A stretch of DNA of 64,000 nt from a virus. Both the position numbers and the translations under genes were made by a program. The notes under the pieces were generated by a model, which searched no databases, had not been told where the DNA came from, and saw only the letters and a list, made by a program, of their open reading frames with translations. Below are positions 1 through 64,000 of the stretch, piece by piece; within the stretch, counting starts at the first letter, position 1, and each line of letters opens with the position of its first letter. The stretch is from positions 5,936 to 69,935 of IMG/VR virus record IMGVR_UViG_3300046474_000061. The stretch is one strand, 5' to 3'.

Positions 1-1
1 G

Positions 2-352
2 GAACTTATTGCCTGCAAATAGAACGTCACAGATCTGAGCTACAGCAGCTTGGACCTTAGTCTTCGTAATCTTGATGAATGCCTTAGACTTTTCAGTAGA
101 TGTGAACTGAGTCGTAGGACCATAGATACCACGATAATTCCTGTAGCACTCAAGCCAACGAGTTTCGTCAGATTTTCTCTTTCGCTCTGAACGGTGGAAA
201 TCTTCCATGATCGATTCAACAAGCTTAGAGAATTTAATATCATCTTGTGAGATATCGGTGGCTTCAGGAACAGAGACCGCAGCAGAAGGGTCTTGAGATG
301 TCTCTACTGAGAGATCCTTATTAAGCGGTGGTTCATTCATAAATGAAGCCAT
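2..352 (-). CDS. portal protein, N-terminal part (runs off window)
   Basis: Not in ORF track. ATG at 352 after GGAG; reads MASFMNEPP...RWLECYRNYRGIYG...FTSTEKSKAFIKITKTKVQAAVAQICDVLF, resembling podoviral portal N-termini; lies downstream of the terminase genes. Confidence 0.75.
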   Translation of the reverse strand, partial: MASFMNEPPLNKDLSVETSQDPSAAVSVPEATDISQDDIKFSKLVESIMEDFHRSERKRKSDETRWLECYRNYRGIYGPTTQFTSTEKSKAFIKITKTKVQAAVAQICDVLFAGNKF

Positions 353-366
353 TTAAATCTCCTTAA

Positions 367-2019
367 TTATATTAGGGCAGCGTCTATCCACATGGTAGTT
401 GCTGCATCGAGAATTGCTTGTCCACCCTTACTACCACTAGCTACACGAGGATGAGTACCATCGTCAGAGATGTACGAAATACCCGGTAGGGCAGAATAAG
501 TATCTCCGACCTGCTGTGTGTTTGTCCATGCAGAGGACACAGTAATATCACCATTAGTGTTACTACTACCACTTCGAAGAATACCAGCGTTTGCACCAGT
601 GATTGCCTGAACAATACCGTTCTGAATCGTGTTAGTACCTCTGTTATAATCAGAGTTCCATCGACTAGTAGAAATTACGGAGCTTACTGTGATAGTTTGG
701 TTGGCTGCAAGCAATGCATCTTCGCCAGCGACTTTCCAACGACCTGCATCTCGACTTGGTTCCATGGAGTCAGCCCATTCCATATAGCCATCAAATACTC
801 CAGAGCGTACCCAAGTATTGAACAGTCCACGAGATGAGGCAGACCCGGCATCAAAAAATCCACTGTAAGAAGACATATGTCCAGGAGACATAGTTACCTT
901 CCACGGAATAAGAGTAATCGTACCGGTGGCTGGAGTAGTACCAGAGCCTATAAACAAGAATGAAACAGTGTTGGCACCAGTGTTAATCGATGTACAAATA
1001 TGAGTACCGTTGTATTCAGCTTGGTTGGCACCAGAGAAAGTATAAGCCATACCTACCATGAACTGAGAAGCATCTGCAACAGTGGCAGTCATAGTAGTTC
1101 CAGATGAAGTCATCGTGGTAACGTTGATTGCCGTGATAGAAGCTTTTGTACGCGGAAGCATAGTGGTGTGAACCCACTTCATACTACTTGCACGAACCAT
1201 ATCTCTCATGGTTGTAATGTAACCCTGTAGAGTGGCAAGAGCCGTACCAGCACCAAAGTCATTAGTGCCCCAATTAGATACTACATGTGTGACACCAAGA
1301 GTTGCTGCCAGAGCAGTCTGTCTGGTGAAGTTAACTCCACTGCTAGCCCCGTAGGTTGCAGCAGTAGTTCCAGTGATAGAGGCATGATAGGCAGGGCATT
1401 TGCTAGCGGTGGCGTTATATACTGCACCACCATTGTTGGTCATGATACTGTCGCCGACAGCGAATAGTGCTACCTTCTTCAGTAGGCTTTTCTTTGCCTT
1501 AGTTAATACACCAGCAAATCCAAGTCGAATAATATACTTCTGACCGTTAGGGACAGTAGAGGAGAGATTGATCTTAAAGCTTGCACCAGCAGGAATTACT
1601 GTGGCTAGGTCTACGTCATCAGTTTTGATATGAGAACCGTCTGGAACGGTGACGGTCGTGTTACCACCAGATGCGATGTTTGTAGTAGTACCACCAATAG
1701 GGTATTCGACATTACCAGTCACGTCATAAGTATTTCCAGTAGAAATCGTACCAGATGTGGTAAGCCCCCAGCCTTGGAGTGCAACAGAAGCAGTGGTAAT
1801 ACTAGCACCACTCTCATTTACCAAAGTCGCTGAGTAAGTCTTGGTTGTACCATCTCCAGTCAACTGGCTAGTCTCACCGTTGTTACCTGGACCATAGAGT
1901 CTGGTAGCAAGACGAGAGATTACAACATCATTTACTTGGTTTGTACCCATATAAACAGAGAGGCTTGTAGATCCAAGGTAAATATTACCAGCCTGTGTCG
2001 AACCGATATAAATAGTCAT
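367..2019 (-). CDS. Thr/Ser/Gly-rich virion-associated protein with SGNH/GDSL hydrolase domain
   Basis: Motifs VGDSI, WGTND and DGTHP match SGNH blocks I, III and V; beta-rich flanks. Confidence 0.65.
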   Translation of the reverse strand: MTIYIGSTQAGNIYLGSTSLSVYMGTNQVNDVVISRLATRLYGPGNNGETSQLTGDGTTKTYSATLVNESGASITTASVALQGWGLTTSGTISTGNTYDVTGNVEYPIGGTTTNIASGGNTTVTVPDGSHIKTDDVDLATVIPAGASFKINLSSTVPNGQKYIIRLGFAGVLTKAKKSLLKKVALFAVGDSIMTNNGGAVYNATASKCPAYHASITGTTAATYGASSGVNFTRQTALAATLGVTHVVSNWGTNDFGAGTALATLQGYITTMRDMVRASSMKWVHTTMLPRTKASITAINVTTMTSSGTTMTATVADASQFMVGMAYTFSGANQAEYNGTHICTSINTGANTVSFLFIGSGTTPATGTITLIPWKVTMSPGHMSSYSGFFDAGSASSRGLFNTWVRSGVFDGYMEWADSMEPSRDAGRWKVAGEDALLAANQTITVSSVISTSRWNSDYNRGTNTIQNGIVQAITGANAGILRSGSSNTNGDITVSSAWTNTQQVGDTYSALPGISYISDDGTHPRVASGSKGGQAILDAATTMWIDAALI

Positions 2020-2201
2020 GGCGTGGTAATGTAAATGGTGTTTGCATCTTTAGGTGAAAGTGCATCGTAAGCAGCCTGAGTCAATACTACAATCTTAGAA
2101 CCACTACGAATTGCATTTGCCAGTGCATCACCATTTGCACCCGGTGCGATAACGTTAGCCAACTTATCGGCAATTATACTACGTGACGTTTCGTTAGCCA
2201 T
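2016..2201 (-). CDS. small hypothetical protein (tail-fibre-associated type motif)
   Basis: LTQAAYDALSPKDANTIY motif; 4-nt overlap with next gene; upstream GGAG. Confidence 0.55.
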   Translation of the reverse strand: MANETSRSIIADKLANVIAPGANGDALANAIRSGSKIVVLTQAAYDALSPKDANTIYITTP

Positions 2202-2210
2202 TGTTTACTC

Positions 2211-2498
2211 CTATTCGTCGTATGGATTCTCAGCAAAGCCCACGAAAGAATTCATGAGCAAAAACTTCGACCTTTCCAAATCCCATATGATCTTTGCAGG
2301 ATCACCAGAAGTTGTGGCAAAGTAAGTATTATCTTTGTCGTCATAAGTACCAATGATGATTACGTCATCAAAGTTCCTCTCAAGTGCAGCCTGAATAGCC
2401 TGTTCAACTTTTACCTTATCCTCTTCTACGAGAGCGGTTTCGAGTGCTTCAAAGTCAATCTCTTCAGCACCGGGGAACTTAATGACGTTATCATCCAT
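2211..2498 (-). CDS. hypothetical protein
   Basis: 95-aa ORF tightly packed in the minus-strand operon. Confidence 0.6.
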   Translation of the reverse strand: MDDNVIKFPGAEEIDFEALETALVEEDKVKVEQAIQAALERNFDDVIIIGTYDDKDNTYFATTSGDPAKIIWDLERSKFLLMNSFVGFAENPYDE

Positions 2499-2501
2499 GA
2501 A

Positions 2502-2690
2502 TTACTTACCCTTCGTGGTATGCGGGAAGAAGTCAAAATCCTTCATCGTATCGACCTGCTTGATTACGCTATCGACTTGATCAGGACTCATTCCTCTGTC
2601 AGGAACTTTATGAGCCTGCTTAACTCTGTTGTTAATTCTTTCGGCATCACTATCGATAGCGTCTCGTCCTTGTTTTGGGAATTTGGCCAT
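2502..2690 (-). CDS. hypothetical protein
   Basis: 62-aa ORF with stop/start overlap with neighbour. Confidence 0.55.
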   Translation of the reverse strand: MAKFPKQGRDAIDSDAERINNRVKQAHKVPDRGMSPDQVDSVIKQVDTMKDFDFFPHTTKGK

Positions 2691-2989
2691 TACTTCATCA
2701 AATCCTTTGTTGTATGTTGAAAGAACGGAAGGTCTCCGTAATTATCATTACTCTTAGTGAACTTACCGGGAACAGGGTCCTTAATAGAAGCTGGTTTAGA
2801 AGCAGCACTCTTAGTACCGGGATTAGGACCACCCTTACCATCTACGGCATAAGCAATAGGCTCACCCTCATTGACAGTCAGAGGTGAAGTCTTCTGTCGT
2901 TCCTGTAGAGCATAACCAGCTTCTGCAACCTTACGCTGCTTCTCTGTTTGAATCTCTACGTTATTCGACTGTCTTCCACCACGTTTCAT
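2690..2989 (-). CDS. hypothetical protein
   Basis: 99-aa ORF, GGAG upstream, coupled to next gene. Confidence 0.55.
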   Translation of the reverse strand: MKRGGRQSNNVEIQTEKQRKVAEAGYALQERQKTSPLTVNEGEPIAYAVDGKGGPNPGTKSAASKPASIKDPVPGKFTKSNDNYGDLPFFQHTTKDLMK

Positions 2990-3008
2990 ATTCCAATCTC
3001 CGTACCAA

Positions 3009-3722
3009 TCACAGACCGTACTCCGCTATAATGAATTCTTTAATGAAGTCGGATCGGACAATGTCGTCCACACCGAACTCGATGAAATCAACAGACTTGA
3101 TCTTATTAAGAATGCCCATGAGCTTCTTAAGACCAGTCTCTTCCCTGAAACGTTCACTGGAAAGATCGTCCTGTTCGAGGTCTCCGTTTACAATGAAACG
3201 GGAGTTATCACCGATACGGGTGATGACAGAACGAACTTCCTGATAGCCCATGTTCTGAGCTTCTTCGATAATGATAACAGCATCGTCAATGGTAAGACCA
3301 CGGATGAACGAAGTAGGCATGAATTCAATCAGCTTCTTCTGCTTCAGAATATCGTAAGCATCACCACGTCCGAATAGCTGTGAACAAAGACCCACATAAG
3401 GGGCCTCATAGTTCTTCATCTTCTCGGAAACACTACCGGGCATGAAGCCGATATCACGGGTAGGGACAGCAGAGCGGACAATAACGACCTTCTTCTGTTT
3501 CCCCAGCATGACCGACTTCAATGCCAAGTAAAGTGCTACAAATGATTTACCGGTACCGGGCAGCCCGTGAAGGAAGAGGTGCTGGCCATCTCCCCAACCC
3601 CTAAACGCTAAGTCTTGATTTTCAGTCTTAGGCTTGATTGGTGAGAGCGTCACTGAAGGAGCTACAAACTCTTTAACAGTTAAACGACTTGCTTGGCGAC
3701 GTTCCTTACGAGATGTTTTCAA
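3009..3722 (-). CDS. phoH: PhoH-like ATPase
   Basis: Walker A GLPGTGKS, IGFMPGS, FIRGLT, EEAQN, TRIG, GDLEQ, DIVRS. Confidence 0.93.
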   Translation of the reverse strand: MKTSRKERRQASRLTVKEFVAPSVTLSPIKPKTENQDLAFRGWGDGQHLFLHGLPGTGKSFVALYLALKSVMLGKQKKVVIVRSAVPTRDIGFMPGSVSEKMKNYEAPYVGLCSQLFGRGDAYDILKQKKLIEFMPTSFIRGLTIDDAVIIIEEAQNMGYQEVRSVITRIGDNSRFIVNGDLEQDDLSSERFREETGLKKLMGILNKIKSVDFIEFGVDDIVRSDFIKEFIIAEYGL

Positions 3723-3767
3723 TATCCTTGCTTCCTTTCTAGGAAAGAAGTAATAGCTTACTGAGAA

Positions 3768-5705
3768 TCAGTAACCGAATACCTCATCTGCTGGTTTCCA
3801 TTTATATTGTGATTTGTTACCCCAGTCTAAAGCAGACTCAGCTCTCGGTCGTGACATGATGCCATACCTTAGAGCGTCATAGCTGTGGTCTGATGGGTAA
3901 CGATCGTCGATGTCTTCTCCACCATCAGGGTCCGTAGGGATAGCCGGAAGGTCAGAGATTAGTTGGCGGCATGTATCAAAGAAGACGATACCAGATCTTT
4001 TCTCTCCGGTACGGATGTCTTCAGTTAGTTTGAGTAGTTCATGAAGTCTGTTCTTACCTGCAACACGGGAACCTTGTCCACGGTCAGAAGGTCTCCAACG
4101 ACAACCAGCAGCAACCATCTCTTCGGCTACTGATGGACCGTAGTGGCCTCTCTGGTGCCAGACTGAGGAGTCAAGCATACCGTAAGAAACACGTTCACCA
4201 TCTTCTAGGCGGAGTACCTTTTGTGCCAAATCGACACCGGTCATTCCCGATCCATATAATTCCCTATAGACATAAAGTGTATTATAAGCAGGATCAATCG
4301 CAAACCAAAGGACACAAGCTGGAGAAGAATAACCATAGTCAGCAGATCTAAACCTACGCCAATCATGAGGTAGATCAAATGGCTTACAGACATGGTAGCG
4401 GGGATTAAATTCAGCAAAGGCGGCTCCTTCCACAATGGACCAGTCGCCTTCTAGAAGTTTACGTCTCTGATCTTCTGGTAGACCCAAGAGAGATCTTTCG
4501 TATGCTCCATCTGCATAAAGGTATGGGTTATCGACTAGCTTGGCAGGGATAAACCTCCTTTTAAATAGAGGTTTGCCACGTTTGCTAATATCTTCATGAT
4601 CGGCTGGATACGTCAACACGTCCCCTGTGTCTACGTCCTTAGCCCAAAATGCCTGACCCGCTGGGGCGGGATCAATGAACATCTTCTTAACCCAATGGTG
4701 ACCGGGGCCACCGGGGTTAGTAGTAGCTCTCATACACAAAGTCTTCTTAAGTTCAGGATCAGCAGAACGCAAACGAGACTTAAGGTATGTATAAGCAAAT
4801 GGTGTAGGGTACTGAGTTAACTCATCCATACCAATCCAAGTAAATGCCTGTCCCTGATAACGCATAACGTCTTCGTCACGATCAAGGTAGGTAATCCAGA
4901 ACTTAGCTCCAGAAGGAAAAACCCACATAGAGTCTTTCTCTTTCCAGTTAGCTCCGGGGAAGGCTTTAGGATAAATCTTCTGAGATTCCCATTTGAGTTC
5001 TCGGAGTTCGTCGTTTGTACGGCGAAGCAAAAGTCCCACGAAGTTGGGATTATGAAAGTATCTCATAGGGTCGGCGAGCATCGCATAACTCTTCCCGCCT
5101 CCGGCGGAACCACCGTACAAAACTTCCTCTTCTGTAGCGGACAAAAAAGAAGTCTGAGGTCCCGGATTAGGCTTAAACACCCAATTGACATCACTAGGGA
5201 CTGGCGGTTTCGACTTGGGAGGTTCTTCACCAGCCGCTAGGGCCTTTAGGTGTTGTCCTCGCTGATCGTCTTCCTTCTTAACTTTAGGAAGTCTTTTCTC
5301 TTCAAACTTATCGTATTTCTTTTTAGCTATCGTAACTGCCCTAGCAGCAGCTGCCTTCTCAAGAGACTCTTTGGACCTCTTCATGTTAGGATTGAAGATC
5401 TTCCTATTTGTCTTCCTATTAAGGAAAGGTTTACGATGCTTCTTATAGAGGTTAGATGTAGTTTGATGGACAAGACTTCTCAGGAGCTTTTGTGTCAACC
5501 AATCGGTGACTTCTCTCAGAGAGCTACCTGCATCGATGTAATCGAAGGCTTGTTCAATCCAAGCTATCTGCTCAGGATCAGGGATGATGTGGAGAGGATC
5601 TTCTGGATCGACAATATAACCAACACCAATCTTACCATAAGGAAGCTTACGATACCAAGCCGGCCATCTCTCAAGCTTAAGCTGATTACCTTCGTTATCT
5701 GACAA
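3768..5705 (-). CDS. terL: terminase large subunit with ~175-aa N-terminal extension
   Basis: PNPGPQ, Walker A YGGSAGGGKS, Walker B MDELT, TTNPGG, nuclease ADYG and DHSYDALRYG. Confidence 0.93.
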   Translation of the reverse strand: MSDNEGNQLKLERWPAWYRKLPYGKIGVGYIVDPEDPLHIIPDPEQIAWIEQAFDYIDAGSSLREVTDWLTQKLLRSLVHQTTSNLYKKHRKPFLNRKTNRKIFNPNMKRSKESLEKAAAARAVTIAKKKYDKFEEKRLPKVKKEDDQRGQHLKALAAGEEPPKSKPPVPSDVNWVFKPNPGPQTSFLSATEEEVLYGGSAGGGKSYAMLADPMRYFHNPNFVGLLLRRTNDELRELKWESQKIYPKAFPGANWKEKDSMWVFPSGAKFWITYLDRDEDVMRYQGQAFTWIGMDELTQYPTPFAYTYLKSRLRSADPELKKTLCMRATTNPGGPGHHWVKKMFIDPAPAGQAFWAKDVDTGDVLTYPADHEDISKRGKPLFKRRFIPAKLVDNPYLYADGAYERSLLGLPEDQRRKLLEGDWSIVEGAAFAEFNPRYHVCKPFDLPHDWRRFRSADYGYSSPACVLWFAIDPAYNTLYVYRELYGSGMTGVDLAQKVLRLEDGERVSYGMLDSSVWHQRGHYGPSVAEEMVAAGCRWRPSDRGQGSRVAGKNRLHELLKLTEDIRTGEKRSGIVFFDTCRQLISDLPAIPTDPDGGEDIDDRYPSDHSYDALRYGIMSRPRAESALDWGNKSQYKWKPADEVFGY

Positions 5706-5707
5706 AA

Positions 5708-6118
5708 CTAATCCTCATGATCTATTGTGAGAGGTTCCTCATCCTTGGCAGGGAGGATAAACATATTCCTAATCTCAGTGACCTGAGGGGCTTCTTCTTT
5801 AAAGACACCACCTCTATCCAGAACGTCTCTGGCGGCTGCGATGAGATTATTTGTCCCTGGCTTATTTGGATCCATGAGGACATTAACTAGTTGGATAGCA
5901 GCAAAGCCAGAGGAAGCCTGAAGGTATTCCTTGGTTCTCTCTTTAATATGCTTGGCTAGCTTCTTGGTGACTGAGTTCATGGGGAATGACTTGGGGTAAC
6001 CAACGGCATCCATAGCCGCCCGTACATTCCCGTTACATTCATCGAAGAGAACATCCAAGAAGGCTTCTTCTCTTTCATTCAGTCCGGTATCTGGATTAAT
6101 AAGACTTAGATCATTCAT
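5708..6118 (-). CDS. putative terminase small subunit
   Basis: Directly upstream of terL; N-terminal HTH-like GNVRAAMDAVGY; AARDVLDRGG. Confidence 0.6.
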   Translation of the reverse strand: MNDLSLINPDTGLNEREEAFLDVLFDECNGNVRAAMDAVGYPKSFPMNSVTKKLAKHIKERTKEYLQASSGFAAIQLVNVLMDPNKPGTNNLIAAARDVLDRGGVFKEEAPQVTEIRNMFILPAKDEEPLTIDHED

Positions 6119-6338
6119 TAGAATATCCCTTAAAGTATACTAGTAGTACTATCCACCGAGGACCTAGTTGAATCATTCAAGTTCTACTATAGATCCGGTG
6201 TTCTTCAAGTCCGTGTACTTCAACTACTTTATACTGAAGTCTTGAAAATCAAAGCCGTATGTTCGTGCTTGTGTTTAACTGAGTAAATTAATTCAAAACC
6301 AAGGAAAGTTACAAGCCGTAAGGCATAGCTTGTTTAAA

Positions 6339-6387
6339 TCTTTTGTTCCTATAGTTTAATTATACCATTTTCTTAAAACCTTGTCAA
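6339..6387 (-). promoter_or_regulatory. sigma70-type promoter for the packaging operon
   Basis: Minus strand TTGACA (6387-6382), 17 nt, TATAAT (6364-6359), with TG extended -10. Confidence 0.85.
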
Positions 6388-6700
6388 GTAAAAAGTGCAA
6401 CCTTTAGCTGAAAAAGATTAACTTTCTACTATTGTGACAACAAATAATAAAAATAGAGTCTTGAGTACCCTAATCCAGAGTACTATGACCTAGACAGACC
6501 AACTATATTACATACTTAACTTGAAGAGTAGTTTAGACACCTAAATCATTGAAAAATATGTGGAACTGGTATACAACTATAAGTATCCCTCCCTTGGTCC
6601 TGCCCGGATAGTACAAAAATTCTGATCAAAGTAATAGATTTTAAAGAGGAAGAGTGATTGAGTACACTCACAGAGTTACTGCTATACATAGACGTTGATA

Positions 6701-6779
6701 TACTTGAAGTACTTACTTGAAGAACTATCATTGAAGTATAAGCAACTATAGTAATACTTGAAGAACTGTACTTGAAGTA
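6701..6779. repeat. clustered (T)ACTTGAAG short direct repeats
   Basis: Copies near 6701, 6714, 6755, 6769, a variant at ~6729 and one more at ~6519; inverted variants at ~6176-6225. Confidence 0.55.
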
Positions 6780-6981
6780 ATACGTAGTCTAATTGTACTG
6801 GCGATTATGGATTATTCTTGTCAATAAATTAGAGATTGAAAACCTGGGCGAGTTGCAACTTAGGGTACGCCAGGTCTGTAATATAATGTGATTAGCTTTT
6901 GTCCAGACTTTAGTTTACCATTCGCATCCTGATAGGAATACTTTCCTATGTTAGGACTATAGTCCTACAACTTCTAGTTAG

Positions 6982-7010
6982 TTGACACAACCTAAGGTAT
7001 ATGATATACT
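6982..7010 (+). promoter_or_regulatory. sigma70-type early promoter
   Basis: TTGACA (6982-6987), 17 nt, TATACT (7005-7010), preceded by TG. Confidence 0.75.
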
Positions 7011-7516
7011 CTTAGTTGTAATGTAGAAATGTCAATAGGTTCTGAGTTGTAAATGCACTAGATCAAGAATTATTCAATCTAGTGGGTTCTTTGATAAGAA
7101 AATCTGATAAAACCTGGTGGCATATGCTGGCTTGTTCTATGGGAGCTAGGAACGCTCTTAGACCGTGGGATAGGCAATCGGCCATACTCCTATAGAGAAC
7201 GCTTCTACGGGCTTCCTTGTGGCTTTTAGGGGCTGATCAACCGGAGAGAAGCTGGAAGCAATGAGCAAACGTCTTTTATTGTTTGTTTTCAATGCAAAGG
7301 GCTTTCAGACTTGGCCGGTTTTGAGGAACTAAAAAGAGAAGCTCTAGAGAAGCTCAGAATACCTAAGTTGCCCATTTTGGTTGATTTCTATGCCATTTGC
7401 ATAATTGTTCTAAAACTTGGAGCTTTGTTAGAATTATTTGTTATGAGTACGTCAATCTTTAGAATGAGGTGCTAAGAATTTCGATTGACAGGGGTTCTCA
7501 GAAAATGCCATAAATT

Positions 7517-8850
7517 GGGCGTCGCAAATGACAACCGCCCGGAAATACCGGCTCCGGTTAAGCCCTAAGGCGGGCAAGGGTTCTAACCCCTTAAAGCCTT
7601 CTGAATTGCCTAGCCCTCTTGCTAGGTTCACTTATCCCCTTAGGGGATTTTATATGTGTAGCCTCTGATATGAGGTAGGCTTGAAGTCCGTCGTGAGACG
7701 CGCTTTAGGTTTGGTGGAAATCAGGATTAGCTGGAACGGTTTGAACCCCAATCGTAAATGATTGGTATGTGTTCCCTCAGTTTAGTTCGCAATTGACTAT
7801 AGGCAACTATGCTATGGACAATGTGAGGGGCGAAACTGCGATCCTTGAACCGCAAGGGGATAGGTGAATTATAAACCTCACTATTCAATCGCTAGATACG
7901 ATTGGAACAACGTTTCATGGCTAGGTGTTAGGTGAGGCAATGCAATTCGCAGCAAAGCCAAGAACTACTAGGGACAGGCGCAAATGCTGATAACTCGCGA
8001 GGGCGAGAAACCACAATGGGAACCTAGAAAACCTAACTGAGAACACTTGCAAAGTCTAAGCTCATGACATGGTGACGCGTGGAGTGGGTTTATTCAGGGG
8101 ATGGCAAGCAACGGCTAAAATCGTTGTGATGAAAGCCCTCAGTTCGCCCGTAAGACGGCGGTAGCGCGAATGCTAGTTCAAAATGGCCACTCTCCCCTAG
8201 TGGGGCTTAACAAGCCTCATATTCAGATTGGGGGAGAAATTAAAAATAGAGAGAACTCAATAAACTAGCATTGGTGGAATTGGTTGCTACTTTCGGAAGC
8301 TTTACCCGTTGAACGGTTTTGTGGAAAATAACAGCTTGCCACCCTAGACTTGAATGTCGGTCAGTGACGAAAACTAAAGGTTCTCTCAAAGTAAAATATA
8401 AAGATAAACATCCAAAGCGTTAAAGGCTTTAGGGTGATTTTTCCTGTTTGTAAATTTAAACAGGGGGCAAAACATGAACCTCGCCTTATCGATGCGGTAT
8501 GCGGGGAACAAACTGAATTGTAATTGTGGTTGTTATGTCTAGGCCAATAGTCATTTGGTAAATCCGAAACGTTCATAAGTGATGGATAATCACTAGGGCG
8601 ATATGGTGCATTTGTGAGGCTAACGGCATAACAACTATAGGTACAATTCAATTGCGGCCCTTTAGGACGCTTAACCTTGCTTGCAACTGAAAACAGTTGT
8701 TTCCGGCTATGGTTGCTGAAGTATGAAGCCTTTACCCTTTGTTGCGTGTTTAGGTGGATAGTATGCTTGCCTTGCCAATAGGGGGAAATAATTCAAATCA
8801 GCGAAAGGTTAAGAACCTTTTGGATATTCCGCCGTTTCTTCTTTCAAGCG
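7517..8850 (+). ncRNA. candidate large structured non-coding RNA (boundaries uncertain)
   Basis: No credible ORF over ~1.3 kb; dense hairpins, some with GNRA loops (CGTC-GTGA-GACG, ATAG-GCAA-CTAT); a 25-nt helix 8514-8538/8626-8650 with four G-U pairs; TTGACA at 7485. Confidence 0.45.
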
Positions 8851-8936
8851 ATTGTTAGGAGAAATGGGGCAATATCGCCCGTAAGACTATGGGGATAGTC
8901 TCTCTAGTCTGGAAACCTTTGAAAGAGGATACCACA

Positions 8937-9680
8937 ATGGCTAACAAGTCCACTAATGCACCTGCTGCTGAACTCTCCATGTCACAGAAAATCGACAAGG
9001 CAATCGAAGGTATTGTAACGCGTGGCCAATCGCTTCGCACACATTGCCATGATACCCTTGTTATGGTCATGGATCATTACATTGGCGCTGGTAATGGCGA
9101 CACCACCAAAATCAAGCCGTTGCTTGATGCAGTCAAGAACTCACTCGGTTCTTCGCTATCGGCTGCAATGGTGCAATGGATTGCGCTTTCCATGCCGTCT
9201 TTGACGTGGGTTAAGGATAAGCAGATGTTTGCGCATATCAAGGGTGCGAAGCGCGAGTACAAGACGCTTGAGCGCGTGAAGCAGCGTTCGAAAATGCCCG
9301 GCACGGCAGATGCAATGTACTTCACGGGTGAACCGCGCGACCTTCCTTTCTATGAGCTGGAAAAGGAAGCCAATCAAAATCCGTTTGACTTGAAGGCTCG
9401 TATTGAGGCGCTTATCAAGTCTGCCGAAGCTGAATATAACAAGCGTTTGAAGGCCGGCGACAAGCCCACGTTCTCACACGCCGCTATCGACGAACTCGCC
9501 AAGTTTGCCGAAAATGTTAGCAAGCCCGAATGGAAATTCTCCGAAGCGGAATTGCAGGACATGACTGAAGTCGAGGTAGAAGGCGTGACGCCTGAAGAAA
9601 CCGAAGCTAAGGAAGGCAAAACCGGCCGTGTAGGTCGCCCGCGTAAACAGGAAAGTGAAGCTGCGGTAGCTCACCACTAA
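8937..9680 (+). CDS. first early gene, hypothetical protein
   Basis: ATG at 8937 after GAGGA; clean ORF with biased codon use. Confidence 0.8.
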   Translation: MANKSTNAPAAELSMSQKIDKAIEGIVTRGQSLRTHCHDTLVMVMDHYIGAGNGDTTKIKPLLDAVKNSLGSSLSAAMVQWIALSMPSLTWVKDKQMFAHIKGAKREYKTLERVKQRSKMPGTADAMYFTGEPRDLPFYELEKEANQNPFDLKARIEALIKSAEAEYNKRLKAGDKPTFSHAAIDELAKFAENVSKPEWKFSEAELQDMTEVEVEGVTPEETEAKEGKTGRVGRPRKQESEAAVAHH

Positions 9681-9730
9681 TCGCGTCTAATCCCCCTATC
9701 AGGTTCCACCACCTGTAGAAGACGCGATAG

Positions 9731-9765
9731 CTCCCCCCGGATTAAGTTTCGGGGGGAGACCTTTG
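9731..9765 (+). terminator. GC-rich hairpin after first early gene
   Basis: CTCCCCCCGGA...TTCGGGGGGAG stem followed by a short T tract. Confidence 0.45.
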
Positions 9766-9991
9766 TACTCGAATATGCATTGATACGCCCACATAGGTTA
9801 CACGTTCTATTCCACTCCCGGATGACGTGTGTAATCTTCCCGCCGCAACGGTCCTATGTGGGTTTATGAGTGCATGTAACCGTTGCTGCAAATCAGGACG
9901 GCTAACAGACTGCTCTAAACCAGATGAATACTGATATTTCACTGTCAATCCCTTTGGAAACTTAGGGCTTGATAGGGTAATATCGCCTTTT

Positions 9992-10270
9992 GTGTCATGT
10001 GAGGTTAAGGTTATGACACGTTTTATCCAGCATCATACACTCTATGAACGAATACCAATGAAATCATCTAGCGTCTTGCCGGATGAAGGATTTGGGGAAA
10101 TGACACTTGAATTGTCAGATGGATTGACGTTCCAAGTGTATTGTAACCCACGTTCTGAGCAAACCTATGCACCTGTGAAACATCGGGTAATGGTGATTTG
10201 TTCTTGTGGCAAACATGTGCCGTTCGGTCGCATGGGACAACACTACCGTATAGGGAAGTGCAATGCATGA
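9992..10270 (+). CDS. hypothetical protein, possible Zn-binding C-terminus
   Basis: CSCG...QH motif. Confidence 0.5.
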   Translation: MSCEVKVMTRFIQHHTLYERIPMKSSSVLPDEGFGEMTLELSDGLTFQVYCNPRSEQTYAPVKHRVMVICSCGKHVPFGRMGQHYRIGKCNA

Positions 10271-10532
10271 TATTTCATAGTTAGTCCTATGGTTCGTTAC
10301 GCTTGTGTAACACGAGTGCAACGATAGATAGGGCTAATTGGGTAATATCACCCGACGTATGCAATGGGGATTGCAGAATGAGTGTAGAAGATTTCACATC
10401 TATCTATGTGTTCCTTATCCTTCCTTGCCTTATCATCAAGGTGACGAGTGACTATGGGGCTTTGTTGTATCAATTCCGTGGGCGTCGCAGTTATGAACGT
10501 GATTTGCGTCGTGCCGTTCATGGTGTACGGAA

Positions 10533-10787
10533 ATGGTGAGGTTGTCTCCGTTTCAACAAGTGGCGCTCATTAAGACCTGCTACGACTTAGCAGCGATAGC
10601 GCATGATGATGAAATGTTAGGTGAGTTGAATCTTGCCATACAAGCCGCGTGGACGTATTGCGCGACTGATGTAGTAGAAGAGTTGCATAGGCATATCTTG
10701 TTTCGCTTCAAATGGCTTGTGCCCGACGGGAAACACTTCAAACTGTCAGACCGTTTCAATGAGTCTGATTCCCAATCCATCCATTAG
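10533..10787 (+). CDS. hypothetical protein
   Basis: 84-aa ORF in early plus-strand array. Confidence 0.5.
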   Translation: MVRLSPFQQVALIKTCYDLAAIAHDDEMLGELNLAIQAAWTYCATDVVEELHRHILFRFKWLVPDGKHFKLSDRFNESDSQSIH

Positions 10788-11441
10788 AAAACTATGGGGA
10801 TAGTTGTGTCTAATTATACGTTGATTGTCGTTGTAGTCGTTGTCATCTTTGCAGGTGCATTGATGGCATTCTTTCAGTCTCAAGACAACATATGGAAGTG
10901 AGGTGGAATATGTCGATTCTATCACGCGACATTGTGAAGATTGGCAAAGAAGAGTTTGCTAAGGCGTGCGTACTTGATATCGCCTTGGAATTGGTATCGA
11001 CAAGTCTTGATAGTGTTTTTGTGCGTGCCAATAGGTATGCACTCCGCGAGATGACACGTAACGGGTTGTCGTTCTCCTATGACTTGAGGGACAAGACTAC
11101 CCGCTCCTAAGGCGGGTACACATGGGTACACCTATCATTGATAGTTTTCTCCCCCATTGCGCTTGACGTGATGGGTGTATCCTTGTGTATCAACCTTTGC
11201 ATCAATGGGGACAATCGATGCTCTACTACATCATGCTTATCAGTGGCCTATTTGGCTATGGGACAACTGCATTCTTTGCTGGCTTGTGGTTCATGGGCTC
11301 GCTGAAGCGTGTCTACGTCCGACCTATGTCAAGGGATATTACCCTTTGCCCTAACGAGTATAGGAGGGTGTAGAGGGCCAGGATTTTCAATCCCCGTCGT
11401 TTCTTCCGTGTCAACACTATTAAGTAAAGAGGATAATTCTA

Positions 11442-11603
11442 ATGGCGAAATTTGATTTCTGGAAAGTCTATCAGGGTCCCCGTGGGCCTCATCTATCACA
11501 GTTGACTAAGTATACCGTCTCGAAAGAGCGGAAAGAGACCGGCAGCATGAAACCTGGAAAACTTGCATCAGGTCGTACTCGCATCCAGCGAACTGCCGAA
11601 TAG
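11442..11603 (+). CDS. small basic hypothetical protein (53 aa)
   Basis: Below ORF-track cutoff; AGAGGA then ATG; MAKFDFWKVYQGPRG...RTAE. Confidence 0.55.
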   Translation: MAKFDFWKVYQGPRGPHLSQLTKYTVSKERKETGSMKPGKLASGRTRIQRTAE

Positions 11604-12107
11604 AACCCCCTCCCCTAGTACTCGCGTATAGAAGGCGTGGTAACTCTTACCTTCTAATTGAGAGGAACATGCTAGGGGACACTTGTGGTGCCTTTACCTA
11701 ATTCATGTAGGACCGCATTGATAAAGCGGAATCCATATGAAGGGATCAGTAAGGTAAACGAAAGGTCCATTTCGCTATGTCGAATGGATAAGCTTAAGGC
11801 CACTCTTTTATCAACCGTCTCTTAGGGTAGTACCCTACAGGGGCTAAACGCTTGTCAGTGGCCTTGTGTGGCCGAAATAGGAGGCATTGAAATGTTTATT
11901 CTTTATCTTGCCATCATCGGCAACATAAACACGACATCAGACGACCGTGTTTTCAAGGCTCGTGAGTATCAGTACTATGAGCAATGTGAGACTGCGGGTG
12001 AAGTGGCAGTGTCAGGCAAGGGTAACAAGCACAAGCACATCTCTTATGTTTGTGTTCCTACCGAACCTCTAAAAGAAGACTGAGCATGTATCATCAACGA
12101 GGAAACC

Positions 12108-12383
12108 ATGACTGAGAAAATTGCTCCCAAATCTGCCCCACCTTCTGACTTCAAACCCTATGAACGTAAGGGGGAGAAAATAGGAGGTGGGTTTTTTGTT
12201 GTCCGTCGTGGCCGATGGGCACATCGTATTAAGCCAAGTCAGAAGCCGTTTGAGCATCCGACATTGGAGAGTGCACTTGCACAACAGAAGAAGCTCTCAA
12301 AGGAACATCCTGATTGCATCTATAAAGTGCTCATCAGTGCTACTCAGGCACTTCTCATTACAGAAGCTGCTAAGCGTCGTTAA
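12108..12383 (+). CDS. hypothetical protein
   Basis: GAGGA upstream; PFEHPTLESA motif. Confidence 0.6.
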   Translation: MTEKIAPKSAPPSDFKPYERKGEKIGGGFFVVRRGRWAHRIKPSQKPFEHPTLESALAQQKKLSKEHPDCIYKVLISATQALLITEAAKRR

Positions 12384-12462
12384 CCCTTCCGGGTAGGTGC
12401 ATACCACCTGATACCCAAACACCCACCATTGAGCCCCTATGGGGCGTTTAGAGGTACTTTAA

Positions 12463-12900
12463 ATGATACGTAAGATCGTTCTTGCAGTATGCGCCATTGG
12501 TGCGTCTATTGCCTTGTCTGCATGTGAGCCGGCGGCTGATGTAGCCTCCAGGAATTTGTCAAAGGCGGCTGATAACTTTGAGGTTAATCGCCGTATCTCT
12601 GTCTTTGCCACTACGATGCAAGGCGTTGAGAACCTGATGACTATTCAGGGTAAGTGCTCATTGGGCAACAATGATCCAGTCAACGAACTAACTGTGACCT
12701 GTAAAGATGGTCCGGGTGAGTTCAAGAAACACTTCATTGGCCTTTCGTCCAACGTCTCGTACATCGTCGAGCAAGGCAATGCTGTTTCTGTCTCTGAGTT
12801 TCACACTCGTATCGTGTTCAGGCCACAGGCTATCCTGCCTGATCCAGACTTCATTGGCTCGACTGATGAACTCCTGAATAATAAGAACACGGATGGTTGA
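12463..12900 (+). CDS. phage lipoprotein
   Basis: Signal peptide with lipobox LSAC, then ADVASRNLSKAADNFEVNRRI. Confidence 0.75.
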   Translation: MIRKIVLAVCAIGASIALSACEPAADVASRNLSKAADNFEVNRRISVFATTMQGVENLMTIQGKCSLGNNDPVNELTVTCKDGPGEFKKHFIGLSSNVSYIVEQGNAVSVSEFHTRIVFRPQAILPDPDFIGSTDELLNNKNTDG

Positions 12901-13201
12901 TATGCCAGTCATTATTGGAACTCTCGTAGGTGCGGCTGTCTTGTTGGGCATGATTCCAATCCTTTTCGTTTGTGCGCTATACCATGCATGGGTTTTGTCC
13001 TATCTATGGGAGTGGTTCATGGTCCCATTGGGACTCCCTCAACTCACCATTGCTCAGTTGGTGGGTGTGATGTTTGTCAAGGCAATGGTCTTCTATAAGG
13101 TTGAAAATGGTGTTGACCTTAAGAAACATTGGCTGACTGCATTGATTGTACCACTGTTCGCCCTTCTTGTCGCGTATATCTGGCGCTTTTGGGTGATGTG
13201 A
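12893..13201 (+). CDS. membrane protein
   Basis: Several hydrophobic segments; WEWFMVPLGLPQL. Confidence 0.65.
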   Translation: MVDMPVIIGTLVGAAVLLGMIPILFVCALYHAWVLSYLWEWFMVPLGLPQLTIAQLVGVMFVKAMVFYKVENGVDLKKHWLTALIVPLFALLVAYIWRFWVM

Positions 13202-13722
13202 TGGATTATCTAGGTCTCTTCCTTATAGGCTTTGGCCTTGGCTTTGCCATTGGTCCGGTCTTCGCTGACAGGTTCAGCAAACAATGGGATAATGTCGATG
13301 AGGGATAGTATCAAAGAGATTACCCTCACCATGCGCAAGATCATTCAGGATCATCCCCAGGGATTTCTGGTTGAACGCAATGAGTACCTCTATCAAGACA
13401 AGGTGGAGGCTTACAACTATAGGCATGACAAACAATTCGATGGGAACCGTGGGGCTCTCTTGGTTGCTGTCATGTTTATTCTTGTCGTAACCGTGGCTGT
13501 CGTTGCAGCCCTTAACTGATGGTGATGATATGCGTAGTAGAGACAGTCCGTAAGTTACCAGACTGAAAACCGGGAACCTATACATATGACCTGCTAGTAG
13601 GGGTCGATACACTAGCGCGCTGCGCAAGCCACTACTTCGCAGTACCGAAAGAAAGCATGGAACGATGGAGGTTGTCATGACTTCGTAGGGTAATGCCTAC
13701 ATACAGTGCCTATCAACCTATA

Positions 13723-13761
13723 CCCCTAGTACCCGAAGTTGGATAAGGTACTAGGGGTTTT
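13723..13761 (+). terminator. rho-independent terminator
   Basis: CCCCTAGTACC...GGTACTAGGGG stem followed by TTTT. Confidence 0.65.
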
Positions 13762-14301
13762 CTATATTCCAACGTATGAAAGTGGGACAATAAAAATGTA
13801 CGCAGACAGCTATGCAACTGGTGAAGCATCCCTCAATAACATCGATGCTCTCCCCCCACCAGTTGTTCACGAGGAAGAAGCTACTATTTGGTCGAAAGCG
13901 GCAAGCTATTTCGATAATTTATTGTCTGTACTCTACGAGAGCGGTCCCGTAGATAGGGTTCCTAACGAGTTCACGCCTATCATCTAATTGTTACCTGATT
14001 CAATCTGTGGTGCCTAAGCTTAACTTGGGGTAAATGTTGGAGCACCAACAGCCACAGATTATGTGATGTAACGGGGAGGAGACATGAGTTGTGAAGTTAG
14101 GATAGTCCTTATTTGGCTATCAGTAGCATTCATATTGGGCCTCATCTTAGGGGTCTTTTGATTAAAGGAATATTAGCATGGGTAAGAGGACCAATAGACA
14201 CGGGCTTATCTGGTCTCGTGTTGATAAAATTCAGACTACACCCGATATGAGGCGTGAGATTTTCAATGAGAAACCTCCGAGATTGGAGAGGGAGCTAAAG
14301 A

Positions 14302-14643
14302 ATGCCTACCGATTGTAGACTTGAGGTTGGTAAGAAGTATAACCGTCTTGCTTATGGTGGCACTAAAGGTGTGGAAGTTATCACCAAACATGATGGTTCT
14401 TTCATTGGTTGTTTTGGATTTAATTCATATGCTGCAATGATCGATGATGGTAAATGGGAAGAATACCATGAACCCGTTGTCGAAAAGTACAAAATGGTTG
14501 TACGTCAACAACCTACTAACAATAAATATGGAACATGGACTGTCCGTCCAGAATTTGCCAAGGCATATAGTGACGGGTGGGACATTGGTGGGATCGAAGT
14601 CACCATTACCGATGGTAAGCTCACAGATGTGAGGGTAGTATGA
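14302..14643 (+). CDS. hypothetical protein
   Basis: GGGAG upstream; coupled to next ORF. Confidence 0.65.
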   Translation: MPTDCRLEVGKKYNRLAYGGTKGVEVITKHDGSFIGCFGFNSYAAMIDDGKWEEYHEPVVEKYKMVVRQQPTNNKYGTWTVRPEFAKAYSDGWDIGGIEVTITDGKLTDVRVV

Positions 14644-15248
14644 CATTCAAGGTTGGCGATATCGTCTATGCCAAGCACAATGTGATCGACCCTATATATA
14701 AGGGCAGGAGTGTCTTCAAAGACTCTGAATACAGAGTTCGTATTGTCAATGGTACGACCCTTAGGCTTGATGGTAAAACATGTTGGTTCTCAGTGGATCA
14801 CTTCCATACAAAGGAAAAAGCAATGAAGAAGTTGAAGTTTCAGACTGGTTGGTATCATCGGACGAATACCGGAGTATATTCTGGCGTTATTGTTGAAGTA
14901 GTGTATGCCGGTGAGAAGACATGTATCGCCTATGTTCGTAAAAGTGGTATCGGGGCTGATCGTGAAGGAGAAGGTTCCGAAGTAACACTATCTCAGGACT
15001 ACTGGAATGAGAATCAGTGGGAAAAGATTAACCCTCCTCGTATTGAGTACTTCGCTGCCTTCAAGGATGACAAGGGTGGGACTTCTTACCAAGGGCCTTT
15101 CACAGACCCACAGTTGGCACGAGATTATCTGACTATCTCTAATGGTGCTAGGAGTACAACATATGGTCTGCCATATGGTATCCTGAAGCTCACCCATTGG
15201 GATGACAAGGTTGATACCGTCTTCATTATTTGGAACAACGAGATCTAA
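14640..15248 (+). CDS. hypothetical protein with FKVGDIV SH3-like start (no tag)
   Basis: 202-aa ORF; possible internal second start at MKKLKF. Confidence 0.6.
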   Translation: MTFKVGDIVYAKHNVIDPIYKGRSVFKDSEYRVRIVNGTTLRLDGKTCWFSVDHFHTKEKAMKKLKFQTGWYHRTNTGVYSGVIVEVVYAGEKTCIAYVRKSGIGADREGEGSEVTLSQDYWNENQWEKINPPRIEYFAAFKDDKGGTSYQGPFTDPQLARDYLTISNGARSTTYGLPYGILKLTHWDDKVDTVFIIWNNEI

Positions 15249-15653
15249 ATGTATATTATCGTATACGGGACCCTAAAGAAGGGTGAAAATAATAATCGTA
15301 TACTCGAAACTGGTAAGGCTCGTCTTGTGGGTCCTTGTGAGGTTCGAGGGTATAAGCTTTATTGGAGTGGTTTTCCGGTGGCTGCCCCCTCAGCGGAAGA
15401 CGTTATTACAGGTGAGGTATGGGATATCTCAGGTGATCACAGTGCGATGACACTCAACAGGCTTGATAGTCTTGAGGGTGTTGATCATTCTGAACGTGAT
15501 GACGGTATGTACCAACGTCGTGAAGTCACTGCCTATACTGACAATGGTACTATTCCATGCCAGATGTATGTGGGTAATCCTCGCTTCTGGTGTAACTTCA
15601 ATTCTATGAGGGAGTGCCCAAGTGAAGACCGTAAATATACCTGGAGTAGGTGA
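15249..15653 (+). CDS. gamma-glutamylcyclotransferase (AIG2/GGACT-like)
   Basis: VYGTLKKG, GEVW, LDSLEG, YQRREV motifs. Confidence 0.88.
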   Translation: MYIIVYGTLKKGENNNRILETGKARLVGPCEVRGYKLYWSGFPVAAPSAEDVITGEVWDISGDHSAMTLNRLDSLEGVDHSERDDGMYQRREVTAYTDNGTIPCQMYVGNPRFWCNFNSMRECPSEDRKYTWSR

Positions 15654-15942
15654 CCTACCATTCGAGGTAATGACCAACGCTGATCAGTGGGATGTTGGTG
15701 ACTACTTCATGTATTCTATGAATAATAGCATCTACAAGTGTGTCGGTAAGATAGTCCGTAATGGTGAGACGTTCTGGAAAAGCATCAGCTACTCTACCTA
15801 CTACAAGAAGTGGGATGCCCTTGAGCATACTTACAAGAAATCTGATTGGTGGCTTGATCCTCATAGTCTCCGAATCCTCCTGATAAAGGGGGAACTCCAG
15901 TATGACCCTAATCAACAAGGAGATACTGATGAAGACATCTAG
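15622..15942 (+). CDS. tagged protein 1 (ends ELQYDPNQQGDTDEDI)
   Basis: C-terminal tag at 15892-15942. Confidence 0.8.
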   Translation: MKTVNIPGVGDLPFEVMTNADQWDVGDYFMYSMNNSIYKCVGKIVRNGETFWKSISYSTYYKKWDALEHTYKKSDWWLDPHSLRILLIKGELQYDPNQQGDTDEDI

Positions 15943-16072
15943 CATGACATACATTGATCGATTAGCTCAGTCCTATGTCGAAGGTAGGATTGCTTGTGCT
16001 CGTTCCCTTCGTCGTGTCCTTGAGAAGCGACGTAAGACCAAATGGGAGATCAGACGTGAAACTAACGGGTAA
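15929..16072 (+). CDS. small basic protein started from inside tag 1
   Basis: AAGGAG at 15917, ATG at 15929; MKTSSMTYIDRLAQSY...RETNG. Confidence 0.5.
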   Translation: MKTSSMTYIDRLAQSYVEGRIACARSLRRVLEKRRKTKWEIRRETNG

Positions 16073-16256
16073 AATCCAATACCGACTACAAACCGGTTGT
16101 TTCAAGAAACCTAAGTTAATTCTTCAAGTTCAAGAAACTGGACATGAGGTAGAGTACTTTGGTGGATACCTTGAAACACAACATGTCACTCGTTACCGTG
16201 ATGCTACGGTTGAAGACCTACAGGTTTTGAATTATGCAAGTCCGTTGCCTAAGTGA
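16056..16256 (+). CDS. hypothetical protein
   Basis: GTG at 16056 after GGGAG; MKLTGKIQYRLQ...KLILQVQE. Confidence 0.55.
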   Translation: MKLTGKIQYRLQTGCFKKPKLILQVQETGHEVEYFGGYLETQHVTRYRDATVEDLQVLNYASPLPK

Positions 16257-16482
16257 TAAACGGACATCAGACGGTAAGCTCTATATGTATCTCAGGACCG
16301 GTAAGGTCTACGATGTAAGGTGGGAAACAGATAGATGTTTTGTCATCCATACAGTTCGAGGTGACACACATTACCCCAAAGGTAATTTCAAAGTTGTCCC
16401 TCCTGATAGAAACTGCCAGCGCAGCGGAGATTGGGAGGATTATTGTATTAATCAATTAGGTGATCGAGAGGATGACCTTTGA
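16234..16482 (+). CDS. tagged protein 2, degenerate tag (ends YCINQLGDREDDL)
   Basis: Same register as consensus: Y at -13, Q, GD and acidic DDL end. Confidence 0.65.
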   Translation: MQVRCLSDKRTSDGKLYMYLRTGKVYDVRWETDRCFVIHTVRGDTHYPKGNFKVVPPDRNCQRSGDWEDYCINQLGDREDDL

Positions 16483-16692
16483 TTGACACAAAAACTGAAT
16501 TGCTAGTACTTAAGTATAACTACTAGGACTTATCTAGTAGTACTGTTCTATTAGTTGTACTTATGATTTAGATTTAAATCTTTAGGACTTACTAAGGTTA
16601 AGTCCCTATGTAGTACCTATGATTTAAGTTTATCATATTTCTTGTTTGGTTGTCAATACCAAAATTTCATTGCTCAACAAAGGGGATTTCCA

Positions 16693-17343
16693 ATGAGCGT
16701 CATTCATTCTACCGTGTCTACCGTTTGCACTGCTTCTCACTTCGTTGGCTGGAATCATCCCGGTATGGACAGTGAAGACGAGAAGGTTCGACTGAACACA
16801 AAGATTCGTGTTGTCGATGAACTGATGGCACTCGGTTACAAAGAGGACTTCTCCCTCCTCGAAATCATCATCACTGACCACCAGCGTACCAAGTATCGTC
16901 TCGATGAATTCATTCCGAACATCGGCTTCCAGATGGTCTTCGAATCCAAGAAGGACGAAGCTGCTCAACGACAGAAGTCCACAGGTAATCTCACCGTATG
17001 GTGTGCTGAGCCTCTGGTCTACAAGAAGGCTATCGAGTCCTACAAGAAGGAGCTTGCTGTCCTCAAGGAGAAGATTGATCCTCCGAAGAAGCCTGACCCC
17101 AAGCGTCTTGCCATTGAGACACTGCTCCTCTCGAAGCTCCGTAAGGCTAAGATGGTTCAAGACAATACGGCAGTGAACAACCCGATTGCCCAGGTTCTTC
17201 TTGTCGAAGCTGATGTGTTCCAGAAGCATATCAAGATCAAGTATGGCTTTGATGTGAACAAAGTGATTGGTGCTACTTGGACTAAGGCAACCATTCGTCA
17301 GCTCAAAGAGGCTCATGTAAGATGGCAGAACGAACTTCTCTAA
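16693..17343 (+). CDS. hypothetical protein
   Basis: ATG at 16693 after AGGGGA; strongly biased codon use. Confidence 0.75.
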   Translation: MSVIHSTVSTVCTASHFVGWNHPGMDSEDEKVRLNTKIRVVDELMALGYKEDFSLLEIIITDHQRTKYRLDEFIPNIGFQMVFESKKDEAAQRQKSTGNLTVWCAEPLVYKKAIESYKKELAVLKEKIDPPKKPDPKRLAIETLLLSKLRKAKMVQDNTAVNNPIAQVLLVEADVFQKHIKIKYGFDVNKVIGATWTKATIRQLKEAHVRWQNELL

Positions 17344-17600
17344 GGATTGGTGATCGGGTAGAACATTGGGCTGGTCCTAGTGGTACTGGTGGTAATCCTA
17401 ACTGCTATGGAGCTACAGGAGTTATCTTGGAATTCTATCCCGGCACGAGGTGCGCTAGGGTCATGTTTGACGACCACTGTTTACAAGCGAATGGTGGTCC
17501 TATTAATACAAGGATAGGACCTTGGATTGTCGACCGCCTTCGCTTGATAGAGATTCCATATGATGCCTCTCAACAAGGTGACACCGATGAGGATATTTAG
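17322..17600 (+). CDS. tagged protein 3 (ends EIPYDASQQGDTDEDI)
   Basis: Tag at 17550-17600; LRIGDRV start. Confidence 0.8.
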   Translation: MAERTSLRIGDRVEHWAGPSGTGGNPNCYGATGVILEFYPGTRCARVMFDDHCLQANGGPINTRIGPWIVDRLRLIEIPYDASQQGDTDEDI

Positions 17601-17856
17601 TGTAGGTCAGGAGGTCGAATACACTGCTGGCCATAGAACTGGTGAGAAGACTTGGAAAGGTTCTCGGGGTACTGTAGTCAACATAGATGGTGATGATGGG
17701 CATCCTCATGTCAATTGGCACTCAGGCCCATTAGTAGAATGGCTTGTTTCCAAGGGTATGATTCTTAGAACCATGAGTCATCATCCAAACAATCTTGGTC
17801 CTACTGAATACACATATGACCCAAATCAACAAGGAGATACTGACGATGACCTCTAA
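17587..17856 (+). CDS. tagged protein 4 (ends EYTYDPNQQGDTDDDL)
   Basis: ATG at 17587 inside tag 3; tag at 17806-17856. Confidence 0.8.
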   Translation: MRIFSVGQEVEYTAGHRTGEKTWKGSRGTVVNIDGDDGHPHVNWHSGPLVEWLVSKGMILRTMSHHPNNLGPTEYTYDPNQQGDTDDDL

Positions 17857-18457
17857 GGGTAAGGTCTATATCGTTGGCACTGATAGGTTGGTAGCTTCCC
17901 TCTTCTTCGAGAGGAACTATACCATCTGTAACAATCAAGATGATGCAGATATCCTCTGCTTCCTTGGTGGTGCTGACATTCACCCACGATACTACAATCA
18001 GGAGATCAATCGGGATGCTCACGTTAATGTAAGCAACATCGATGACACCCGTGATGAACATGCTTGGCGTCGTAAACGAAAGGACCAGCTTGCGGTAGGT
18101 ATCTGCCGTGGTGGTCAGTTCATCAATGTCATGTCTGGTGGCAAGATGCTCCAGCATGTCTCTGGTGGACACACCAGTCCACATATGGTTCGTGATGTGT
18201 ACTGGCATTCAGACATTCTTGTATCCTCACATCATCACCAAATGATGGTTCCTGGAGAGGATGCAGAAATGATGGCTTACTCTCATGGTCTTCTCAATGA
18301 GGCTATGAATGACAAGGGTAAGTGCAATATCCCTGAGTTCGAACCAGAAGTTCTCTGGTATGAACACTCGAAGTCTTTGTGTGTCCAGAGCCATCCTGAA
18401 TGGAACCCGAAGAGTGGTGCTGACTACTTCTTCAAACTTGTGGACCTCGTAAAATGA
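17846..18457 (+). CDS. class I glutamine amidotransferase / peptidase C26-like
   Basis: GGADIHP, nucleophile GICRG, HHQ, QSHPE; ATG at 17846 inside tag 4. Confidence 0.88.
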   Translation: MTSKGKVYIVGTDRLVASLFFERNYTICNNQDDADILCFLGGADIHPRYYNQEINRDAHVNVSNIDDTRDEHAWRRKRKDQLAVGICRGGQFINVMSGGKMLQHVSGGHTSPHMVRDVYWHSDILVSSHHHQMMVPGEDAEMMAYSHGLLNEAMNDKGKCNIPEFEPEVLWYEHSKSLCVQSHPEWNPKSGADYFFKLVDLVK

Positions 18458-18708
18458 GACTCAAGGTTGGCGACAGAGTTCGAGTTTGTACCCAAAAATG
18501 GGGTGAGAACCAATTTGGTTTAACTGGCGTTATCTCTTCTCGATACCAACCCAACAGTTCCATCTACAGATTGGATTGGGAGATAAAATACGACACTCCT
18601 TGGGGAACTCTTCGGTACAACCAGTATGCTGAAGACGATCTAGAACTCCTTTATAAAGAACTTCAATATGACCCTAATCAACAAGGTGATACAGACGATG
18701 ACATCTAA
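18454..18708 (+). CDS. tagged protein 5 (ends ELQYDPNQQGDTDDDI)
   Basis: Tag at 18658-18708; LKVGDRV start. Confidence 0.8.
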   Translation: MRLKVGDRVRVCTQKWGENQFGLTGVISSRYQPNSSIYRLDWEIKYDTPWGTLRYNQYAEDDLELLYKELQYDPNQQGDTDDDI

Positions 18709-19594
18709 GAAGACAGACTTCCTTTCCCTCTCTGGGATTTCATACATCATCTATACCGATGGTGACATCCAGAACGTTCGTCAGCAACAGCCGTGCTATG
18801 GCGAACTCCGTAAGTACGAGAAGACCCATCCGGGTGAATGCACTCAGCCGAAGAATGGAAAACCGGGAGATCTTCACTCTCCGTTCCCTGCTGGTACTCC
18901 TACCTCTCTGGAAGTTCCATTTGGTCAGTTCGCTGGTCAGTATGGTGGTGCTCCTCTTTCGGAGGAAACAGACCGTCTGTTCCAAGCGATGTTCTCCACC
19001 AACTCTCCTTGGGTTGCTGGCTTCGGTGAGGTAGAGTTTGTTCGTAAGGACAAGTTCATCCATGGTATCCGTATTCCGGACCTGACGATTGACCCTACCG
19101 TTCTTGTCAACTGCTTCAAGAACTTCCGTGCTACCCTTCCCCGTGCTGCTGAGTTCGCTGAGCTGGTGGATGCTGGTCTTACGGAGAATGAAGCTCTCGT
19201 TGCCCTCACTCTAAACAATGGTGGCTCTCTGAAGAATGGTATTGGTGCCACTGGTGCCTACTCTGGTCCAGTCATCTTCTCTGCCAAGAGGTTCTTCCAG
19301 CAGAAGCCCAATGACCTGACTGGTGGTTATCTCAAGGATCGTATTGACTACAATCGTACGAACATGGGAGACCCCTTCCTGTCCACCATTGAAGCCGGTG
19401 GTGTACGTTGGCAGGAGATTGCCACTAAGCATGGCCTGAAGAAGATGTACGAAGGTACTAATGATATCAAGTCGATTGTCAAGGCTACGAAGGATGCGTT
19501 TGCAGAAGCGATCCAGAATGAGCCGGAGCCAGTCATCAAGCCTTGGATCTGGACAACCACATCGGGGAAAACCAATGGACCAATCGCAGCCTAA
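18698..19594 (+). CDS. hypothetical protein within ligase cassette
   Basis: ATG at 18698 inside tag 5; long ORF with biased codon use. Confidence 0.75.
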   Translation: MTSKKTDFLSLSGISYIIYTDGDIQNVRQQQPCYGELRKYEKTHPGECTQPKNGKPGDLHSPFPAGTPTSLEVPFGQFAGQYGGAPLSEETDRLFQAMFSTNSPWVAGFGEVEFVRKDKFIHGIRIPDLTIDPTVLVNCFKNFRATLPRAAEFAELVDAGLTENEALVALTLNNGGSLKNGIGATGAYSGPVIFSAKRFFQQKPNDLTGGYLKDRIDYNRTNMGDPFLSTIEAGGVRWQEIATKHGLKKMYEGTNDIKSIVKATKDAFAEAIQNEPEPVIKPWIWTTTSGKTNGPIAA

Positions 19595-19620
19595 CTCTGG
19601 TCAACAGGGGGATACTGAAG

Positions 19621-19893
19621 ATGACATTTAATCCGGGTGATAGGGTGATGTACGAAGGCGACCCTATTGAATTCTCTCTTTCCTATAAGGCATGGCATGG
19701 CTCCCTTGGCACTGTAATGGCAACGAACAACACATTTCCTGAGAGAACACTTGTAGTGTGGGACGAAGACTCTTTGTTTGCTAAAGATAAAGATAATCGT
19801 GCTCGAAAAGGGGATCATCGTACTCATCTCCTTCGTAGTGCAGAACTTCAATACGATCCGTCACAACAAGGTGACACCGAAGAAGATATCTAA
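19621..19893 (+). CDS. tagged protein 6 (ends ELQYDPSQQGDTEEDI)
   Basis: Tag at 19843-19893; FNPGDRV start. Confidence 0.8.
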   Translation: MTFNPGDRVMYEGDPIEFSLSYKAWHGSLGTVMATNNTFPERTLVVWDEDSLFAKDKDNRARKGDHRTHLLRSAELQYDPSQQGDTEEDI

Positions 19894-19907
19894 CAAAGGA
19901 TAATAAC

Positions 19908-21086
19908 ATGTGCGGTCACGCTGGCATGATTGGTACTGGAATGAGCCGGGACGACATTCATATCCTTCGGGAGTTGGGTATTGTCTCACAGCTTAGGGGA
20001 TTGGATGGGGCTGGTATCTTCCAGGTTCGTTCAACAAAGCCTAACTATGTGTCGAGCAATTCGACATACCTCGATTGGGATTCGTTCTACAAGACGCCAT
20101 ATCCCTATTCGAACATGCTTCTCGAAGTAGAGGCAAGCAAGAATCCACAGGTACGAGACGTACTCAACAACACGATGGTTGACGTTGTGATGATGCATGT
20201 ACGAGCCTCTACTCGTGGTGTCGTATCGATGGATAACGCTCACCCGTTTGAATTCGATAACCTTGTTGGTGCTCATAATGGTACTCTCAAGGATCAGAAG
20301 TACAATCAACATCCCACAAAGACAGATTCGGAAATGATGTTCCGTGATATCTCTCAGAATGGGTTGGGGAATATACTGAACAAGATGGATCGTGACAGTG
20401 CATATGCCATTGTCATGTACAATAAGGCTGATCGTTGTGTGTACTTTGCACGTAACGAACTTCGGACGATGGCCTTTGCCTTCTTGAAAGATCGTTCGGT
20501 GATGTACTATGCGTCGGACTACAACATGCTCAAGTATGTTCTTGATCGTGCCAACGAAGAGTACACCATCTATCACATGAAGCCACGTGTCATCATCAAG
20601 GTGAAGGCATCTGACATCAACAAAACTAAGTGGAATGCTCCTCTTGATACTCTTCAGGTTCATGAGAAGCTCACTCAGTCGCATCCTGTTGCTTGGAATA
20701 AGTTCTATGAGGCAGAAGCTCGTAAGCAGAAGGCTGAAAAGAAAGAAGAGCAAGTCAAGAAGGTGGATGAAAAGTTCAAGATCCCCATGGCCGCCCCTTC
20801 CCAACAGGCTCTCGTCACTGTCCCTGAAAAGAAGGAGGATACGAACAACATCGTAAATTTTCCGAAGGGGCAGACACCTCAGACCAAGGAGCCAGGGCTC
20901 AAGTTCTCACCGAAGGGTTCCTACGTAAAGTGTGTATGTGGTTGTTCAACACTTAACCTGTTTCAGGCTGATCTTGCAATGAGAGGTCAACACAAGTCCG
21001 TGACATACCATTCGGATGACCAATTCCGTTGCACCAATTGCCCTGAATATAAGCTTGGAAAGGCTGAGGAGAATGCGGTCGGATAA
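19908..21086 (+). CDS. class II (Ntn) glutamine amidotransferase with Cys-rich C-terminus
   Basis: MCG start, RGLDGAG, HVRAST, NAHPF, AHNGT, TDSE. Confidence 0.88.
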   Translation: MCGHAGMIGTGMSRDDIHILRELGIVSQLRGLDGAGIFQVRSTKPNYVSSNSTYLDWDSFYKTPYPYSNMLLEVEASKNPQVRDVLNNTMVDVVMMHVRASTRGVVSMDNAHPFEFDNLVGAHNGTLKDQKYNQHPTKTDSEMMFRDISQNGLGNILNKMDRDSAYAIVMYNKADRCVYFARNELRTMAFAFLKDRSVMYYASDYNMLKYVLDRANEEYTIYHMKPRVIIKVKASDINKTKWNAPLDTLQVHEKLTQSHPVAWNKFYEAEARKQKAEKKEEQVKKVDEKFKIPMAAPSQQALVTVPEKKEDTNNIVNFPKGQTPQTKEPGLKFSPKGSYVKCVCGCSTLNLFQADLAMRGQHKSVTYHSDDQFRCTNCPEYKLGKAEENAVG

Positions 21087-21300
21087 TCCTTGGAATGATG
21101 TGATGTTCCCTTGTATTCTGATCTCTAATGAGACTGGAAATAAGTACCTCTTTCAAGGTGTTGGAACAGCACAAAGAGTGTATGATGACGGAACTCTAGG
21201 CCCTATGTCTGCCACATTGGCCAGGAGGCGTGCTCATTGGGAAATTGGTGAATTAAAATACGACCCTACTCAACAGGGCGACTTAGATGAGGATATTTAA
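21073..21300 (+). CDS. tagged protein 7 (ends ELKYDPTQQGDLDEDI)
   Basis: Tag at 21250-21300; likely ATG at 21073. Confidence 0.75.
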   Translation: MRSDNPWNDVMFPCILISNETGNKYLFQGVGTAQRVYDDGTLGPMSATLARRRAHWEIGELKYDPTQQGDLDEDI

Positions 21301-21509
21301 TGAAGATACGCATTTGGAAAGCAGTTACTGACAATGGTGATGGGAGTAATTCATCCCATATTTTCAAATCAAAGCAGGAAATGATTGAAGTCCTCGAATT
21401 GTTTGAAGTCGATGGCAACATGCAAGGCTCTGCTATTGATAGCGATGACTACACCGTCGAGTGGGCGTCGGAGATTTTTGATACAAAAGGTTTTGAGGTA
21501 ATCGAATAA
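21300..21509 (+). CDS. hypothetical protein
   Basis: TAATG overlap with tag 7; DNGDGS motif. Confidence 0.6.
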   Translation: MKIRIWKAVTDNGDGSNSSHIFKSKQEMIEVLELFEVDGNMQGSAIDSDDYTVEWASEIFDTKGFEVIE

Positions 21510-21524
21510 TGACTACTATTAAGA

Positions 21525-21977
21525 TTGGTGCTGATGGCCCAAGTTGACTTCAATGGGTATACATACGAAATTGATGAGTATGGTAACGTTTCAAAAAGAA
21601 GCGGCAAAGGTTTTGTAAAATGTTTTCCTGATAAGGATGGGTATTTAAAAATCACTATCAGAAATAAAAAGACAGAGCCTACTTATAATGAATATATTCA
21701 TCGGGCAGTATTTCGTACTTTCAATGGTGAAATACCAGAAGAGATGAGCGTTGACCATATAGATAAAGATCGTTTGAATAACCATAAAGACAATCTTCAA
21801 CTTATGACAATGGAAGACAATGCTGTAAAAGGTAATGCAGAAAATTGGTTTGTTATGTCACCTGATGGGAATGTTTTTGAAATCTATAATCTCAGAGCAT
21901 TCTGTAGGGAGAATAATCTCCATTCATCACATCTTGTGACACACTCATATAAAGGTTGGAAGGCTATTAAACAATGA
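21525..21977 (+). CDS. HNH homing endonuclease
   Basis: DKDGYL, IHRAV, VDHIDKDRLNNHKDNLQL; AT-rich. Confidence 0.85.
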   Translation: MVLMAQVDFNGYTYEIDEYGNVSKRSGKGFVKCFPDKDGYLKITIRNKKTEPTYNEYIHRAVFRTFNGEIPEEMSVDHIDKDRLNNHKDNLQLMTMEDNAVKGNAENWFVMSPDGNVFEIYNLRAFCRENNLHSSHLVTHSYKGWKAIKQ

Positions 21978-22690
21978 CAAATATTCGTATAGGATGCGAC
22001 CCTGAGGGCTTCCTTGTGGATGGCAATGGTGAGTTTGTTGCTGCATACGGTTACGTACCCGGTGACAAAGAGAACCCACATAAGCTCGACGGTGGTGCTG
22101 TCCAAGTGGATGGCTTTGCTGTCGAGTTCAACATTGATCCTGTCGAGACTGCAGATCAGTTTCATAAGAACATCAAGAAAGTCCTCTATCAGATCAATGA
22201 AATGATCCATTCGGTCGACAAGGGTATGAGCATTCGGTGGACTCCGATTGCAAAGTTCCGTTCGACCATTTGGAATATGGCCCCCGAACAGTGCAAGGTT
22301 CTTGGTTGTGATCCTGACTTTAATGTCAGTGGTCAGATGAATGAAAACCCTACGCAGAAGTTGGAAAACAATCCCATTCGTACGGCAGCAGGTCATATCC
22401 ATATCGGTTGGCTCGATGAATTGTTGGAAGATGCAACAATCAAGGACCATTTTGATATGTGCACTGACATTGCACGAGGGTTCTATCGTAGCAACCTGTC
22501 TTCCTATATTCCTCATACCAAGGAAGAAGTAGAACGTCTGAACTACTATGGTCACAGTGGTTCGTTCCGTCCCAAGAAGTATGGGATTGAACTTCGTTCT
22601 CCGAGTAACATTTGGGTTGCTCATGAGGAGTCGCAGAAGTTGATCTTCGATCAGACAAGGAAACGCTTCCATGAACTCACCGGTCTATAA
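21974..22690 (+). CDS. phiEco32-like COOH-NH2 ligase (type 2)
   Basis: IGCDPE, VQVDG..VEFN, GCDPD, AAGHIHIG, RPKKYGIELRSPSN. Confidence 0.88.
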   Translation: MTNIRIGCDPEGFLVDGNGEFVAAYGYVPGDKENPHKLDGGAVQVDGFAVEFNIDPVETADQFHKNIKKVLYQINEMIHSVDKGMSIRWTPIAKFRSTIWNMAPEQCKVLGCDPDFNVSGQMNENPTQKLENNPIRTAAGHIHIGWLDELLEDATIKDHFDMCTDIARGFYRSNLSSYIPHTKEEVERLNYYGHSGSFRPKKYGIELRSPSNIWVAHEESQKLIFDQTRKRFHELTGL

Positions 22691-22946
22691 AGTTGGCAAT
22701 AGAGTTAGTACTGGTACCCTCTTCAAACGACATGGATATAAAGTAGGGACTGTAGTTTATGTATCTCCATCTCTTACATACTATGTTCGTGTAGAAGGTT
22801 ATCCCTACGATAGTAGAGAGTATCCGGGTTTTCCTAGTGGTGATGTTCATATGTGGAGTATCGATTCTATGAATACCTATGGAATGTGTTTGGATGAATT
22901 AGAATATGATCCTACTCAGCAAGGTGATTTGGATGATGACATTTAA
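22671..22946 (+). CDS. tagged protein 8 (ends ELEYDPTQQGDLDDDI)
   Basis: Tag at 22896-22946; YKVGNRV start. Confidence 0.8.
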   Translation: MNSPVYKVGNRVSTGTLFKRHGYKVGTVVYVSPSLTYYVRVEGYPYDSREYPGFPSGDVHMWSIDSMNTYGMCLDELEYDPTQQGDLDDDI

Positions 22947-22988
22947 TCATCATTGGTTTTAGCAGAGCTAAAGAGGACGACATTTAAG

Positions 22989-23618
22989 ATGAGACAGAAG
23001 TATAAAGGTGAAGATATCAAGGCTCGTCTTCATCACACGATCATTCGTTACGACAATGTGCCGTATATGTGTGACGTGGACAGTGCTGGTTCGATTGGTC
23101 TGATGGACCTCGCAACCGGTTCGAGTGTTGGTCGCGTATTGTCAGACGACCCCAAGCTCGACATTTCCAGTATCAATATTGGGTTTGTCAATGTCATTCA
23201 TCCTAATTACAAGTGCGCTGTATACCTAAAGCGTGAGCCTTTTCGGAAGTTCAAGCAGGGTATCGAGCTGCACTCGTTGACGCAGAAGGTTCTGCACAAT
23301 GGGGTGACGACGGTCGATCATTCAGTACTCTCTTCGAAACAATTCGTTGATGCAGTATTGGGTAAGTTCCCATCGTACAAGGATGCCCTTGACCTTCTGA
23401 CGAAGAAGGGTTTTCAGTCAGTTGCTATCTCTCGTGACGTAGCACTGAAGAAAGAGGATGAACTCCTCAAGGTTTACCTGAAGGATACAGAGGTTGGGTT
23501 CATTAAGCTCAGCCTTAATCTGACTAAGGTGTTTGTTCCCCGGACGGAACAGAGCTACTACCATATGGTACTGCTCGAAGACATCAAGGGTTGGGACGTA
23601 GTTGAAGGTGTAAGGTAA
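22989..23618 (+). CDS. hypothetical protein within ligase cassette
   Basis: ATG at 22989; REPFRKFKQGI and VAISRDVAL segments. Confidence 0.7.
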   Translation: MRQKYKGEDIKARLHHTIIRYDNVPYMCDVDSAGSIGLMDLATGSSVGRVLSDDPKLDISSINIGFVNVIHPNYKCAVYLKREPFRKFKQGIELHSLTQKVLHNGVTTVDHSVLSSKQFVDAVLGKFPSYKDALDLLTKKGFQSVAISRDVALKKEDELLKVYLKDTEVGFIKLSLNLTKVFVPRTEQSYYHMVLLEDIKGWDVVEGVR

Positions 23619-23619
23619 C

Positions 23620-24666
23620 ATGGCACAGCAAGTTTCTACAATTTATGATATCATGAAGTCTCAGGGTCGCTTCACTGGCAACAAGGTTAAGGGTGCTGTC
23701 GGTGTTGAAATCGAGACTGAGACCAAAAAGAAATACGACTATCCATTGATGAAGTACTGGAACACAGTCAAGGACAACTCCTTGCGTGACTTCGGTGTCG
23801 AGTATGTCCTCAAGGCCCCCATGGATATGCCCGAATTTGAGAAGGCTCTGGCAGAATTTGATCAGGCAGAGAAGAAATATAAGTTCGAGAAGGGTTCAAT
23901 CTCGACTTCAGTGCATGTCCATGTAAATATGTTGGACGATACGTACTTGACATTGGCGAACTTTGCCACTGCGTATACTCTGGTGGAGAATCCTCTCATC
24001 AGATACTCAGGTCCAGATCGTCTCTCGAACCTGTTTTGTCTCCCGATCTGTGATGCAGAAGGTGTTAAGGACAATCTTGTTCACCTATTCCAGAATGTCA
24101 ACAGGAATATGTGGAATCGTGTATCTGTTGATGCCAATAGGTGTAAGTATGGTGCCCTTAATCCGGCTCCTATCTCCACTCTTGGTACTTTTGAGATCCG
24201 TTCTTTCCGTGGTGAGACAGATGTCAAGGTAATTCAGAGTTGGGTTGACATCGTTTTGAAGCTGAAAGAGTTTGCCCGTCGTCCGGGACTGACACCTCCG
24301 GATATTCTTCTCATGTGGAAGAACAATAAGAGTGCCATCTTAGAGATTATCTTCCAAGAATATGCATCTGAACTTCGCTTCAAGGACCCAAAGACAGGCA
24401 AGGATGCAACAGAGGATTTGATCTATCAGAACCTCAAATATGCTGCTGACATTGCTGCTGTCTCTAAGGATTGGACGAAGTTTGGTATCCTCAAGCTCAA
24501 GCCAGTCTATTTAGAGAAGTGCAAGGATGCCTTGGATGCTTTGTCACAGAAGCGTTTCCAGGTTCCCTTCGATAGTCTTCCCTACCATGAACGATTGGTT
24601 GTCCTTGAGCTTTATCATCGGAACAATCCCAATCAGAAGGTAGTGTCTATCAATGAAGACCTATGA
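23620..24666 (+). CDS. putative amidoligase (glutamine-synthetase-like COOH-NH2 ligase)
   Basis: GVEIE, DNSLR..GVEYV, SVHVHVN, KYGALN, TFEIRSF. Confidence 0.87.
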   Translation: MAQQVSTIYDIMKSQGRFTGNKVKGAVGVEIETETKKKYDYPLMKYWNTVKDNSLRDFGVEYVLKAPMDMPEFEKALAEFDQAEKKYKFEKGSISTSVHVHVNMLDDTYLTLANFATAYTLVENPLIRYSGPDRLSNLFCLPICDAEGVKDNLVHLFQNVNRNMWNRVSVDANRCKYGALNPAPISTLGTFEIRSFRGETDVKVIQSWVDIVLKLKEFARRPGLTPPDILLMWKNNKSAILEIIFQEYASELRFKDPKTGKDATEDLIYQNLKYAADIAAVSKDWTKFGILKLKPVYLEKCKDALDALSQKRFQVPFDSLPYHERLVVLELYHRNNPNQKVVSINEDL

Positions 24667-24937
24667 ACCACTGACAAAGAAAATCTCTGAACTTCCTGAT
24701 GGTACAGAGTTTGGTCCTATCAATTGGTTAAAAGGAAATAATCCCATCGGTCTATATTGGATTTCTCACAGGAAAAATAATCAGATGTTTCTAGGCCATA
24801 ATGACTGGTCCGGAAGCCTCCTCGAATGGAATCTAGAAGCTTTCGATGGCTATGTTAATAAAATGGGATGGGTTATGTCCACCCAAGAACTTCAATATGA
24901 TCCGACCCAACAGGGCGACACAGAAGAGGATATTTGA
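24653..24937 (+). CDS. tagged protein 9 (ends ELQYDPTQQGDTEEDI)
   Basis: Tag at 24887-24937. Confidence 0.8.
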   Translation: MKTYEPLTKKISELPDGTEFGPINWLKGNNPIGLYWISHRKNNQMFLGHNDWSGSLLEWNLEAFDGYVNKMGWVMSTQELQYDPTQQGDTEEDI

Positions 24938-24938
24938 A

Positions 24939-25739
24939 ATGTCTATTACCGCAATGTTCTCATACAATCAGTTCTCCGAAGGTGGTAAGGAACTGGCTGA
25001 TGCACTCTCTATTCCACGTATCAAGCATTCTGGTTCGAAGTTCAAGGCGACTTCCAGCAAGACCCTGTTGAATTGGGGTGCTACCTCTGACCGGTTCCCG
25101 AAGGAATATCTTTCGTGCCGAGTCCTGAACCCACCATCTGCTGTCGACAATGCAGTGGATAAGATTCGTTCCTTTGATATCTTCAAGGCTGCGAAGGTTT
25201 CCATCCCTGAGTTCACGACAAATAGGCAACAGGCTATCGAGTGGCTGAATGCTGGTTCGATGGTGTTTGCTCGTACTCAGCTTCGTGCACACTCTGGTCG
25301 TGGTATTGTCATCATGGACCCTGAGTTCCCTGAAACTTGGGAAGTGACTGCCCCTCTCTTTGTCAAGTACGTACCGAAGAAGGATGAGTATCGTATCCAT
25401 GTGATGCGTGGTCAGGTTGTGGACATCCAGCGTAAAGGTCTGAAGGCAGAGCTTCAGGGTACGGAAGGAGTCAACTTTAAGATCCGTAACCTTGCCAACG
25501 GCTTCATCTATACCCGTAATGACAATGCTGGTATGGCTCTGATCTTGTCTGCATCTGTCCCTCAGAATGTCAAGGAAGTAGCTGTTCAGGCAGTTGCTGC
25601 TCTTAGTCTCGACTTCGGTGCAGCAGACATCATCTGGAATGATAAACAGAAGAAGGCGTATTGCCTTGAAGTGAATACGGCTCCGGGTCTCTCGGGTTCT
25701 ACCATCACCAACTATGCCGAAGCAATGGCCGGTTTCTAA
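24939..25739 (+). CDS. ATP-grasp ligase (RimK-like)
   Basis: HSGRGI, KYVPKKDEYRIHV, DFGAADI, LEVNTAPG; ATG at 24939. Confidence 0.88.
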   Translation: MSITAMFSYNQFSEGGKELADALSIPRIKHSGSKFKATSSKTLLNWGATSDRFPKEYLSCRVLNPPSAVDNAVDKIRSFDIFKAAKVSIPEFTTNRQQAIEWLNAGSMVFARTQLRAHSGRGIVIMDPEFPETWEVTAPLFVKYVPKKDEYRIHVMRGQVVDIQRKGLKAELQGTEGVNFKIRNLANGFIYTRNDNAGMALILSASVPQNVKEVAVQAVAALSLDFGAADIIWNDKQKKAYCLEVNTAPGLSGSTITNYAEAMAGF

Positions 25740-25758
25740 TACAAGGTTTGATATTTAA

Positions 25759-26907
25759 ATGTGTGTGATTTTTCACTTTACTCCAGGCTCTAGTCTGAAC
25801 AAGCAGCAGTTCATCAATGCTGTCCACAACAATTGGCATGGCTACGGTCTTGTCATGGTGGATGGTAACAAACAAATCCAAATGGTGAAGGGCTTCAATG
25901 AAGAGGGTACTGACCCTGAAGTCCTCTGGAAGTTGATTACCGACAACAATGATATCGATCGGTATCTCCACATCCGTCATTCGACCAAGGGTGCAACAGA
26001 TGAAACAAACGTACAACCGTTCCCGGTCTATTCATCTAATGATCGGATTGTGTATTTTATGCACAATGGTACTCTTGGGTATGCTTTTGGTTCAAACAAC
26101 ACTGGCAAGTCTGACACCCTAGAGTTTTGTGAAAAGATCCTTCAGCCAGCACTCCTCCGTTGGACTGGTGCAGAAGGTAAGGGTGATTACACGGATGAAG
26201 AGTTCTTTCGGCTAGTAGTGGACAAACAGTGGGTTGATAGCTCGACTGGTTTGTTCTGCTCGAATGATCTTGCCCCTCGTCGTATCGGGAAGAACTGGTC
26301 CCAGTACAAACATCCTGACATCTCATCATCAGGTGAGGTTTGGGTGTCCAACACGCTATACTTTGAGAAGGTGTCGCGTGGTCCAATGTTTCAAAAGCTC
26401 GAAGCTGAACGCAAAGCAGCAGAGGCGGCAAGAGCGGCGCAAACGTCGAAGAAGGAGGTAGCTCCTGAACATGGTGGCCCTTTTTGGGAGGACCACATGG
26501 ACGACCACTGGGGGTGGCCTCACCAGTATCCAGGCCACAACGGGCATCCGACTACGGGTGGGGCTCAGAGTGGTGTGGGGTCGAATATTAGGAAGTGGTC
26601 AGACTCCAACGCAGCAAAATCTCCTAAGCTCCTCAAGGCGATGTCAGAGGTTGTCAACACTTGGGACTTCGAAGATGAGGAAGATATCAAAGAACTCATC
26701 AACCTGACTCAGGAAGAGTGGTATGATATCATCGAAGAGAATCATGGTGAATGGTTCGCTATCGCCATGCTCGGTCAGATCCTTGAACACTACAATCGTA
26801 TGTTCATTCGAAACAAGTTCCTTGAGAACAAGCTGAAGAAGGCTGAAGCTCGTATTATTGCAATGAAGAAGGGAGAAGAACCTAATGCAAATTCGGAAGC
26901 CGCGTAG
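25759..26907 (+). CDS. class II (Ntn) glutamine amidotransferase, second copy
   Basis: MCVI start, NWHGYG, HIRHST, NVQPF, MHNGTL, SDT. Confidence 0.85.
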   Translation: MCVIFHFTPGSSLNKQQFINAVHNNWHGYGLVMVDGNKQIQMVKGFNEEGTDPEVLWKLITDNNDIDRYLHIRHSTKGATDETNVQPFPVYSSNDRIVYFMHNGTLGYAFGSNNTGKSDTLEFCEKILQPALLRWTGAEGKGDYTDEEFFRLVVDKQWVDSSTGLFCSNDLAPRRIGKNWSQYKHPDISSSGEVWVSNTLYFEKVSRGPMFQKLEAERKAAEAARAAQTSKKEVAPEHGGPFWEDHMDDHWGWPHQYPGHNGHPTTGGAQSGVGSNIRKWSDSNAAKSPKLLKAMSEVVNTWDFEDEEDIKELINLTQEEWYDIIEENHGEWFAIAMLGQILEHYNRMFIRNKFLENKLKKAEARIIAMKKGEEPNANSEAA

Positions 26908-27490
26908 TAATAGCTTCACTATGATGAAGGAGGCTAACTCGAACACTCCAGACTTCCGTGCTCTGAAAAGAGGAACGCATGATGAATTCCCCGTGCTAGT
27001 TACGGGGAACATGCGACACGGGAGGAACAAGAATGATATCCTTGAGGGCTGCCATTACTACGGGCCAGCTATGTCCTTCGATGATAACTATATCATGCAG
27101 AGGAACAAGAATGTCAAATCGGTCCACAATATCCCTGAGCCTTTTGTGTTCACCTTTGAGAAGGGTGAGATCCAGACATCTCATGGACTATTCAGAGATC
27201 AAGACCAGAAGCATATCGAAGGTGATGTGTATGGTGTACCCCTCCGTAAACTGACACAACTTGACCGTATCGAAGGTAACGGAGATATGATTGAACGTCA
27301 GCAACGTTGGGTCACCTTCATGTCTCCAATTCAGAAGGAGAAGAGTATCCGTGCTTGGGTCTACGTGGTCGATCTTAAACAATACCTTGACGCCTTCTCG
27401 GGATCGAACAATCTGGAAATCTGCCGCAGTTATGGATGTAATAATCCAAGGGATGAGGAGTTTGTCGATGTCTACTACCATTCCTATTAA
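26885..27490 (+). CDS. gamma-glutamylcyclotransferase-like protein, divergent second copy
   Basis: VTGNMRHG in place of YGTL, IEGDVY, LDRIEG, AWVY. Confidence 0.65.
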   Translation: MQIRKPRSNSFTMMKEANSNTPDFRALKRGTHDEFPVLVTGNMRHGRNKNDILEGCHYYGPAMSFDDNYIMQRNKNVKSVHNIPEPFVFTFEKGEIQTSHGLFRDQDQKHIEGDVYGVPLRKLTQLDRIEGNGDMIERQQRWVTFMSPIQKEKSIRAWVYVVDLKQYLDAFSGSNNLEICRSYGCNNPRDEEFVDVYYHSY

Positions 27491-27746
27491 TATAGGGGAT
27501 GAAATTACTCACAATCAGTACAGTCACCTCAAAGGAGAAGTCCTTGAAGTGTTCTTGAATAGTAAAGGATATGGTCCAACTCCTAATAAAATGGAGCCAT
27601 TCATCAGAGCAAGATGGGTAGCACACTATGAGGGTTCGGAAAAGACTGGATCCCCATACACCGCCACTGAGCCTGCTGAAAATGTTCGTCCTGCACAACT
27701 TCAATACGATCCCACGCAGCAGGGAGATTTAGAGGAAGATATTTGA
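27468..27746 (+). CDS. tagged protein 10 (ends QLQYDPTQQGDLEEDI)
   Basis: GAGGAG then ATG at 27468; tag at 27696-27746. Confidence 0.8.
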   Translation: MSTTIPINIGDEITHNQYSHLKGEVLEVFLNSKGYGPTPNKMEPFIRARWVAHYEGSEKTGSPYTATEPAENVRPAQLQYDPTQQGDLEEDI

Positions 27747-27747
27747 A

Positions 27748-28077
27748 ATGAAATTTGCATTAGGTAGTTTTATTAAGTATACTAATAAGAATACTAAGAC
27801 TGAGATCTTCGGCACCGTTATTGCTGGTGAACACGATATGCATCTCGTTCTTGTGGAAGGTGGGAAGACGAATTCACAACTAGGTCGAACTTCTTTCTAT
27901 AAGAATTATGCCTCGACATTTCTCTCTCAGTATTTTAACAAAGACGCAACCTATAATACTCTTTATAGAACCAAGAGTGATAAGGCTATCTGGATATCTG
28001 CTCGGAGTAAGAATCTTGTCTCAGGTGTCTTGACGTATGACGCCACACAACAAGGGGATACCGATGAGGATATTTAG
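27748..28077 (+). CDS. tagged protein 11 (ends VLTYDATQQGDTDEDI)
   Basis: Tag at 28027-28077. Confidence 0.8.
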   Translation: MKFALGSFIKYTNKNTKTEIFGTVIAGEHDMHLVLVEGGKTNSQLGRTSFYKNYASTFLSQYFNKDATYNTLYRTKSDKAIWISARSKNLVSGVLTYDATQQGDTDEDI

Positions 28078-28372
28078 TGTAATCAAAGAGGTCTTGATAT
28101 ATCTCGGAATTATGACTGCCAAACCTAAATTTCAAATAGGGGATAAGGTAAGCTATAGAACGTTTGATGAGTTTTGTTTGTGGAAAGACGGAGAAATTGT
28201 TTCCATCGAATACTCTATTGGTAGCCACATATACTATGGTGTCATCTTTCATGACAGTCTTTCATACAAAGAGTTTGCGATATCAACATCAGAGCGATCT
28301 CTTATTTTGGTTGCCCCTAAGCAACTAGAGTATGATCCTAAGCAGCAAGGAGATCTAGATGAAGACATTTAA
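28064..28372 (+). CDS. tagged protein 12 (ends QLEYDPKQQGDLDEDI)
   Basis: ATG at 28064 inside tag 11; tag at 28322-28372. Confidence 0.8.
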   Translation: MRIFSVIKEVLIYLGIMTAKPKFQIGDKVSYRTFDEFCLWKDGEIVSIEYSIGSHIYYGVIFHDSLSYKEFAISTSERSLILVAPKQLEYDPKQQGDLDEDI

Positions 28373-28670
28373 TATAGGTGATATCGTCAACATAGATATC
28401 CCCGGTAGTTCCATGGGTATCAAAGCCGGTATCATTGAACAAGTGGATTCATGGACAGAAACCTATGACGACTGGGATGAGGATGAAGATGGTGAACCAC
28501 CAGAGCCTCAAGAATTCGTTGAGTACATAATCTACGTCACTGATCCGCCAGATCTCAAAGTAGGTCATGGTAGGGACAACAAGTGTTGGTATGTTGACCA
28601 ATCTTACGTAACACTTGGTGAACTTCAATACGATCCAACAAAACAAGAGGATGGTGATGATGATCTTTGA
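28359..28670 (+). CDS. tagged protein 13 (ends ELQYDPTKQEDGDDDL)
   Basis: ATG inside tag 12; variant tag at 28620-28670; FNIGDIV start. Confidence 0.8.
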   Translation: MKTFNIGDIVNIDIPGSSMGIKAGIIEQVDSWTETYDDWDEDEDGEPPEPQEFVEYIIYVTDPPDLKVGHGRDNKCWYVDQSYVTLGELQYDPTKQEDGDDDL

Positions 28671-28696
28671 CATCATTGGATTTAGCGGAGCTAAAG

Positions 28697-29194
28697 ATGA
28701 CGACCTATAGAGAAAGGACAAAGCCTTGGGAAAGTCGAACTGCTTTCAAGAAGGATGCTCCTCGTCAAGAACAGAAGAAGACTTATTCTACAAGGACTGA
28801 AAGGATTTCTGAATGGCGAGACTGGTTTGACAATAACAATGATTGGGGTTGGACTTCAATGACAAGTAATCCAGTGAAGGACCCACTGAAAATAGACGAC
28901 AGTATTCCAACTGAACAGTTTTCATCATGGGATGATCTTCAGAAGGGTGATGAAATCATCTGGTATGATGAAAAAGGTGTTGACAAAAAGTACCATCTGA
29001 TCTTCGAGAAATATGGAAGTGTGGTGGAAGCTCGTGATAAGAATGGGGCACTAGGATGTTATTCTTCTTATATTTATCCTCATAAAGGTTGGGTTACTCT
29101 TGGTAATCCAGACAGAAAGATTGGGTGGAAAAAAGTAGTCACTGAACTACAGTACAACCCTGAACAACAGGGTGATACGGAAGATGATCTCTAG
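28697..29194 (+). CDS. tagged protein 14 (ends ELQYNPEQQGDTEDDL)
   Basis: ATG at 28697 after GGAG; tag at 29144-29194. Confidence 0.8.
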   Translation: MTTYRERTKPWESRTAFKKDAPRQEQKKTYSTRTERISEWRDWFDNNNDWGWTSMTSNPVKDPLKIDDSIPTEQFSSWDDLQKGDEIIWYDEKGVDKKYHLIFEKYGSVVEARDKNGALGCYSSYIYPHKGWVTLGNPDRKIGWKKVVTELQYNPEQQGDTEDDL

Positions 29195-29196
29195 TA

Positions 29197-29225
29197 TTGA
29201 CAACCTCAAATAGAAATGGTATAAT
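29197..29225 (+). promoter_or_regulatory. sigma70-type promoter for primase-helicase operon
   Basis: TTGACA, 17 nt, TATAAT, with TG extension. Confidence 0.85.
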
Positions 29226-29233
29226 TAAATTTC

Positions 29234-29473
29234 ATGAGTAAACTAGAAGAATTTCAGGACCTAATCAAATACGACAATAAGAGTGGACACCATCGTTGCT
29301 CAATCTGCAACTGCGTGACAAATGAAAGTATCGCCACAGAGATTGGTGACTTCCGTTCACGTATGTCCTTCACCCCTGATCCCAAAGACCGAATGCATGA
29401 TATCTGTATTGAATGTGCTGAGGTCATTCAAGAGCAGCGTGATGAGTATTCTTATTACGACGAAGAGGAATAA
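29234..29473 (+). CDS. small Zn-binding protein
   Basis: CSIC...CIEC. Confidence 0.65.
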   Translation: MSKLEEFQDLIKYDNKSGHHRCSICNCVTNESIATEIGDFRSRMSFTPDPKDRMHDICIECAEVIQEQRDEYSYYDEEE

Positions 29474-29476
29474 GAG

Positions 29477-31030
29477 ATAGGAAAGTGGGCTAAGACAGCA
29501 CAGCCTTGTCCCTGCGGTAAGTCATCAGATGCCTATTCCATTGACACAGATGGCAAGGGTTTCTGCTTTGGCTCATGTGGGGGTAAATTCTTTAGAAACG
29601 AAAAAGAAGAGGATATGGATAATACACAATTTAAATTTGAATTCCATGAACACAGAGGACTAAAGAGACGTATCCTAGAATTGTATGGGGTACAGACTAA
29701 GTTCTATGAAGGTACACCAATCGAAGATGCTTTCTTCTATCCGAATGGAAGTATCAAGATTAGGAACCTTGCAGAGAAGAAGTTCCGAACTCAGGGTAAT
29801 TTTACTGAAGCCCACTTGTTCGGTAAGAACGTATTTGATGCTGGTTCACGTAGAGCCATCACCATTACGGAAGGTGAATATGATACGATGTCTGTAGCAC
29901 AGATGCTAGGCGAAGAGAGTGCAGTTGTCTCTGTTCGTAATGCAGCAAGTGCCAAGGCTGATTGTATCGCAGAACATGAATATATTAATTCATTTGATCG
30001 TATTATTATTAATTTTGATAATGATGCCCCCGGACAAGACGCTGCGAAAAAGGTAGCAGCTCTATTTGACTTTAAGAAGACGTACAATCTTTGCTTGTCA
30101 AAAGGCAAGGATGCCAACGGTTATCTGACCGATGGTTTAATGAAGGAGTACTACGATGCCTGGAAGGGTGTCCGACGTTACACTCCTGACAATCTCTTGA
30201 GTACACTCAGTGAGTTCAAGGAAGCCCTTAAGTCTAAGAGGGAAGAAAAGCTTGCTGACTATCCATTCGAGAATCTACAACGAATGCTCTTCGGTCTACA
30301 CCGAGGGGAAGTCATTGTGGTTAAGGCACCAGAAGGTGTTGGTAAATCGGAGTTCTTCCGAGCACTCGAAAACCATGTGCTCAAGACAACCAAGCATCCT
30401 GTTGGATTGATCCACTTGGAAGAGGATAACGGCACAACTCTTAGAGCTATGGCCGGATACTTCTCTGAGAAACCAATCCTACATCCAGAAGAAAACTTTG
30501 AAGATGATGAAGTCCTCAAGATCCTCTCAGATATTATGGGAGAGCAAGAGAACCGATTTGTCCTTCACAGTTCCTTCGATGTTGAGGATGAAGATGCATT
30601 CATAGATAACGTAAGGTTTATGGTTGCAGCATGTGGAGCAGAGGTTATTTTCTTTGACCACATCTCTTGGTTGGCAACTGGTGGTGGAGACAAAGGTGAC
30701 GACGAACGTAAGCGACTTGACCGTATCTCTCAGAGGCTGAAGCTTCTGGCAAAGGAACTAGGGTTCTGTCTGGTCATGATCTCTCACGTTAATGATGATG
30801 GACTCACCAGAGGGTCTAGAAACATCAGTAAGGTAGCAAACACTGTTATCTCACTGGCTCGTGACAAAACGTCTACAGACGCACTAGAGAGGCTTAAAAC
30901 ACACATCCTTGTTGAGAAGGCACGACTGATTGGTTCGAAGGAAGGACCAGCCGGTTATGGCATATATGATGAGGAGCGTCTCATGTTGGTGGACCCTCAT
31001 AAAATGGGACTGGAGTTACCTAATGAATAA
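29477..31030 (+). CDS. T7 gp4-like primase-helicase, probable ATA start including Zn finger
   Basis: TOPRIM ITEGEYD and FDNDAPG; Walker A APEGVGKS; FFDHI; in-frame upstream CPC...CFGSC segment. Confidence 0.9.
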   Translation: MGKWAKTAQPCPCGKSSDAYSIDTDGKGFCFGSCGGKFFRNEKEEDMDNTQFKFEFHEHRGLKRRILELYGVQTKFYEGTPIEDAFFYPNGSIKIRNLAEKKFRTQGNFTEAHLFGKNVFDAGSRRAITITEGEYDTMSVAQMLGEESAVVSVRNAASAKADCIAEHEYINSFDRIIINFDNDAPGQDAAKKVAALFDFKKTYNLCLSKGKDANGYLTDGLMKEYYDAWKGVRRYTPDNLLSTLSEFKEALKSKREEKLADYPFENLQRMLFGLHRGEVIVVKAPEGVGKSEFFRALENHVLKTTKHPVGLIHLEEDNGTTLRAMAGYFSEKPILHPEENFEDDEVLKILSDIMGEQENRFVLHSSFDVEDEDAFIDNVRFMVAACGAEVIFFDHISWLATGGGDKGDDERKRLDRISQRLKLLAKELGFCLVMISHVNDDGLTRGSRNISKVANTVISLARDKTSTDALERLKTHILVEKARLIGSKEGPAGYGIYDEERLMLVDPHKMGLELPNE

Positions 31031-31150
31031 GTTCATTCTTTTATTTGGTGTTGTAGTAGCTCTTGCACTCATACTTCATGGGTGTGGGGCATTGCAACAG
31101 TATCGACAAACACAAGAAGAAAATTCTTTGTATAAAACCCTCCCAAGGGG

Positions 31151-31199
31151 TTGACAGTGTTTTGTACTAATGCTATAATTAAACTATAGGAACAAAAGA
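31151..31199 (+). promoter_or_regulatory. sigma70-type promoter upstream of the DNA polymerase region
   Basis: TTGACA 31151-31156, 17 nt, TATAAT 31174-31179; shares 26 nt with the promoter at 6339-6364. Confidence 0.85.
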
Positions 31200-31514
31200 A
31201 GTAGATGAAAACCTTAGATGAAATGAAAGAAGACTACCTAAAGACTAACCAAATTAAGTATATTGGTAGAAAGAAAAAACCTAAGTTTGAAACTTCTGAT
31301 ATCCTTACAGTATACTCTGGCCATACCATTGAGAAAGTACTTTAGTTATGGACTTCTTTTTTGTGTATATTATAGTAGGGCTTATTGTTGCCCTTTGTAA
31401 TCTCTTCTATCGAAAGGAAAGCACCTCAAGGTTTTATTTTCTTTTGTGGATTGTTATGTGGCCACTTGTGTTTGGCTACCTTGTATATGATTGGATTGAG
31501 GAAGAAGGTTAGTA

Positions 31515-32916
31515 TTGGCGAATGGAATATGGGTATTTGATTGTGAAGGAGACGGTCTTAATCCGACAAAACTATATTGTTTAGCTGCCTGTAGCCCCCA
31601 AGGCAAGAATGTATTTGTAACAAATGATTATGACAAGATGCGGAAGTTTTTATTGTCCGCAAAAGTTCTCATCGGACATAATATTAGGCGATGGGACATT
31701 CCCCACATAGAGCGTATCCTTGGTATTAAGATCACTGCTAAGTTGGTAGACACACTGTCTCTATCTTGGTATCTCTATCCTGAAAGGTTCAATCATGGAC
31801 TTGACGGATGGGGTGAGGATCTTGGTGTCAAGAAACCGGTGATCACCGACTGGCTGAACCAGACACAAGAAGAGTACGAGCATCGTTGTTCTGAAGACGT
31901 TAAGATTAACGTAATGCTTTGGAATAAGATGTATCGTTACCTCTTCGATATTTATGGATCATCTGATGGAGTATGGAAACTCCTCAAGTATCTCGACTTC
32001 AAACTCTATTGTGCCATGCTTCAAGAGCGATCACAGTGGAAGCTAGATATCGAGAATGCTGAACAAGCTCTTGCTGAGTTGACAGAGTTGCAGTCCCAAA
32101 AGATTGACACTCTAGCGAGAAAGATGCCACCAGTTCCTGTGGTGACATTCAAACATAAGCCCAAACGGTTCCTTAATAAAGATGGGTCATACTCGAAGAT
32201 GGGTATGGACTGGATGGCTCTACTGTCAGAGAGAAAGCTTCCACCAAGTCATGAGGAACCAATCGAGATTACCAAGGGGTATGAACAAGGTAATCCGAAC
32301 TCTACTTCGCAGATAAAAGATTGGCTTACTACTTTGGGGTGGGTCCCAAGGACATTCAAGGAAGTCAAAAACAAAACGACTGGTGAGGTCAAGAGTAACT
32401 CTCAGATCAATCTTGAGCACGGCAAAGGAATTTGTGGTAGCATCAAGGCTCTGTATCCTAAAGAACCATCCCTAGAACTCCTAGATGGTTTGTCTGTCCT
32501 ACAACATAGGATTGGCATCCTCAAAGGTTTCCTGAGAGATCAGGAGAATGGATGGATCAAGGCACAGGTTGCTGGTCTGACAAACACTCTTCGTTTCAAA
32601 CATACCACAATCGTTAATCTGCCAAAACCTGGAAAGCTATATGCAGATGGCATTCGTGCCTCTCTTGTTGCTGGAGAAGGTATGATTTTGTGTGGTGCTG
32701 ATATGTCTTCTCTTGAGGATCGTATCAAACAACACTTCATCTATCCTTATGACCCTGACTTCGTCAAAGAAATGATGGAAGAAGGTTATGACCCACATCT
32801 GTCCCTAGCACTATCGGCATCCGCTGTAACTATTGAGCAAGTGCTGAAGTATAAGGATGGAACAGATAAGGGCATCTCACCTACCCGTGATGTCTTCAAG
32901 AACGGTAATTATGCCT
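31515..32916 (+). CDS. family A DNA polymerase, exon 1 (3'-5' exonuclease and motif A)
   Basis: FDCE, GHNI..WD, CSEDV exonuclease motifs; GADMSSLEDR; ends KNGNYA. Confidence 0.92.
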
Positions 32917-33137
32917 AAATTTGGGCATGTAAAATCGTGTGAACTCAGGGAAACTCCAGAACGGACAATCCTGAGCCAAGCCCGAAAGGGAAGGTGCAAC
33001 GACTATCTCGAAAGAGAGTACACAGAAGTCTGTGGAAGCGCACGACACTCACAAAGAGTGATGATATAGTCTGGTCTATATAGGAATATATAGCAGCGAA
33101 AGCGGGTAGAGATTAACGACCTCTATCGAACATAACG
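32917..33137 (+). mobile_element. group I intron without ORF in polymerase motif B
   Basis: 5' exon ends in U with P1 AUGCCU/GGGCAU; intron ends in G; GACTA/TAGTC P7 pairing; splicing restores NYA-C-QYGSG. Confidence 0.9.
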
Positions 33138-33595
33138 GTCAGTATGGTTCAGGTGTGGCTCGATTGGCCAAGACTGCTGGTATCGACTTAGAGACAGCGG
33201 CGATGGTCCATGCAGCTTATTGGAAGAAGAATTGGGCAATCAAGAAGATCGCTTCGGTTCAGATCACAAAGGTCGTCAATGATCAGATGTGGTTGTACAA
33301 TCCAGTAAGTCAGCTCTGGTACTCACTTCGATTTGAAAAGGACATCTTCAGTACACTGGTGCAGGGAACTGCAAGTTATGTGTTCGACAGATGGGTAGAG
33401 TTCATCCTCGAAGTCAGAGAGCAACTCACAGGACAGATGCATGACGAATTCATCTTGTGCATTCGTGAGGGTTTTGAAGACCAATGTACCGCCCTCGTTG
33501 AGGAGGCAATGACTAAACTAAATGAAGAACTGAAACTTAACAGAGAGCTTGCCTGTGGTATCGCCTACGGTAAGAAATATAGCGACATCCATTAA
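33138..33595 (+). CDS. family A DNA polymerase, exon 2
   Basis: QYGSG, STLVQGTA, motif C QMHDE. Confidence 0.92.
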
Positions 33596-33607
33596 GGAAA
33601 AATTAAC

Positions 33608-34432
33608 GTGGATATCCTCGTAAAAAGCGTACTTAATTATGTACAAGCACAGAAGGGACACGCTAACAGTGTCCTTGCCGGAGGAGCAGTCAGGGACATT
33701 ATCCTTGGTCTTCCTCCAAAAGACTACGACATTGTTATTCCAAGTGACAATCACAGACAGATTGATGACCTAGCTCAGTCCATTGTTGCTGAGTTCGGTG
33801 TCACTGATATGGTCCTCAAGACTAAGGAGTATGGTGGAGACAAAAAGAAGAGGTCCAAGGTAGGGCGTGAGAATCCTCAACGACTCACATCTGTATGGGG
33901 CTTTACCTTCGAAGGCAAGAGGATCGATCTGATCGGACATCGAGAGGTAGATGATGAGGACTTCCCTCAGATCGTTATCGACAAGTTCGACTTCGGTATC
34001 AACATGGCATACGACACTGGTTCGTATCTTCATGAGGAAGATGGTCGCTTTGTTGAGGACGTAGGTTGGCGCAAGATGACACTCTACAATCTCGATGGGA
34101 TGGAGTTCCTTCCGAATGCCATTGGTCGATACAATACTCTGAATGCTCGATATCAGGGTGCTAAGGGTATTGGACTTAAGTTCGATGCTCGTTGCCTCAA
34201 GCTTGACCGTAAGGAAGAGCCAAAGGAATACTACGAGGCACCTAAGAAGAAGAACTATACTCTGACTGGTCTTGCTGGTGCTGGTGGTGGTACTGGTGCT
34301 ACACAGGCTGCGTGGAATCCTACTTCATTCACTGTCCCTGATTGGAACGCTGCACCTGCATGGGATGCTCCTGTATTTCAACCTGCTGTCTTTGAGGACG
34401 AACCTCAAGAAACTATTAACAACGAATTCTAA
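33608..34432 (+). CDS. nucleotidyltransferase (CCA-adding/poly(A) polymerase head-like)
   Basis: LAGGAVRDIILGLPPKDYDI; FDFGIN. Confidence 0.8.
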   Translation: MDILVKSVLNYVQAQKGHANSVLAGGAVRDIILGLPPKDYDIVIPSDNHRQIDDLAQSIVAEFGVTDMVLKTKEYGGDKKKRSKVGRENPQRLTSVWGFTFEGKRIDLIGHREVDDEDFPQIVIDKFDFGINMAYDTGSYLHEEDGRFVEDVGWRKMTLYNLDGMEFLPNAIGRYNTLNARYQGAKGIGLKFDARCLKLDRKEEPKEYYEAPKKKNYTLTGLAGAGGGTGATQAAWNPTSFTVPDWNAAPAWDAPVFQPAVFEDEPQETINNEF

Positions 34433-34453
34433 TAACTGAAAGGAATTACTAAT

Positions 34454-35026
34454 TTGGCAACTCGCTACCTCACCCTTCGCGGTTCGATTAAGTGGGCAAA
34501 GGTTTATGAACCGGATGCCTTTATGGGAGCAGAAAACTGGAAGGTAACCTTCTATCCCCGTGACGATAAGGAATGGGATAAGTTTAAAGCCAGTGGCCTT
34601 CAGTTGAAGGTTAAGACTGATGAGAATGATGGTGCTGATTACTTCCAGCTTCGTCGTCCTGTCAAGAAGGTAATTAAGGATGACTTGGTTATTTTCTCTC
34701 CACCGGAAATCACCGGTAAGGTAAATGTATCCTATCAGGATGCAGAAGGTAACAAGGTTCGTCAGTACACAAAGGGTGATGGAACTGTTGTCACTCGTGT
34801 AGGTGACCCAGTCGAACTTGGTAATGGTACTGAGGTTCTGGTTAACCTGTCGTACTACGATACCATCAAAGGTAAGGGTCATCGACTTGAAAACATCACC
34901 GTGCTCGATCTTGTTGAGTACATCAGTGGTGGGGCCGAACAATCTCAGGAACCAACGAAGGAAGCTTCGAAGGAAGATGTGGTTAAGGTCGATAAGAAAG
35001 AACTGAACGACGACATTCCTTGGTAA
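34454..35026 (+). CDS. single-stranded DNA-binding protein
   Basis: ELGNGTEVLV, RLENITVLDLVEY; acidic-aromatic tail ELNDDIPW. Confidence 0.7.
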   Translation: MATRYLTLRGSIKWAKVYEPDAFMGAENWKVTFYPRDDKEWDKFKASGLQLKVKTDENDGADYFQLRRPVKKVIKDDLVIFSPPEITGKVNVSYQDAEGNKVRQYTKGDGTVVTRVGDPVELGNGTEVLVNLSYYDTIKGKGHRLENITVLDLVEYISGGAEQSQEPTKEASKEDVVKVDKKELNDDIPW

Positions 35027-35317
35027 TCAACAAAGTTGAGTGATATGAACCACCTAGAATACCATATTGAATACGACCTCGAACTCCTCATGGTGTATGT
35101 CTCCGGACTTACATCAGATGGGTTTTGGGACCATGTAGTTGACTTTGACGAGGTGAATGATCCTGAGAGTTTTGCTCAGGGTCTAGCTGAGGGCTACAAG
35201 CTTAACGGCAAGTTCGCCACAATAGAAAGTGTATTGATTGAAGCTGTGGAATGAATTGAAGAAATGTATAATGATTTGCTCAAATTGTCATCGAATTCGG
35301 CATCATGGGGAGACTGA

Positions 35318-36037
35318 ATGAAACTCCTCATCGACGCCGACATACTCCTGTATACATCAGCAGCAACTCATGAAGAAGCTTTAGAAGTAGAGCCAGGATA
35401 TTGGACATGGCATGTCAAGGAGTACTTGGTATGGAAAACCATTAAAGATAAGCTGGCATTCTACATGGATCATCTGAAGGGCACAGAGTACATCCTGTGT
35501 CTTTCGGATACCACTAACTTCAGAAAGACTATTGTTGCTGACACATACAAAGGGAAACGTTCTAACCTACGTCGCCCCATTCTCCTAAAGAAACTCAGAC
35601 AAGATCTCATCGATCAGGGTGCAGTCATTTATCCAAACCTTGAAGCTGATGATGTCATGGGTATTATCTCAACCTCAGAAGAGAATTGTATTGTTGTTTC
35701 CTCTGACAAGGATCTCAAGACAATCCCCGGTCTATATTTTAAGGACTCTGAAAGTGGATTACAAACAATTACGACTGAAGATGCTGACTACTACCACCTC
35801 TATCAGACGCTCATTGGGGATGCCATCGACGGATATGGAGGCATCAAAGGTGTTGGACCGGTGGCTGCTCATAAACTCCTTAAACAACCTACTTGGGAAA
35901 CGGTCCTCAATGCGTACCTAAAAGCAGGTTATACAGAAGACTATGCTCTCCAGCAAGCACGTATGGCACGTATCTTGAGGGCATCAGATTGGAACTCAGA
36001 AACACAGGAACCTATACTATGGGAACCGGGACAATAG
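35318..36037 (+). CDS. T7 gp6-like 5'-3' exonuclease
   Basis: IDADIL, NFRK, YKGKR, LEADD, DKDLKTIPG, GDAIDGYGGIKGVG. Confidence 0.9.
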   Translation: MKLLIDADILLYTSAATHEEALEVEPGYWTWHVKEYLVWKTIKDKLAFYMDHLKGTEYILCLSDTTNFRKTIVADTYKGKRSNLRRPILLKKLRQDLIDQGAVIYPNLEADDVMGIISTSEENCIVVSSDKDLKTIPGLYFKDSESGLQTITTEDADYYHLYQTLIGDAIDGYGGIKGVGPVAAHKLLKQPTWETVLNAYLKAGYTEDYALQQARMARILRASDWNSETQEPILWEPGQ

Positions 36038-36217
36038 CGGGTGATCTAACAAAGATCTCTCAGATCCTGAATGATATAAGGGTAGTCGATAAGAATCTAA
36101 ACAGTTACTTGAACACTGCCATCTATGCACTTCATTGTGCAGTAAAGGAGTTAGACAATAGCAAAAAGGAAATTCAAGAACCCGAGTGAAGAGAAGTGCT
36201 TTAATGTACTTAAGGAA

Positions 36218-36553
36218 ATGGTTCCAAAGGTAACATACGAGACTGTTAAACTCCCCTACATCATCAAGCATGACTACATACCAGACTATGTCGTGACAAA
36301 AGCTGATGGCTCCATTGTTTATGTGGAGTATAAAGGAAACGGTAGGGCTTTCGATGCTTCAGTTAAAAGGAAGATGATTGAAGTAAAGAAGCAACATCCA
36401 GAGATTACAATCTATATCGTATTTCATACCAATGGGAAGAGTGGTTCCAGACGTAAGGATGGGACTTATATGAAACAAAGCGACTGGGCAGAGAAGCATG
36501 GCTTCGAGTATTGCATCGGTCGTGAGAACATTCCAACATCATGGTTTGAATAA
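36218..36553 (+). CDS. T7 endonuclease I-like PD-(D/E)XK nuclease
   Basis: YIPDY...VEYKG, KKQHPE, WAEKHGF. Confidence 0.82.
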   Translation: MVPKVTYETVKLPYIIKHDYIPDYVVTKADGSIVYVEYKGNGRAFDASVKRKMIEVKKQHPEITIYIVFHTNGKSGSRRKDGTYMKQSDWAEKHGFEYCIGRENIPTSWFE

Positions 36554-36812
36554 TGGATATTCTGACACATCTTTCATTTATTCCATTTTACCTTTTTGTA
36601 GGTTCAATGGTTATTGTCATTGCATATAATTATTTTAAAAAAGGAAATTAATTTGGCTAAGTATCAGATCCAGAAACCTATGTCTTATGACCTTTATGTA
36701 GAAGCAGATTACTTTGAAATCGAAGGTCCGACTGTTGTATTTTATGTAGGTTCTAAAAAGGTAGCTGCATTTAAAGAGTGGGTGTCTGTGGATACCATTA
36801 AGGACCAGCCTG

Positions 36813-37577
36813 TTGAGTAAGGTTCATTTGGTCCTCCCCGATCCCCACGCACACCCTGATCACAATAATGATCGAGCAGAGTGGATTGGTAAACTGATCC
36901 TAGATCTCAAGCCTGATGTGGTAGTTAACCTTGGTGACATGTTCGACATGCCATCTATGGCTGATTACGACAAGGGTAAGAAGTCCTTTTGGGGTCGTAC
37001 CTTTAAACGAGACATTAATGCAGGACTAGACTTTGATGAGAAACTTTGGGATCCCATCCGTAAGGCAAAGAAGAAGAGACCTTATAGTATCTTCACGGAA
37101 GGCAACCATGAGTTCCGCGTTAAGCGGGCTGTTAATCTCCAACCCGAACTCGAAGGTACTATCGGATTTAGTGACTTTGGTCTCGATCGAAACTATGATG
37201 AGGTTGTAGAATATGCTGGGAATACGCCAGGAATCGTGGAAGTTGATGGCATCCATTACGCTCACTATTTTGTGTCTGGCGTTATGGGCCGCCCTGTCGG
37301 TGGGGAGCATCCGGCTTATAGCCTACTTACTAAGGAGTTTGTATCCTGTACATGTGGGCATATACACATCACTGATTATTCTGTACGGACTACTGTTAGC
37401 GGTCGTAGGATCATGGGTCTTGTCGCCGGTGTTGGACAAGATTACGAAAGTGGTTGGGCTGGAGAAGTCAACAAGCTCTGGTGGCGTGGAGTAGTAATCA
37501 AGCGTAATGTAGAAGATGGTTCTTATGACCCTGAGTGGGTATCACTTGAACGACTTCGTAAAGAATATGGTAGTTAA
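36813..37577 (+). CDS. metallophosphoesterase
   Basis: DPH, LGDMFD, GNHE, GHIH. Confidence 0.88.
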   Translation: MSKVHLVLPDPHAHPDHNNDRAEWIGKLILDLKPDVVVNLGDMFDMPSMADYDKGKKSFWGRTFKRDINAGLDFDEKLWDPIRKAKKKRPYSIFTEGNHEFRVKRAVNLQPELEGTIGFSDFGLDRNYDEVVEYAGNTPGIVEVDGIHYAHYFVSGVMGRPVGGEHPAYSLLTKEFVSCTCGHIHITDYSVRTTVSGRRIMGLVAGVGQDYESGWAGEVNKLWWRGVVIKRNVEDGSYDPEWVSLERLRKEYGS

Positions 37578-38010
37578 GGAATGTAAAGCTTGTGGAGTTT
37601 CAAAAGAACTCCATGAGTTCCCTAAAGCTGCAACAAATAAATATGGTGTACACTCTTATTGTAAACCTTGTTATAATGCAAAACGTAAAGCGGGTTATAA
37701 GAAGGGTGGTTTCGTATACTCAAAGGATAAACAACTTTGGGCTAGATACAAAATAAGATTGTCAGATTTTGAAAAACTTTGGAAACAACAAAATGGTAAA
37801 TGTGACATATGTAATATAGATTTAACAGATCATTCTGACAAATCAAAAAATAATAGAGTAGTTGTGGATCATTGTCACACTACAGATAAGGTTCGTGGAT
37901 TGTTATGTAATGCATGTAATTCAGGAATAGGTTATTTCTTTGATAAAGTTGAAAATATCTTTAAAGCAGCGGCATATGTAAGCAAGCATAAGGAATTTGA
38001 CAGTGAATGA
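37567..38010 (+). CDS. endonuclease VII-like homing endonuclease
   Basis: CDIC, VDHCHTTDKVRGLLCNACNSGIG; AT-rich. Confidence 0.85.
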   Translation: MVVKECKACGVSKELHEFPKAATNKYGVHSYCKPCYNAKRKAGYKKGGFVYSKDKQLWARYKIRLSDFEKLWKQQNGKCDICNIDLTDHSDKSKNNRVVVDHCHTTDKVRGLLCNACNSGIGYFFDKVENIFKAAAYVSKHKEFDSE

Positions 38011-38168
38011 TGACTTCGAAAAAACTCGAAGGGATTTTAAGAAGAGAAATAAATATGCTGCTGCTCTAAGAGAACAAGGCGAAATGCGTGGAGCCTTCTC
38101 CCTGAAGGTAGTTGACAGTAGGAAACAAGATTATAAACGATCAAAGATGAAAGTGACAGACATCTACG

Positions 38169-38804
38169 ATGAAGAAGAATAGTAGTAAAGAATACTATCG
38201 TAGACTTAGAGAAGATCCTGAAAAGTATGAAAAACTATTGGAAAGAAATCGGCAACGATATCACGAACGTTCAGAAATTCAAAAGAGTAAGGACGACGAA
38301 AGAAATAAACTTCGTTATAAAAACTTAGTTAACATTTGGGATGAAGATCCAAGAATATTTCTTTTCGGTCAAGCAAAGTATAGGTCCTCTAAATATAAAG
38401 AGGTCTTTGACTTGAAACTAGAAGATATAAAAATTCCTAAAGTTTGTCCAGTATTTAAAGTTCCTTTCCAAAGAAATACTCCTTATGCTTACTCAATAGA
38501 TCGTATTGATAGTTCCAAAGGATATTTCAAAGGAAATGTTCAAGTAATTTCTAAGTTAGCAAATGCAATGAAACAAAATGCAACTCAAGAACAATTAAAA
38601 ATGTTCGCTGACTGGATTAATGAAAAGGAAGATGAAATCATGAATGAAAAACAAATAGAGGATTATATCTCTAATGAACTAGAAGAAAAGTCTTTTGAAG
38701 AAATCCTTGAAGAACATGACCTAAGTCCCTCAGATGTTTTTATTATTCTCTTCAATAATGGACACATTGATACGGAACTACTAGAAAATATGATGGGAGC
38801 TTAA
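38169..38804 (+). CDS. HNH-like endonuclease with acidic C-terminal domain
   Basis: CPVF, SIDRIDSSKGYFKGNVQVISKLANAMK. Confidence 0.75.
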   Translation: MKKNSSKEYYRRLREDPEKYEKLLERNRQRYHERSEIQKSKDDERNKLRYKNLVNIWDEDPRIFLFGQAKYRSSKYKEVFDLKLEDIKIPKVCPVFKVPFQRNTPYAYSIDRIDSSKGYFKGNVQVISKLANAMKQNATQEQLKMFADWINEKEDEIMNEKQIEDYISNELEEKSFEEILEEHDLSPSDVFIILFNNGHIDTELLENMMGA

Positions 38805-39080
38805 ATATTGGATAACAAAAGTGACTTCACGGTACATTTTCCAATTGAACTAGTTGAAGAATGGGTTAAGCAGAACGGTGTTGACGACGGCCAGATGCTT
38901 GAATACCAAGATCTACTTATCAATGAAATTAAATTAGATGTTGACACCGGGTATATTACAATCGGTGGTAGTTTGGAGACAAAATTAGATGGTTAAGTTT
39001 AAAGAATTCTTTAATCAGTATGGTAGTACAATTGATGTTCTATTGATTATCTCCCTTACGATTAATACAGTGGTGATGTT

Positions 39081-39716
39081 TTGGAAGTAACCCTCATCGA
39101 TTCGATGGGAACTGACACCCTCGTAGTTAACGCTGCGAGGGTTTCTTTTTCTAAGGAAGCTAGTAACTATACGGAAGAGCAAAATGTTAAGCTTATTCGT
39201 TATCTCGCTACTCATCAACATTTTACCCCTTTTACTCATCCACAAATTGTGCTCAGGGAAAAGGTTCCTATTTTTGTCGCTCGCCAGCGTTTCAAGCACA
39301 CTGTTGGTTTTAGTTACAATGAAGAGTCTAGGCGCTATGTAAGTGATGACCCTGACTTCTTTATGCCAGATGGTTGGCGTAAGGCAGCAGAGAACAAGAA
39401 GCAAGGATCTTCAGAAGAACTCATCAAAGCCGAAGAAGTCGATCTCGATGGAATGTACGCGGAATTAGTTACACATGCCTCCACTCTTTACAAAGCGATG
39501 ATTACATACGGAGTCGCACCTGAACAAGCACGTATGGTGTTGCCTCAGAGTATGTTCACTGAGTATTACGTAACGGGTAGTCTCGCTGCCTTTGCTCGTG
39601 CTTATCGATTGAGGAAAGATCCACATGCCCAAAGAGAAATCCAAGACCTCGCAGTCAGGTGGGACGAAGTCATCCGACCTCTTTTCCCGGTATCCTGGTC
39701 TGCTCTTGTTGACTGA
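39081..39716 (+). CDS. thyX: flavin-dependent thymidylate synthase
   Basis: NAARVSF, HFTPF, RQRFKH..FSYNEESRRY, EQARMVLPQ, HAQREI. Confidence 0.95.
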   Translation: MEVTLIDSMGTDTLVVNAARVSFSKEASNYTEEQNVKLIRYLATHQHFTPFTHPQIVLREKVPIFVARQRFKHTVGFSYNEESRRYVSDDPDFFMPDGWRKAAENKKQGSSEELIKAEEVDLDGMYAELVTHASTLYKAMITYGVAPEQARMVLPQSMFTEYYVTGSLAAFARAYRLRKDPHAQREIQDLAVRWDEVIRPLFPVSWSALVD

Positions 39717-39791
39717 GGAAGAAGAGGAAAAAGGTTTCTGTCAAGGACTCAAGATTTCTGACTATGAGAAATTTATAAAGAGTATGGAACA

Positions 39792-40082
39792 TTGGAAGGA
39801 ATATATAAAGTGGTAACATGGTACACCATCTATACAAGAAGCGACCCTCCTTGCAAGTATTGTATCGAGGCTAAAGAGTTGTTGCAAATTTATGGAATGG
39901 ATTATTTCGAAAAGGATATTAGTACCAATGCTACAGCAAAAGAAGAATTTCTGGCAGCAGGTCATCGAACGATACCTCAAGTCTATCGTGAAGGGGCGCT
40001 TATCGGAGGCTGCGACATGTTGAAGAACCACCTTCGTATCAATCATAATATCAAAGCAAGAAAAGAAAGTGAAGCACACTAA
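39792..40082 (+). CDS. glutaredoxin
   Basis: CKYC, TIPQV, IGG. Confidence 0.85.
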   Translation: MEGIYKVVTWYTIYTRSDPPCKYCIEAKELLQIYGMDYFEKDISTNATAKEEFLAAGHRTIPQVYREGALIGGCDMLKNHLRINHNIKARKESEAH

Positions 40083-40354
40083 TGGGATTTAAGTCATACC
40101 AAGCATTTGTAGAGTCTATGCCAGACTTTGATGACGCAGCACTAGGACTTCCGGGAGAAGTAGGTGAAGTTCTTGAACTTGTAAAGAAGGATCGTCGAGT
40201 AGGTGATAGACGACAACCACTGGATCTTGAGAAGTTTAAGGCTGAATGTGGTGATGTTCTTTTCTACCTCACTCGATTGGCATACAAGAATGGTGTCAGT
40301 CTGAAAGAGGTAGCCGAATATAACGAAGAGAAACTTTCTAAGAGGCATGGATGA
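40082..40354 (+). CDS. MazG-like NTP pyrophosphohydrolase
   Basis: GEVGEVLELVKK, ECGDVLFY. Confidence 0.82.
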   Translation: MGFKSYQAFVESMPDFDDAALGLPGEVGEVLELVKKDRRVGDRRQPLDLEKFKAECGDVLFYLTRLAYKNGVSLKEVAEYNEEKLSKRHG

Positions 40355-40713
40355 AAATTCTTGTTTGTGGGTCAAGGGTATTCAATGACAAACGAAAGTT
40401 CAATGATGTCCTTGCTCCATATCTCAAAGAATATGGGAGTGACCTAGAGATCATCACAGGAATGGCCAAGGGAGCAGACCACTTTGCTTGGTTGTTCGCT
40501 TACCACTATGATCTCATCACTCATGAGTTTCCTGCTGATTGGGACAATAATGGTAAGGCTGCTGGACCTATTCGTAATCAACAAATGATTGATGAGGGTA
40601 GACCAGACCTTGTGATTGCTTTTCCAGTAGGAGAGTCAAGAGGTACATACGACATGATTAAGAGAGCACGTAAACATAACATTGAGGTAATCGTCATTGA
40701 GCCAGACAATTAA
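40351..40713 (+). CDS. SLOG/YspA-like (DUF2493) protein
   Basis: VCGSR, GMAKGAD, ADW, AAGPIRNQQM, SRGT. Confidence 0.82.
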   Translation: MKILVCGSRVFNDKRKFNDVLAPYLKEYGSDLEIITGMAKGADHFAWLFAYHYDLITHEFPADWDNNGKAAGPIRNQQMIDEGRPDLVIAFPVGESRGTYDMIKRARKHNIEVIVIEPDN

Positions 40714-40995
40714 TTTTATCGACAATGAGGTCAATAAACTACAGGCCCTCATTAGTAAGACAGAACGAGAGATCACAGACCTTGAGAAGATCATTCTTGC
40801 TAAGACACAGGCGATTGGTAAATGGAATGAGATGATTGATGCATTGAGTGCAGATAAGGACACACTTAATGGATAAGGACTTAGAAGAGACTTTCAATAA
40901 CCTTCTACAAGAACTAGACGCATACAGAGAAGAGTTTGGTCCTCCAGATGATGACGACGAGGACTTGTATATTTATGAAGAGGAAGAAGAAGATA

Positions 40996-42924
40996 TTGGC
41001 TAATCCATTTAATGCATACTACCAAGAATTTATTTATAAGTCACGCTACAGCCGTTGGATTGAAAGTGAAAAACGTCGTGAAAACTGGGATGAAACTGTT
41101 AATCGGTATCTTACCTTTATACGTGACCATCTCGCTGATAGCCATTCTTACAAGCTTAGCGACGATCTTTATAATCGACTATATAAGGCTATCTATAATC
41201 TAGACGTTATGCCGTCCATGCGTTCTGTTATGACGGCAGGAAAGGCATTGGCTCGTGATAACACCGCTGGCTATAATTGCTCGTATCTTCCAATCGATGA
41301 CCTCAAGTCATTCGACGAAGCAATGTACATTCTCCTCTGTGGAACCGGAGTCGGTTTCTCTGTCGAGCGACAATACATTAGTAAACTACCAGAAGTTCCG
41401 GACCAGCTTTTTGACTCTGATACTACAATCGTTGTCAAGGATAGCAAAGAGGGATGGGCTAAGTCCTATCGGCAACTTATCGCCCTCCTATATTCGGGTG
41501 AAATTCCCAAATGGGATACTTCTCTGGTTCGACCTGCGGGAGCTAGACTTAAAACATTTGGTGGACGAGCCTCTGGTCCTGGACCTCTTGAAGATCTATT
41601 CAAATTCACTATCGCTAAGTTTAGAGGTGCAGTTGGAAGGCGACTTAATTCCCTCGAAGCACACGACATTCTTTGTAAAATTGGAGAGGTCGTCGTTGTC
41701 GGAGGAGTACGTCGCAGTGCCATGATCTCCCTCAGTAATCTCACTGATGACCGTATGCGTAATGCTAAGGCGGGTAATTGGTGGGAGAATGAGGCTCAGC
41801 GAGCACTGGCAAACAACTCGGTATCCTACACAGAGACACCGGATGTTGGTGCCTTTATGAAAGAGTGGTTGTCCCTCTATCAATCTAAGTCTGGCGAACG
41901 AGGTATTTTCAATCGTGTTGCAGCAGTTAAGCAAGTTAAGTCTCTTAGCCGTCGTGATCCTAATTTTGAGTTCGGGACCAACCCTTGCTCAGAGATCATC
42001 CTACGACCATATCAATTCTGTAACCTTAGCGAAGTTGTGGTGCGAGCAACTGACACTGAAGCAGTACTCCTTGAGAAAGTGGAACTCGCCACGATTCTTG
42101 GAACATTCCAAAGCACCCTTACGAATTTCCCGTATCTTAGAAAAATATGGCAACGAAATACAGAGGAGGAAAGACTCCTTGGGGTGTCCCTGACGGGTAT
42201 TATGGACAACCAGTTTACCAATGGTAAGTCTGGTGATCTCAAGGAACTTCTCGAAGAACTCAAAAAGAGGACTGTCGAAGTAAATGCTAACCTTGCTAAT
42301 GACATTGGCATTAATGCTAGCACCAGCATTACTTGTGTTAAGCCTTCCGGCACGGTTTCGCAACTTGTGGATTCTGCTTCCGGTATTCACGCTCGCCACT
42401 CTGCTTTCTACATTCGGAGTGTTCGAGGTGATAACAAGGACCCACTGACTCAGTTCCTTAAGGACAGTGGTGTCCCGAATGAACCCGATGTCATGAAGCC
42501 TGACCAGACGACTGTCTTCTACTTCCCGATGAAAGCTCCTGATGGTGCTGTCACTCGTGATGATATGACAGCTATCGAACAGCTTGAACTCTGGAAGACA
42601 TACCAGTTGTATTGGTGTGAACACAAACCATCAGTAACAATCTCTGTACGTGAAAAGGAATGGCCAGCCGTAGGTGCTTGGGTCTATGACAACTTTGACC
42701 TCATTAGTGGTGTATCTTTCCTTCCTCATTCTGACCATAGTTATCGTCAGGCCCCGTATCAGGAATGCTCTGAAGCCAAGTACAATGAGTTCAAGGAAAA
42801 GATGCCGAAGGGAATCAACTGGTCGGACCTGAGCTTCTATGAGGCTGAGGATACAACGACTGGTATGCAAAGTTTGGCTTGCTCCTCTGATAGCGGCTGC
42901 GAGATCGTGGATATCGGTCAATGA
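40996..42924 (+). CDS. nrdJ: class II (B12-dependent) ribonucleotide reductase
   Basis: YNCS, GGVRRSA, TNPCSEI, CVKPSGT, C-terminal ACSSDSGC; no beta-subunit gene in window; likely TTG start at 40996. Confidence 0.92.
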   Translation: MANPFNAYYQEFIYKSRYSRWIESEKRRENWDETVNRYLTFIRDHLADSHSYKLSDDLYNRLYKAIYNLDVMPSMRSVMTAGKALARDNTAGYNCSYLPIDDLKSFDEAMYILLCGTGVGFSVERQYISKLPEVPDQLFDSDTTIVVKDSKEGWAKSYRQLIALLYSGEIPKWDTSLVRPAGARLKTFGGRASGPGPLEDLFKFTIAKFRGAVGRRLNSLEAHDILCKIGEVVVVGGVRRSAMISLSNLTDDRMRNAKAGNWWENEAQRALANNSVSYTETPDVGAFMKEWLSLYQSKSGERGIFNRVAAVKQVKSLSRRDPNFEFGTNPCSEIILRPYQFCNLSEVVVRATDTEAVLLEKVELATILGTFQSTLTNFPYLRKIWQRNTEEERLLGVSLTGIMDNQFTNGKSGDLKELLEELKKRTVEVNANLANDIGINASTSITCVKPSGTVSQLVDSASGIHARHSAFYIRSVRGDNKDPLTQFLKDSGVPNEPDVMKPDQTTVFYFPMKAPDGAVTRDDMTAIEQLELWKTYQLYWCEHKPSVTISVREKEWPAVGAWVYDNFDLISGVSFLPHSDHSYRQAPYQECSEAKYNEFKEKMPKGINWSDLSFYEAEDTTTGMQSLACSSDSGCEIVDIGQ

Positions 42925-43169
42925 CAAAACGTTCTGAATTAACAGGACGAGACTTTGGAGAGCTTCACGTTGTGGGGCTAGACATTGGATAATGTAATGT
43001 ATGTAGAACTAGGACTCTATATTGGTCCTTGGAAACTATATGCAGGAGAGGAAGGAAATCTTAGTAGATATACTAATGAAGGTCCTCAATATGCATCGGT
43101 TCCTAATCCTGACGATTTTATTGATACATTTAAGACTTATATCGACGTAGAGAAAGCTAATAGTATAAC

Positions 43170-43757
43170 ATGAAAGTTCTTGTCGCTTGCGAAATGAGCG
43201 GCAGGGTTAGAGATGCATTTATCAAGAGGGGTCATGAGGCTATGTCTTGTGATCTCCTTGACACCCTAGTAGAGGGTCCACATTACACAGGTAGTGTCTT
43301 GGACATTCTCTATGATGGGTGGGATATGATGATCGCTCATCCTCCGTGTACAGATATTGCCATTTCAGGTAGTAGATATTTTAAAGAAAAGATAGCAGAT
43401 GGAAGACAACAACGAGCCCTCGATTTTGTACGAACTCTCATGGACGCCCCCATCGATAGAATCTGTATTGAAAATCCCGTTTCCGTTATCAGCACAAAAA
43501 TCAGAAAACCAGACCAGATTATTCAGCCTTACGAATACGGACATAACGCATCTAAGAGAACATGTCTCTGGCTCAAAAATCTCCCACTTCTCAGAGGTAC
43601 TGAAAGGATTTCTGGAAGATTTGTCGATGGAAGAGAGAGATGGGATAATCAAACAGATACTGGACAGAATAGACTTGGACCTAGCGAAGAACGAGCAGCA
43701 ATTAGGAGTATGACATATGAAGGAATCGCAAGAGCAATGGCAGAACAGTGGGGTTAA
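43170..43757 (+). CDS. putative DNA cytosine methyltransferase
   Basis: VLVACEMSG, AHPPC, IENP, KRTCLWL. Confidence 0.7.
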   Translation: MKVLVACEMSGRVRDAFIKRGHEAMSCDLLDTLVEGPHYTGSVLDILYDGWDMMIAHPPCTDIAISGSRYFKEKIADGRQQRALDFVRTLMDAPIDRICIENPVSVISTKIRKPDQIIQPYEYGHNASKRTCLWLKNLPLLRGTERISGRFVDGRERWDNQTDTGQNRLGPSEERAAIRSMTYEGIARAMAEQWG

Positions 43758-44081
43758 ATGAATAAGGATGCACTATTATGGCTTGGAGGTATCCTACTAG
43801 GACTTCCAGTTGTCGCAGGACTTATGATTAAATGGTGTGATTTTGTATTTGGAGTAATGTTTTGAATAACGATTGTGATTGTACCCATGATGTCCGTATC
43901 GCATATATGGGGGCCTTTTTGTCTCGTGATGAAGCAGAAGTATATCGAGAGGAATTCTTCTCTCAGTACGGTTCAGATGTGGAGGACGGTTTCCTTCATC
44001 TCATTCAAGATGACCTAGTGATGATTAATGCACATTGGGTTGTCCGTATTATGGCAGAGAATGCACAAGGAGAATTGCCGC

Positions 44082-44393
44082 TTGAGTGATGAAAAAGTAT
44101 TAGGTGGAGTATTGATGCCGGGAATGTACCACCATTATGATGCCTCCAAGTATCAACCTTGGAAGCCAAGTCCCGAAAAGGAAGTCCTCCAACGGGATCG
44201 ACAGATTGGTGGTGATCATTACAAGAACCTAGCCATCCAGCCAGGTGAGTACATTACAAAGAATAATCTCAATTGGTACGAGGGTAATGTAATCAAGTAT
44301 GTTACTCGCCATCGTTACAAGAATGGTCGAGAAGATATCGAGAAGGCTATCCATTATCTACAACTACTGCTCGAACAGGAGTATGGTGTTTGA
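44082..44393 (+). CDS. DUF3310/SaV-like protein
   Basis: QIGGDHY, GNVIKYVTR, KNGREDIEKA. Confidence 0.8.
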   Translation: MSDEKVLGGVLMPGMYHHYDASKYQPWKPSPEKEVLQRDRQIGGDHYKNLAIQPGEYITKNNLNWYEGNVIKYVTRHRYKNGREDIEKAIHYLQLLLEQEYGV

Positions 44394-44707
44394 AAATCGC
44401 ACTGGACTATGACGGAACTTACGATCAAGATCCTTCTATTTGGCAAGCAATCATCTACCTGTTGAAACAGGCTAGTCATGATATCCGTGTTGTGACTCAT
44501 CGACACTGGACGCTAGACAATATCGACAAGGAGTTTGATATCCCAATCATCTACACAGACGGTATCGCTAAGAAATGGTACTGTGAGCATCGAGAACCTT
44601 ATTGGGTTCCAGACATCTGGATCGATGACAAGCCCAAGGGTATCCTTGAGAATGGACCACTGACACAGACTGAAATCGAAGAGTGGCGTAAGTCACAAGG
44701 AAGATAA
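44390..44707 (+). CDS. small HAD-like protein
   Basis: DYDGT, VVTHR, IWIDD. Confidence 0.7.
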   Translation: MKIALDYDGTYDQDPSIWQAIIYLLKQASHDIRVVTHRHWTLDNIDKEFDIPIIYTDGIAKKWYCEHREPYWVPDIWIDDKPKGILENGPLTQTEIEEWRKSQGR

Positions 44708-44708
44708 T

Positions 44709-44987
44709 ATGAATATCATGATTGATTACGATAATACTTTCACAGCGGATGCTCCAATGTGGCAAGATGTTATTTTTGAATTTCTACAAAAGCATAGGGT
44801 GTTTCTCGTAACCAGTCGTGGGATGGACACTCCTGTAGAACATACCGAGTACTTCGTAGACATGGGTATTCCAATTGTCTATTGTGACTATTATGCCAAA
44901 AAAGATGTCTGTGAAAAACAAGGCATCAAAATAGATATTTGGATCGACGATGATCCTAAGTATATCATAGAAGGTTTCCGAACCTAA
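44709..44987 (+). CDS. small HAD-like protein (paralog)
   Basis: DYDNT, LVTSR, IWIDD. Confidence 0.7.
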   Translation: MNIMIDYDNTFTADAPMWQDVIFEFLQKHRVFLVTSRGMDTPVEHTEYFVDMGIPIVYCDYYAKKDVCEKQGIKIDIWIDDDPKYIIEGFRT

Positions 44988-44992
44988 AACGC

Positions 44993-45058
44993 AAAAAGCC
45001 CCGGAGGGGCCTTCCTTTGGTATTACCATTGGAGGGTCTCTGCCGGGGCTTTTTTTTT
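44993..45058. terminator. bidirectional rho-independent terminator at convergence point
   Basis: AAAAAGCCCCGG...CCGGGGCTTTTTTTTT. Confidence 0.85.
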
Positions 45059-45060
45059 GT

Positions 45061-48000
45061 TTATGGTATGAATTTTCTACCAGTCTCAATTGCACCATTG
45101 AGTAACTTTTCAGTTTCATCAAGAGTGGGAATGAGTTCCATGTCACGATCGGAGAGAGCTTCACGACCTATGGCACGAGTAACACTCCTTTTAAACCATG
45201 ACTTGTCCTCATCCTTAAGAGTACTAGTCTTTACATCCTTAAGCATCTGTTCGACACGAGCAGGATCTTCAGCCAGTTTCTGAAAGAAGTCATTACGGCG
45301 GGCAACAACTTCATCAAGATTGTCCACAGTCAATGGAGTAGTGAACCTACGGATCTTAGTAGCCCGTGGGTTAAGCTGCCCAAAGAGAATGGTGATAGCG
45401 TTAGACGTACCTACTTGTGGGTTCTGAGACTTCGGAACTTTACCGAGAGGGTTCTTTTCACCAGTCGTAGAAACCTTACGACCCAACTTCTCTAGAAGCT
45501 GACCGATATCATCAAACGCTTGGATAGTCTCTGGCTTATCCTTAAAGATCTCCCTAGCCACTTTCATGTCATTACCGATTTCATCATTGAAGATTTCATC
45601 GATTTTACGATCATTAGGACGACGAGCGATATGACCTTCAGGCGGAACACTATCCATCTTAGCTCCACCTTTCATCTTGTTGGCAAGATACTGAGCGTAG
45701 TTACCCTCAAGAGCCTCACGGATAACTTTACCTTCCGGTAGAGTGTCAGCGTGTTTCACAAGGTTACGGATATTAGTTACAGCCTCTCCACCAGAGAAGA
45801 TCTGATAGAGTTTCTTTTGCATATCTTCACCAGCAACAGGAGCAAGTTTCCCACCTTCAGAGCTAACAAAACGAGCAAGGATAGAATCCTTAGCGTTCTT
45901 CTCCATTTCAGCAGCTTGAGTCTTGATCTTTTCAAAAGCAGTAGCCTTATCAACACCAGTTTGTTCAAGCTGTTTGATTGTATCTTCCATGTCCGTAAAC
46001 ATTTTCAGATTAGGGTGGTTAGAGTCTTTCATATGGAGAACAACATCTCTTAGACTATTCCTCAGAGTGGCTACGTTTTGTTTACCACCCTTTGCAATAT
46101 TGTCAGAGATTTTATTGATAGCTTTCGAGAGATAATAATCTCCAAGATCCTTAGAGATGGTTTCACCACCACCAATAGCAGCCGCTTCTATTTCATCACG
46201 GAAGATTTTACCTTCGTTGGTTGAGAGGTTGTTGTTGATGAACTGAGAAACACTTTTGCGATAGTCACCAGCACCCTTAGTGATAGGAGCATTACGAGAG
46301 CCGATTACCTTCTCTCCGGTTCTAGAAACATTCTGAAACTCAGAAGTAGTATCACCATAGAAATTATTTTGGTAATCGATATACTTCGTCTTAGCATCAT
46401 TGACTAGGGTTTTGATATTCTCATCACCCTGTTGAGCAACAAAGTCAAGCTGATGATTGTTTAGATTGTCTCGGAGTTCTTCAAGAGTCTGTAGTCGTCC
46501 TTGCGGATCGATGTTAGCCCTTTTGATTGCTCCGATCTCTTTGTTTACCTGATTACGAACATTGTTGTAGAGGTTACCAACAGAAGGATCAGACTCGATT
46601 TGTTCAGCCAAGTTTTTGAACAGATTGTCATTGAGGTCAACTCCACCCTTGTCATTCTTGACACCAGTTTGATGAATGATTTCCAACAGTGATACAGGAT
46701 CACCATCAGCATCAATTGCACCAACCTTCTTATAGGCTTCATCAACATCAGCCTTCATCTTACCCTGCGACCTAAGAAGCTTAGGGGTAATCTGGCCTTC
46801 AACAATTTTCTGTTGTGTTTCAGGAGCACCAAGAGTGTCATTCTGTGATCTTACATAACCACCGAACTCAGGGTCATTGAGCATTGCATTCTCTGCATTG
46901 AACTTAGCCTGATCTGCATCCAGTCCTGCCTGACGAACATCTTCATTCAGTCCAGTCCTTTGAGCAATGTTCTCTTTGCCCATAACTTGAGCAGCCTTCT
47001 CATTAGCAAAGCCAAGACCTTGAGGATTTACACTCTCGGAAGCCTCACCCAACAGACCACGAAGATCTTCGATGGCAACAGAGGAAGTCTTTTCAGCACC
47101 CAAGGTAGCACGAAGTTTGTACAACTTCTGAGAACTGTCGAAAGACTGTTGTTCTACCCACTTATCAAATGAACCGGGGCTTTCCCTGTCCATGCGGAAC
47201 TTCATAGGAGCATAGGCCGAACGGTAGTAGTCCTCAAGGCCGAGATCAAGAGCAGTAGTCGTATCGAGCTTAGTGGTTTTCTCTGCACCCATAAGCTTAA
47301 GGTTTTTCTCACCATTACGATTGATGACATTCATCAGCATAGACATTCTGCCAGCAGCTTCTTCAGGGGAGACGTTGTTGACCATGTTAGGGTCCAACCA
47401 AGCAAGGAAAGAAATACCAGCTTCCTTATCCTTATAGTCAAGAGCCTTAGCAGTTTTAAGGTTAGTACCAGCGATGGTCATTTCACGAAGACCACCCAAT
47501 GCAGGGACAGCAAGCTTATCGACAAGAAGTTTCTTTACTCCACCCATAGCAGCAAGACCACCAGAGAGGACAGGAGTATCTAGAAGGAACGACATATCAT
47601 CTGCTCGTTCACGAGACATACCAAAAGTCTTCTGGAGATACTCAGATGATACCGCAGTACCAGTTGAGTCTGTAGGAGCCACAGCAGCCTCTACAACGCC
47701 TTTCGTTGCCATAGAGCCAATGGTCTTAGCACGATTAAGAGTAGCCTCTCCACGGACTCCTACGAGACCAGCAAGGACATTCTTAGATGCAGCATCAGCA
47801 GACATCTTAGCAAGCTTTGCATCACCAGTAGCAGCAAGAGTTTCTTGGTAGGCAGTACGTACAGCTTGACGAGCTTCTGGAGAAATCGTCCTTGCCGTCT
47901 TAGAGACAAGAGAGCTAATCCCACCAATAGCCTTTTCAGCACCAATACCACCAAGTAGAATTGAGCTAAGGCCAGTAGCAAAACCTTCACCAGTCTTATC

Positions 48001-48792
48001 AGGAACAGTTTCACCTGCACCCGGAAGGGAGTTAGTAAAGGAACCCTTACCAGTCAATTTGCCCTCTGTAAGATCGACAGTACCACCACCAACGTTCGAA
48101 AGGATCTGATATCCCATACGTTCGAGTGCTGTAGCATCCGGTGGGTCGAGCATATAGCGGTTAGTTACTTCGAGAGGGTTGTCCTCAGATGGAGGCCGTA
48201 ACTTATCATAGTTCGGATTAGGAACTCGTCGTTCTTGTTCCATGACAGGAAAGCCACCAAGCATTTCTACACCCTCAGCAAGCCAAGAGTTAGACTTAGT
48301 ACCACTGTCAACATATTTTTCAAGCTTAGCTTCTGTCTTGTCTCTACGTAGATTTTCAACAGCTTCAGGGGTCTTACCAGCAAAAGACCATTCACCACTA
48401 GGGACGTATGGAATGTTGTGATCAGGTAGTCGAACGTGACCAGCCTTGTAAGATAGTTGATTTTCAAAGTCATTAACTGGTTGGTACTTAGGATCAGCAT
48501 CAATTTCTGAGTAAAGTTCAGAGTTAGATTGTAGCCCATCTTGAGCACCACCAGTCGGACTAGCTTCAAAGACACCACTCTCACGCATAGTATTGAGAGC
48601 ATCCTGATCGTACATAGCCTGATTGGCATTAACAGTGCTATCAAAAGTCTCTACTTTCTTTGAAGGAGGAGTGAGAGGCAAAGGGTTTTCCTCTGCCACC
48701 ACCGGTTCCTGAGCAGGAGCTTGGGCGTATTTCAAGAACGGGTTCTCGGGCTTAGCCGTCGGCCTCGCGTACTTCAGAAACGGATTATCCAT
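45061..48792 (-). CDS. large internal virion/ejection protein (putative)
   Basis: 1243-aa helical-type protein, last gene of the structural operon; NPFLKYA duplicated at N-terminus. Confidence 0.6.
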   Translation of the reverse strand: MDNPFLKYARPTAKPENPFLKYAQAPAQEPVVAEENPLPLTPPSKKVETFDSTVNANQAMYDQDALNTMRESGVFEASPTGGAQDGLQSNSELYSEIDADPKYQPVNDFENQLSYKAGHVRLPDHNIPYVPSGEWSFAGKTPEAVENLRRDKTEAKLEKYVDSGTKSNSWLAEGVEMLGGFPVMEQERRVPNPNYDKLRPPSEDNPLEVTNRYMLDPPDATALERMGYQILSNVGGGTVDLTEGKLTGKGSFTNSLPGAGETVPDKTGEGFATGLSSILLGGIGAEKAIGGISSLVSKTARTISPEARQAVRTAYQETLAATGDAKLAKMSADAASKNVLAGLVGVRGEATLNRAKTIGSMATKGVVEAAVAPTDSTGTAVSSEYLQKTFGMSRERADDMSFLLDTPVLSGGLAAMGGVKKLLVDKLAVPALGGLREMTIAGTNLKTAKALDYKDKEAGISFLAWLDPNMVNNVSPEEAAGRMSMLMNVINRNGEKNLKLMGAEKTTKLDTTTALDLGLEDYYRSAYAPMKFRMDRESPGSFDKWVEQQSFDSSQKLYKLRATLGAEKTSSVAIEDLRGLLGEASESVNPQGLGFANEKAAQVMGKENIAQRTGLNEDVRQAGLDADQAKFNAENAMLNDPEFGGYVRSQNDTLGAPETQQKIVEGQITPKLLRSQGKMKADVDEAYKKVGAIDADGDPVSLLEIIHQTGVKNDKGGVDLNDNLFKNLAEQIESDPSVGNLYNNVRNQVNKEIGAIKRANIDPQGRLQTLEELRDNLNNHQLDFVAQQGDENIKTLVNDAKTKYIDYQNNFYGDTTSEFQNVSRTGEKVIGSRNAPITKGAGDYRKSVSQFINNNLSTNEGKIFRDEIEAAAIGGGETISKDLGDYYLSKAINKISDNIAKGGKQNVATLRNSLRDVVLHMKDSNHPNLKMFTDMEDTIKQLEQTGVDKATAFEKIKTQAAEMEKNAKDSILARFVSSEGGKLAPVAGEDMQKKLYQIFSGGEAVTNIRNLVKHADTLPEGKVIREALEGNYAQYLANKMKGGAKMDSVPPEGHIARRPNDRKIDEIFNDEIGNDMKVAREIFKDKPETIQAFDDIGQLLEKLGRKVSTTGEKNPLGKVPKSQNPQVGTSNAITILFGQLNPRATKIRRFTTPLTVDNLDEVVARRNDFFQKLAEDPARVEQMLKDVKTSTLKDEDKSWFKRSVTRAIGREALSDRDMELIPTLDETEKLLNGAIETGRKFIP

Positions 48793-48794
48793 TA

Positions 48795-50783
48795 TTAAAT
48801 GCCTCCTTTAAGAGCCTTATCGGCAGCCCCCGGACCAAAAGCTTCATCAAACATTTTCTTTGCCTCGGGCGTCGGGGAAGCCTTCAGCTCTTTAAGTGCA
48901 CCTTCTTGCTGATCCTTTGGAATAGACGAGAAGTCTACATGCTGTATCTCTGGTGCAACAGGTTGAGCTACCGGAGTAGGCATACCCTGCGGCATACTTG
49001 CTTTAGCAATATTGTTGTTGAGATCTTTAAGGTAAGCAGTTTGAGGACTATTCTCACCATACAAATCAACAATACTCTGTTCAACACGCTCAGGACGAAG
49101 GCCAGTTTTGATACCTTTACGAGTCTCAAATTCAGTTACAGCATCATTTTTGCTGAGCATGGTATTTTCAGCCTTAAGTTTATTGTAACCATCAGCAACC
49201 ATGATTTTCAGAGTAGGCAAAATTTGGTCATCAGTACGACCCTGACTAACAAGTTTCATAGCTTTATCGTAATCTGCATTAGAAACTCGGTTATCAGTAG
49301 ACATGGACTGAGCCAACTGGTTAGCAGTGGTCATCTTAAGGACATTGAACTTAGCAGCATTGATCGCAGACTGATCGTTCTCAGCGCCAATAGAGGTCGA
49401 ACTGAAAAACTTCTCAGCAGCTTCCTTCTGTTGAAGAACAAGTTGTTCGTACTTACCCGGATCCTTTTCGGGATTCGTAGTAGCAATCTGTTTCTGGAAG
49501 TCATCAACAGCAGCAAACAAAGCCTGAGCTTCACCCTTCAGATCCTTGACAGTACCAAGGCCATTGTTGACCATGGAGGCAGCACGAGGATCGTCATGAA
49601 GAATCTGAGCCATCTGAGTTGCAGAGTTCAGAGCCTGAGAGAAGTTAACAACCTTAGCTCGGTACAAAGTAGAGTCCTTAGAGTACTGAGTAACAAGACC
49701 CTGATAGTACTTAAGGTCTTCTTTGTCCATAGGAACAGGAGGTTTACCAGTGATATACTGTGGTCTACCGGCCGGATCAGAAGTAGTATCTCTAATACCA
49801 TGTTCATCCCTAACACCAAAAAATTGCTTGACACCTTCTGGAGTCTCTTGGAAGTAGATCTGTCCACCAGTACCTTCAGCTTCAGCCTTGATAGCAGCCT
49901 CTGTGACCTTAGCCGTGCGAATAGCTGCAATCTTTGTATCGGCCTTACGAAGTGCATCAGCATTTTTAGTATCGATTGCATTTTGTCTGTCAAAGTAAGC
50001 CTGACCCAAATCACCAACTTCAGTGACATTGGTAGGAACACGCTTGTATGCAAGGTTCATATTTGAAGTATCGACAGTAGGTTCTTCGTAGTCAGTGATA
50101 CCACCACCAGCCAACTGATTGGCAGCAACAAGACGCTGCTTGATACCAGGCATAAGATCCATTCCAGAGAGAAGGTCAGTATGCTTAGGAGCCTGTTCAG
50201 CACGAGCAGGGGAAGCAGCATCGATAGCAGACTGAGGATTAGTGACAGCCATAGGCATAACTACTTTCTTTGTAGAAGGCTTGTAGTTAAGATCCTTCTG
50301 ATAGTAGCCAGCGTCAAGTTCTTTGGCCACTGTGGCTACACCACGAACACGAATTTCTGGCAAAAGGGAATTAGCTAGTTCAGAATCACCCTTAGCCAAT
50401 GTCTTAGCTTGGTTTGCCCATTCATTTTCTTGGTCTTGTTTTTCTTTACGCTTATCAGCATACTTACCGAGGGCCTGCCAACCTACAGAGAACTGGTTGT
50501 TAGCGAGTTCTGCATCACGGGTAATCTTAGCCTGTTCATCAGAATGCTTCCAAGCGGCTGCTTGATCTGACAAGGCAAAACCACGTTGTTTCTCATCACG
50601 AGCATCCTGAGCAGCTTGATTACGAGCATAGAGAGTCTCCTCGTGAGCATAGGCTTCCTTAGTCTTTTGAGCGTCGTACTCCCGAGCTTCTTTCAGCTTC
50701 TTATCTTCACGCTTGTTCTCTTCAGTACGTTCACGAGCACGATTAAAGGCTTCAGCAAAGCCTGTCATAAAGTTCTGAGCCAT
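48795..50783 (-). CDS. internal virion/ejection protein (putative)
   Basis: Coiled-coil N-terminus; FDEAFGPGAA C-terminus; position in operon. Confidence 0.55.
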   Translation of the reverse strand: MAQNFMTGFAEAFNRARERTEENKREDKKLKEAREYDAQKTKEAYAHEETLYARNQAAQDARDEKQRGFALSDQAAAWKHSDEQAKITRDAELANNQFSVGWQALGKYADKRKEKQDQENEWANQAKTLAKGDSELANSLLPEIRVRGVATVAKELDAGYYQKDLNYKPSTKKVVMPMAVTNPQSAIDAASPARAEQAPKHTDLLSGMDLMPGIKQRLVAANQLAGGGITDYEEPTVDTSNMNLAYKRVPTNVTEVGDLGQAYFDRQNAIDTKNADALRKADTKIAAIRTAKVTEAAIKAEAEGTGGQIYFQETPEGVKQFFGVRDEHGIRDTTSDPAGRPQYITGKPPVPMDKEDLKYYQGLVTQYSKDSTLYRAKVVNFSQALNSATQMAQILHDDPRAASMVNNGLGTVKDLKGEAQALFAAVDDFQKQIATTNPEKDPGKYEQLVLQQKEAAEKFFSSTSIGAENDQSAINAAKFNVLKMTTANQLAQSMSTDNRVSNADYDKAMKLVSQGRTDDQILPTLKIMVADGYNKLKAENTMLSKNDAVTEFETRKGIKTGLRPERVEQSIVDLYGENSPQTAYLKDLNNNIAKASMPQGMPTPVAQPVAPEIQHVDFSSIPKDQQEGALKELKASPTPEAKKMFDEAFGPGAADKALKGGI

Positions 50784-51352
50784 TACTTAGCCTCTCCTTC
50801 TCCACCCGATGGGTCACCACCAGTCATAGCCATAAAGCCTTGCTGTTGTAGATCGTTGTTTTGTTCAGGTTCACCAGAGGCATCACCCTGCCCTTCAGAA
50901 GCAGCATCTTTAATCTCTGGAAGCTGTTCATCAAGAAGTTTAAAGCCACCCGGAGGAGTCTTAAAATTCTGAACATTCTGAAGGTATGTACCAGTCGTGA
51001 AGTTATCTTCATCATCATCGATACCAAGATTGTATTCAATACCAAACTGCATACAAATGAGTTCGACCATACGAGTAAGTGGACCTGCCATAAGCAATGT
51101 AAAGTCTACCGTCCACTTTCCTTCTCCCACACCCTGAGTAAGAAGCATATCAGCAATCTGCCAAAGAGGGACACCAATTTCAGCCATAGTGAGAAGACCA
51201 TTGGCCACCTTGAACTGGGTGATCTTTTTTGCAAGGAAGTCTAGGGCATCATCCAAATCACTAAATTCCGGAGGCTGTCTCCAAGGATAGTTCTTCGTAT
51301 CAGACGTAAAGTTTTCACCCGGAATGGGTCCAGAATTAAATGTGGCTGCCAT
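50783..51352 (-). CDS. structural-module protein
   Basis: PIPGENFT..KNYPWRQPP motif. Confidence 0.6.
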   Translation of the reverse strand: MAATFNSGPIPGENFTSDTKNYPWRQPPEFSDLDDALDFLAKKITQFKVANGLLTMAEIGVPLWQIADMLLTQGVGEGKWTVDFTLLMAGPLTRMVELICMQFGIEYNLGIDDDEDNFTTGTYLQNVQNFKTPPGGFKLLDEQLPEIKDAASEGQGDASGEPEQNNDLQQQGFMAMTGGDPSGGEGEAK

Positions 51353-51561
51353 TAGATCTCTCCATCTTCCTCTGCAGGAATTTCTTTGTTTGCATAACGC
51401 TTAGCTGCACCAAGTTTACGACGAGCAGTCTTTCCCATATCATCAAAGAACTTATGATTATACTTCATTGGTTTACCAGTTGCCTTTTCATACTCATCGA
51501 AGTTGGCACCATCGTAAAACTTCTTAACTGCACGCCTAAAGATTTCATCATCCATAGCCAT
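51352..51561 (-). CDS. hypothetical protein
   Basis: Stop/start coupled on both sides. Confidence 0.6.
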   Translation of the reverse strand: MAMDDEIFRRAVKKFYDGANFDEYEKATGKPMKYNHKFFDDMGKTARRKLGAAKRYANKEIPAEEDGEI

Positions 51562-53177
51562 TAAAAGATACCTTTCATCATTTCACCAAAGCTGTCAGAA
51601 CCAACAAACGAACCTACGATAGATCCGATTGCTGCACTAGTAGCACCCTTAGAATTGATCTTACCTTGGAGTTTAGTCATTGCAACAGCAGCCTGTCTGT
51701 CCTTTTCGGATTCAGAAGACTTCCATGCATAGTCAAGCAGAGCATCTGAACGATCCCAAAGCTGATTAAGCTGGTTGACTGTAAGATCGAACTTGTTCTT
51801 AGCATCAGTCGTAGCAGCTTCGTACTTCTGTTGGTCATCTTGAAGCTGTACCTGCTGTCTCCAGTTGGCATTAGCTACAGCGATATTATACTGTTGTTCA
51901 GAGTAAAACTTCTGACGAGAGTCTTCCATATTAGCATTGAACTTATCAGCATCCAAAGTCTGTGAACTGTTGAACTGAGAGATCTGAGTATTCAAAGAAG
52001 CATAGAACTTATCGAGATCATTCTGACTCTCAGCCATGAACTGATTCTTTACATTCTCAGCATTAGCATCAGTCAAGATACTCTGGATACGTGCTTGGTT
52101 GTTAATAACCTGAGCCTGTTGTTCATTGTCGAGGTTCTTAAGGTCCATAGCGAGAAATGCCTGAGCGTTAGTAACAGCAGCAGTCATTCGGTTGTCTAGA
52201 TTAGTCTGTTCGAACTTAGCAAGAACGTTGGCAGCATTGATAGTTGCCTGTTGCTTGTTATCAAGGTTTTTGACAGTAAGTGTCTGGAAGAATGCAGCAT
52301 CCTGTTGAGCAATCGGAAGTGATGCTTCAAGGAGAGCCTGAGACATAGCCGCTGTAGCAGCCGTACCAGTCATACCACCAAAGGCAGCAATCTTAGATAC
52401 GTTACGAGCAGTAGCAGCAGCCCAAGAAGGAATCTTAGGTTCACCTGTAGCTGGATCAACAAACTGATCCTGAAGGAGTGCTAGCTGTCCCTGAAGGGTT
52501 GCCTTGGAATCTACGTAGTTACCTTCACCAAGCTGTTGAGCAAGAAGCTTACCAGCACTAGTTGAGGTATCAATGATATTCGAGAGATCCTGTTTGGCAT
52601 AGTCCTTAAGGGCTGCACCAAGCTCATTCTTCGTACCATCTTTATTAACACCAGTAGCGATACCAGTTGTATCAGCCTGTGGTACATCCTTAATTTGAGC
52701 ATTGTCAGAGACAGTACCCTGAGCTGCTTCCATCTGGTTGTCAGCTACTTTATCTTCAGTCTTTGTTACATCGTAGCCATGAGCAGCGGTTGGATCCTGT
52801 TGATCTACCTGACCGGAAGTAACCGTAGGGCTATTACCAAGAGCTAGATTAGGATCATTAGGATTGATCTGAGCGGCTTGTCCAGTCTGACTTGGATTTG
52901 CAAGAGCGTCCGTTACAGACATTCCAGAAGTATTACCTGCAAGTTGTCCACCAGCAGAGGTTACATTCTGAGGAGTGACTGTACCACCATTATAGGTAGA
53001 GGCAGCTTTATCAGCAGTAGCCTGATCGGCTGAGTTCAACCAAGTAGAACCTTTAGCCTGATAGTCAGCCCATGCTCTAGCGCCTTCATGTTCTTTATCG
53101 ACATTATCGCCACCCTTTAGGTTAGGGTTAGCAGCTACGTAACCAGCCCAGTCGAAATTATCTTGTGTATATGCCAT
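51561..53177 (-). CDS. internal virion protein (putative)
   Basis: Ala/Gln/Asn-rich; LPIAQQDA, LWDRSDALLDYAWKSSE. Confidence 0.55.
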   Translation of the reverse strand: MAYTQDNFDWAGYVAANPNLKGGDNVDKEHEGARAWADYQAKGSTWLNSADQATADKAASTYNGGTVTPQNVTSAGGQLAGNTSGMSVTDALANPSQTGQAAQINPNDPNLALGNSPTVTSGQVDQQDPTAAHGYDVTKTEDKVADNQMEAAQGTVSDNAQIKDVPQADTTGIATGVNKDGTKNELGAALKDYAKQDLSNIIDTSTSAGKLLAQQLGEGNYVDSKATLQGQLALLQDQFVDPATGEPKIPSWAAATARNVSKIAAFGGMTGTAATAAMSQALLEASLPIAQQDAAFFQTLTVKNLDNKQQATINAANVLAKFEQTNLDNRMTAAVTNAQAFLAMDLKNLDNEQQAQVINNQARIQSILTDANAENVKNQFMAESQNDLDKFYASLNTQISQFNSSQTLDADKFNANMEDSRQKFYSEQQYNIAVANANWRQQVQLQDDQQKYEAATTDAKNKFDLTVNQLNQLWDRSDALLDYAWKSSESEKDRQAAVAMTKLQGKINSKGATSAAIGSIVGSFVGSDSFGEMMKGIF

Positions 53178-53473
53178 TATTTGTCCCCTTGAACTAGTCC
53201 ATCCCGTAGGACGATGTAATCGACAAAAGCCTTATGTCTGTAATAACAATCAATCAATGATACCCTATCTGTGATCCAGAGCCTCTCAACCTGCTTCTGT
53301 GTCAAGGGGCCTTCCTTGAAGTCTACAGGGATGTTGCAGTCTTTCATCATTTCTTGTTCAGCGGGAGTCAGTCTTATTGGATTTGGGTATAGTGATTTGT
53401 TTGACACGCAGGCTGCTAGAAGCACTGAGAGCAGGCTCATTAGCACGAGGGTCTTTATCGGCTGCATCTTCAA
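53177..53473 (-). CDS. o-spanin (Rz1-like lipoprotein)
   Basis: Lipobox LAAC; overlaps the 3' end of the i-spanin; WITDRVSLIDC. Confidence 0.75.
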   Translation of the reverse strand: MKMQPIKTLVLMSLLSVLLAACVSNKSLYPNPIRLTPAEQEMMKDCNIPVDFKEGPLTQKQVERLWITDRVSLIDCYYRHKAFVDYIVLRDGLVQGDK

Positions 53474-53726
53474 ACTCCCTGATCTGTTGTCTGAGGTTAT
53501 TCATTTTTGTATTGTATTCGGCGATCTGCTCTGCCTCTTTTTTCTTTGCATAGAGGTTAGCAGCATCAAGCCTGTTTCTTTGTTCAGTTACCTGTTGAGC
53601 AACTTCTAGTTTGTAGGCATTCAGTTTAGAGATACCTAGCTTGTAACCAAGGTGGGCAGAGACTAAGATAGCCAGCACAGCGGCTAGTACAAAGTAAATC
53701 TCTTTCTTAAACAGGAGTTGAATCAT
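53358..53726 (-). CDS. i-spanin (Rz-like)
   Basis: N-terminal TM segment then coiled coil; follows endolysin. Confidence 0.75.
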   Translation of the reverse strand: MIQLLFKKEIYFVLAAVLAILVSAHLGYKLGISKLNAYKLEVAQQVTEQRNRLDAANLYAKKKEAEQIAEYNTKMNNLRQQIREFEDAADKDPRANEPALSASSSLRVKQITIPKSNKTDSR

Positions 53727-54174
53727 TACAGAATCTCTCCTCTTTAGCTCTACGAATTTGAAGACCCTTCCAGACCTTACCACCTGCCTTATTGAATGAA
53801 GCAAGTGTCTTACAAGCCTGAGAGTACATTTTGTCATTAAGTTTCTGAGGTAGGCTTGACTTACAGAAGCCACCAGTACCAATGTTAAACGTCAGAGATA
53901 CCATTGAGATGTAAGTTCTGATCGGGATAGCATCAGGTTCCTTGAGACACTTTCTCATACCTTCTTCGTGTACCTGAATCTCCTTAATGAACTCTACGTC
54001 ACATTCTGCCTTAGTCTTTACCATACCGGGCTTGACACCCTTCGTTAGACCTTGGCAGATAGTCCAGACACCAATAACATCTTTGTATGCTTTGGCAGAG
54101 TATCCTTCGAAACCACCAATCAGAGAGATTGCCACTGCGGCAGCAATGCTACCCTTCTGTAATCTACTCGCCAT
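53707..54174 (-). CDS. GH24 lysozyme endolysin, possible SAR type
   Basis: FEG...YKDVIGVWTICQG, FNIGTG, GLQIRRAKE; weakly hydrophobic N-terminus. Confidence 0.88.
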   Translation of the reverse strand: MASRLQKGSIAAAVAISLIGGFEGYSAKAYKDVIGVWTICQGLTKGVKPGMVKTKAECDVEFIKEIQVHEEGMRKCLKEPDAIPIRTYISMVSLTFNIGTGGFCKSSLPQKLNDKMYSQACKTLASFNKAGGKVWKGLQIRRAKEERFCNDSTPV

Positions 54175-54394
54175 CTTTTTCTCCTGACAATTCCTTTTGT
54201 GAGATAATACGTGCAATGTTTGATCCGATGATAGTCAGGAGGGCACCCACAGCAAAGGTTCCCCTTGGTATGTCGTACCACTCCTGGATATACGGAAGCA
54301 TGAACTCAGCAAAGCTAAGAGCACCAGCAAGGGTATTAAGCTTAACTGACCATGCATATTTGATAATGTCTTTCCAATCGTCACGTAATGCCAT
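54164..54394 (-). CDS. holin (putative)
   Basis: Two TM segments, AWSVKL and ARIISQKEL; directly upstream of endolysin. Confidence 0.7.
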   Translation of the reverse strand: MALRDDWKDIIKYAWSVKLNTLAGALSFAEFMLPYIQEWYDIPRGTFAVGALLTIIGSNIARIISQKELSGEKDGE

Positions 54395-55848
54395 TAGTAA
54401 TACACCTTTATCACATAAAAACCTTCAAAATTTTGTGTGCTAGATAGCTGTATAGCATTGATAGGACCTTGACCTATCCACGAACTAACAATCCCGTGAT
54501 ATAGACTACTGGTTGCGTTTGCGTAATACGTCGCTGTCCCTAATGAGTTCGAGTATCCAGAACGCGTCGCAATCGAAAACTTAGCCTGTGCTCCAAATCC
54601 ACTTGTACTCTTAGGTATTATTGAAGAAAACCATCCGAATGATCCGGCTGAAGAATTTGTCGAACTGTCTGTACTTTGTGCAGTAGTCGTGGTGTGTCGT
54701 GTATAAAGAAAGTTATTTCCATAGTCAGCCGCACCAGAATAGTATGAAGACCCATTGTTCGTGCTGTATCGAAGAATAATTGTCGCTGCAACTGTCGAAG
54801 GGATTGCCCAAATGTCGCACTCAATTAGTTTAGGAGTACCCTGCACTCCAAGATCAGTAATGTTAACAGGACCAGCACCAGAAAACGACGCTGCAAACAC
54901 ACGAGTATTAAGGCCCAAGGTCTGACGAGCTGTCGCATCATCTGCATCATCGATTAAGGTACGACCATAAGCCGAAAGGTCAGTGATAGAAGCAGTTCCC
55001 GAACCAGTGAAGTACGGGAGTTTATTGGCAGCTGAAGTCAAACCAGCAATAGCCTGTAGTTCTGCATCTTGTGCTTGGACATCTGTACCGATAACAAGAC
55101 CGAGGTTCGTTCTGGCCCCTGATGCAGTAGAACTTCCAGTACCACCATCAGCTACAGCTAGATCAGTGATGCCAGTAATAGAGCCACCAGTAATGGTAGC
55201 AGAGGAAGATGTTACAGCACCATTGGTGTTACCCGTTACGTTACCTGTTATATTCCCCGTGAAAGTACCAGCGATAGTACCACCGGTGATCGTAACAGAA
55301 GAAGCATCCTGAGTGGCTATAGTGCCTAGACCTAGATTAGTCCTCGCAATAGAGGCTGTGCTTGCCCCCGTTCCACCATCAGCAATTGCCAGATCCGTGA
55401 TCCCGGTGATACTACCACCAGTCACACTGACCGAGTTACTGTTTTGTGTCGCTATTGTGCCCAGTCCCAGGTTAGTTCGGGCAGCCGAAGCGGTAGAGGC
55501 ACCAGTGCCCCCATCAGCAACTGCTAGGTCAGTAATACCAGTGATTGTACCACCGGTAATAGAAACTGTACCTGAATTCTGTTCGGCCATCGTACCAAGA
55601 CCGAGGTTGGTTTTAACACCTGCCACATCAGTAGCTCCAGTACCACCATTAGCGATGGGAAGAGTTCCTGTGACAGCGGAGGTGAGGAGAATCTTTTGAC
55701 CCTCCCCAACTGTTCCGTCATGTGAGTGGCCAGAGTTACCATCAAAAGCAGCTTGAAGCTGGTTATATTCATTGTTGAAATGTTCAGCCTGAATCCTGTT
55801 ACCATTGATGATATCAGCGGCAGACTGTCTGACGTATCCCTGTCCCAT
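54394..55848 (-). CDS. tail fibre protein 2
   Basis: Repeats ITGITDLAVADGGTGASTASAARTNLGLG. Confidence 0.8.
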   Translation of the reverse strand: MGQGYVRQSAADIINGNRIQAEHFNNEYNQLQAAFDGNSGHSHDGTVGEGQKILLTSAVTGTLPIANGGTGATDVAGVKTNLGLGTMAEQNSGTVSITGGTITGITDLAVADGGTGASTASAARTNLGLGTIATQNSNSVSVTGGSITGITDLAIADGGTGASTASIARTNLGLGTIATQDASSVTITGGTIAGTFTGNITGNVTGNTNGAVTSSSATITGGSITGITDLAVADGGTGSSTASGARTNLGLVIGTDVQAQDAELQAIAGLTSAANKLPYFTGSGTASITDLSAYGRTLIDDADDATARQTLGLNTRVFAASFSGAGPVNITDLGVQGTPKLIECDIWAIPSTVAATIILRYSTNNGSSYYSGAADYGNNFLYTRHTTTTAQSTDSSTNSSAGSFGWFSSIIPKSTSGFGAQAKFSIATRSGYSNSLGTATYYANATSSLYHGIVSSWIGQGPINAIQLSSTQNFEGFYVIKVYY

Positions 55849-55858
55849 TATTTATTCC

Positions 55859-56380
55859 TTATTTAAATCTCCAAGGTCGTGTCTTAATCTGGTGATAGCC
55901 ACCATAGTTCAGGTAGTTCCATCCTACCCAAGCCTTCTTCCCTCGATAACCAAAGAACTTCCAACCTTTGTCAGACTGGATGACATACCAATAATGGTCT
56001 TCAGGGTAGGGAATACCGTCTTCGAAGATAATCTGGACTTTAGGTGTATCTTTGAAGCCAAGGAGGAAGGCATTAAAGCCATACCCCGGATTACGACAAA
56101 TCCATTTCATTCTCTGTAAGAAGAGTTTCCCCTTGGAGAGTGTGGCAGGATCTTCGAACCCTCGGACCTGATCATCCCAACCACCATCCAACGTGTTGTC
56201 ATGAGTGTAGAAGTAGACCCACCAACCACCCGGTTTGTTATTGTCCGTCAGGACAGACCAAGCAGCTAGGAAAGGGCTTAGTATCCATGAGCCGAAAGTT
56301 CCTACGAACCATGACAGCAACGCAAGAACCGGATAAGCAAGCATAGAATACCAAGCCTGTTTAAATACTTTCCAGAACAT
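55859..56380 (-). CDS. hypothetical Trp-rich protein
   Basis: THDNTLDG, WICRNPGYGF; lies between the two fibre genes. Confidence 0.6.
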   Translation of the reverse strand: MFWKVFKQAWYSMLAYPVLALLSWFVGTFGSWILSPFLAAWSVLTDNNKPGGWWVYFYTHDNTLDGGWDDQVRGFEDPATLSKGKLFLQRMKWICRNPGYGFNAFLLGFKDTPKVQIIFEDGIPYPEDHYWYVIQSDKGWKFFGYRGKKAWVGWNYLNYGGYHQIKTRPWRFK

Positions 56381-56392
56381 TATGACTCCTTA

Positions 56393-57895
56393 TTAAGTTT
56401 TGATGATGTACATAAGAGCGATATTACGAGGACGAGCCTCGGTGCCACCATTGTTCTGGATAGAAATACCAGTACCAGCAGCAGCGATAGTAATACCAAC
56501 ACCAACCGTAGTCGTTACTGCACCAGTACCAGACGCTGTAATATAACCACCGTTAGAACCAGTACCAGAGCCGATGTACGAAGCACCGACTTGGTGGGCG
56601 TGACCAGGATCAGAGTAACCATGGGCGTGTCCCGGATCAGTAATAGCGTGATTGTGTGCAAGATTTTGAGAAGTTTGAGAGGTACCAATTGCACGACCAG
56701 AGTCAGTACCCTTACTATGATCCCAACCACGAATGAATTCACCACGGAGGTCAGGGATCTTAAAGGTCGTAGACCCATCACCTGCACCATAAGTCGTACC
56801 GATTGCAGCAAAGAGCGCAGCATAGGTTGTACGAGAGATAGTAGATCCGTCACACTCAAGCCAGTTACTAGGAGCAGTGGATCCACCAAAGGCGGCTACG
56901 ATACCGGCAGGAGCAGCGTTAGCAATCGTCTCAGCCTTAGAGTAGACATCAAGATTGGTACGTGCATTAGCGGCATCAGAGGCTCCAGTACCACCATCAG
57001 TCAGTGCGATATCAGTAATACCTGTGATAGTACCACCAGTAATCGTACCTCCCGTAATGGCGACAGAGTTAGCATTCTGTGTGCTCATTGTGCCTAGACC
57101 AAGATTGGTTCTAGCAGTAGCAGCATCGGAAGCTCCAGTACCACCATCAGCAACAGTGATATCCGTAATGCCTGAGACAGAGCCTCCAGTGATTGAAACA
57201 GAGTTACTATTCTGAGTAGCTATTGATCCAAGGCCAAGGGTCGTACGAGCAGTTCCTGCATCAGCGTCATCGAGTAGGGTTTTGATGTATGTAGAGACAC
57301 CGAGAGTAGTCTGCGCTGTAGAGGCATCAGCATCGTCAAGGAGCGTCTTTATGTAAGTAGAGATACCTAGAGTCGTCTGAGCCGTAGAAGCGTCTGCATC
57401 GTCCAGTATGGATCGAGCATAGGCTGTCAGAGGTGTGACTGCATAAGTGTCAGAAGCAGTCGTGTAGATCATCTTATCTGCTGAGGTTGTTTGTCCAGCA
57501 ATGGAGTTCAGTGCAGTATTGTAAGGTTGAAACCTACGCCAGATAGCAGCACTAGGAGTCGAGTCTAGGCAGGTATACATGAGATCGCTAGTCGTATCGA
57601 TCCATCGAGAACCTACTGCATAACCGTCATTAGCATCGTCATTGGCCGTAGGGGCAGTAGTGGCATCAACCTTATCGATACCACCAGTACCACCATTCAC
57701 AACAGGAAGAACACCAGTGATGGAGTTAGTAAGGTTGATCTTAGGACCTTCACCTACAGTACCATCATGGGTGTGTCCAAGAGTTCCATCGAAGGCAGAC
57801 TGAAGAGCGTTGAACTCGTTATTGATTGGAGTAGCTTCAACAATGTTACCATCGACGATTTCAGCAGAGCTTTGTCGAGTATAACTATTACCCAT
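56393..57895 (-). CDS. tail fibre protein 1 with tail-collar domain
   Basis: PAGIVAAFGG..WLECDG..TFKIPDLRGEFIRGWD; PRNIALMYIIK. Confidence 0.88.
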   Translation of the reverse strand: MGNSYTRQSSAEIVDGNIVEATPINNEFNALQSAFDGTLGHTHDGTVGEGPKINLTNSITGVLPVVNGGTGGIDKVDATTAPTANDDANDGYAVGSRWIDTTSDLMYTCLDSTPSAAIWRRFQPYNTALNSIAGQTTSADKMIYTTASDTYAVTPLTAYARSILDDADASTAQTTLGISTYIKTLLDDADASTAQTTLGVSTYIKTLLDDADAGTARTTLGLGSIATQNSNSVSITGGSVSGITDITVADGGTGASDAATARTNLGLGTMSTQNANSVAITGGTITGGTITGITDIALTDGGTGASDAANARTNLDVYSKAETIANAAPAGIVAAFGGSTAPSNWLECDGSTISRTTYAALFAAIGTTYGAGDGSTTFKIPDLRGEFIRGWDHSKGTDSGRAIGTSQTSQNLAHNHAITDPGHAHGYSDPGHAHQVGASYIGSGTGSNGGYITASGTGAVTTTVGVGITIAAAGTGISIQNNGGTEARPRNIALMYIIKT

Positions 57896-59475
57896 TATTT
57901 TCTTCCTTCTACATTAAAGTCATATAGAGCACCCTGAATTGTGTAGGAGGGGCCAGTATCATATGTCGAGTATTTCATCTGGACAGAGAACCCTGAGCCT
58001 TCTACGTTAGATAGCAGGACAGGAGTTGTAGCAACCGAGTAAGTAGCAACACCATAGATAGCATCACCATAAGTTGCACCATCAAGTTCACTGTCGAAGA
58101 CATAAGTATCAGGATTGATCTTATCGACATCAGCCCAATCATAAGTCAGACGGGTTGTAACAGTCACAGCACCCTCTGGGCGCATAAACAAACGAATCTT
58201 CTTCATTGTCTTACGGACACCCGGTTGACCGAAGTCAAGATATGGAGTGATGTAGATTGCCTGAACAGGTTCGCCATCGAAGTCATGCCCCTGTTCCTGT
58301 CGGTAAACCTTACCATTGTAATCACCATGCAGGATGTACTCAGTAGCACCAAGATACTTAGAAATAGTACAAGAAGCACGAATGCCCTTAATACGACCCC
58401 ATTCCCATTCTACACCATTCGGACCTTCACGAAGACAGCCAATGATACCAAAGGTAGCCTGTGTACTCTTGTTAGGAGAAGAGAAGAAGATTCGGATTTG
58501 AGACTTACTGCGGATTAGGACAGACGTGACTTCAGTCATATCGTTACCCTGAACCTCATCGACGATCAACTGTTGGATCTTCTTAGAGATTGTTTCAAGG
58601 TTGACGTCACCGATGTAATCCGTACCAGAAATAGGACGGACACCATCTTGAGACAAGAACACTAGATTACCGTTGATTTCCTGTACCGAATCACCTGCAA
58701 GGCAACCGATCTGGGTAGTAACATCATTAAGAACGAAGTCTGTATTCGAAACAGAGACTTTCTTGATTTGAGCTACACCCATGATATAAAGTTCATCACG
58801 GAAAGGCTTCAGAGCGTTGACACGATATCCAGCAGGAATCTGCCCAGCACCCCCAGCAACAGTCCAACCATAATCGCTAAGAGGAGATGAGTGGACAACA
58901 AGGTGGTCTTTAGCGAAGAAGATATGGTTCCGAAAGATTTCAACATATTCCGGATTATCGATGGCTTGGTTTCCACCTGCATTTGCATAGTCGGCTCCTG
59001 TGTTAGTGGATTTGATTTGTGTCCAAGTCGTACCGTCATAAATCATGCCGAAGTTAACACCATCGACAATAACGATCTTGGGAGTACCATTGAAGTTGAA
59101 CTCTTTTGCTCGAAGACGACGGAGACCTACAGTGCTCTTTGTGAATGATGTAACCATCTTGGTCCACGAGGAACCTGAGTACTGGTAGAAATCGTATGTG
59201 TTGCCAGACTTTTGTTTACGAGCAGCAATGATATTATCTTCATGGAAGAAGACACCAAGGATAGCACCCTCAGCACTAGCAGGATCAACCTCTGATGCAA
59301 TAGGATCAAGAGGAAGAAAACCTGACAGTCGTCTATAACCACCATAGAGGGAACTTTCAAAGTTCAGAAGTTCAACTGCACTACCCGGTTCGTTATCCGA
59401 AAGCTGGATGTGATTAACATTCGAATTAAGACCGCCAGTAGAGACAACCTTCTGGCTTTGAATTTCTTCCATCAT
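57895..59475 (-). CDS. tail tubular/stabilisation protein B-like
   Basis: GGLN start, IGCLAGDSVQE, TPYLDFG; position after adaptor gene. Confidence 0.65.
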   Translation of the reverse strand: MMEEIQSQKVVSTGGLNSNVNHIQLSDNEPGSAVELLNFESSLYGGYRRLSGFLPLDPIASEVDPASAEGAILGVFFHEDNIIAARKQKSGNTYDFYQYSGSSWTKMVTSFTKSTVGLRRLRAKEFNFNGTPKIVIVDGVNFGMIYDGTTWTQIKSTNTGADYANAGGNQAIDNPEYVEIFRNHIFFAKDHLVVHSSPLSDYGWTVAGGAGQIPAGYRVNALKPFRDELYIMGVAQIKKVSVSNTDFVLNDVTTQIGCLAGDSVQEINGNLVFLSQDGVRPISGTDYIGDVNLETISKKIQQLIVDEVQGNDMTEVTSVLIRSKSQIRIFFSSPNKSTQATFGIIGCLREGPNGVEWEWGRIKGIRASCTISKYLGATEYILHGDYNGKVYRQEQGHDFDGEPVQAIYITPYLDFGQPGVRKTMKKIRLFMRPEGAVTVTTRLTYDWADVDKINPDTYVFDSELDGATYGDAIYGVATYSVATTPVLLSNVEGSGFSVQMKYSTYDTGPSYTIQGALYDFNVEGRK

Positions 59476-60209
59476 AGGTGATAAGCTCCATTTTCTGCAT
59501 TCCAAGTATTGCCACCGAAGTTAACACGAGTGTCTCTCACGCTATCTCCATGGACACCAACAAGGATGCTATACATTGCGTTAATGCCCTTCTTGAAACT
59601 CTCTTGGGCGATACCAACACCTGCTTGGTTTTCCTTAAACAGGTTCATATGCCACAAAGCACCCATGACAATTACGTTGTCGTAGACACTAGGGATATCA
59701 GTCGTATCCTCATAAGAGGTCAGCGGGTTCTCTTGCCTGTAGTACCGATACTCAATGGTATAGGCTTTATCTGCAACTGGTGAGACACCGAAGCCATTAC
59801 CATGAGCCTTAAAGACATATACAGGAACACGGATGCCATTAGGATTGTCATTATCAATATCCCTTTGCCTTGTATACCATTCATCCCTGTCGATGAACTG
59901 GAGGTGAGTGTTAGTCACTTGAAGAACTTCATCTGCTACGATCTGAAAGGAATTCCAATCAGCAGTTTTAAAGTCTGATGGCCATGCATATTCGGACTCA
60001 CCTACGAGCAACGTCTGAGTGGTCTGTACCGCATGATACGGCCAGTCCCATTCCTGCTGATTGATCTCAGAGATGGAGTCACGAATTGCATCTTTACATA
60101 CAGCTTGCATACCCTTGGCAGACAAAAAGTTAGTTTGTGTGAGTTCGACTTCGTTAATCTTCCGAATGACTCGGTTGGTCAATTCAAGATATGTACTTCC
60201 CATTTTCAT
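59472..60209 (-). CDS. head-tail adaptor / tail tubular protein A-like
   Basis: TYLELTNRVIRKINE, WDWP, SPVADKAY. Confidence 0.7.
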   Translation of the reverse strand: MKMGSTYLELTNRVIRKINEVELTQTNFLSAKGMQAVCKDAIRDSISEINQQEWDWPYHAVQTTQTLLVGESEYAWPSDFKTADWNSFQIVADEVLQVTNTHLQFIDRDEWYTRQRDIDNDNPNGIRVPVYVFKAHGNGFGVSPVADKAYTIEYRYYRQENPLTSYEDTTDIPSVYDNVIVMGALWHMNLFKENQAGVGIAQESFKKGINAMYSILVGVHGDSVRDTRVNFGGNTWNAENGAYHL

Positions 60210-62338
60210 TCCTCTTCATATGGAAGATTAAGTGGAGTGTTTGTTTTGACCTCGAAAGGAGATCCACTTGTATTCACCTTCACCTCATACGTCTTACGAT
60301 AAGCATTAGTCGTAGAAGCAAAAGGACGTTTAACAAGTTTAGATGCTAGGGTGTCATCACCCTCAGTGATTGTGACAGTACCTGTGATAGCTCTGAACAA
60401 AGTGGACGACAAAGTGTCATTCTCTTCAGTCACCGAGAAAGTACCCTTGATCGAAAGCTTACCTTGTGAGCTAAGAGTGTCATCACCTTCAGTGATAGAA
60501 GCAGTACCTTTGATTTGTACCTTACCAGCACTAGAGAGAGTGTCTCCTTCTTCATAGATATCAGCACTACCAAACTTACCCATAAGGGTTGTACTGAATA
60601 AAGTGTCGTCTTGTTCGATGACAAAAAGAGATCCAGTGATAACACCAACACCAGAGCCTATAGCACTAAGAGTATCGTCAGCTTCTACAACATTAAGAGT
60701 ACCCTTGATTGCCAGAACGGCCGAAGACAACAACGTATCGCCTGCCTCTGTAACTGACAAAGTACCTGCAATGGAGAGTTTAGCCGTAGAGCTTAGAGTA
60801 TCATTTGCCTCAGTTACGGAAAGTGTGCCGATGATAGGAGATGCACCACCTGTAGCTGAGAGAGTATCCCCCGCCTCGGTCACAGAGAGCGTTCCTTTGA
60901 TTGCTAGGGCACCAGTACTCGAAAGGGTGTCACCCGCTTCAGTGACAGCCAGTGTGCCTTTTATGGCCAGTGTAGCAGTAGAACTGAGTGTGTCTCCAGA
61001 TTCCGTTACTGCTAGTGTACCTTTGATTGCAAGCTTACCGGCAGAAGAAAGAGTATCGTCTGCTTCGGTAACAGCAAGAGTCCCTGTACCTCCTGAAGAG
61101 GGAGTAGAACCATCGAGGTAAGTAAATCCAGAGGGTGCTGTATACACAGAACTATTAGAGCGTAAACCTAAGTCGAAGTTACCTCTAGAACTATACACAT
61201 GTAAACGATCAACAGTACCACCGAATGAGCTGTAGTCCACACCATTAGTGTTGGTTGATGGATTACCAGAAGTCCCAGCAATGTCTTGCCAGCTACCACC
61301 ATTGACCCTAAACCAAATCTTTTTGTTTACGTTATCAACTGCAAAGCCAAGGTTATCACCATCAACAAAAGCACTTGACAATGTCCTAGACGCTTCTGTT
61401 ATATCTGAGATAGTGGTGGTATTAGTTTCGTTATCGTAATTGACGTATACCATTGCACCAGCATCTGTAGACGAAGCAGCAAAATAGGTTATATCGCCAG
61501 TACCTGGAGCCGAAGTGGTATCAATATTTATGATGTCTACTTCAAAATAATACTTCCCGACAGACAACATACGGTTATTATCAGTAATAGTGTATGCACC
61601 ATCGCCGACGTGATTGCCGGTCGTAGCTCTAGCATTTGGAACGCTTTGGTAGGTACTGAAACTATCAATATTGGAGAAGTCATTAGGATTCCATGCTGGA
61701 TTAGCAGGTTGAAGTGCAATCAACCAAGCACCACGAGGGTTACTTGCATTTGAGTTAGAAACGTGTGTAACTGTACCAGTCGCACCTGCCGTCGTTTGTA
61801 GCATATCCGCTGAATAAATCAGTGGATTAACTTCAACACGTTCCGTGAAACTTGTTGGTGGCGTCAGGTTGTTAGAATTGTCACCCCAATCGAAGCTCTC
61901 GTAAACGAGCATACAGCCATTGACGGTTGTTGTAATCCCTGTCGCATCGGCATTACTGTTACCGGGGGAACCAGCAGTACCACCTATCCAATTAGATGAG
62001 TAGTCATTGATCGTTCCACTCGCACCAGTATAACGGTTGATCTTGCCTTGTGTTGCAACAGTAGCACTCGGCGTCCAAGTATAGTTTCCACTCTCACCCG
62101 AAGCAATTTTCTTGAAAATTCCAGAGTTCAAATAGAATGTACTACCACTTTCAATCGCGGTAAGTGTCGATCCGACCTGCGTCCAACCAGTCGGTGGTGT
62201 AATTGTCGTTCCGTTGCCAGCCCATAGGATATGAGCGACAAGAAGATCACCGTTAGAGATACCAGTTGGGGCAGTAACTGTTAGACTACTGCGGGAAGCA
62301 TAAGTCGTACTTGAACTTGATCCGAATGCTACAGCCAC
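60206..62338 (-). CDS. virion protein with SPRY-like middle region and ~12 tandem ~21-aa repeats
   Basis: GKYYFEV...DGDNLGFAVD..KIWFRVNG; repeats GTLxVTExxDTLSS. Confidence 0.7.
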   Translation of the reverse strand: MAVAFGSSSSTTYASRSSLTVTAPTGISNGDLLVAHILWAGNGTTITPPTGWTQVGSTLTAIESGSTFYLNSGIFKKIASGESGNYTWTPSATVATQGKINRYTGASGTINDYSSNWIGGTAGSPGNSNADATGITTTVNGCMLVYESFDWGDNSNNLTPPTSFTERVEVNPLIYSADMLQTTAGATGTVTHVSNSNASNPRGAWLIALQPANPAWNPNDFSNIDSFSTYQSVPNARATTGNHVGDGAYTITDNNRMLSVGKYYFEVDIINIDTTSAPGTGDITYFAASSTDAGAMVYVNYDNETNTTTISDITEASRTLSSAFVDGDNLGFAVDNVNKKIWFRVNGGSWQDIAGTSGNPSTNTNGVDYSSFGGTVDRLHVYSSRGNFDLGLRSNSSVYTAPSGFTYLDGSTPSSGGTGTLAVTEADDTLSSAGKLAIKGTLAVTESGDTLSSTATLAIKGTLAVTEAGDTLSSTGALAIKGTLSVTEAGDTLSATGGASPIIGTLSVTEANDTLSSTAKLSIAGTLSVTEAGDTLLSSAVLAIKGTLNVVEADDTLSAIGSGVGVITGSLFVIEQDDTLFSTTLMGKFGSADIYEEGDTLSSAGKVQIKGTASITEGDDTLSSQGKLSIKGTFSVTEENDTLSSTLFRAITGTVTITEGDDTLASKLVKRPFASTTNAYRKTYEVKVNTSGSPFEVKTNTPLNLPYEEE

Positions 62339-62355
62339 GTGCCCCTCCTAAAGTA

Positions 62356-62757
62356 TTAAGCATTACCTGCGGTAAGTGTAAACGAAGTAATCGAGAACGA
62401 CTGAGTAGCCGTAAACGAAACGCTATCGACAATCATGTCAGTAGCAGAAGTTCCTACCGTACCCTGAATGTGACAGGTCGTACCCGTCGAGTCATGAATA
62501 CGGAAGTGGGCAGCAGTACCAGTGGCGTCAGCAGAAGTGTCCTGCCAAGTACCAGAGATCGCCTTAGTCCCACCAGAAGCAGCAGCCATCCAGTCCGAAG
62601 GAAGGGTGAGTGTTGCAAGGACCGTACCGGAGTTAGCAGTGCCACAGTTAGCCGGAGCAGCACCAGTACGGATAGTAAGAATTGGTGAAGTACCAATCGT
62701 AGTTTCTACGGAGTTGAGTTTTGCATCTCGCACCGTACCGGAATATTGAAGTGCCAT
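62356..62757 (-). CDS. virion structural protein
   Basis: ADATGTAAHFRI, QGTVG; Thr/Ala/Ser-rich. Confidence 0.6.
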   Translation of the reverse strand: MALQYSGTVRDAKLNSVETTIGTSPILTIRTGAAPANCGTANSGTVLATLTLPSDWMAAASGGTKAISGTWQDTSADATGTAAHFRIHDSTGTTCHIQGTVGTSATDMIVDSVSFTATQSFSITSFTLTAGNA

Positions 62758-62770
62758 TTAGACCTCCTTA

Positions 62771-63010
62771 TTAGATAAAAGTAGCAAGTTGTCCAGAGAA
62801 GGCAAACTTGACAAAGATGACAACGATTGCGCACCAGACGGTATAGTTTAAGTTTTTGAAGGTAGATTTAATTCCCTTGAGTTCTTCCTCAATCGCATCA
62901 AATCTTTTGTTGATATATTCTCTATCCACCTCTTGTTTACCGAGAGAGACCTCAATGATAGTTCTCCATCGTTCGAGGGCAGATATTCTAGTCTCTAAGT
63001 TCTCATCCAT
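62771..63010 (-). CDS. small coiled-coil protein with C-terminal TM segment
   Basis: RISALE coiled coil; TVWCAIVVIFVKFAF. Confidence 0.6.
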   Translation of the reverse strand: MDENLETRISALERWRTIIEVSLGKQEVDREYINKRFDAIEEELKGIKSTFKNLNYTVWCAIVVIFVKFAFSGQLATFI

Positions 63011-63027
63011 GTATTAACCCCCATACA

Positions 63028-63060
63028 AGAAAACCGAGGGAACGGTTAAATTCCCTCGGT
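63028..63060 (-). terminator. rho-independent terminator after capsid genes
   Basis: ACCGAGGGAA/TTCCCTCGGT stem followed by TTTCTT on the minus strand. Confidence 0.7.
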
Positions 63061-63069
63061 ATAGGTTAA

Positions 63070-63573
63070 TTAGGACTTGGGCTGAGCGATATTGCCACGA
63101 GCATCTACAGTTGCATCAGCTACAACTACTGCGACGAGGAATTTACCACCCGTCAGAGTACCCGTAAGGGATGCAAGCAAGATGTCGACGGTATCACCAC
63201 CAGTTGTTGAGATGACGATTGGGGTCGTTGCACCCGGAGTGGAATAACCACCCACAGCAGCAGCATAGGCGTCCCACGCAGAGGCATAGCCCGTAGCGTT
63301 AACACCCGTGACACCAACGGAAACCGTCAGGACAGAAACAGTACCCGTAAGGGCAGCCGTCTTCTGAGCCCAACCACCGAGGATTACCGAACCAGCCGGA
63401 ACACGGAGAGTTTCGATAACATCAGCAGCAGCAAGGGCAGAACCCTTAGCCGTAGCAGCAGCTGCAAGGTCAATTTCCTTCCAGACAACGCTAGCATTCT
63501 TCGTATTATCCATATGGCGCGGCAGAGTACCTACCGGGCCAAGAGGATTAGCGAGAGTCGTAATAGTAGCCAT
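63070..63573 (-). CDS. capsid decoration/minor capsid protein (putative)
   Basis: Immediately follows major capsid; ADVIETLRVPAGS. Confidence 0.6.
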   Translation of the reverse strand: MATITTLANPLGPVGTLPRHMDNTKNASVVWKEIDLAAAATAKGSALAAADVIETLRVPAGSVILGGWAQKTAALTGTVSVLTVSVGVTGVNATGYASAWDAYAAAVGGYSTPGATTPIVISTTGGDTVDILLASLTGTLTGGKFLVAVVVADATVDARGNIAQPKS

Positions 63574-63597
63574 TAGTAATTCTCCTATATCTTAAGA

Positions 63598-64000
63598 TTA
63601 GTTCTTGTTGTAAGCAGCGCGGAGCAGGCCCTGCGGACGCAGGATCTTACGGCCGTACATGTGCATACCACGAACGATGTCGGAGAAGCCGAACGGAGAA
63701 CGGAAGTTTTCCGTCTTGTTGATCTGCTCAGCCGTAGCAACAGCAGAGTCGATACCAGCTACGATGAAACCGTAGTCCGTTGCCGAACCGTTGTTGTCAG
63801 CCGTACCAGGACCGTTACCGATGTATGCGAGGTTGTTCGAGCTGTAGACACGGAAACCACGAATCTTGCCAGACGCGATCTTACCGTTAGAAAGCTGTTC
63901 GCCTTCCTGGAAGTCACGGTCAACAAACTTCGAATTTTCGTCCATCAGGATTTCGAGGAACACCGGATCAACAACAACCCAACGACCTTCCTTCTCAACA
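63598..64000 (-). CDS. major capsid protein, C-terminal part
   Basis: GRWVVVDP, GKIRGFRVYSSNN, FSDIVRGMHMYGRKILRP. Confidence 0.85.
   Translation of the reverse strand, partial: VEKEGRWVVVDPVFLEILMDENSKFVDRDFQEGEQLSNGKIASGKIRGFRVYSSNNLAYIGNGPGTADNNGSATDYGFIVAGIDSAVATAEQINKTENFRSPFGFSDIVRGMHMYGRKILRPQGLLRAAYNKN

Follow-up and report, generated by a model that had tools for sequence, protein, structure and literature searches.

Flexible acidic runs with a hydrophobic last residue and a free carboxylate form the tails of SSB and of the T7 proteins gp2.5 and gp4, and dock partner proteins. In LysW/LysX and RimK-S6 a single carrier or substrate ends in Glu, the attachment point, and the Pup ligase PafA and Dop belong with the COOH-NH2 ligases and amidoligases to one glutamine-synthetase-like carboxylate-amine ligase superfamily. 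The poxvirus ankyrin/PRANC (F-box-like) proteins and the T4 internal-protein capsid-targeting sequence are cases of one short terminal motif placed on many proteins for a single machine. The phiEco32-type phage amidoligase cassette (Pfam PF14395, PF12224) was reportedly described by Iyer, Abhiman, Burroughs and Aravind in 2009. Modification of host peptidoglycan has been proposed for it, according to the phiM6 genome note (PMC6256558), whose full text does not mention the protein family described here.

We analysed a window of 64,000 nucleotides from a Rhizobium-type phage (positions 5,936 to 69,935 of IMG/VR record IMGVR_UViG_3300046474_000061), in which 14 small ORFs encode proteins whose variable head is joined by a short linker to a constant acidic tail, 13 to 16 residues long, at the C-terminus (consensus [EQ]-L-x-Y-D-P-x-Q-x-G-D-x-[DE]-[DE]-D-[ILV]-COOH). 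As in the SSB and T7 tails, the proposed docking handle is flexible and acidic by prediction and composition, with a hydrophobic end and a free carboxylate. However, the last residue of those tails is an aromatic Phe and their bearers are one or two OB-fold or helicase proteins, whereas the present one ends in Ile, Leu or Val after Y-D-P-x-Q-x-G and is carried by 12-19 SH3-like paralogues per genome. LysW/LysX and RimK-S6 are similar in combining a small globular protein, a conserved acidic C-terminal tail and an adjoining RimK-family ATP-grasp gene with follow-on enzymes, but here the terminus is aliphatic, there are 14 divergent copies, and the ATP-grasp protein matches LysX and RimK (NCBIfam) weakly, with scores well short of the curated cut-offs. 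Pup with PafA/Dop is the source of the idea of a C-terminal tag; unlike Pup, the tail lacks a GG[QE] end and the heads are folded barrels rather than a disordered modifier, and a profile search found no match to the Pup-ligase family among the window's genes. The constant short terminal motif on variable proteins also recalls the poxvirus PRANC and T4 families, from which the present one would differ in motif, position, host range and reader.

The tailed genes and the surrounding cassette

The enzyme genes are those of the phiEco32-type cassette; both their order and their place directly upstream of a primase/helicase gene agree with PA11, SU10 and PaP4. Profile matches agree with the enzymes named in the first-pass annotation of this DNA (GGCT, GATase-I, GATase-II, COOH-NH2 ligase, amidoligase and ATP-grasp). 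While the cassette was already known, the tailed family is absent from it elsewhere, and its clade restriction, barrel heads, dialects and junction role are new here; a literature search covering sources other than the full texts of Iyer 2009 and Hardies 2013 found no published description of it. The features are as follows:

15249..15653, +, GGACT / AIG2-like gamma-glutamyl cyclotransferase (PF06094, 66.8 bits)
15622..15942, +, tailed ORF 1; start 15622 GTG or 15670 ATG; tail ...ELQYDPNQQGDTDEDI-stop
16234..16482, +, tailed ORF 2; degenerate tail ...DYCINQLGDREDDL-stop
16693..17343, +, 216-aa ORF, no function assigned; clade-specific, no homologue found in PA11, SU10 or PaP4
17322..17600, +, tailed ORF 3; head found by leave-one-out barrel profile, E 1.3e-3
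17587..17856, +, tailed ORF 4; ATG within ORF 3 tail; AlphaFold2 model a 5-strand SH3/KOW-like barrel with low-confidence tail
17846..18457, +, Peptidase_C26 / class-I GATase-like; ATG within ORF 4 tail
18454..18708, +, tailed ORF 5; barrel head, leave-one-out E 2.8e-5
18698..19594, +, 298-aa ORF, no function assigned; clade-specific; ATG within ORF 5 tail
19602..19631, +, orphan tail remnant ...SGQQGDTEDDI-stop, directly after the untagged 298-aa ORF; gives Shine-Dalgarno-like stretch and ATG of ORF 6
19621..19893, +, tailed ORF 6; ATG within orphan tail 19602-19631; barrel head, leave-one-out E 2e-6
19908..21086, +, class-II (Ntn) GATase-like protein 1 (PF13522, 41.8 bits)
21016..21300, +, tailed ORF 7; head without detectable similarity to barrel profile
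21525..21977, +, HNH endonuclease gene within the cassette; same-place annotation in RHph_N3_13 and phiM6
21974..22690, +, phiEco32-type COOH-NH2 ligase (phrog_3815, E 7.4e-56; PF14395 16.9 bits, below cut-off)
22671..22946, +, tailed ORF 8; GNRV motif present; head missed by leave-one-out profile, E 3.2
22973..22987, +, orphan tail tip AKEDDI-stop, in spacer upstream of the 209-aa cassette ORF
22989..23618, +, 209-aa cassette ORF, no function assigned (phrog_11055)
23620..24666, +, Amidoligase_2 (PF12224, 26.3-26.5 bits; cut-off 22)
24653..24937, +, tailed ORF 9; head without detectable similarity
24939..25739, +, ATP-grasp ligase, nearest RimK family (alpha-L-glutamate ligases; TIGR00768, E 4.2e-10, below curated cut-off)
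25759..26907, +, class-II (Ntn) GATase-like protein 2; weak match
26885..27490, +, GGCT-like protein 2 (phrog_2520, E 4.8e-7)
27432..27746, +, tailed ORF 10; start uncertain, open frame from 27291
27748..28077, +, tailed ORF 11; barrel head; orthologue group spans 11 genomes or contigs
28112..28372, +, tailed ORF 12; barrel head; alternative ATG 28064 within preceding tail
28359..28670, +, tailed ORF 13; ATG within preceding tail; diverged tail ...YDPTKQEDGDDDL-stop
28696..28710, +, orphan tail tip AKDDDL-stop; gives ATG of ORF 14
28697..29194, +, tailed ORF 14; 165 aa; ATG within orphan tail 28696-28710

Six-frame regex scans of the window and of the whole 69,935-bp genome both confine the tail to the + strand at 15892-29194, in agreement with the first-pass annotation, which had placed every tag, 16 codons plus stop, at the same starts and none outside this interval. 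Thirteen of the 14 tailed ORFs have clean tails and one a degenerate tail; clean tails end at 15942, 17600, 17856, 18708, 19893, 21300, 22946, 24937, 27746, 28077, 28372 and 29194, the tail ending at 28670 is diverged, and that ending at 16482 is diverged or degenerate (...YCINQLGDREDDL).

The tail had been taken to unite a set of small ORFs. The shared tail stands; in addition, no fewer than 7 of the 14 heads are SH3/KOW-like barrels homologous to one another, so that at least half of these proteins are paralogues rather than unrelated. Leave-one-out profile searches find 7 of 8 window heads, and hhalign with tails removed gives a probability of at least 50 for 9 of 45 orthologue-group pairs and at least 90 for 3. 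The AlphaFold2 model of ORF 4 (mean pLDDT 85.2) places the barrel at residues 9-72, and its last two ten-residue blocks have mean pLDDT 76 and 61; the tail is thus predicted to be flexible. The top structural matches of the modelled head are the KOW domains of Spt5 and NusG (Z 7.4-8.3), its lowest Foldseek E-value being 8e-3. The barrel profile detects no similarity in six of the 14 window heads, and the picture of a single head family is therefore incomplete.

Selection on the tail peptide and its distribution

The tail is maintained by selection as a peptide, at the exact protein end. Its third positions are free, as noticed in the first pass: Tyr is encoded by TAT (8) and TAC (5), Pro by CCT (6), CCA (2), CCG (2) and CCC (1), Gly by GGA (4), GGT (5), GGC (2) and GGG (1), Gln by both CAA and CAG, and the stops are TAA (6), TAG (4) and TGA (3). 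Of 747 comparisons at identical residues, 399 (0.534) show different codons, where the codon usage of this phage predicts 0.529; codon choice thus matches random expectation, indicating that selection acts on the peptide, as had been suggested together with its terminal position. Over 78 tail pairs, amino-acid identity is 0.737, and nucleotide identity is 0.718 in the tail versus 0.335 in the 60 nt upstream. Among 92 distinct tails, chosen solely by their last four residues, Y(-13) is conserved in 90, Q(-9) in 91, G(-7) in 88 and D(-6) in all.

The tailed family is limited to one phage clade (phiM6, the RHph phages and about 15 metagenome contigs), and the 23 IMG/VR stretches matching the tail DNA pattern, from 12 contigs, all belong to it. 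A profile search of 1.84 billion representatives returned 775 matches; among 154 proteins (the best 150 of these matches plus earlier finds), 83 of 83 small proteins carry the tail. The tail also occurs on the chromosomal histidyl-tRNA synthetase (hisS) of about 8-11 of 151 Rhizobium species, where GC3 is 0.37-0.53 in the last 19 codons versus 0.78-0.89 in the rest of the gene. The hisS tail is thus a graft of phage-like codon composition, and the tail is portable. In three Rhizobium species it is decaying (tip DDRD, a scrambled tail, a frameshift), so in the host it may be a neutral relic rather than a working module. A lone tailed ORF lies in a prophage-like region of a genome without a cassette match.

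Tail dialects and a putative shared reader

The tails of each genome share a genome-specific "dialect", even across orthologues. At variable tail positions identity is 0.631 within genomes versus 0.441 between them, a gap matched by 0 of 1000 permutations, and at Q+1 it is 0.565 versus 0.170; synonymous sites within each genome approach saturation (0.37-0.56). Lineage-specific gene birth and death could partly underlie these dialects. The orthologue test argues against such an origin, although on 47 informative cases, with the tail following its own-genome majority in 29 and the orthologue majority in 4. The earlier suggestion of a shared recognition motif gains from this pattern: since tails co-vary across all paralogues of a genome, the common dialect points to one shared reader.

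The tail looks like a docking device. With confidence and doubt in roughly equal measure, we favour a reading in which the 14 ORFs would be a fast-evolving family of small early proteins restricted to one phage clade, every member offering its tail as a short handle to one shared reader, and the heads diversifying to bind different things. A hub protein, encoded by phage or host, is a likelier candidate for this reader than the catalytic pocket of the adjoining amidoligase cassette, and the amide-bond enzymes next door probably do not simply fill the role.

Alternative explanations

The first-pass annotation made the tail a site where the enzymes of the co-transcribed cassette would dock or find their substrate. 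Candidate mechanisms for such a reading would be gamma-glutamyl-type ligation and removal on the acidic run, or a role of the small protein as a LysW-like carrier or as an adaptor; the host hisS graft would then be a decoy. We consider this unlikely, though it has several points to commend it. All tailed genes lie within the + strand block of the cassette, and several enzyme genes begin inside a tail. Glu/Gln-type carboxylates and amides are the substrates of the cassette enzymes, which fits the acid and amide chemistry of the tail, and relative to PaP4 or SU10 the cassette of this clade is enlarged by additional GGACT, GGCT and C26 genes. Co-occurrence holds in one direction, every tail-bearing phage genome or contig of sufficient length showing cassette genes and the outgroup CRP-9 having neither, but not in the other: the cassette is present in 317 phage records, yet no tail family was found in PA11 (whole genome), SU10 (30.6 kb) or PaP4 (23.8 kb), or at the peptide level in any of 74 other-lineage cassette loci, and a ligase match was not found in six genomes with the tail on hisS or a prophage-like ORF. 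The tail-cassette link is thus weak. The LENE and YPEEMLE tail clusters near other cassettes are codon-invariant (GAG 17/17, AAT 15/18), which rules them out as selected tail peptides and marks them as junction signals.

Conjugation at QQG or at the acidic end, as had been proposed, fares poorly. Neither Gln is universally conserved, the second being Q, M, A, V, T, N or S depending on the genome and the first being replaced by Gly in 8 of the 18 tails listed for the closest relative (L065), and the aliphatic terminus is unlike the Glu or Gln of PafA, RimK and LysX. Fourteen paralogous carriers or substrates would also be hard to account for. Interleaving, too, had been taken to signal a functional link; the start signals carried by tail codons (see below) make it at least partly a matter of gene-junction economy, a cheaper explanation, and in phiM6 the tailed genes form a block upstream of the cassette, not interleaved with it.

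That the tail has no external reader seems to us quite improbable. It would then work inside its own protein, its acidic residues inhibiting or solubilising that protein, or serve as a degron timer through which host proteases clear early proteins. Its acidity and predicted flexibility, and the position of the family in a + strand block upstream of replication genes, would suit such a role, and the acidic tails of SSB and T7 gp2.5 do fold back on their own bodies. Nevertheless, a non-specific acidic tail would not be expected either to keep Y, P, G and the terminal aliphatic residue so strictly or to change in concert throughout a genome. The diversity of the heads is too great for one tail to co-evolve with them, and to our knowledge an acidic C-terminus is not a usual degron in bacteria.

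The codons of the tail include a Shine-Dalgarno-like GGNGA and, in many cases, the ATG of the next gene. This ATG lies inside the tail (GAT-GAN) for those ending at 17600, 17856, 18708 and 28372, and likewise inside the two orphan tails with ends at 19631 and 28710. At 21300 the stop overlaps the ATG of the next gene, and at 24937 and 27746 the next ATG comes 1 nt past the stop. These signals, and the LENE and YPEEMLE tails for which the same mechanism accounts, could make the peptide an incidental by-product of conserved overlapping translation signals, but this is largely refuted by the random codon choice and scarcely credible when the Y-D-P part sits ~30 nt upstream of any start codon, three tails lack an internal ATG, the last tail (29194) precedes a gap and no coupled gene, and hisS retains its tail with no coupled gene downstream. 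Homologues of the 298-aa ORF in relatives are untailed. The three body-less tail remnants, missed in the first pass, persist as gene junctions.

A peptide-level tail among amidoligase genes

The original observation of a shared C-terminal tail is confirmed and strengthened. The virus genome occupies 69,935 bp on a single contig and is entered in IMG/VR as a complete genome bearing direct terminal repeats. Fourteen small plus-strand ORFs in the interval from 15.6 to 29.2 kb end in [EQ]-L-x-Y-D-P-x-Q-Q-G-D-x-[DE]-[DE]-D-[IL]-stop (the tail; the rest of each ORF is termed the head), two of them, ending at 16482 and 28670, in diverged form. The first-pass annotation had described these tails as confined to this interval. 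Its placement of all 14 was matched exactly by a six-frame scan, which found no further tail in the window or in the other 5.9 kb of the genome, and the confinement thus holds for the entire sequence. Selection on the peptide, which it had also proposed, is borne out. Across 78 tail pairs amino-acid identity is 0.737, and the same residue is encoded by a different codon in 53.4% of cases against 52.9% expected from the phage's own codon usage (0.37 to 0.56 in six other genomes or contigs of the clade, which comprises the RHph phages, phiM6 and metagenome contigs). Synonymous choice is random, and both DNA-level conservation and recent gene conversion are therefore absent.

Profile matches identify the genes between the tails as the known phiEco32-type amidoligase cassette, with the members that the earlier annotation had named:

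GGACT
Peptidase_C26
Two class-II GATase-like genes (PF13522, 41.8 bits for the first; the second a weak match)
COOH-NH2 ligase, type 2 (phrog_3815, E 7.4e-56; 39% tblastn identity to the PA11 COOH.NH2 ligase; 16.9 bits to Pfam PF14395, below the cut-off of 25)
Amidoligase_2 (PF12224, 26.3-26.5 bits, cut-off 22)
RimK-like ATP-grasp (TIGR00768, E 4.2e-10 and 39.5 bits, below the cut-off of 143.4; LysX TIGR02144, E 0.0036)
Second GGCT-like gene

As in other cassettes of this type, COOH-NH2 ligase type 2 and Amidoligase_2 are accompanied by an ATP-grasp and class-II GATase block upstream of primase/helicase, in synteny with phages PA11, SU10 and PaP4. Within the block there are, in addition, an HNH endonuclease gene and three ORFs without assigned function. 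The endonuclease gene (21525-21977) lies between class-II GATase and COOH-NH2 ligase, a position at which RHph_N3_13 and phiM6 also have one annotated. The clade-specific ORFs 16693 and 18698 have no match in Pfam, PHROGs or NCBIfam, and their Atlas models, at pLDDT 0.47 and 0.44, are of low confidence and gave no usable structural match; in the same databases the 209-aa cassette ORF 22989 matches phrog_11055 alone, with a best E of 0.21 in a PDB sequence search. The related locus L006 has a second, diverged COOH-NH2-ligase-like ORF (7904-8740, minus strand; 39% identity to that of the window) upstream of the usual one.

By amidoligase identity the closest isolates are the Rhizobium phages RHph_N3_13, N3_19 and I3_11 (66-67%) and Sinorhizobium phage phiM6 (53%). 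In RHph_N3_13 there are at least 16 tails of the form Y-D-P-x-Q-[TAS]-G-D-T-[DE][DE]-D-I, and phiM6 has 13 to 15 divergent ones (Y-[KR]-x-D-Q-E-P-x-acidic-x-L) whose genes form a block upstream of the cassette without interleaving. A degenerate pattern of the tail DNA matched 23 IMG/VR stretches on 12 contigs, all of this clade, to which an amidoligase scan adds L065, L069 and L070 with intermediate tail residues; a phiM6-type pattern gave three single IMG/VR matches, unrelated and lacking the cassette. In the outgroup phage CRP-9, whose primase is 33% identical, both cassette and tails are absent. L065, an IMG/VR contig and the closest relative (amidoligase 70% identical), has two kinds of tail side by side, ...DPxQQGE... 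and ...DPNGEGE..., 19 in all; at -6 (counting from the C-terminus), where Asp is otherwise invariant, these have Glu. In the literature searched, PMC6256558 included, we came across no account of a shared tail in these phages, nor is one given in excerpts from PMC4431377, PMC6209634 and PMC2938197; Iyer 2009, Hardies 2013 and supplements may bear on this claim.

Genome-specific dialects and barrel-like heads

Tail residues are in part genome-specific, forming what we call dialects. The variable residue next to Gln (Q+1) is Q in this phage, M in contig C, T, A or S in RHph and N or S in contig F, while that next to Asp (D+1) is T or L in this phage and K or R in contigs A, C and G (the lettered contigs being among the relatives compared). 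Identity at the variable positions is 0.631 within genomes versus 0.441 between them, a difference reached in none of 1000 label permutations. When orthologues were compared, 29 of 47 informative cases matched the majority of their own genome and 4 that of the orthologues. Such dialects, together with saturated synonymous sites, are what would be expected if all tails of one genome fit one reader, a putative partner recognising the tail, and this reader itself differed between lineages. The concerted change of dialect is the main new argument for a putative docking handle. A covariation scan gave no signal of cassette protein columns tracking the D+1 dialect, the 4 to 11 genomes per protein giving it no power.

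With the tail removed, blastp divides 111 family members into 67 groups, mostly sets of orthologues. Profile-profile comparison of head groups gave a probability of at least 50 in 9 of 45 pairs and at least 90 in three, and a leave-one-out profile recovers seven of eight window heads (E 2e-10 to 7e-3); six window heads have no link to the barrel profile. The AlphaFold2 model of ORF 17587-17856 is a five-strand barrel (pLDDT 85.2) with a low-confidence tail. Among solved folds it comes nearest to KOW domains of Spt5 (Z 8.3) and NusG (Z 7.7), in a range (7.4-8.3) that the tool rates as common, and the best Foldseek match has E 8e-3. This one modelled head thus combines the five strands and the KOW/Tudor/SH3 match of an SH3/KOW-like small beta-barrel. 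Taken together, the profile links and the model argue that the tailed ORFs are not unrelated proteins, and probably form a family with a variable SH3/KOW-like head and a constant, flexible tail. When 1.84 billion representative proteins were searched by profile, 775 matched. Among 154 proteins, namely the best 150 of these and earlier finds, all 83 small proteins are tailed and the 71 long ones match in the barrel only, as tandem SH3-like repeats; the barrel is therefore a widespread domain type. These long matches (P0013-P0016 and 67 others) reach 2380 aa, with 3 to 14 tandem repeats of Pfam SH3_12 and relatives.

We put forward, as the most likely mechanism and with about an even chance of being correct, that the tail is a shared docking handle, for a putative reader, on a diversifying family of small barrel proteins. 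An acidic run and a terminal hydrophobic residue at a free C-terminus are also found in the docking tails of SSB and T7 gp2.5. Unlike these, which carry a terminal Phe on an OB-fold ssDNA-binding body, the tails described here end in I, L or V and the modelled head is SH3/KOW-like. Should this reading be right, a single peptide would open 12-19 host-takeover proteins per phage, and their common hub, to experiment, with the dialects as a built-in specificity control for pull-downs.

The tail and the amidoligase cassette

The first-pass annotation had read the tail as a conjugation site or docking motif of the cassette. A recognition tail at the level of the peptide survives the present analysis. 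That it is a substrate or adaptor site of the cassette we consider doubtful, even though the tailed genes share a plus-strand block with the cassette, the chemistry of the tail fits the cassette enzymes, and every tail-bearing phage genome has the cassette. The COOH-NH2 ligase is present in 317 phage records, but a neutral detector of shared C-termini, which returned 15 tails in the window, 16 in RHph and 13 in phiM6, found no tail family in PA11 (whole genome), SU10 (30.6 kb) or PaP4 (23.8 kb). The co-occurrence of tail and cassette thus holds for tail-bearing phages, but the cassettes compared from outside the clade gave no such peptide tails, and the tail also occurs on Rhizobium hisS genes in genomes with no ligase match.

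C-terminal clusters were detected at 9 of 80 IMG/VR amidoligase loci and at 0 of 80 primase control loci, the controls being shorter (at least 10 kb in 39 of 80 versus 78 of 80). Six of the nine belong to this clade. The remaining three bear LENE (L104 and L138, with 19 and 7 tailed small ORFs) or YPEEMLE (L089, with 4) ends. These are codon-invariant, pairing a Shine-Dalgarno sequence (GGAG) with the ATG of the next gene (in L104, GAG in 17/17 and AAT in 15/18), and so, as junction signals rather than selected peptides, they were dropped as support for a general companionship of tail families and cassette. In the present tails, by contrast, no such codon invariance is seen. Several heads of L104 begin with an hxxGDxV-like motif. 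The head profile matches 2 of 74 cassette loci of other lineages and 0 of 80 controls.

The residues of the tail also speak against modification by the cassette. The QQG motif, suggested earlier as a possible conjugation site, is not supported in that role, since both Gln residues vary: the one at Q+1 differs from genome to genome, and that at -9 is replaced by Gly in 8 of the 18 L065 tails listed. Of 92 tails, 87 end in I, 4 in L and 1 in V, always an aliphatic residue. The resulting ends, [DE][DE]D[ILV], differ from the Gly-Gly-Gln/Glu of Pup and from the Glu-ending acceptors of the RimK-S6 and LysX-LysW systems, and a Pfam scan of both ligases (E up to 0.01) returned Amidoligase_2 and COOH-NH2_lig only, not the Pup-ligase (PafA/Dop) family. 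Graspetide precursors pair a conserved Thr/Ser or Lys with Asp/Glu in lactones or lactams, whereas the sole Thr of the tail, at -5, is swapped for L, R, K, Q or G, and a conserved Lys is absent. Complex prediction of tailed ORF 4 with the three ligases (ATP-grasp, Amidoligase_2 and COOH-NH2 ligase), run with alignments and with no control folds, scored 0.00 and 0.00, the mark being 0.32, and counts neither for nor against binding. Tailed proteins are thus unlikely to be a general substrate of the cassette, a result that bears on the old question of what this widespread set of phage enzymes acts on.

Tails in host genomes and at gene junctions

A search of 185,579 species genomes with the tail pattern gave 15 matching stretches. 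In seven of them (L036, L038, L039, L041, L042, L046 and L048) the tail forms the C-terminus of a chromosomal hisS, the histidyl-tRNA synthetase gene, of Rhizobium or Rhizobiales; the gene is identified by TIGR00442 (383 bits), the canonical match stopping near residue 459 before an extension that ends in Y-D-P-x-Q-x-G-D-T-D-D-D-[VI]. One is a lone 72-aa tailed ORF (L045:3814-4032) in a prophage-like region with Dam methylase, Arc-like repressor and GH19 lysin, in a Rhizobium genome with no amidoligase match, and one is an internal chance match. The other six, with 2 to 5 tails each, lie on four MAG-labelled contigs, which look like putative phage genomes of the clade binned into MAGs. L037, L040 and L047 are a single contig with 13 tails in all, its 67.9 kb being similar to the genome length of the clade; the MAG labels (L037/L040/L047; L035; L043, L044) are Rhodovulum, Pseudobdellovibrionaceae and Cellvibrionaceae.

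hisS was found in 151 of 151 Rhizobium species genomes, and about 11 reach across the tail, 8 of them intact and 3 decaying (a DDRD tip, a scrambled tail and a frameshift). GC3 is 0.78-0.89 in hisS versus 0.37-0.53 in the last 19 codons, so that, by composition, the extension looks phage-like and foreign to the host. Different linkers in the hisS genes of L041 and L048 may point to separate grafts; L049-L056 are further hisS loci of the host set. No match to either ligase turned up in six tail-bearing genomes (G001-G005 and G049), whereas the positive control, the phage genome, was matched. The tail can thus occur, and in several species be retained, where the genome has no cassette. Capture of the tail by a host housekeeping enzyme would be a rare and datable borrowing of a phage motif. 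On a further reading, which we judge quite improbable, the tail would serve as a portable address label in a phage-host contest, bringing tailed proteins to one reader (possibly a cassette enzyme reversibly modifying the acidic run), and its capture onto the essential hisS product by several Rhizobium lineages would act as a decoy, guard or self-protecting competitor.

Within the phage, the tail DNA has a second use at several gene junctions. At 17600, 17856, 18708 and 28372 its GAT-GAN codons yield the start ATG of the following gene, which we read as opportunistic and not as the cause of conservation. Orphan tail remnants without a protein body occur at 19602-19631, 22973-22987 and 28696-28710, all at gene junctions. 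Two of the three supply the next ATG (those ending at 19631 and 28710, for ORFs 19621 and 28697), which suggests that lost family members leave their tails behind as translation start regions. A frameshift joining a 298-aa ORF to the remnant at 19602-19631 was ruled out, the homologues of this ORF in RHph_N3_13, L006 and L007 all ending without a tail; no fused or longer tailed forms were found, on evidence that the tool itself rates as weak.

A promoter and terminator scan was not informative (37 promoter-like sites versus 33.8 expected). A TTGACA hexamer directly follows the degenerate tail ending at 16482 (feature span 16483-16692) and is missing from the list of the consensus scan of 7000-26900; TTGACA-N17-TATAAT directly follows the last tail, ending at 29194 (29195-29233), beyond the stretch covered by that scan. 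Together with a 9-bp stem-loop at 16519-16541, these promoter-like sites possibly mark operon borders.
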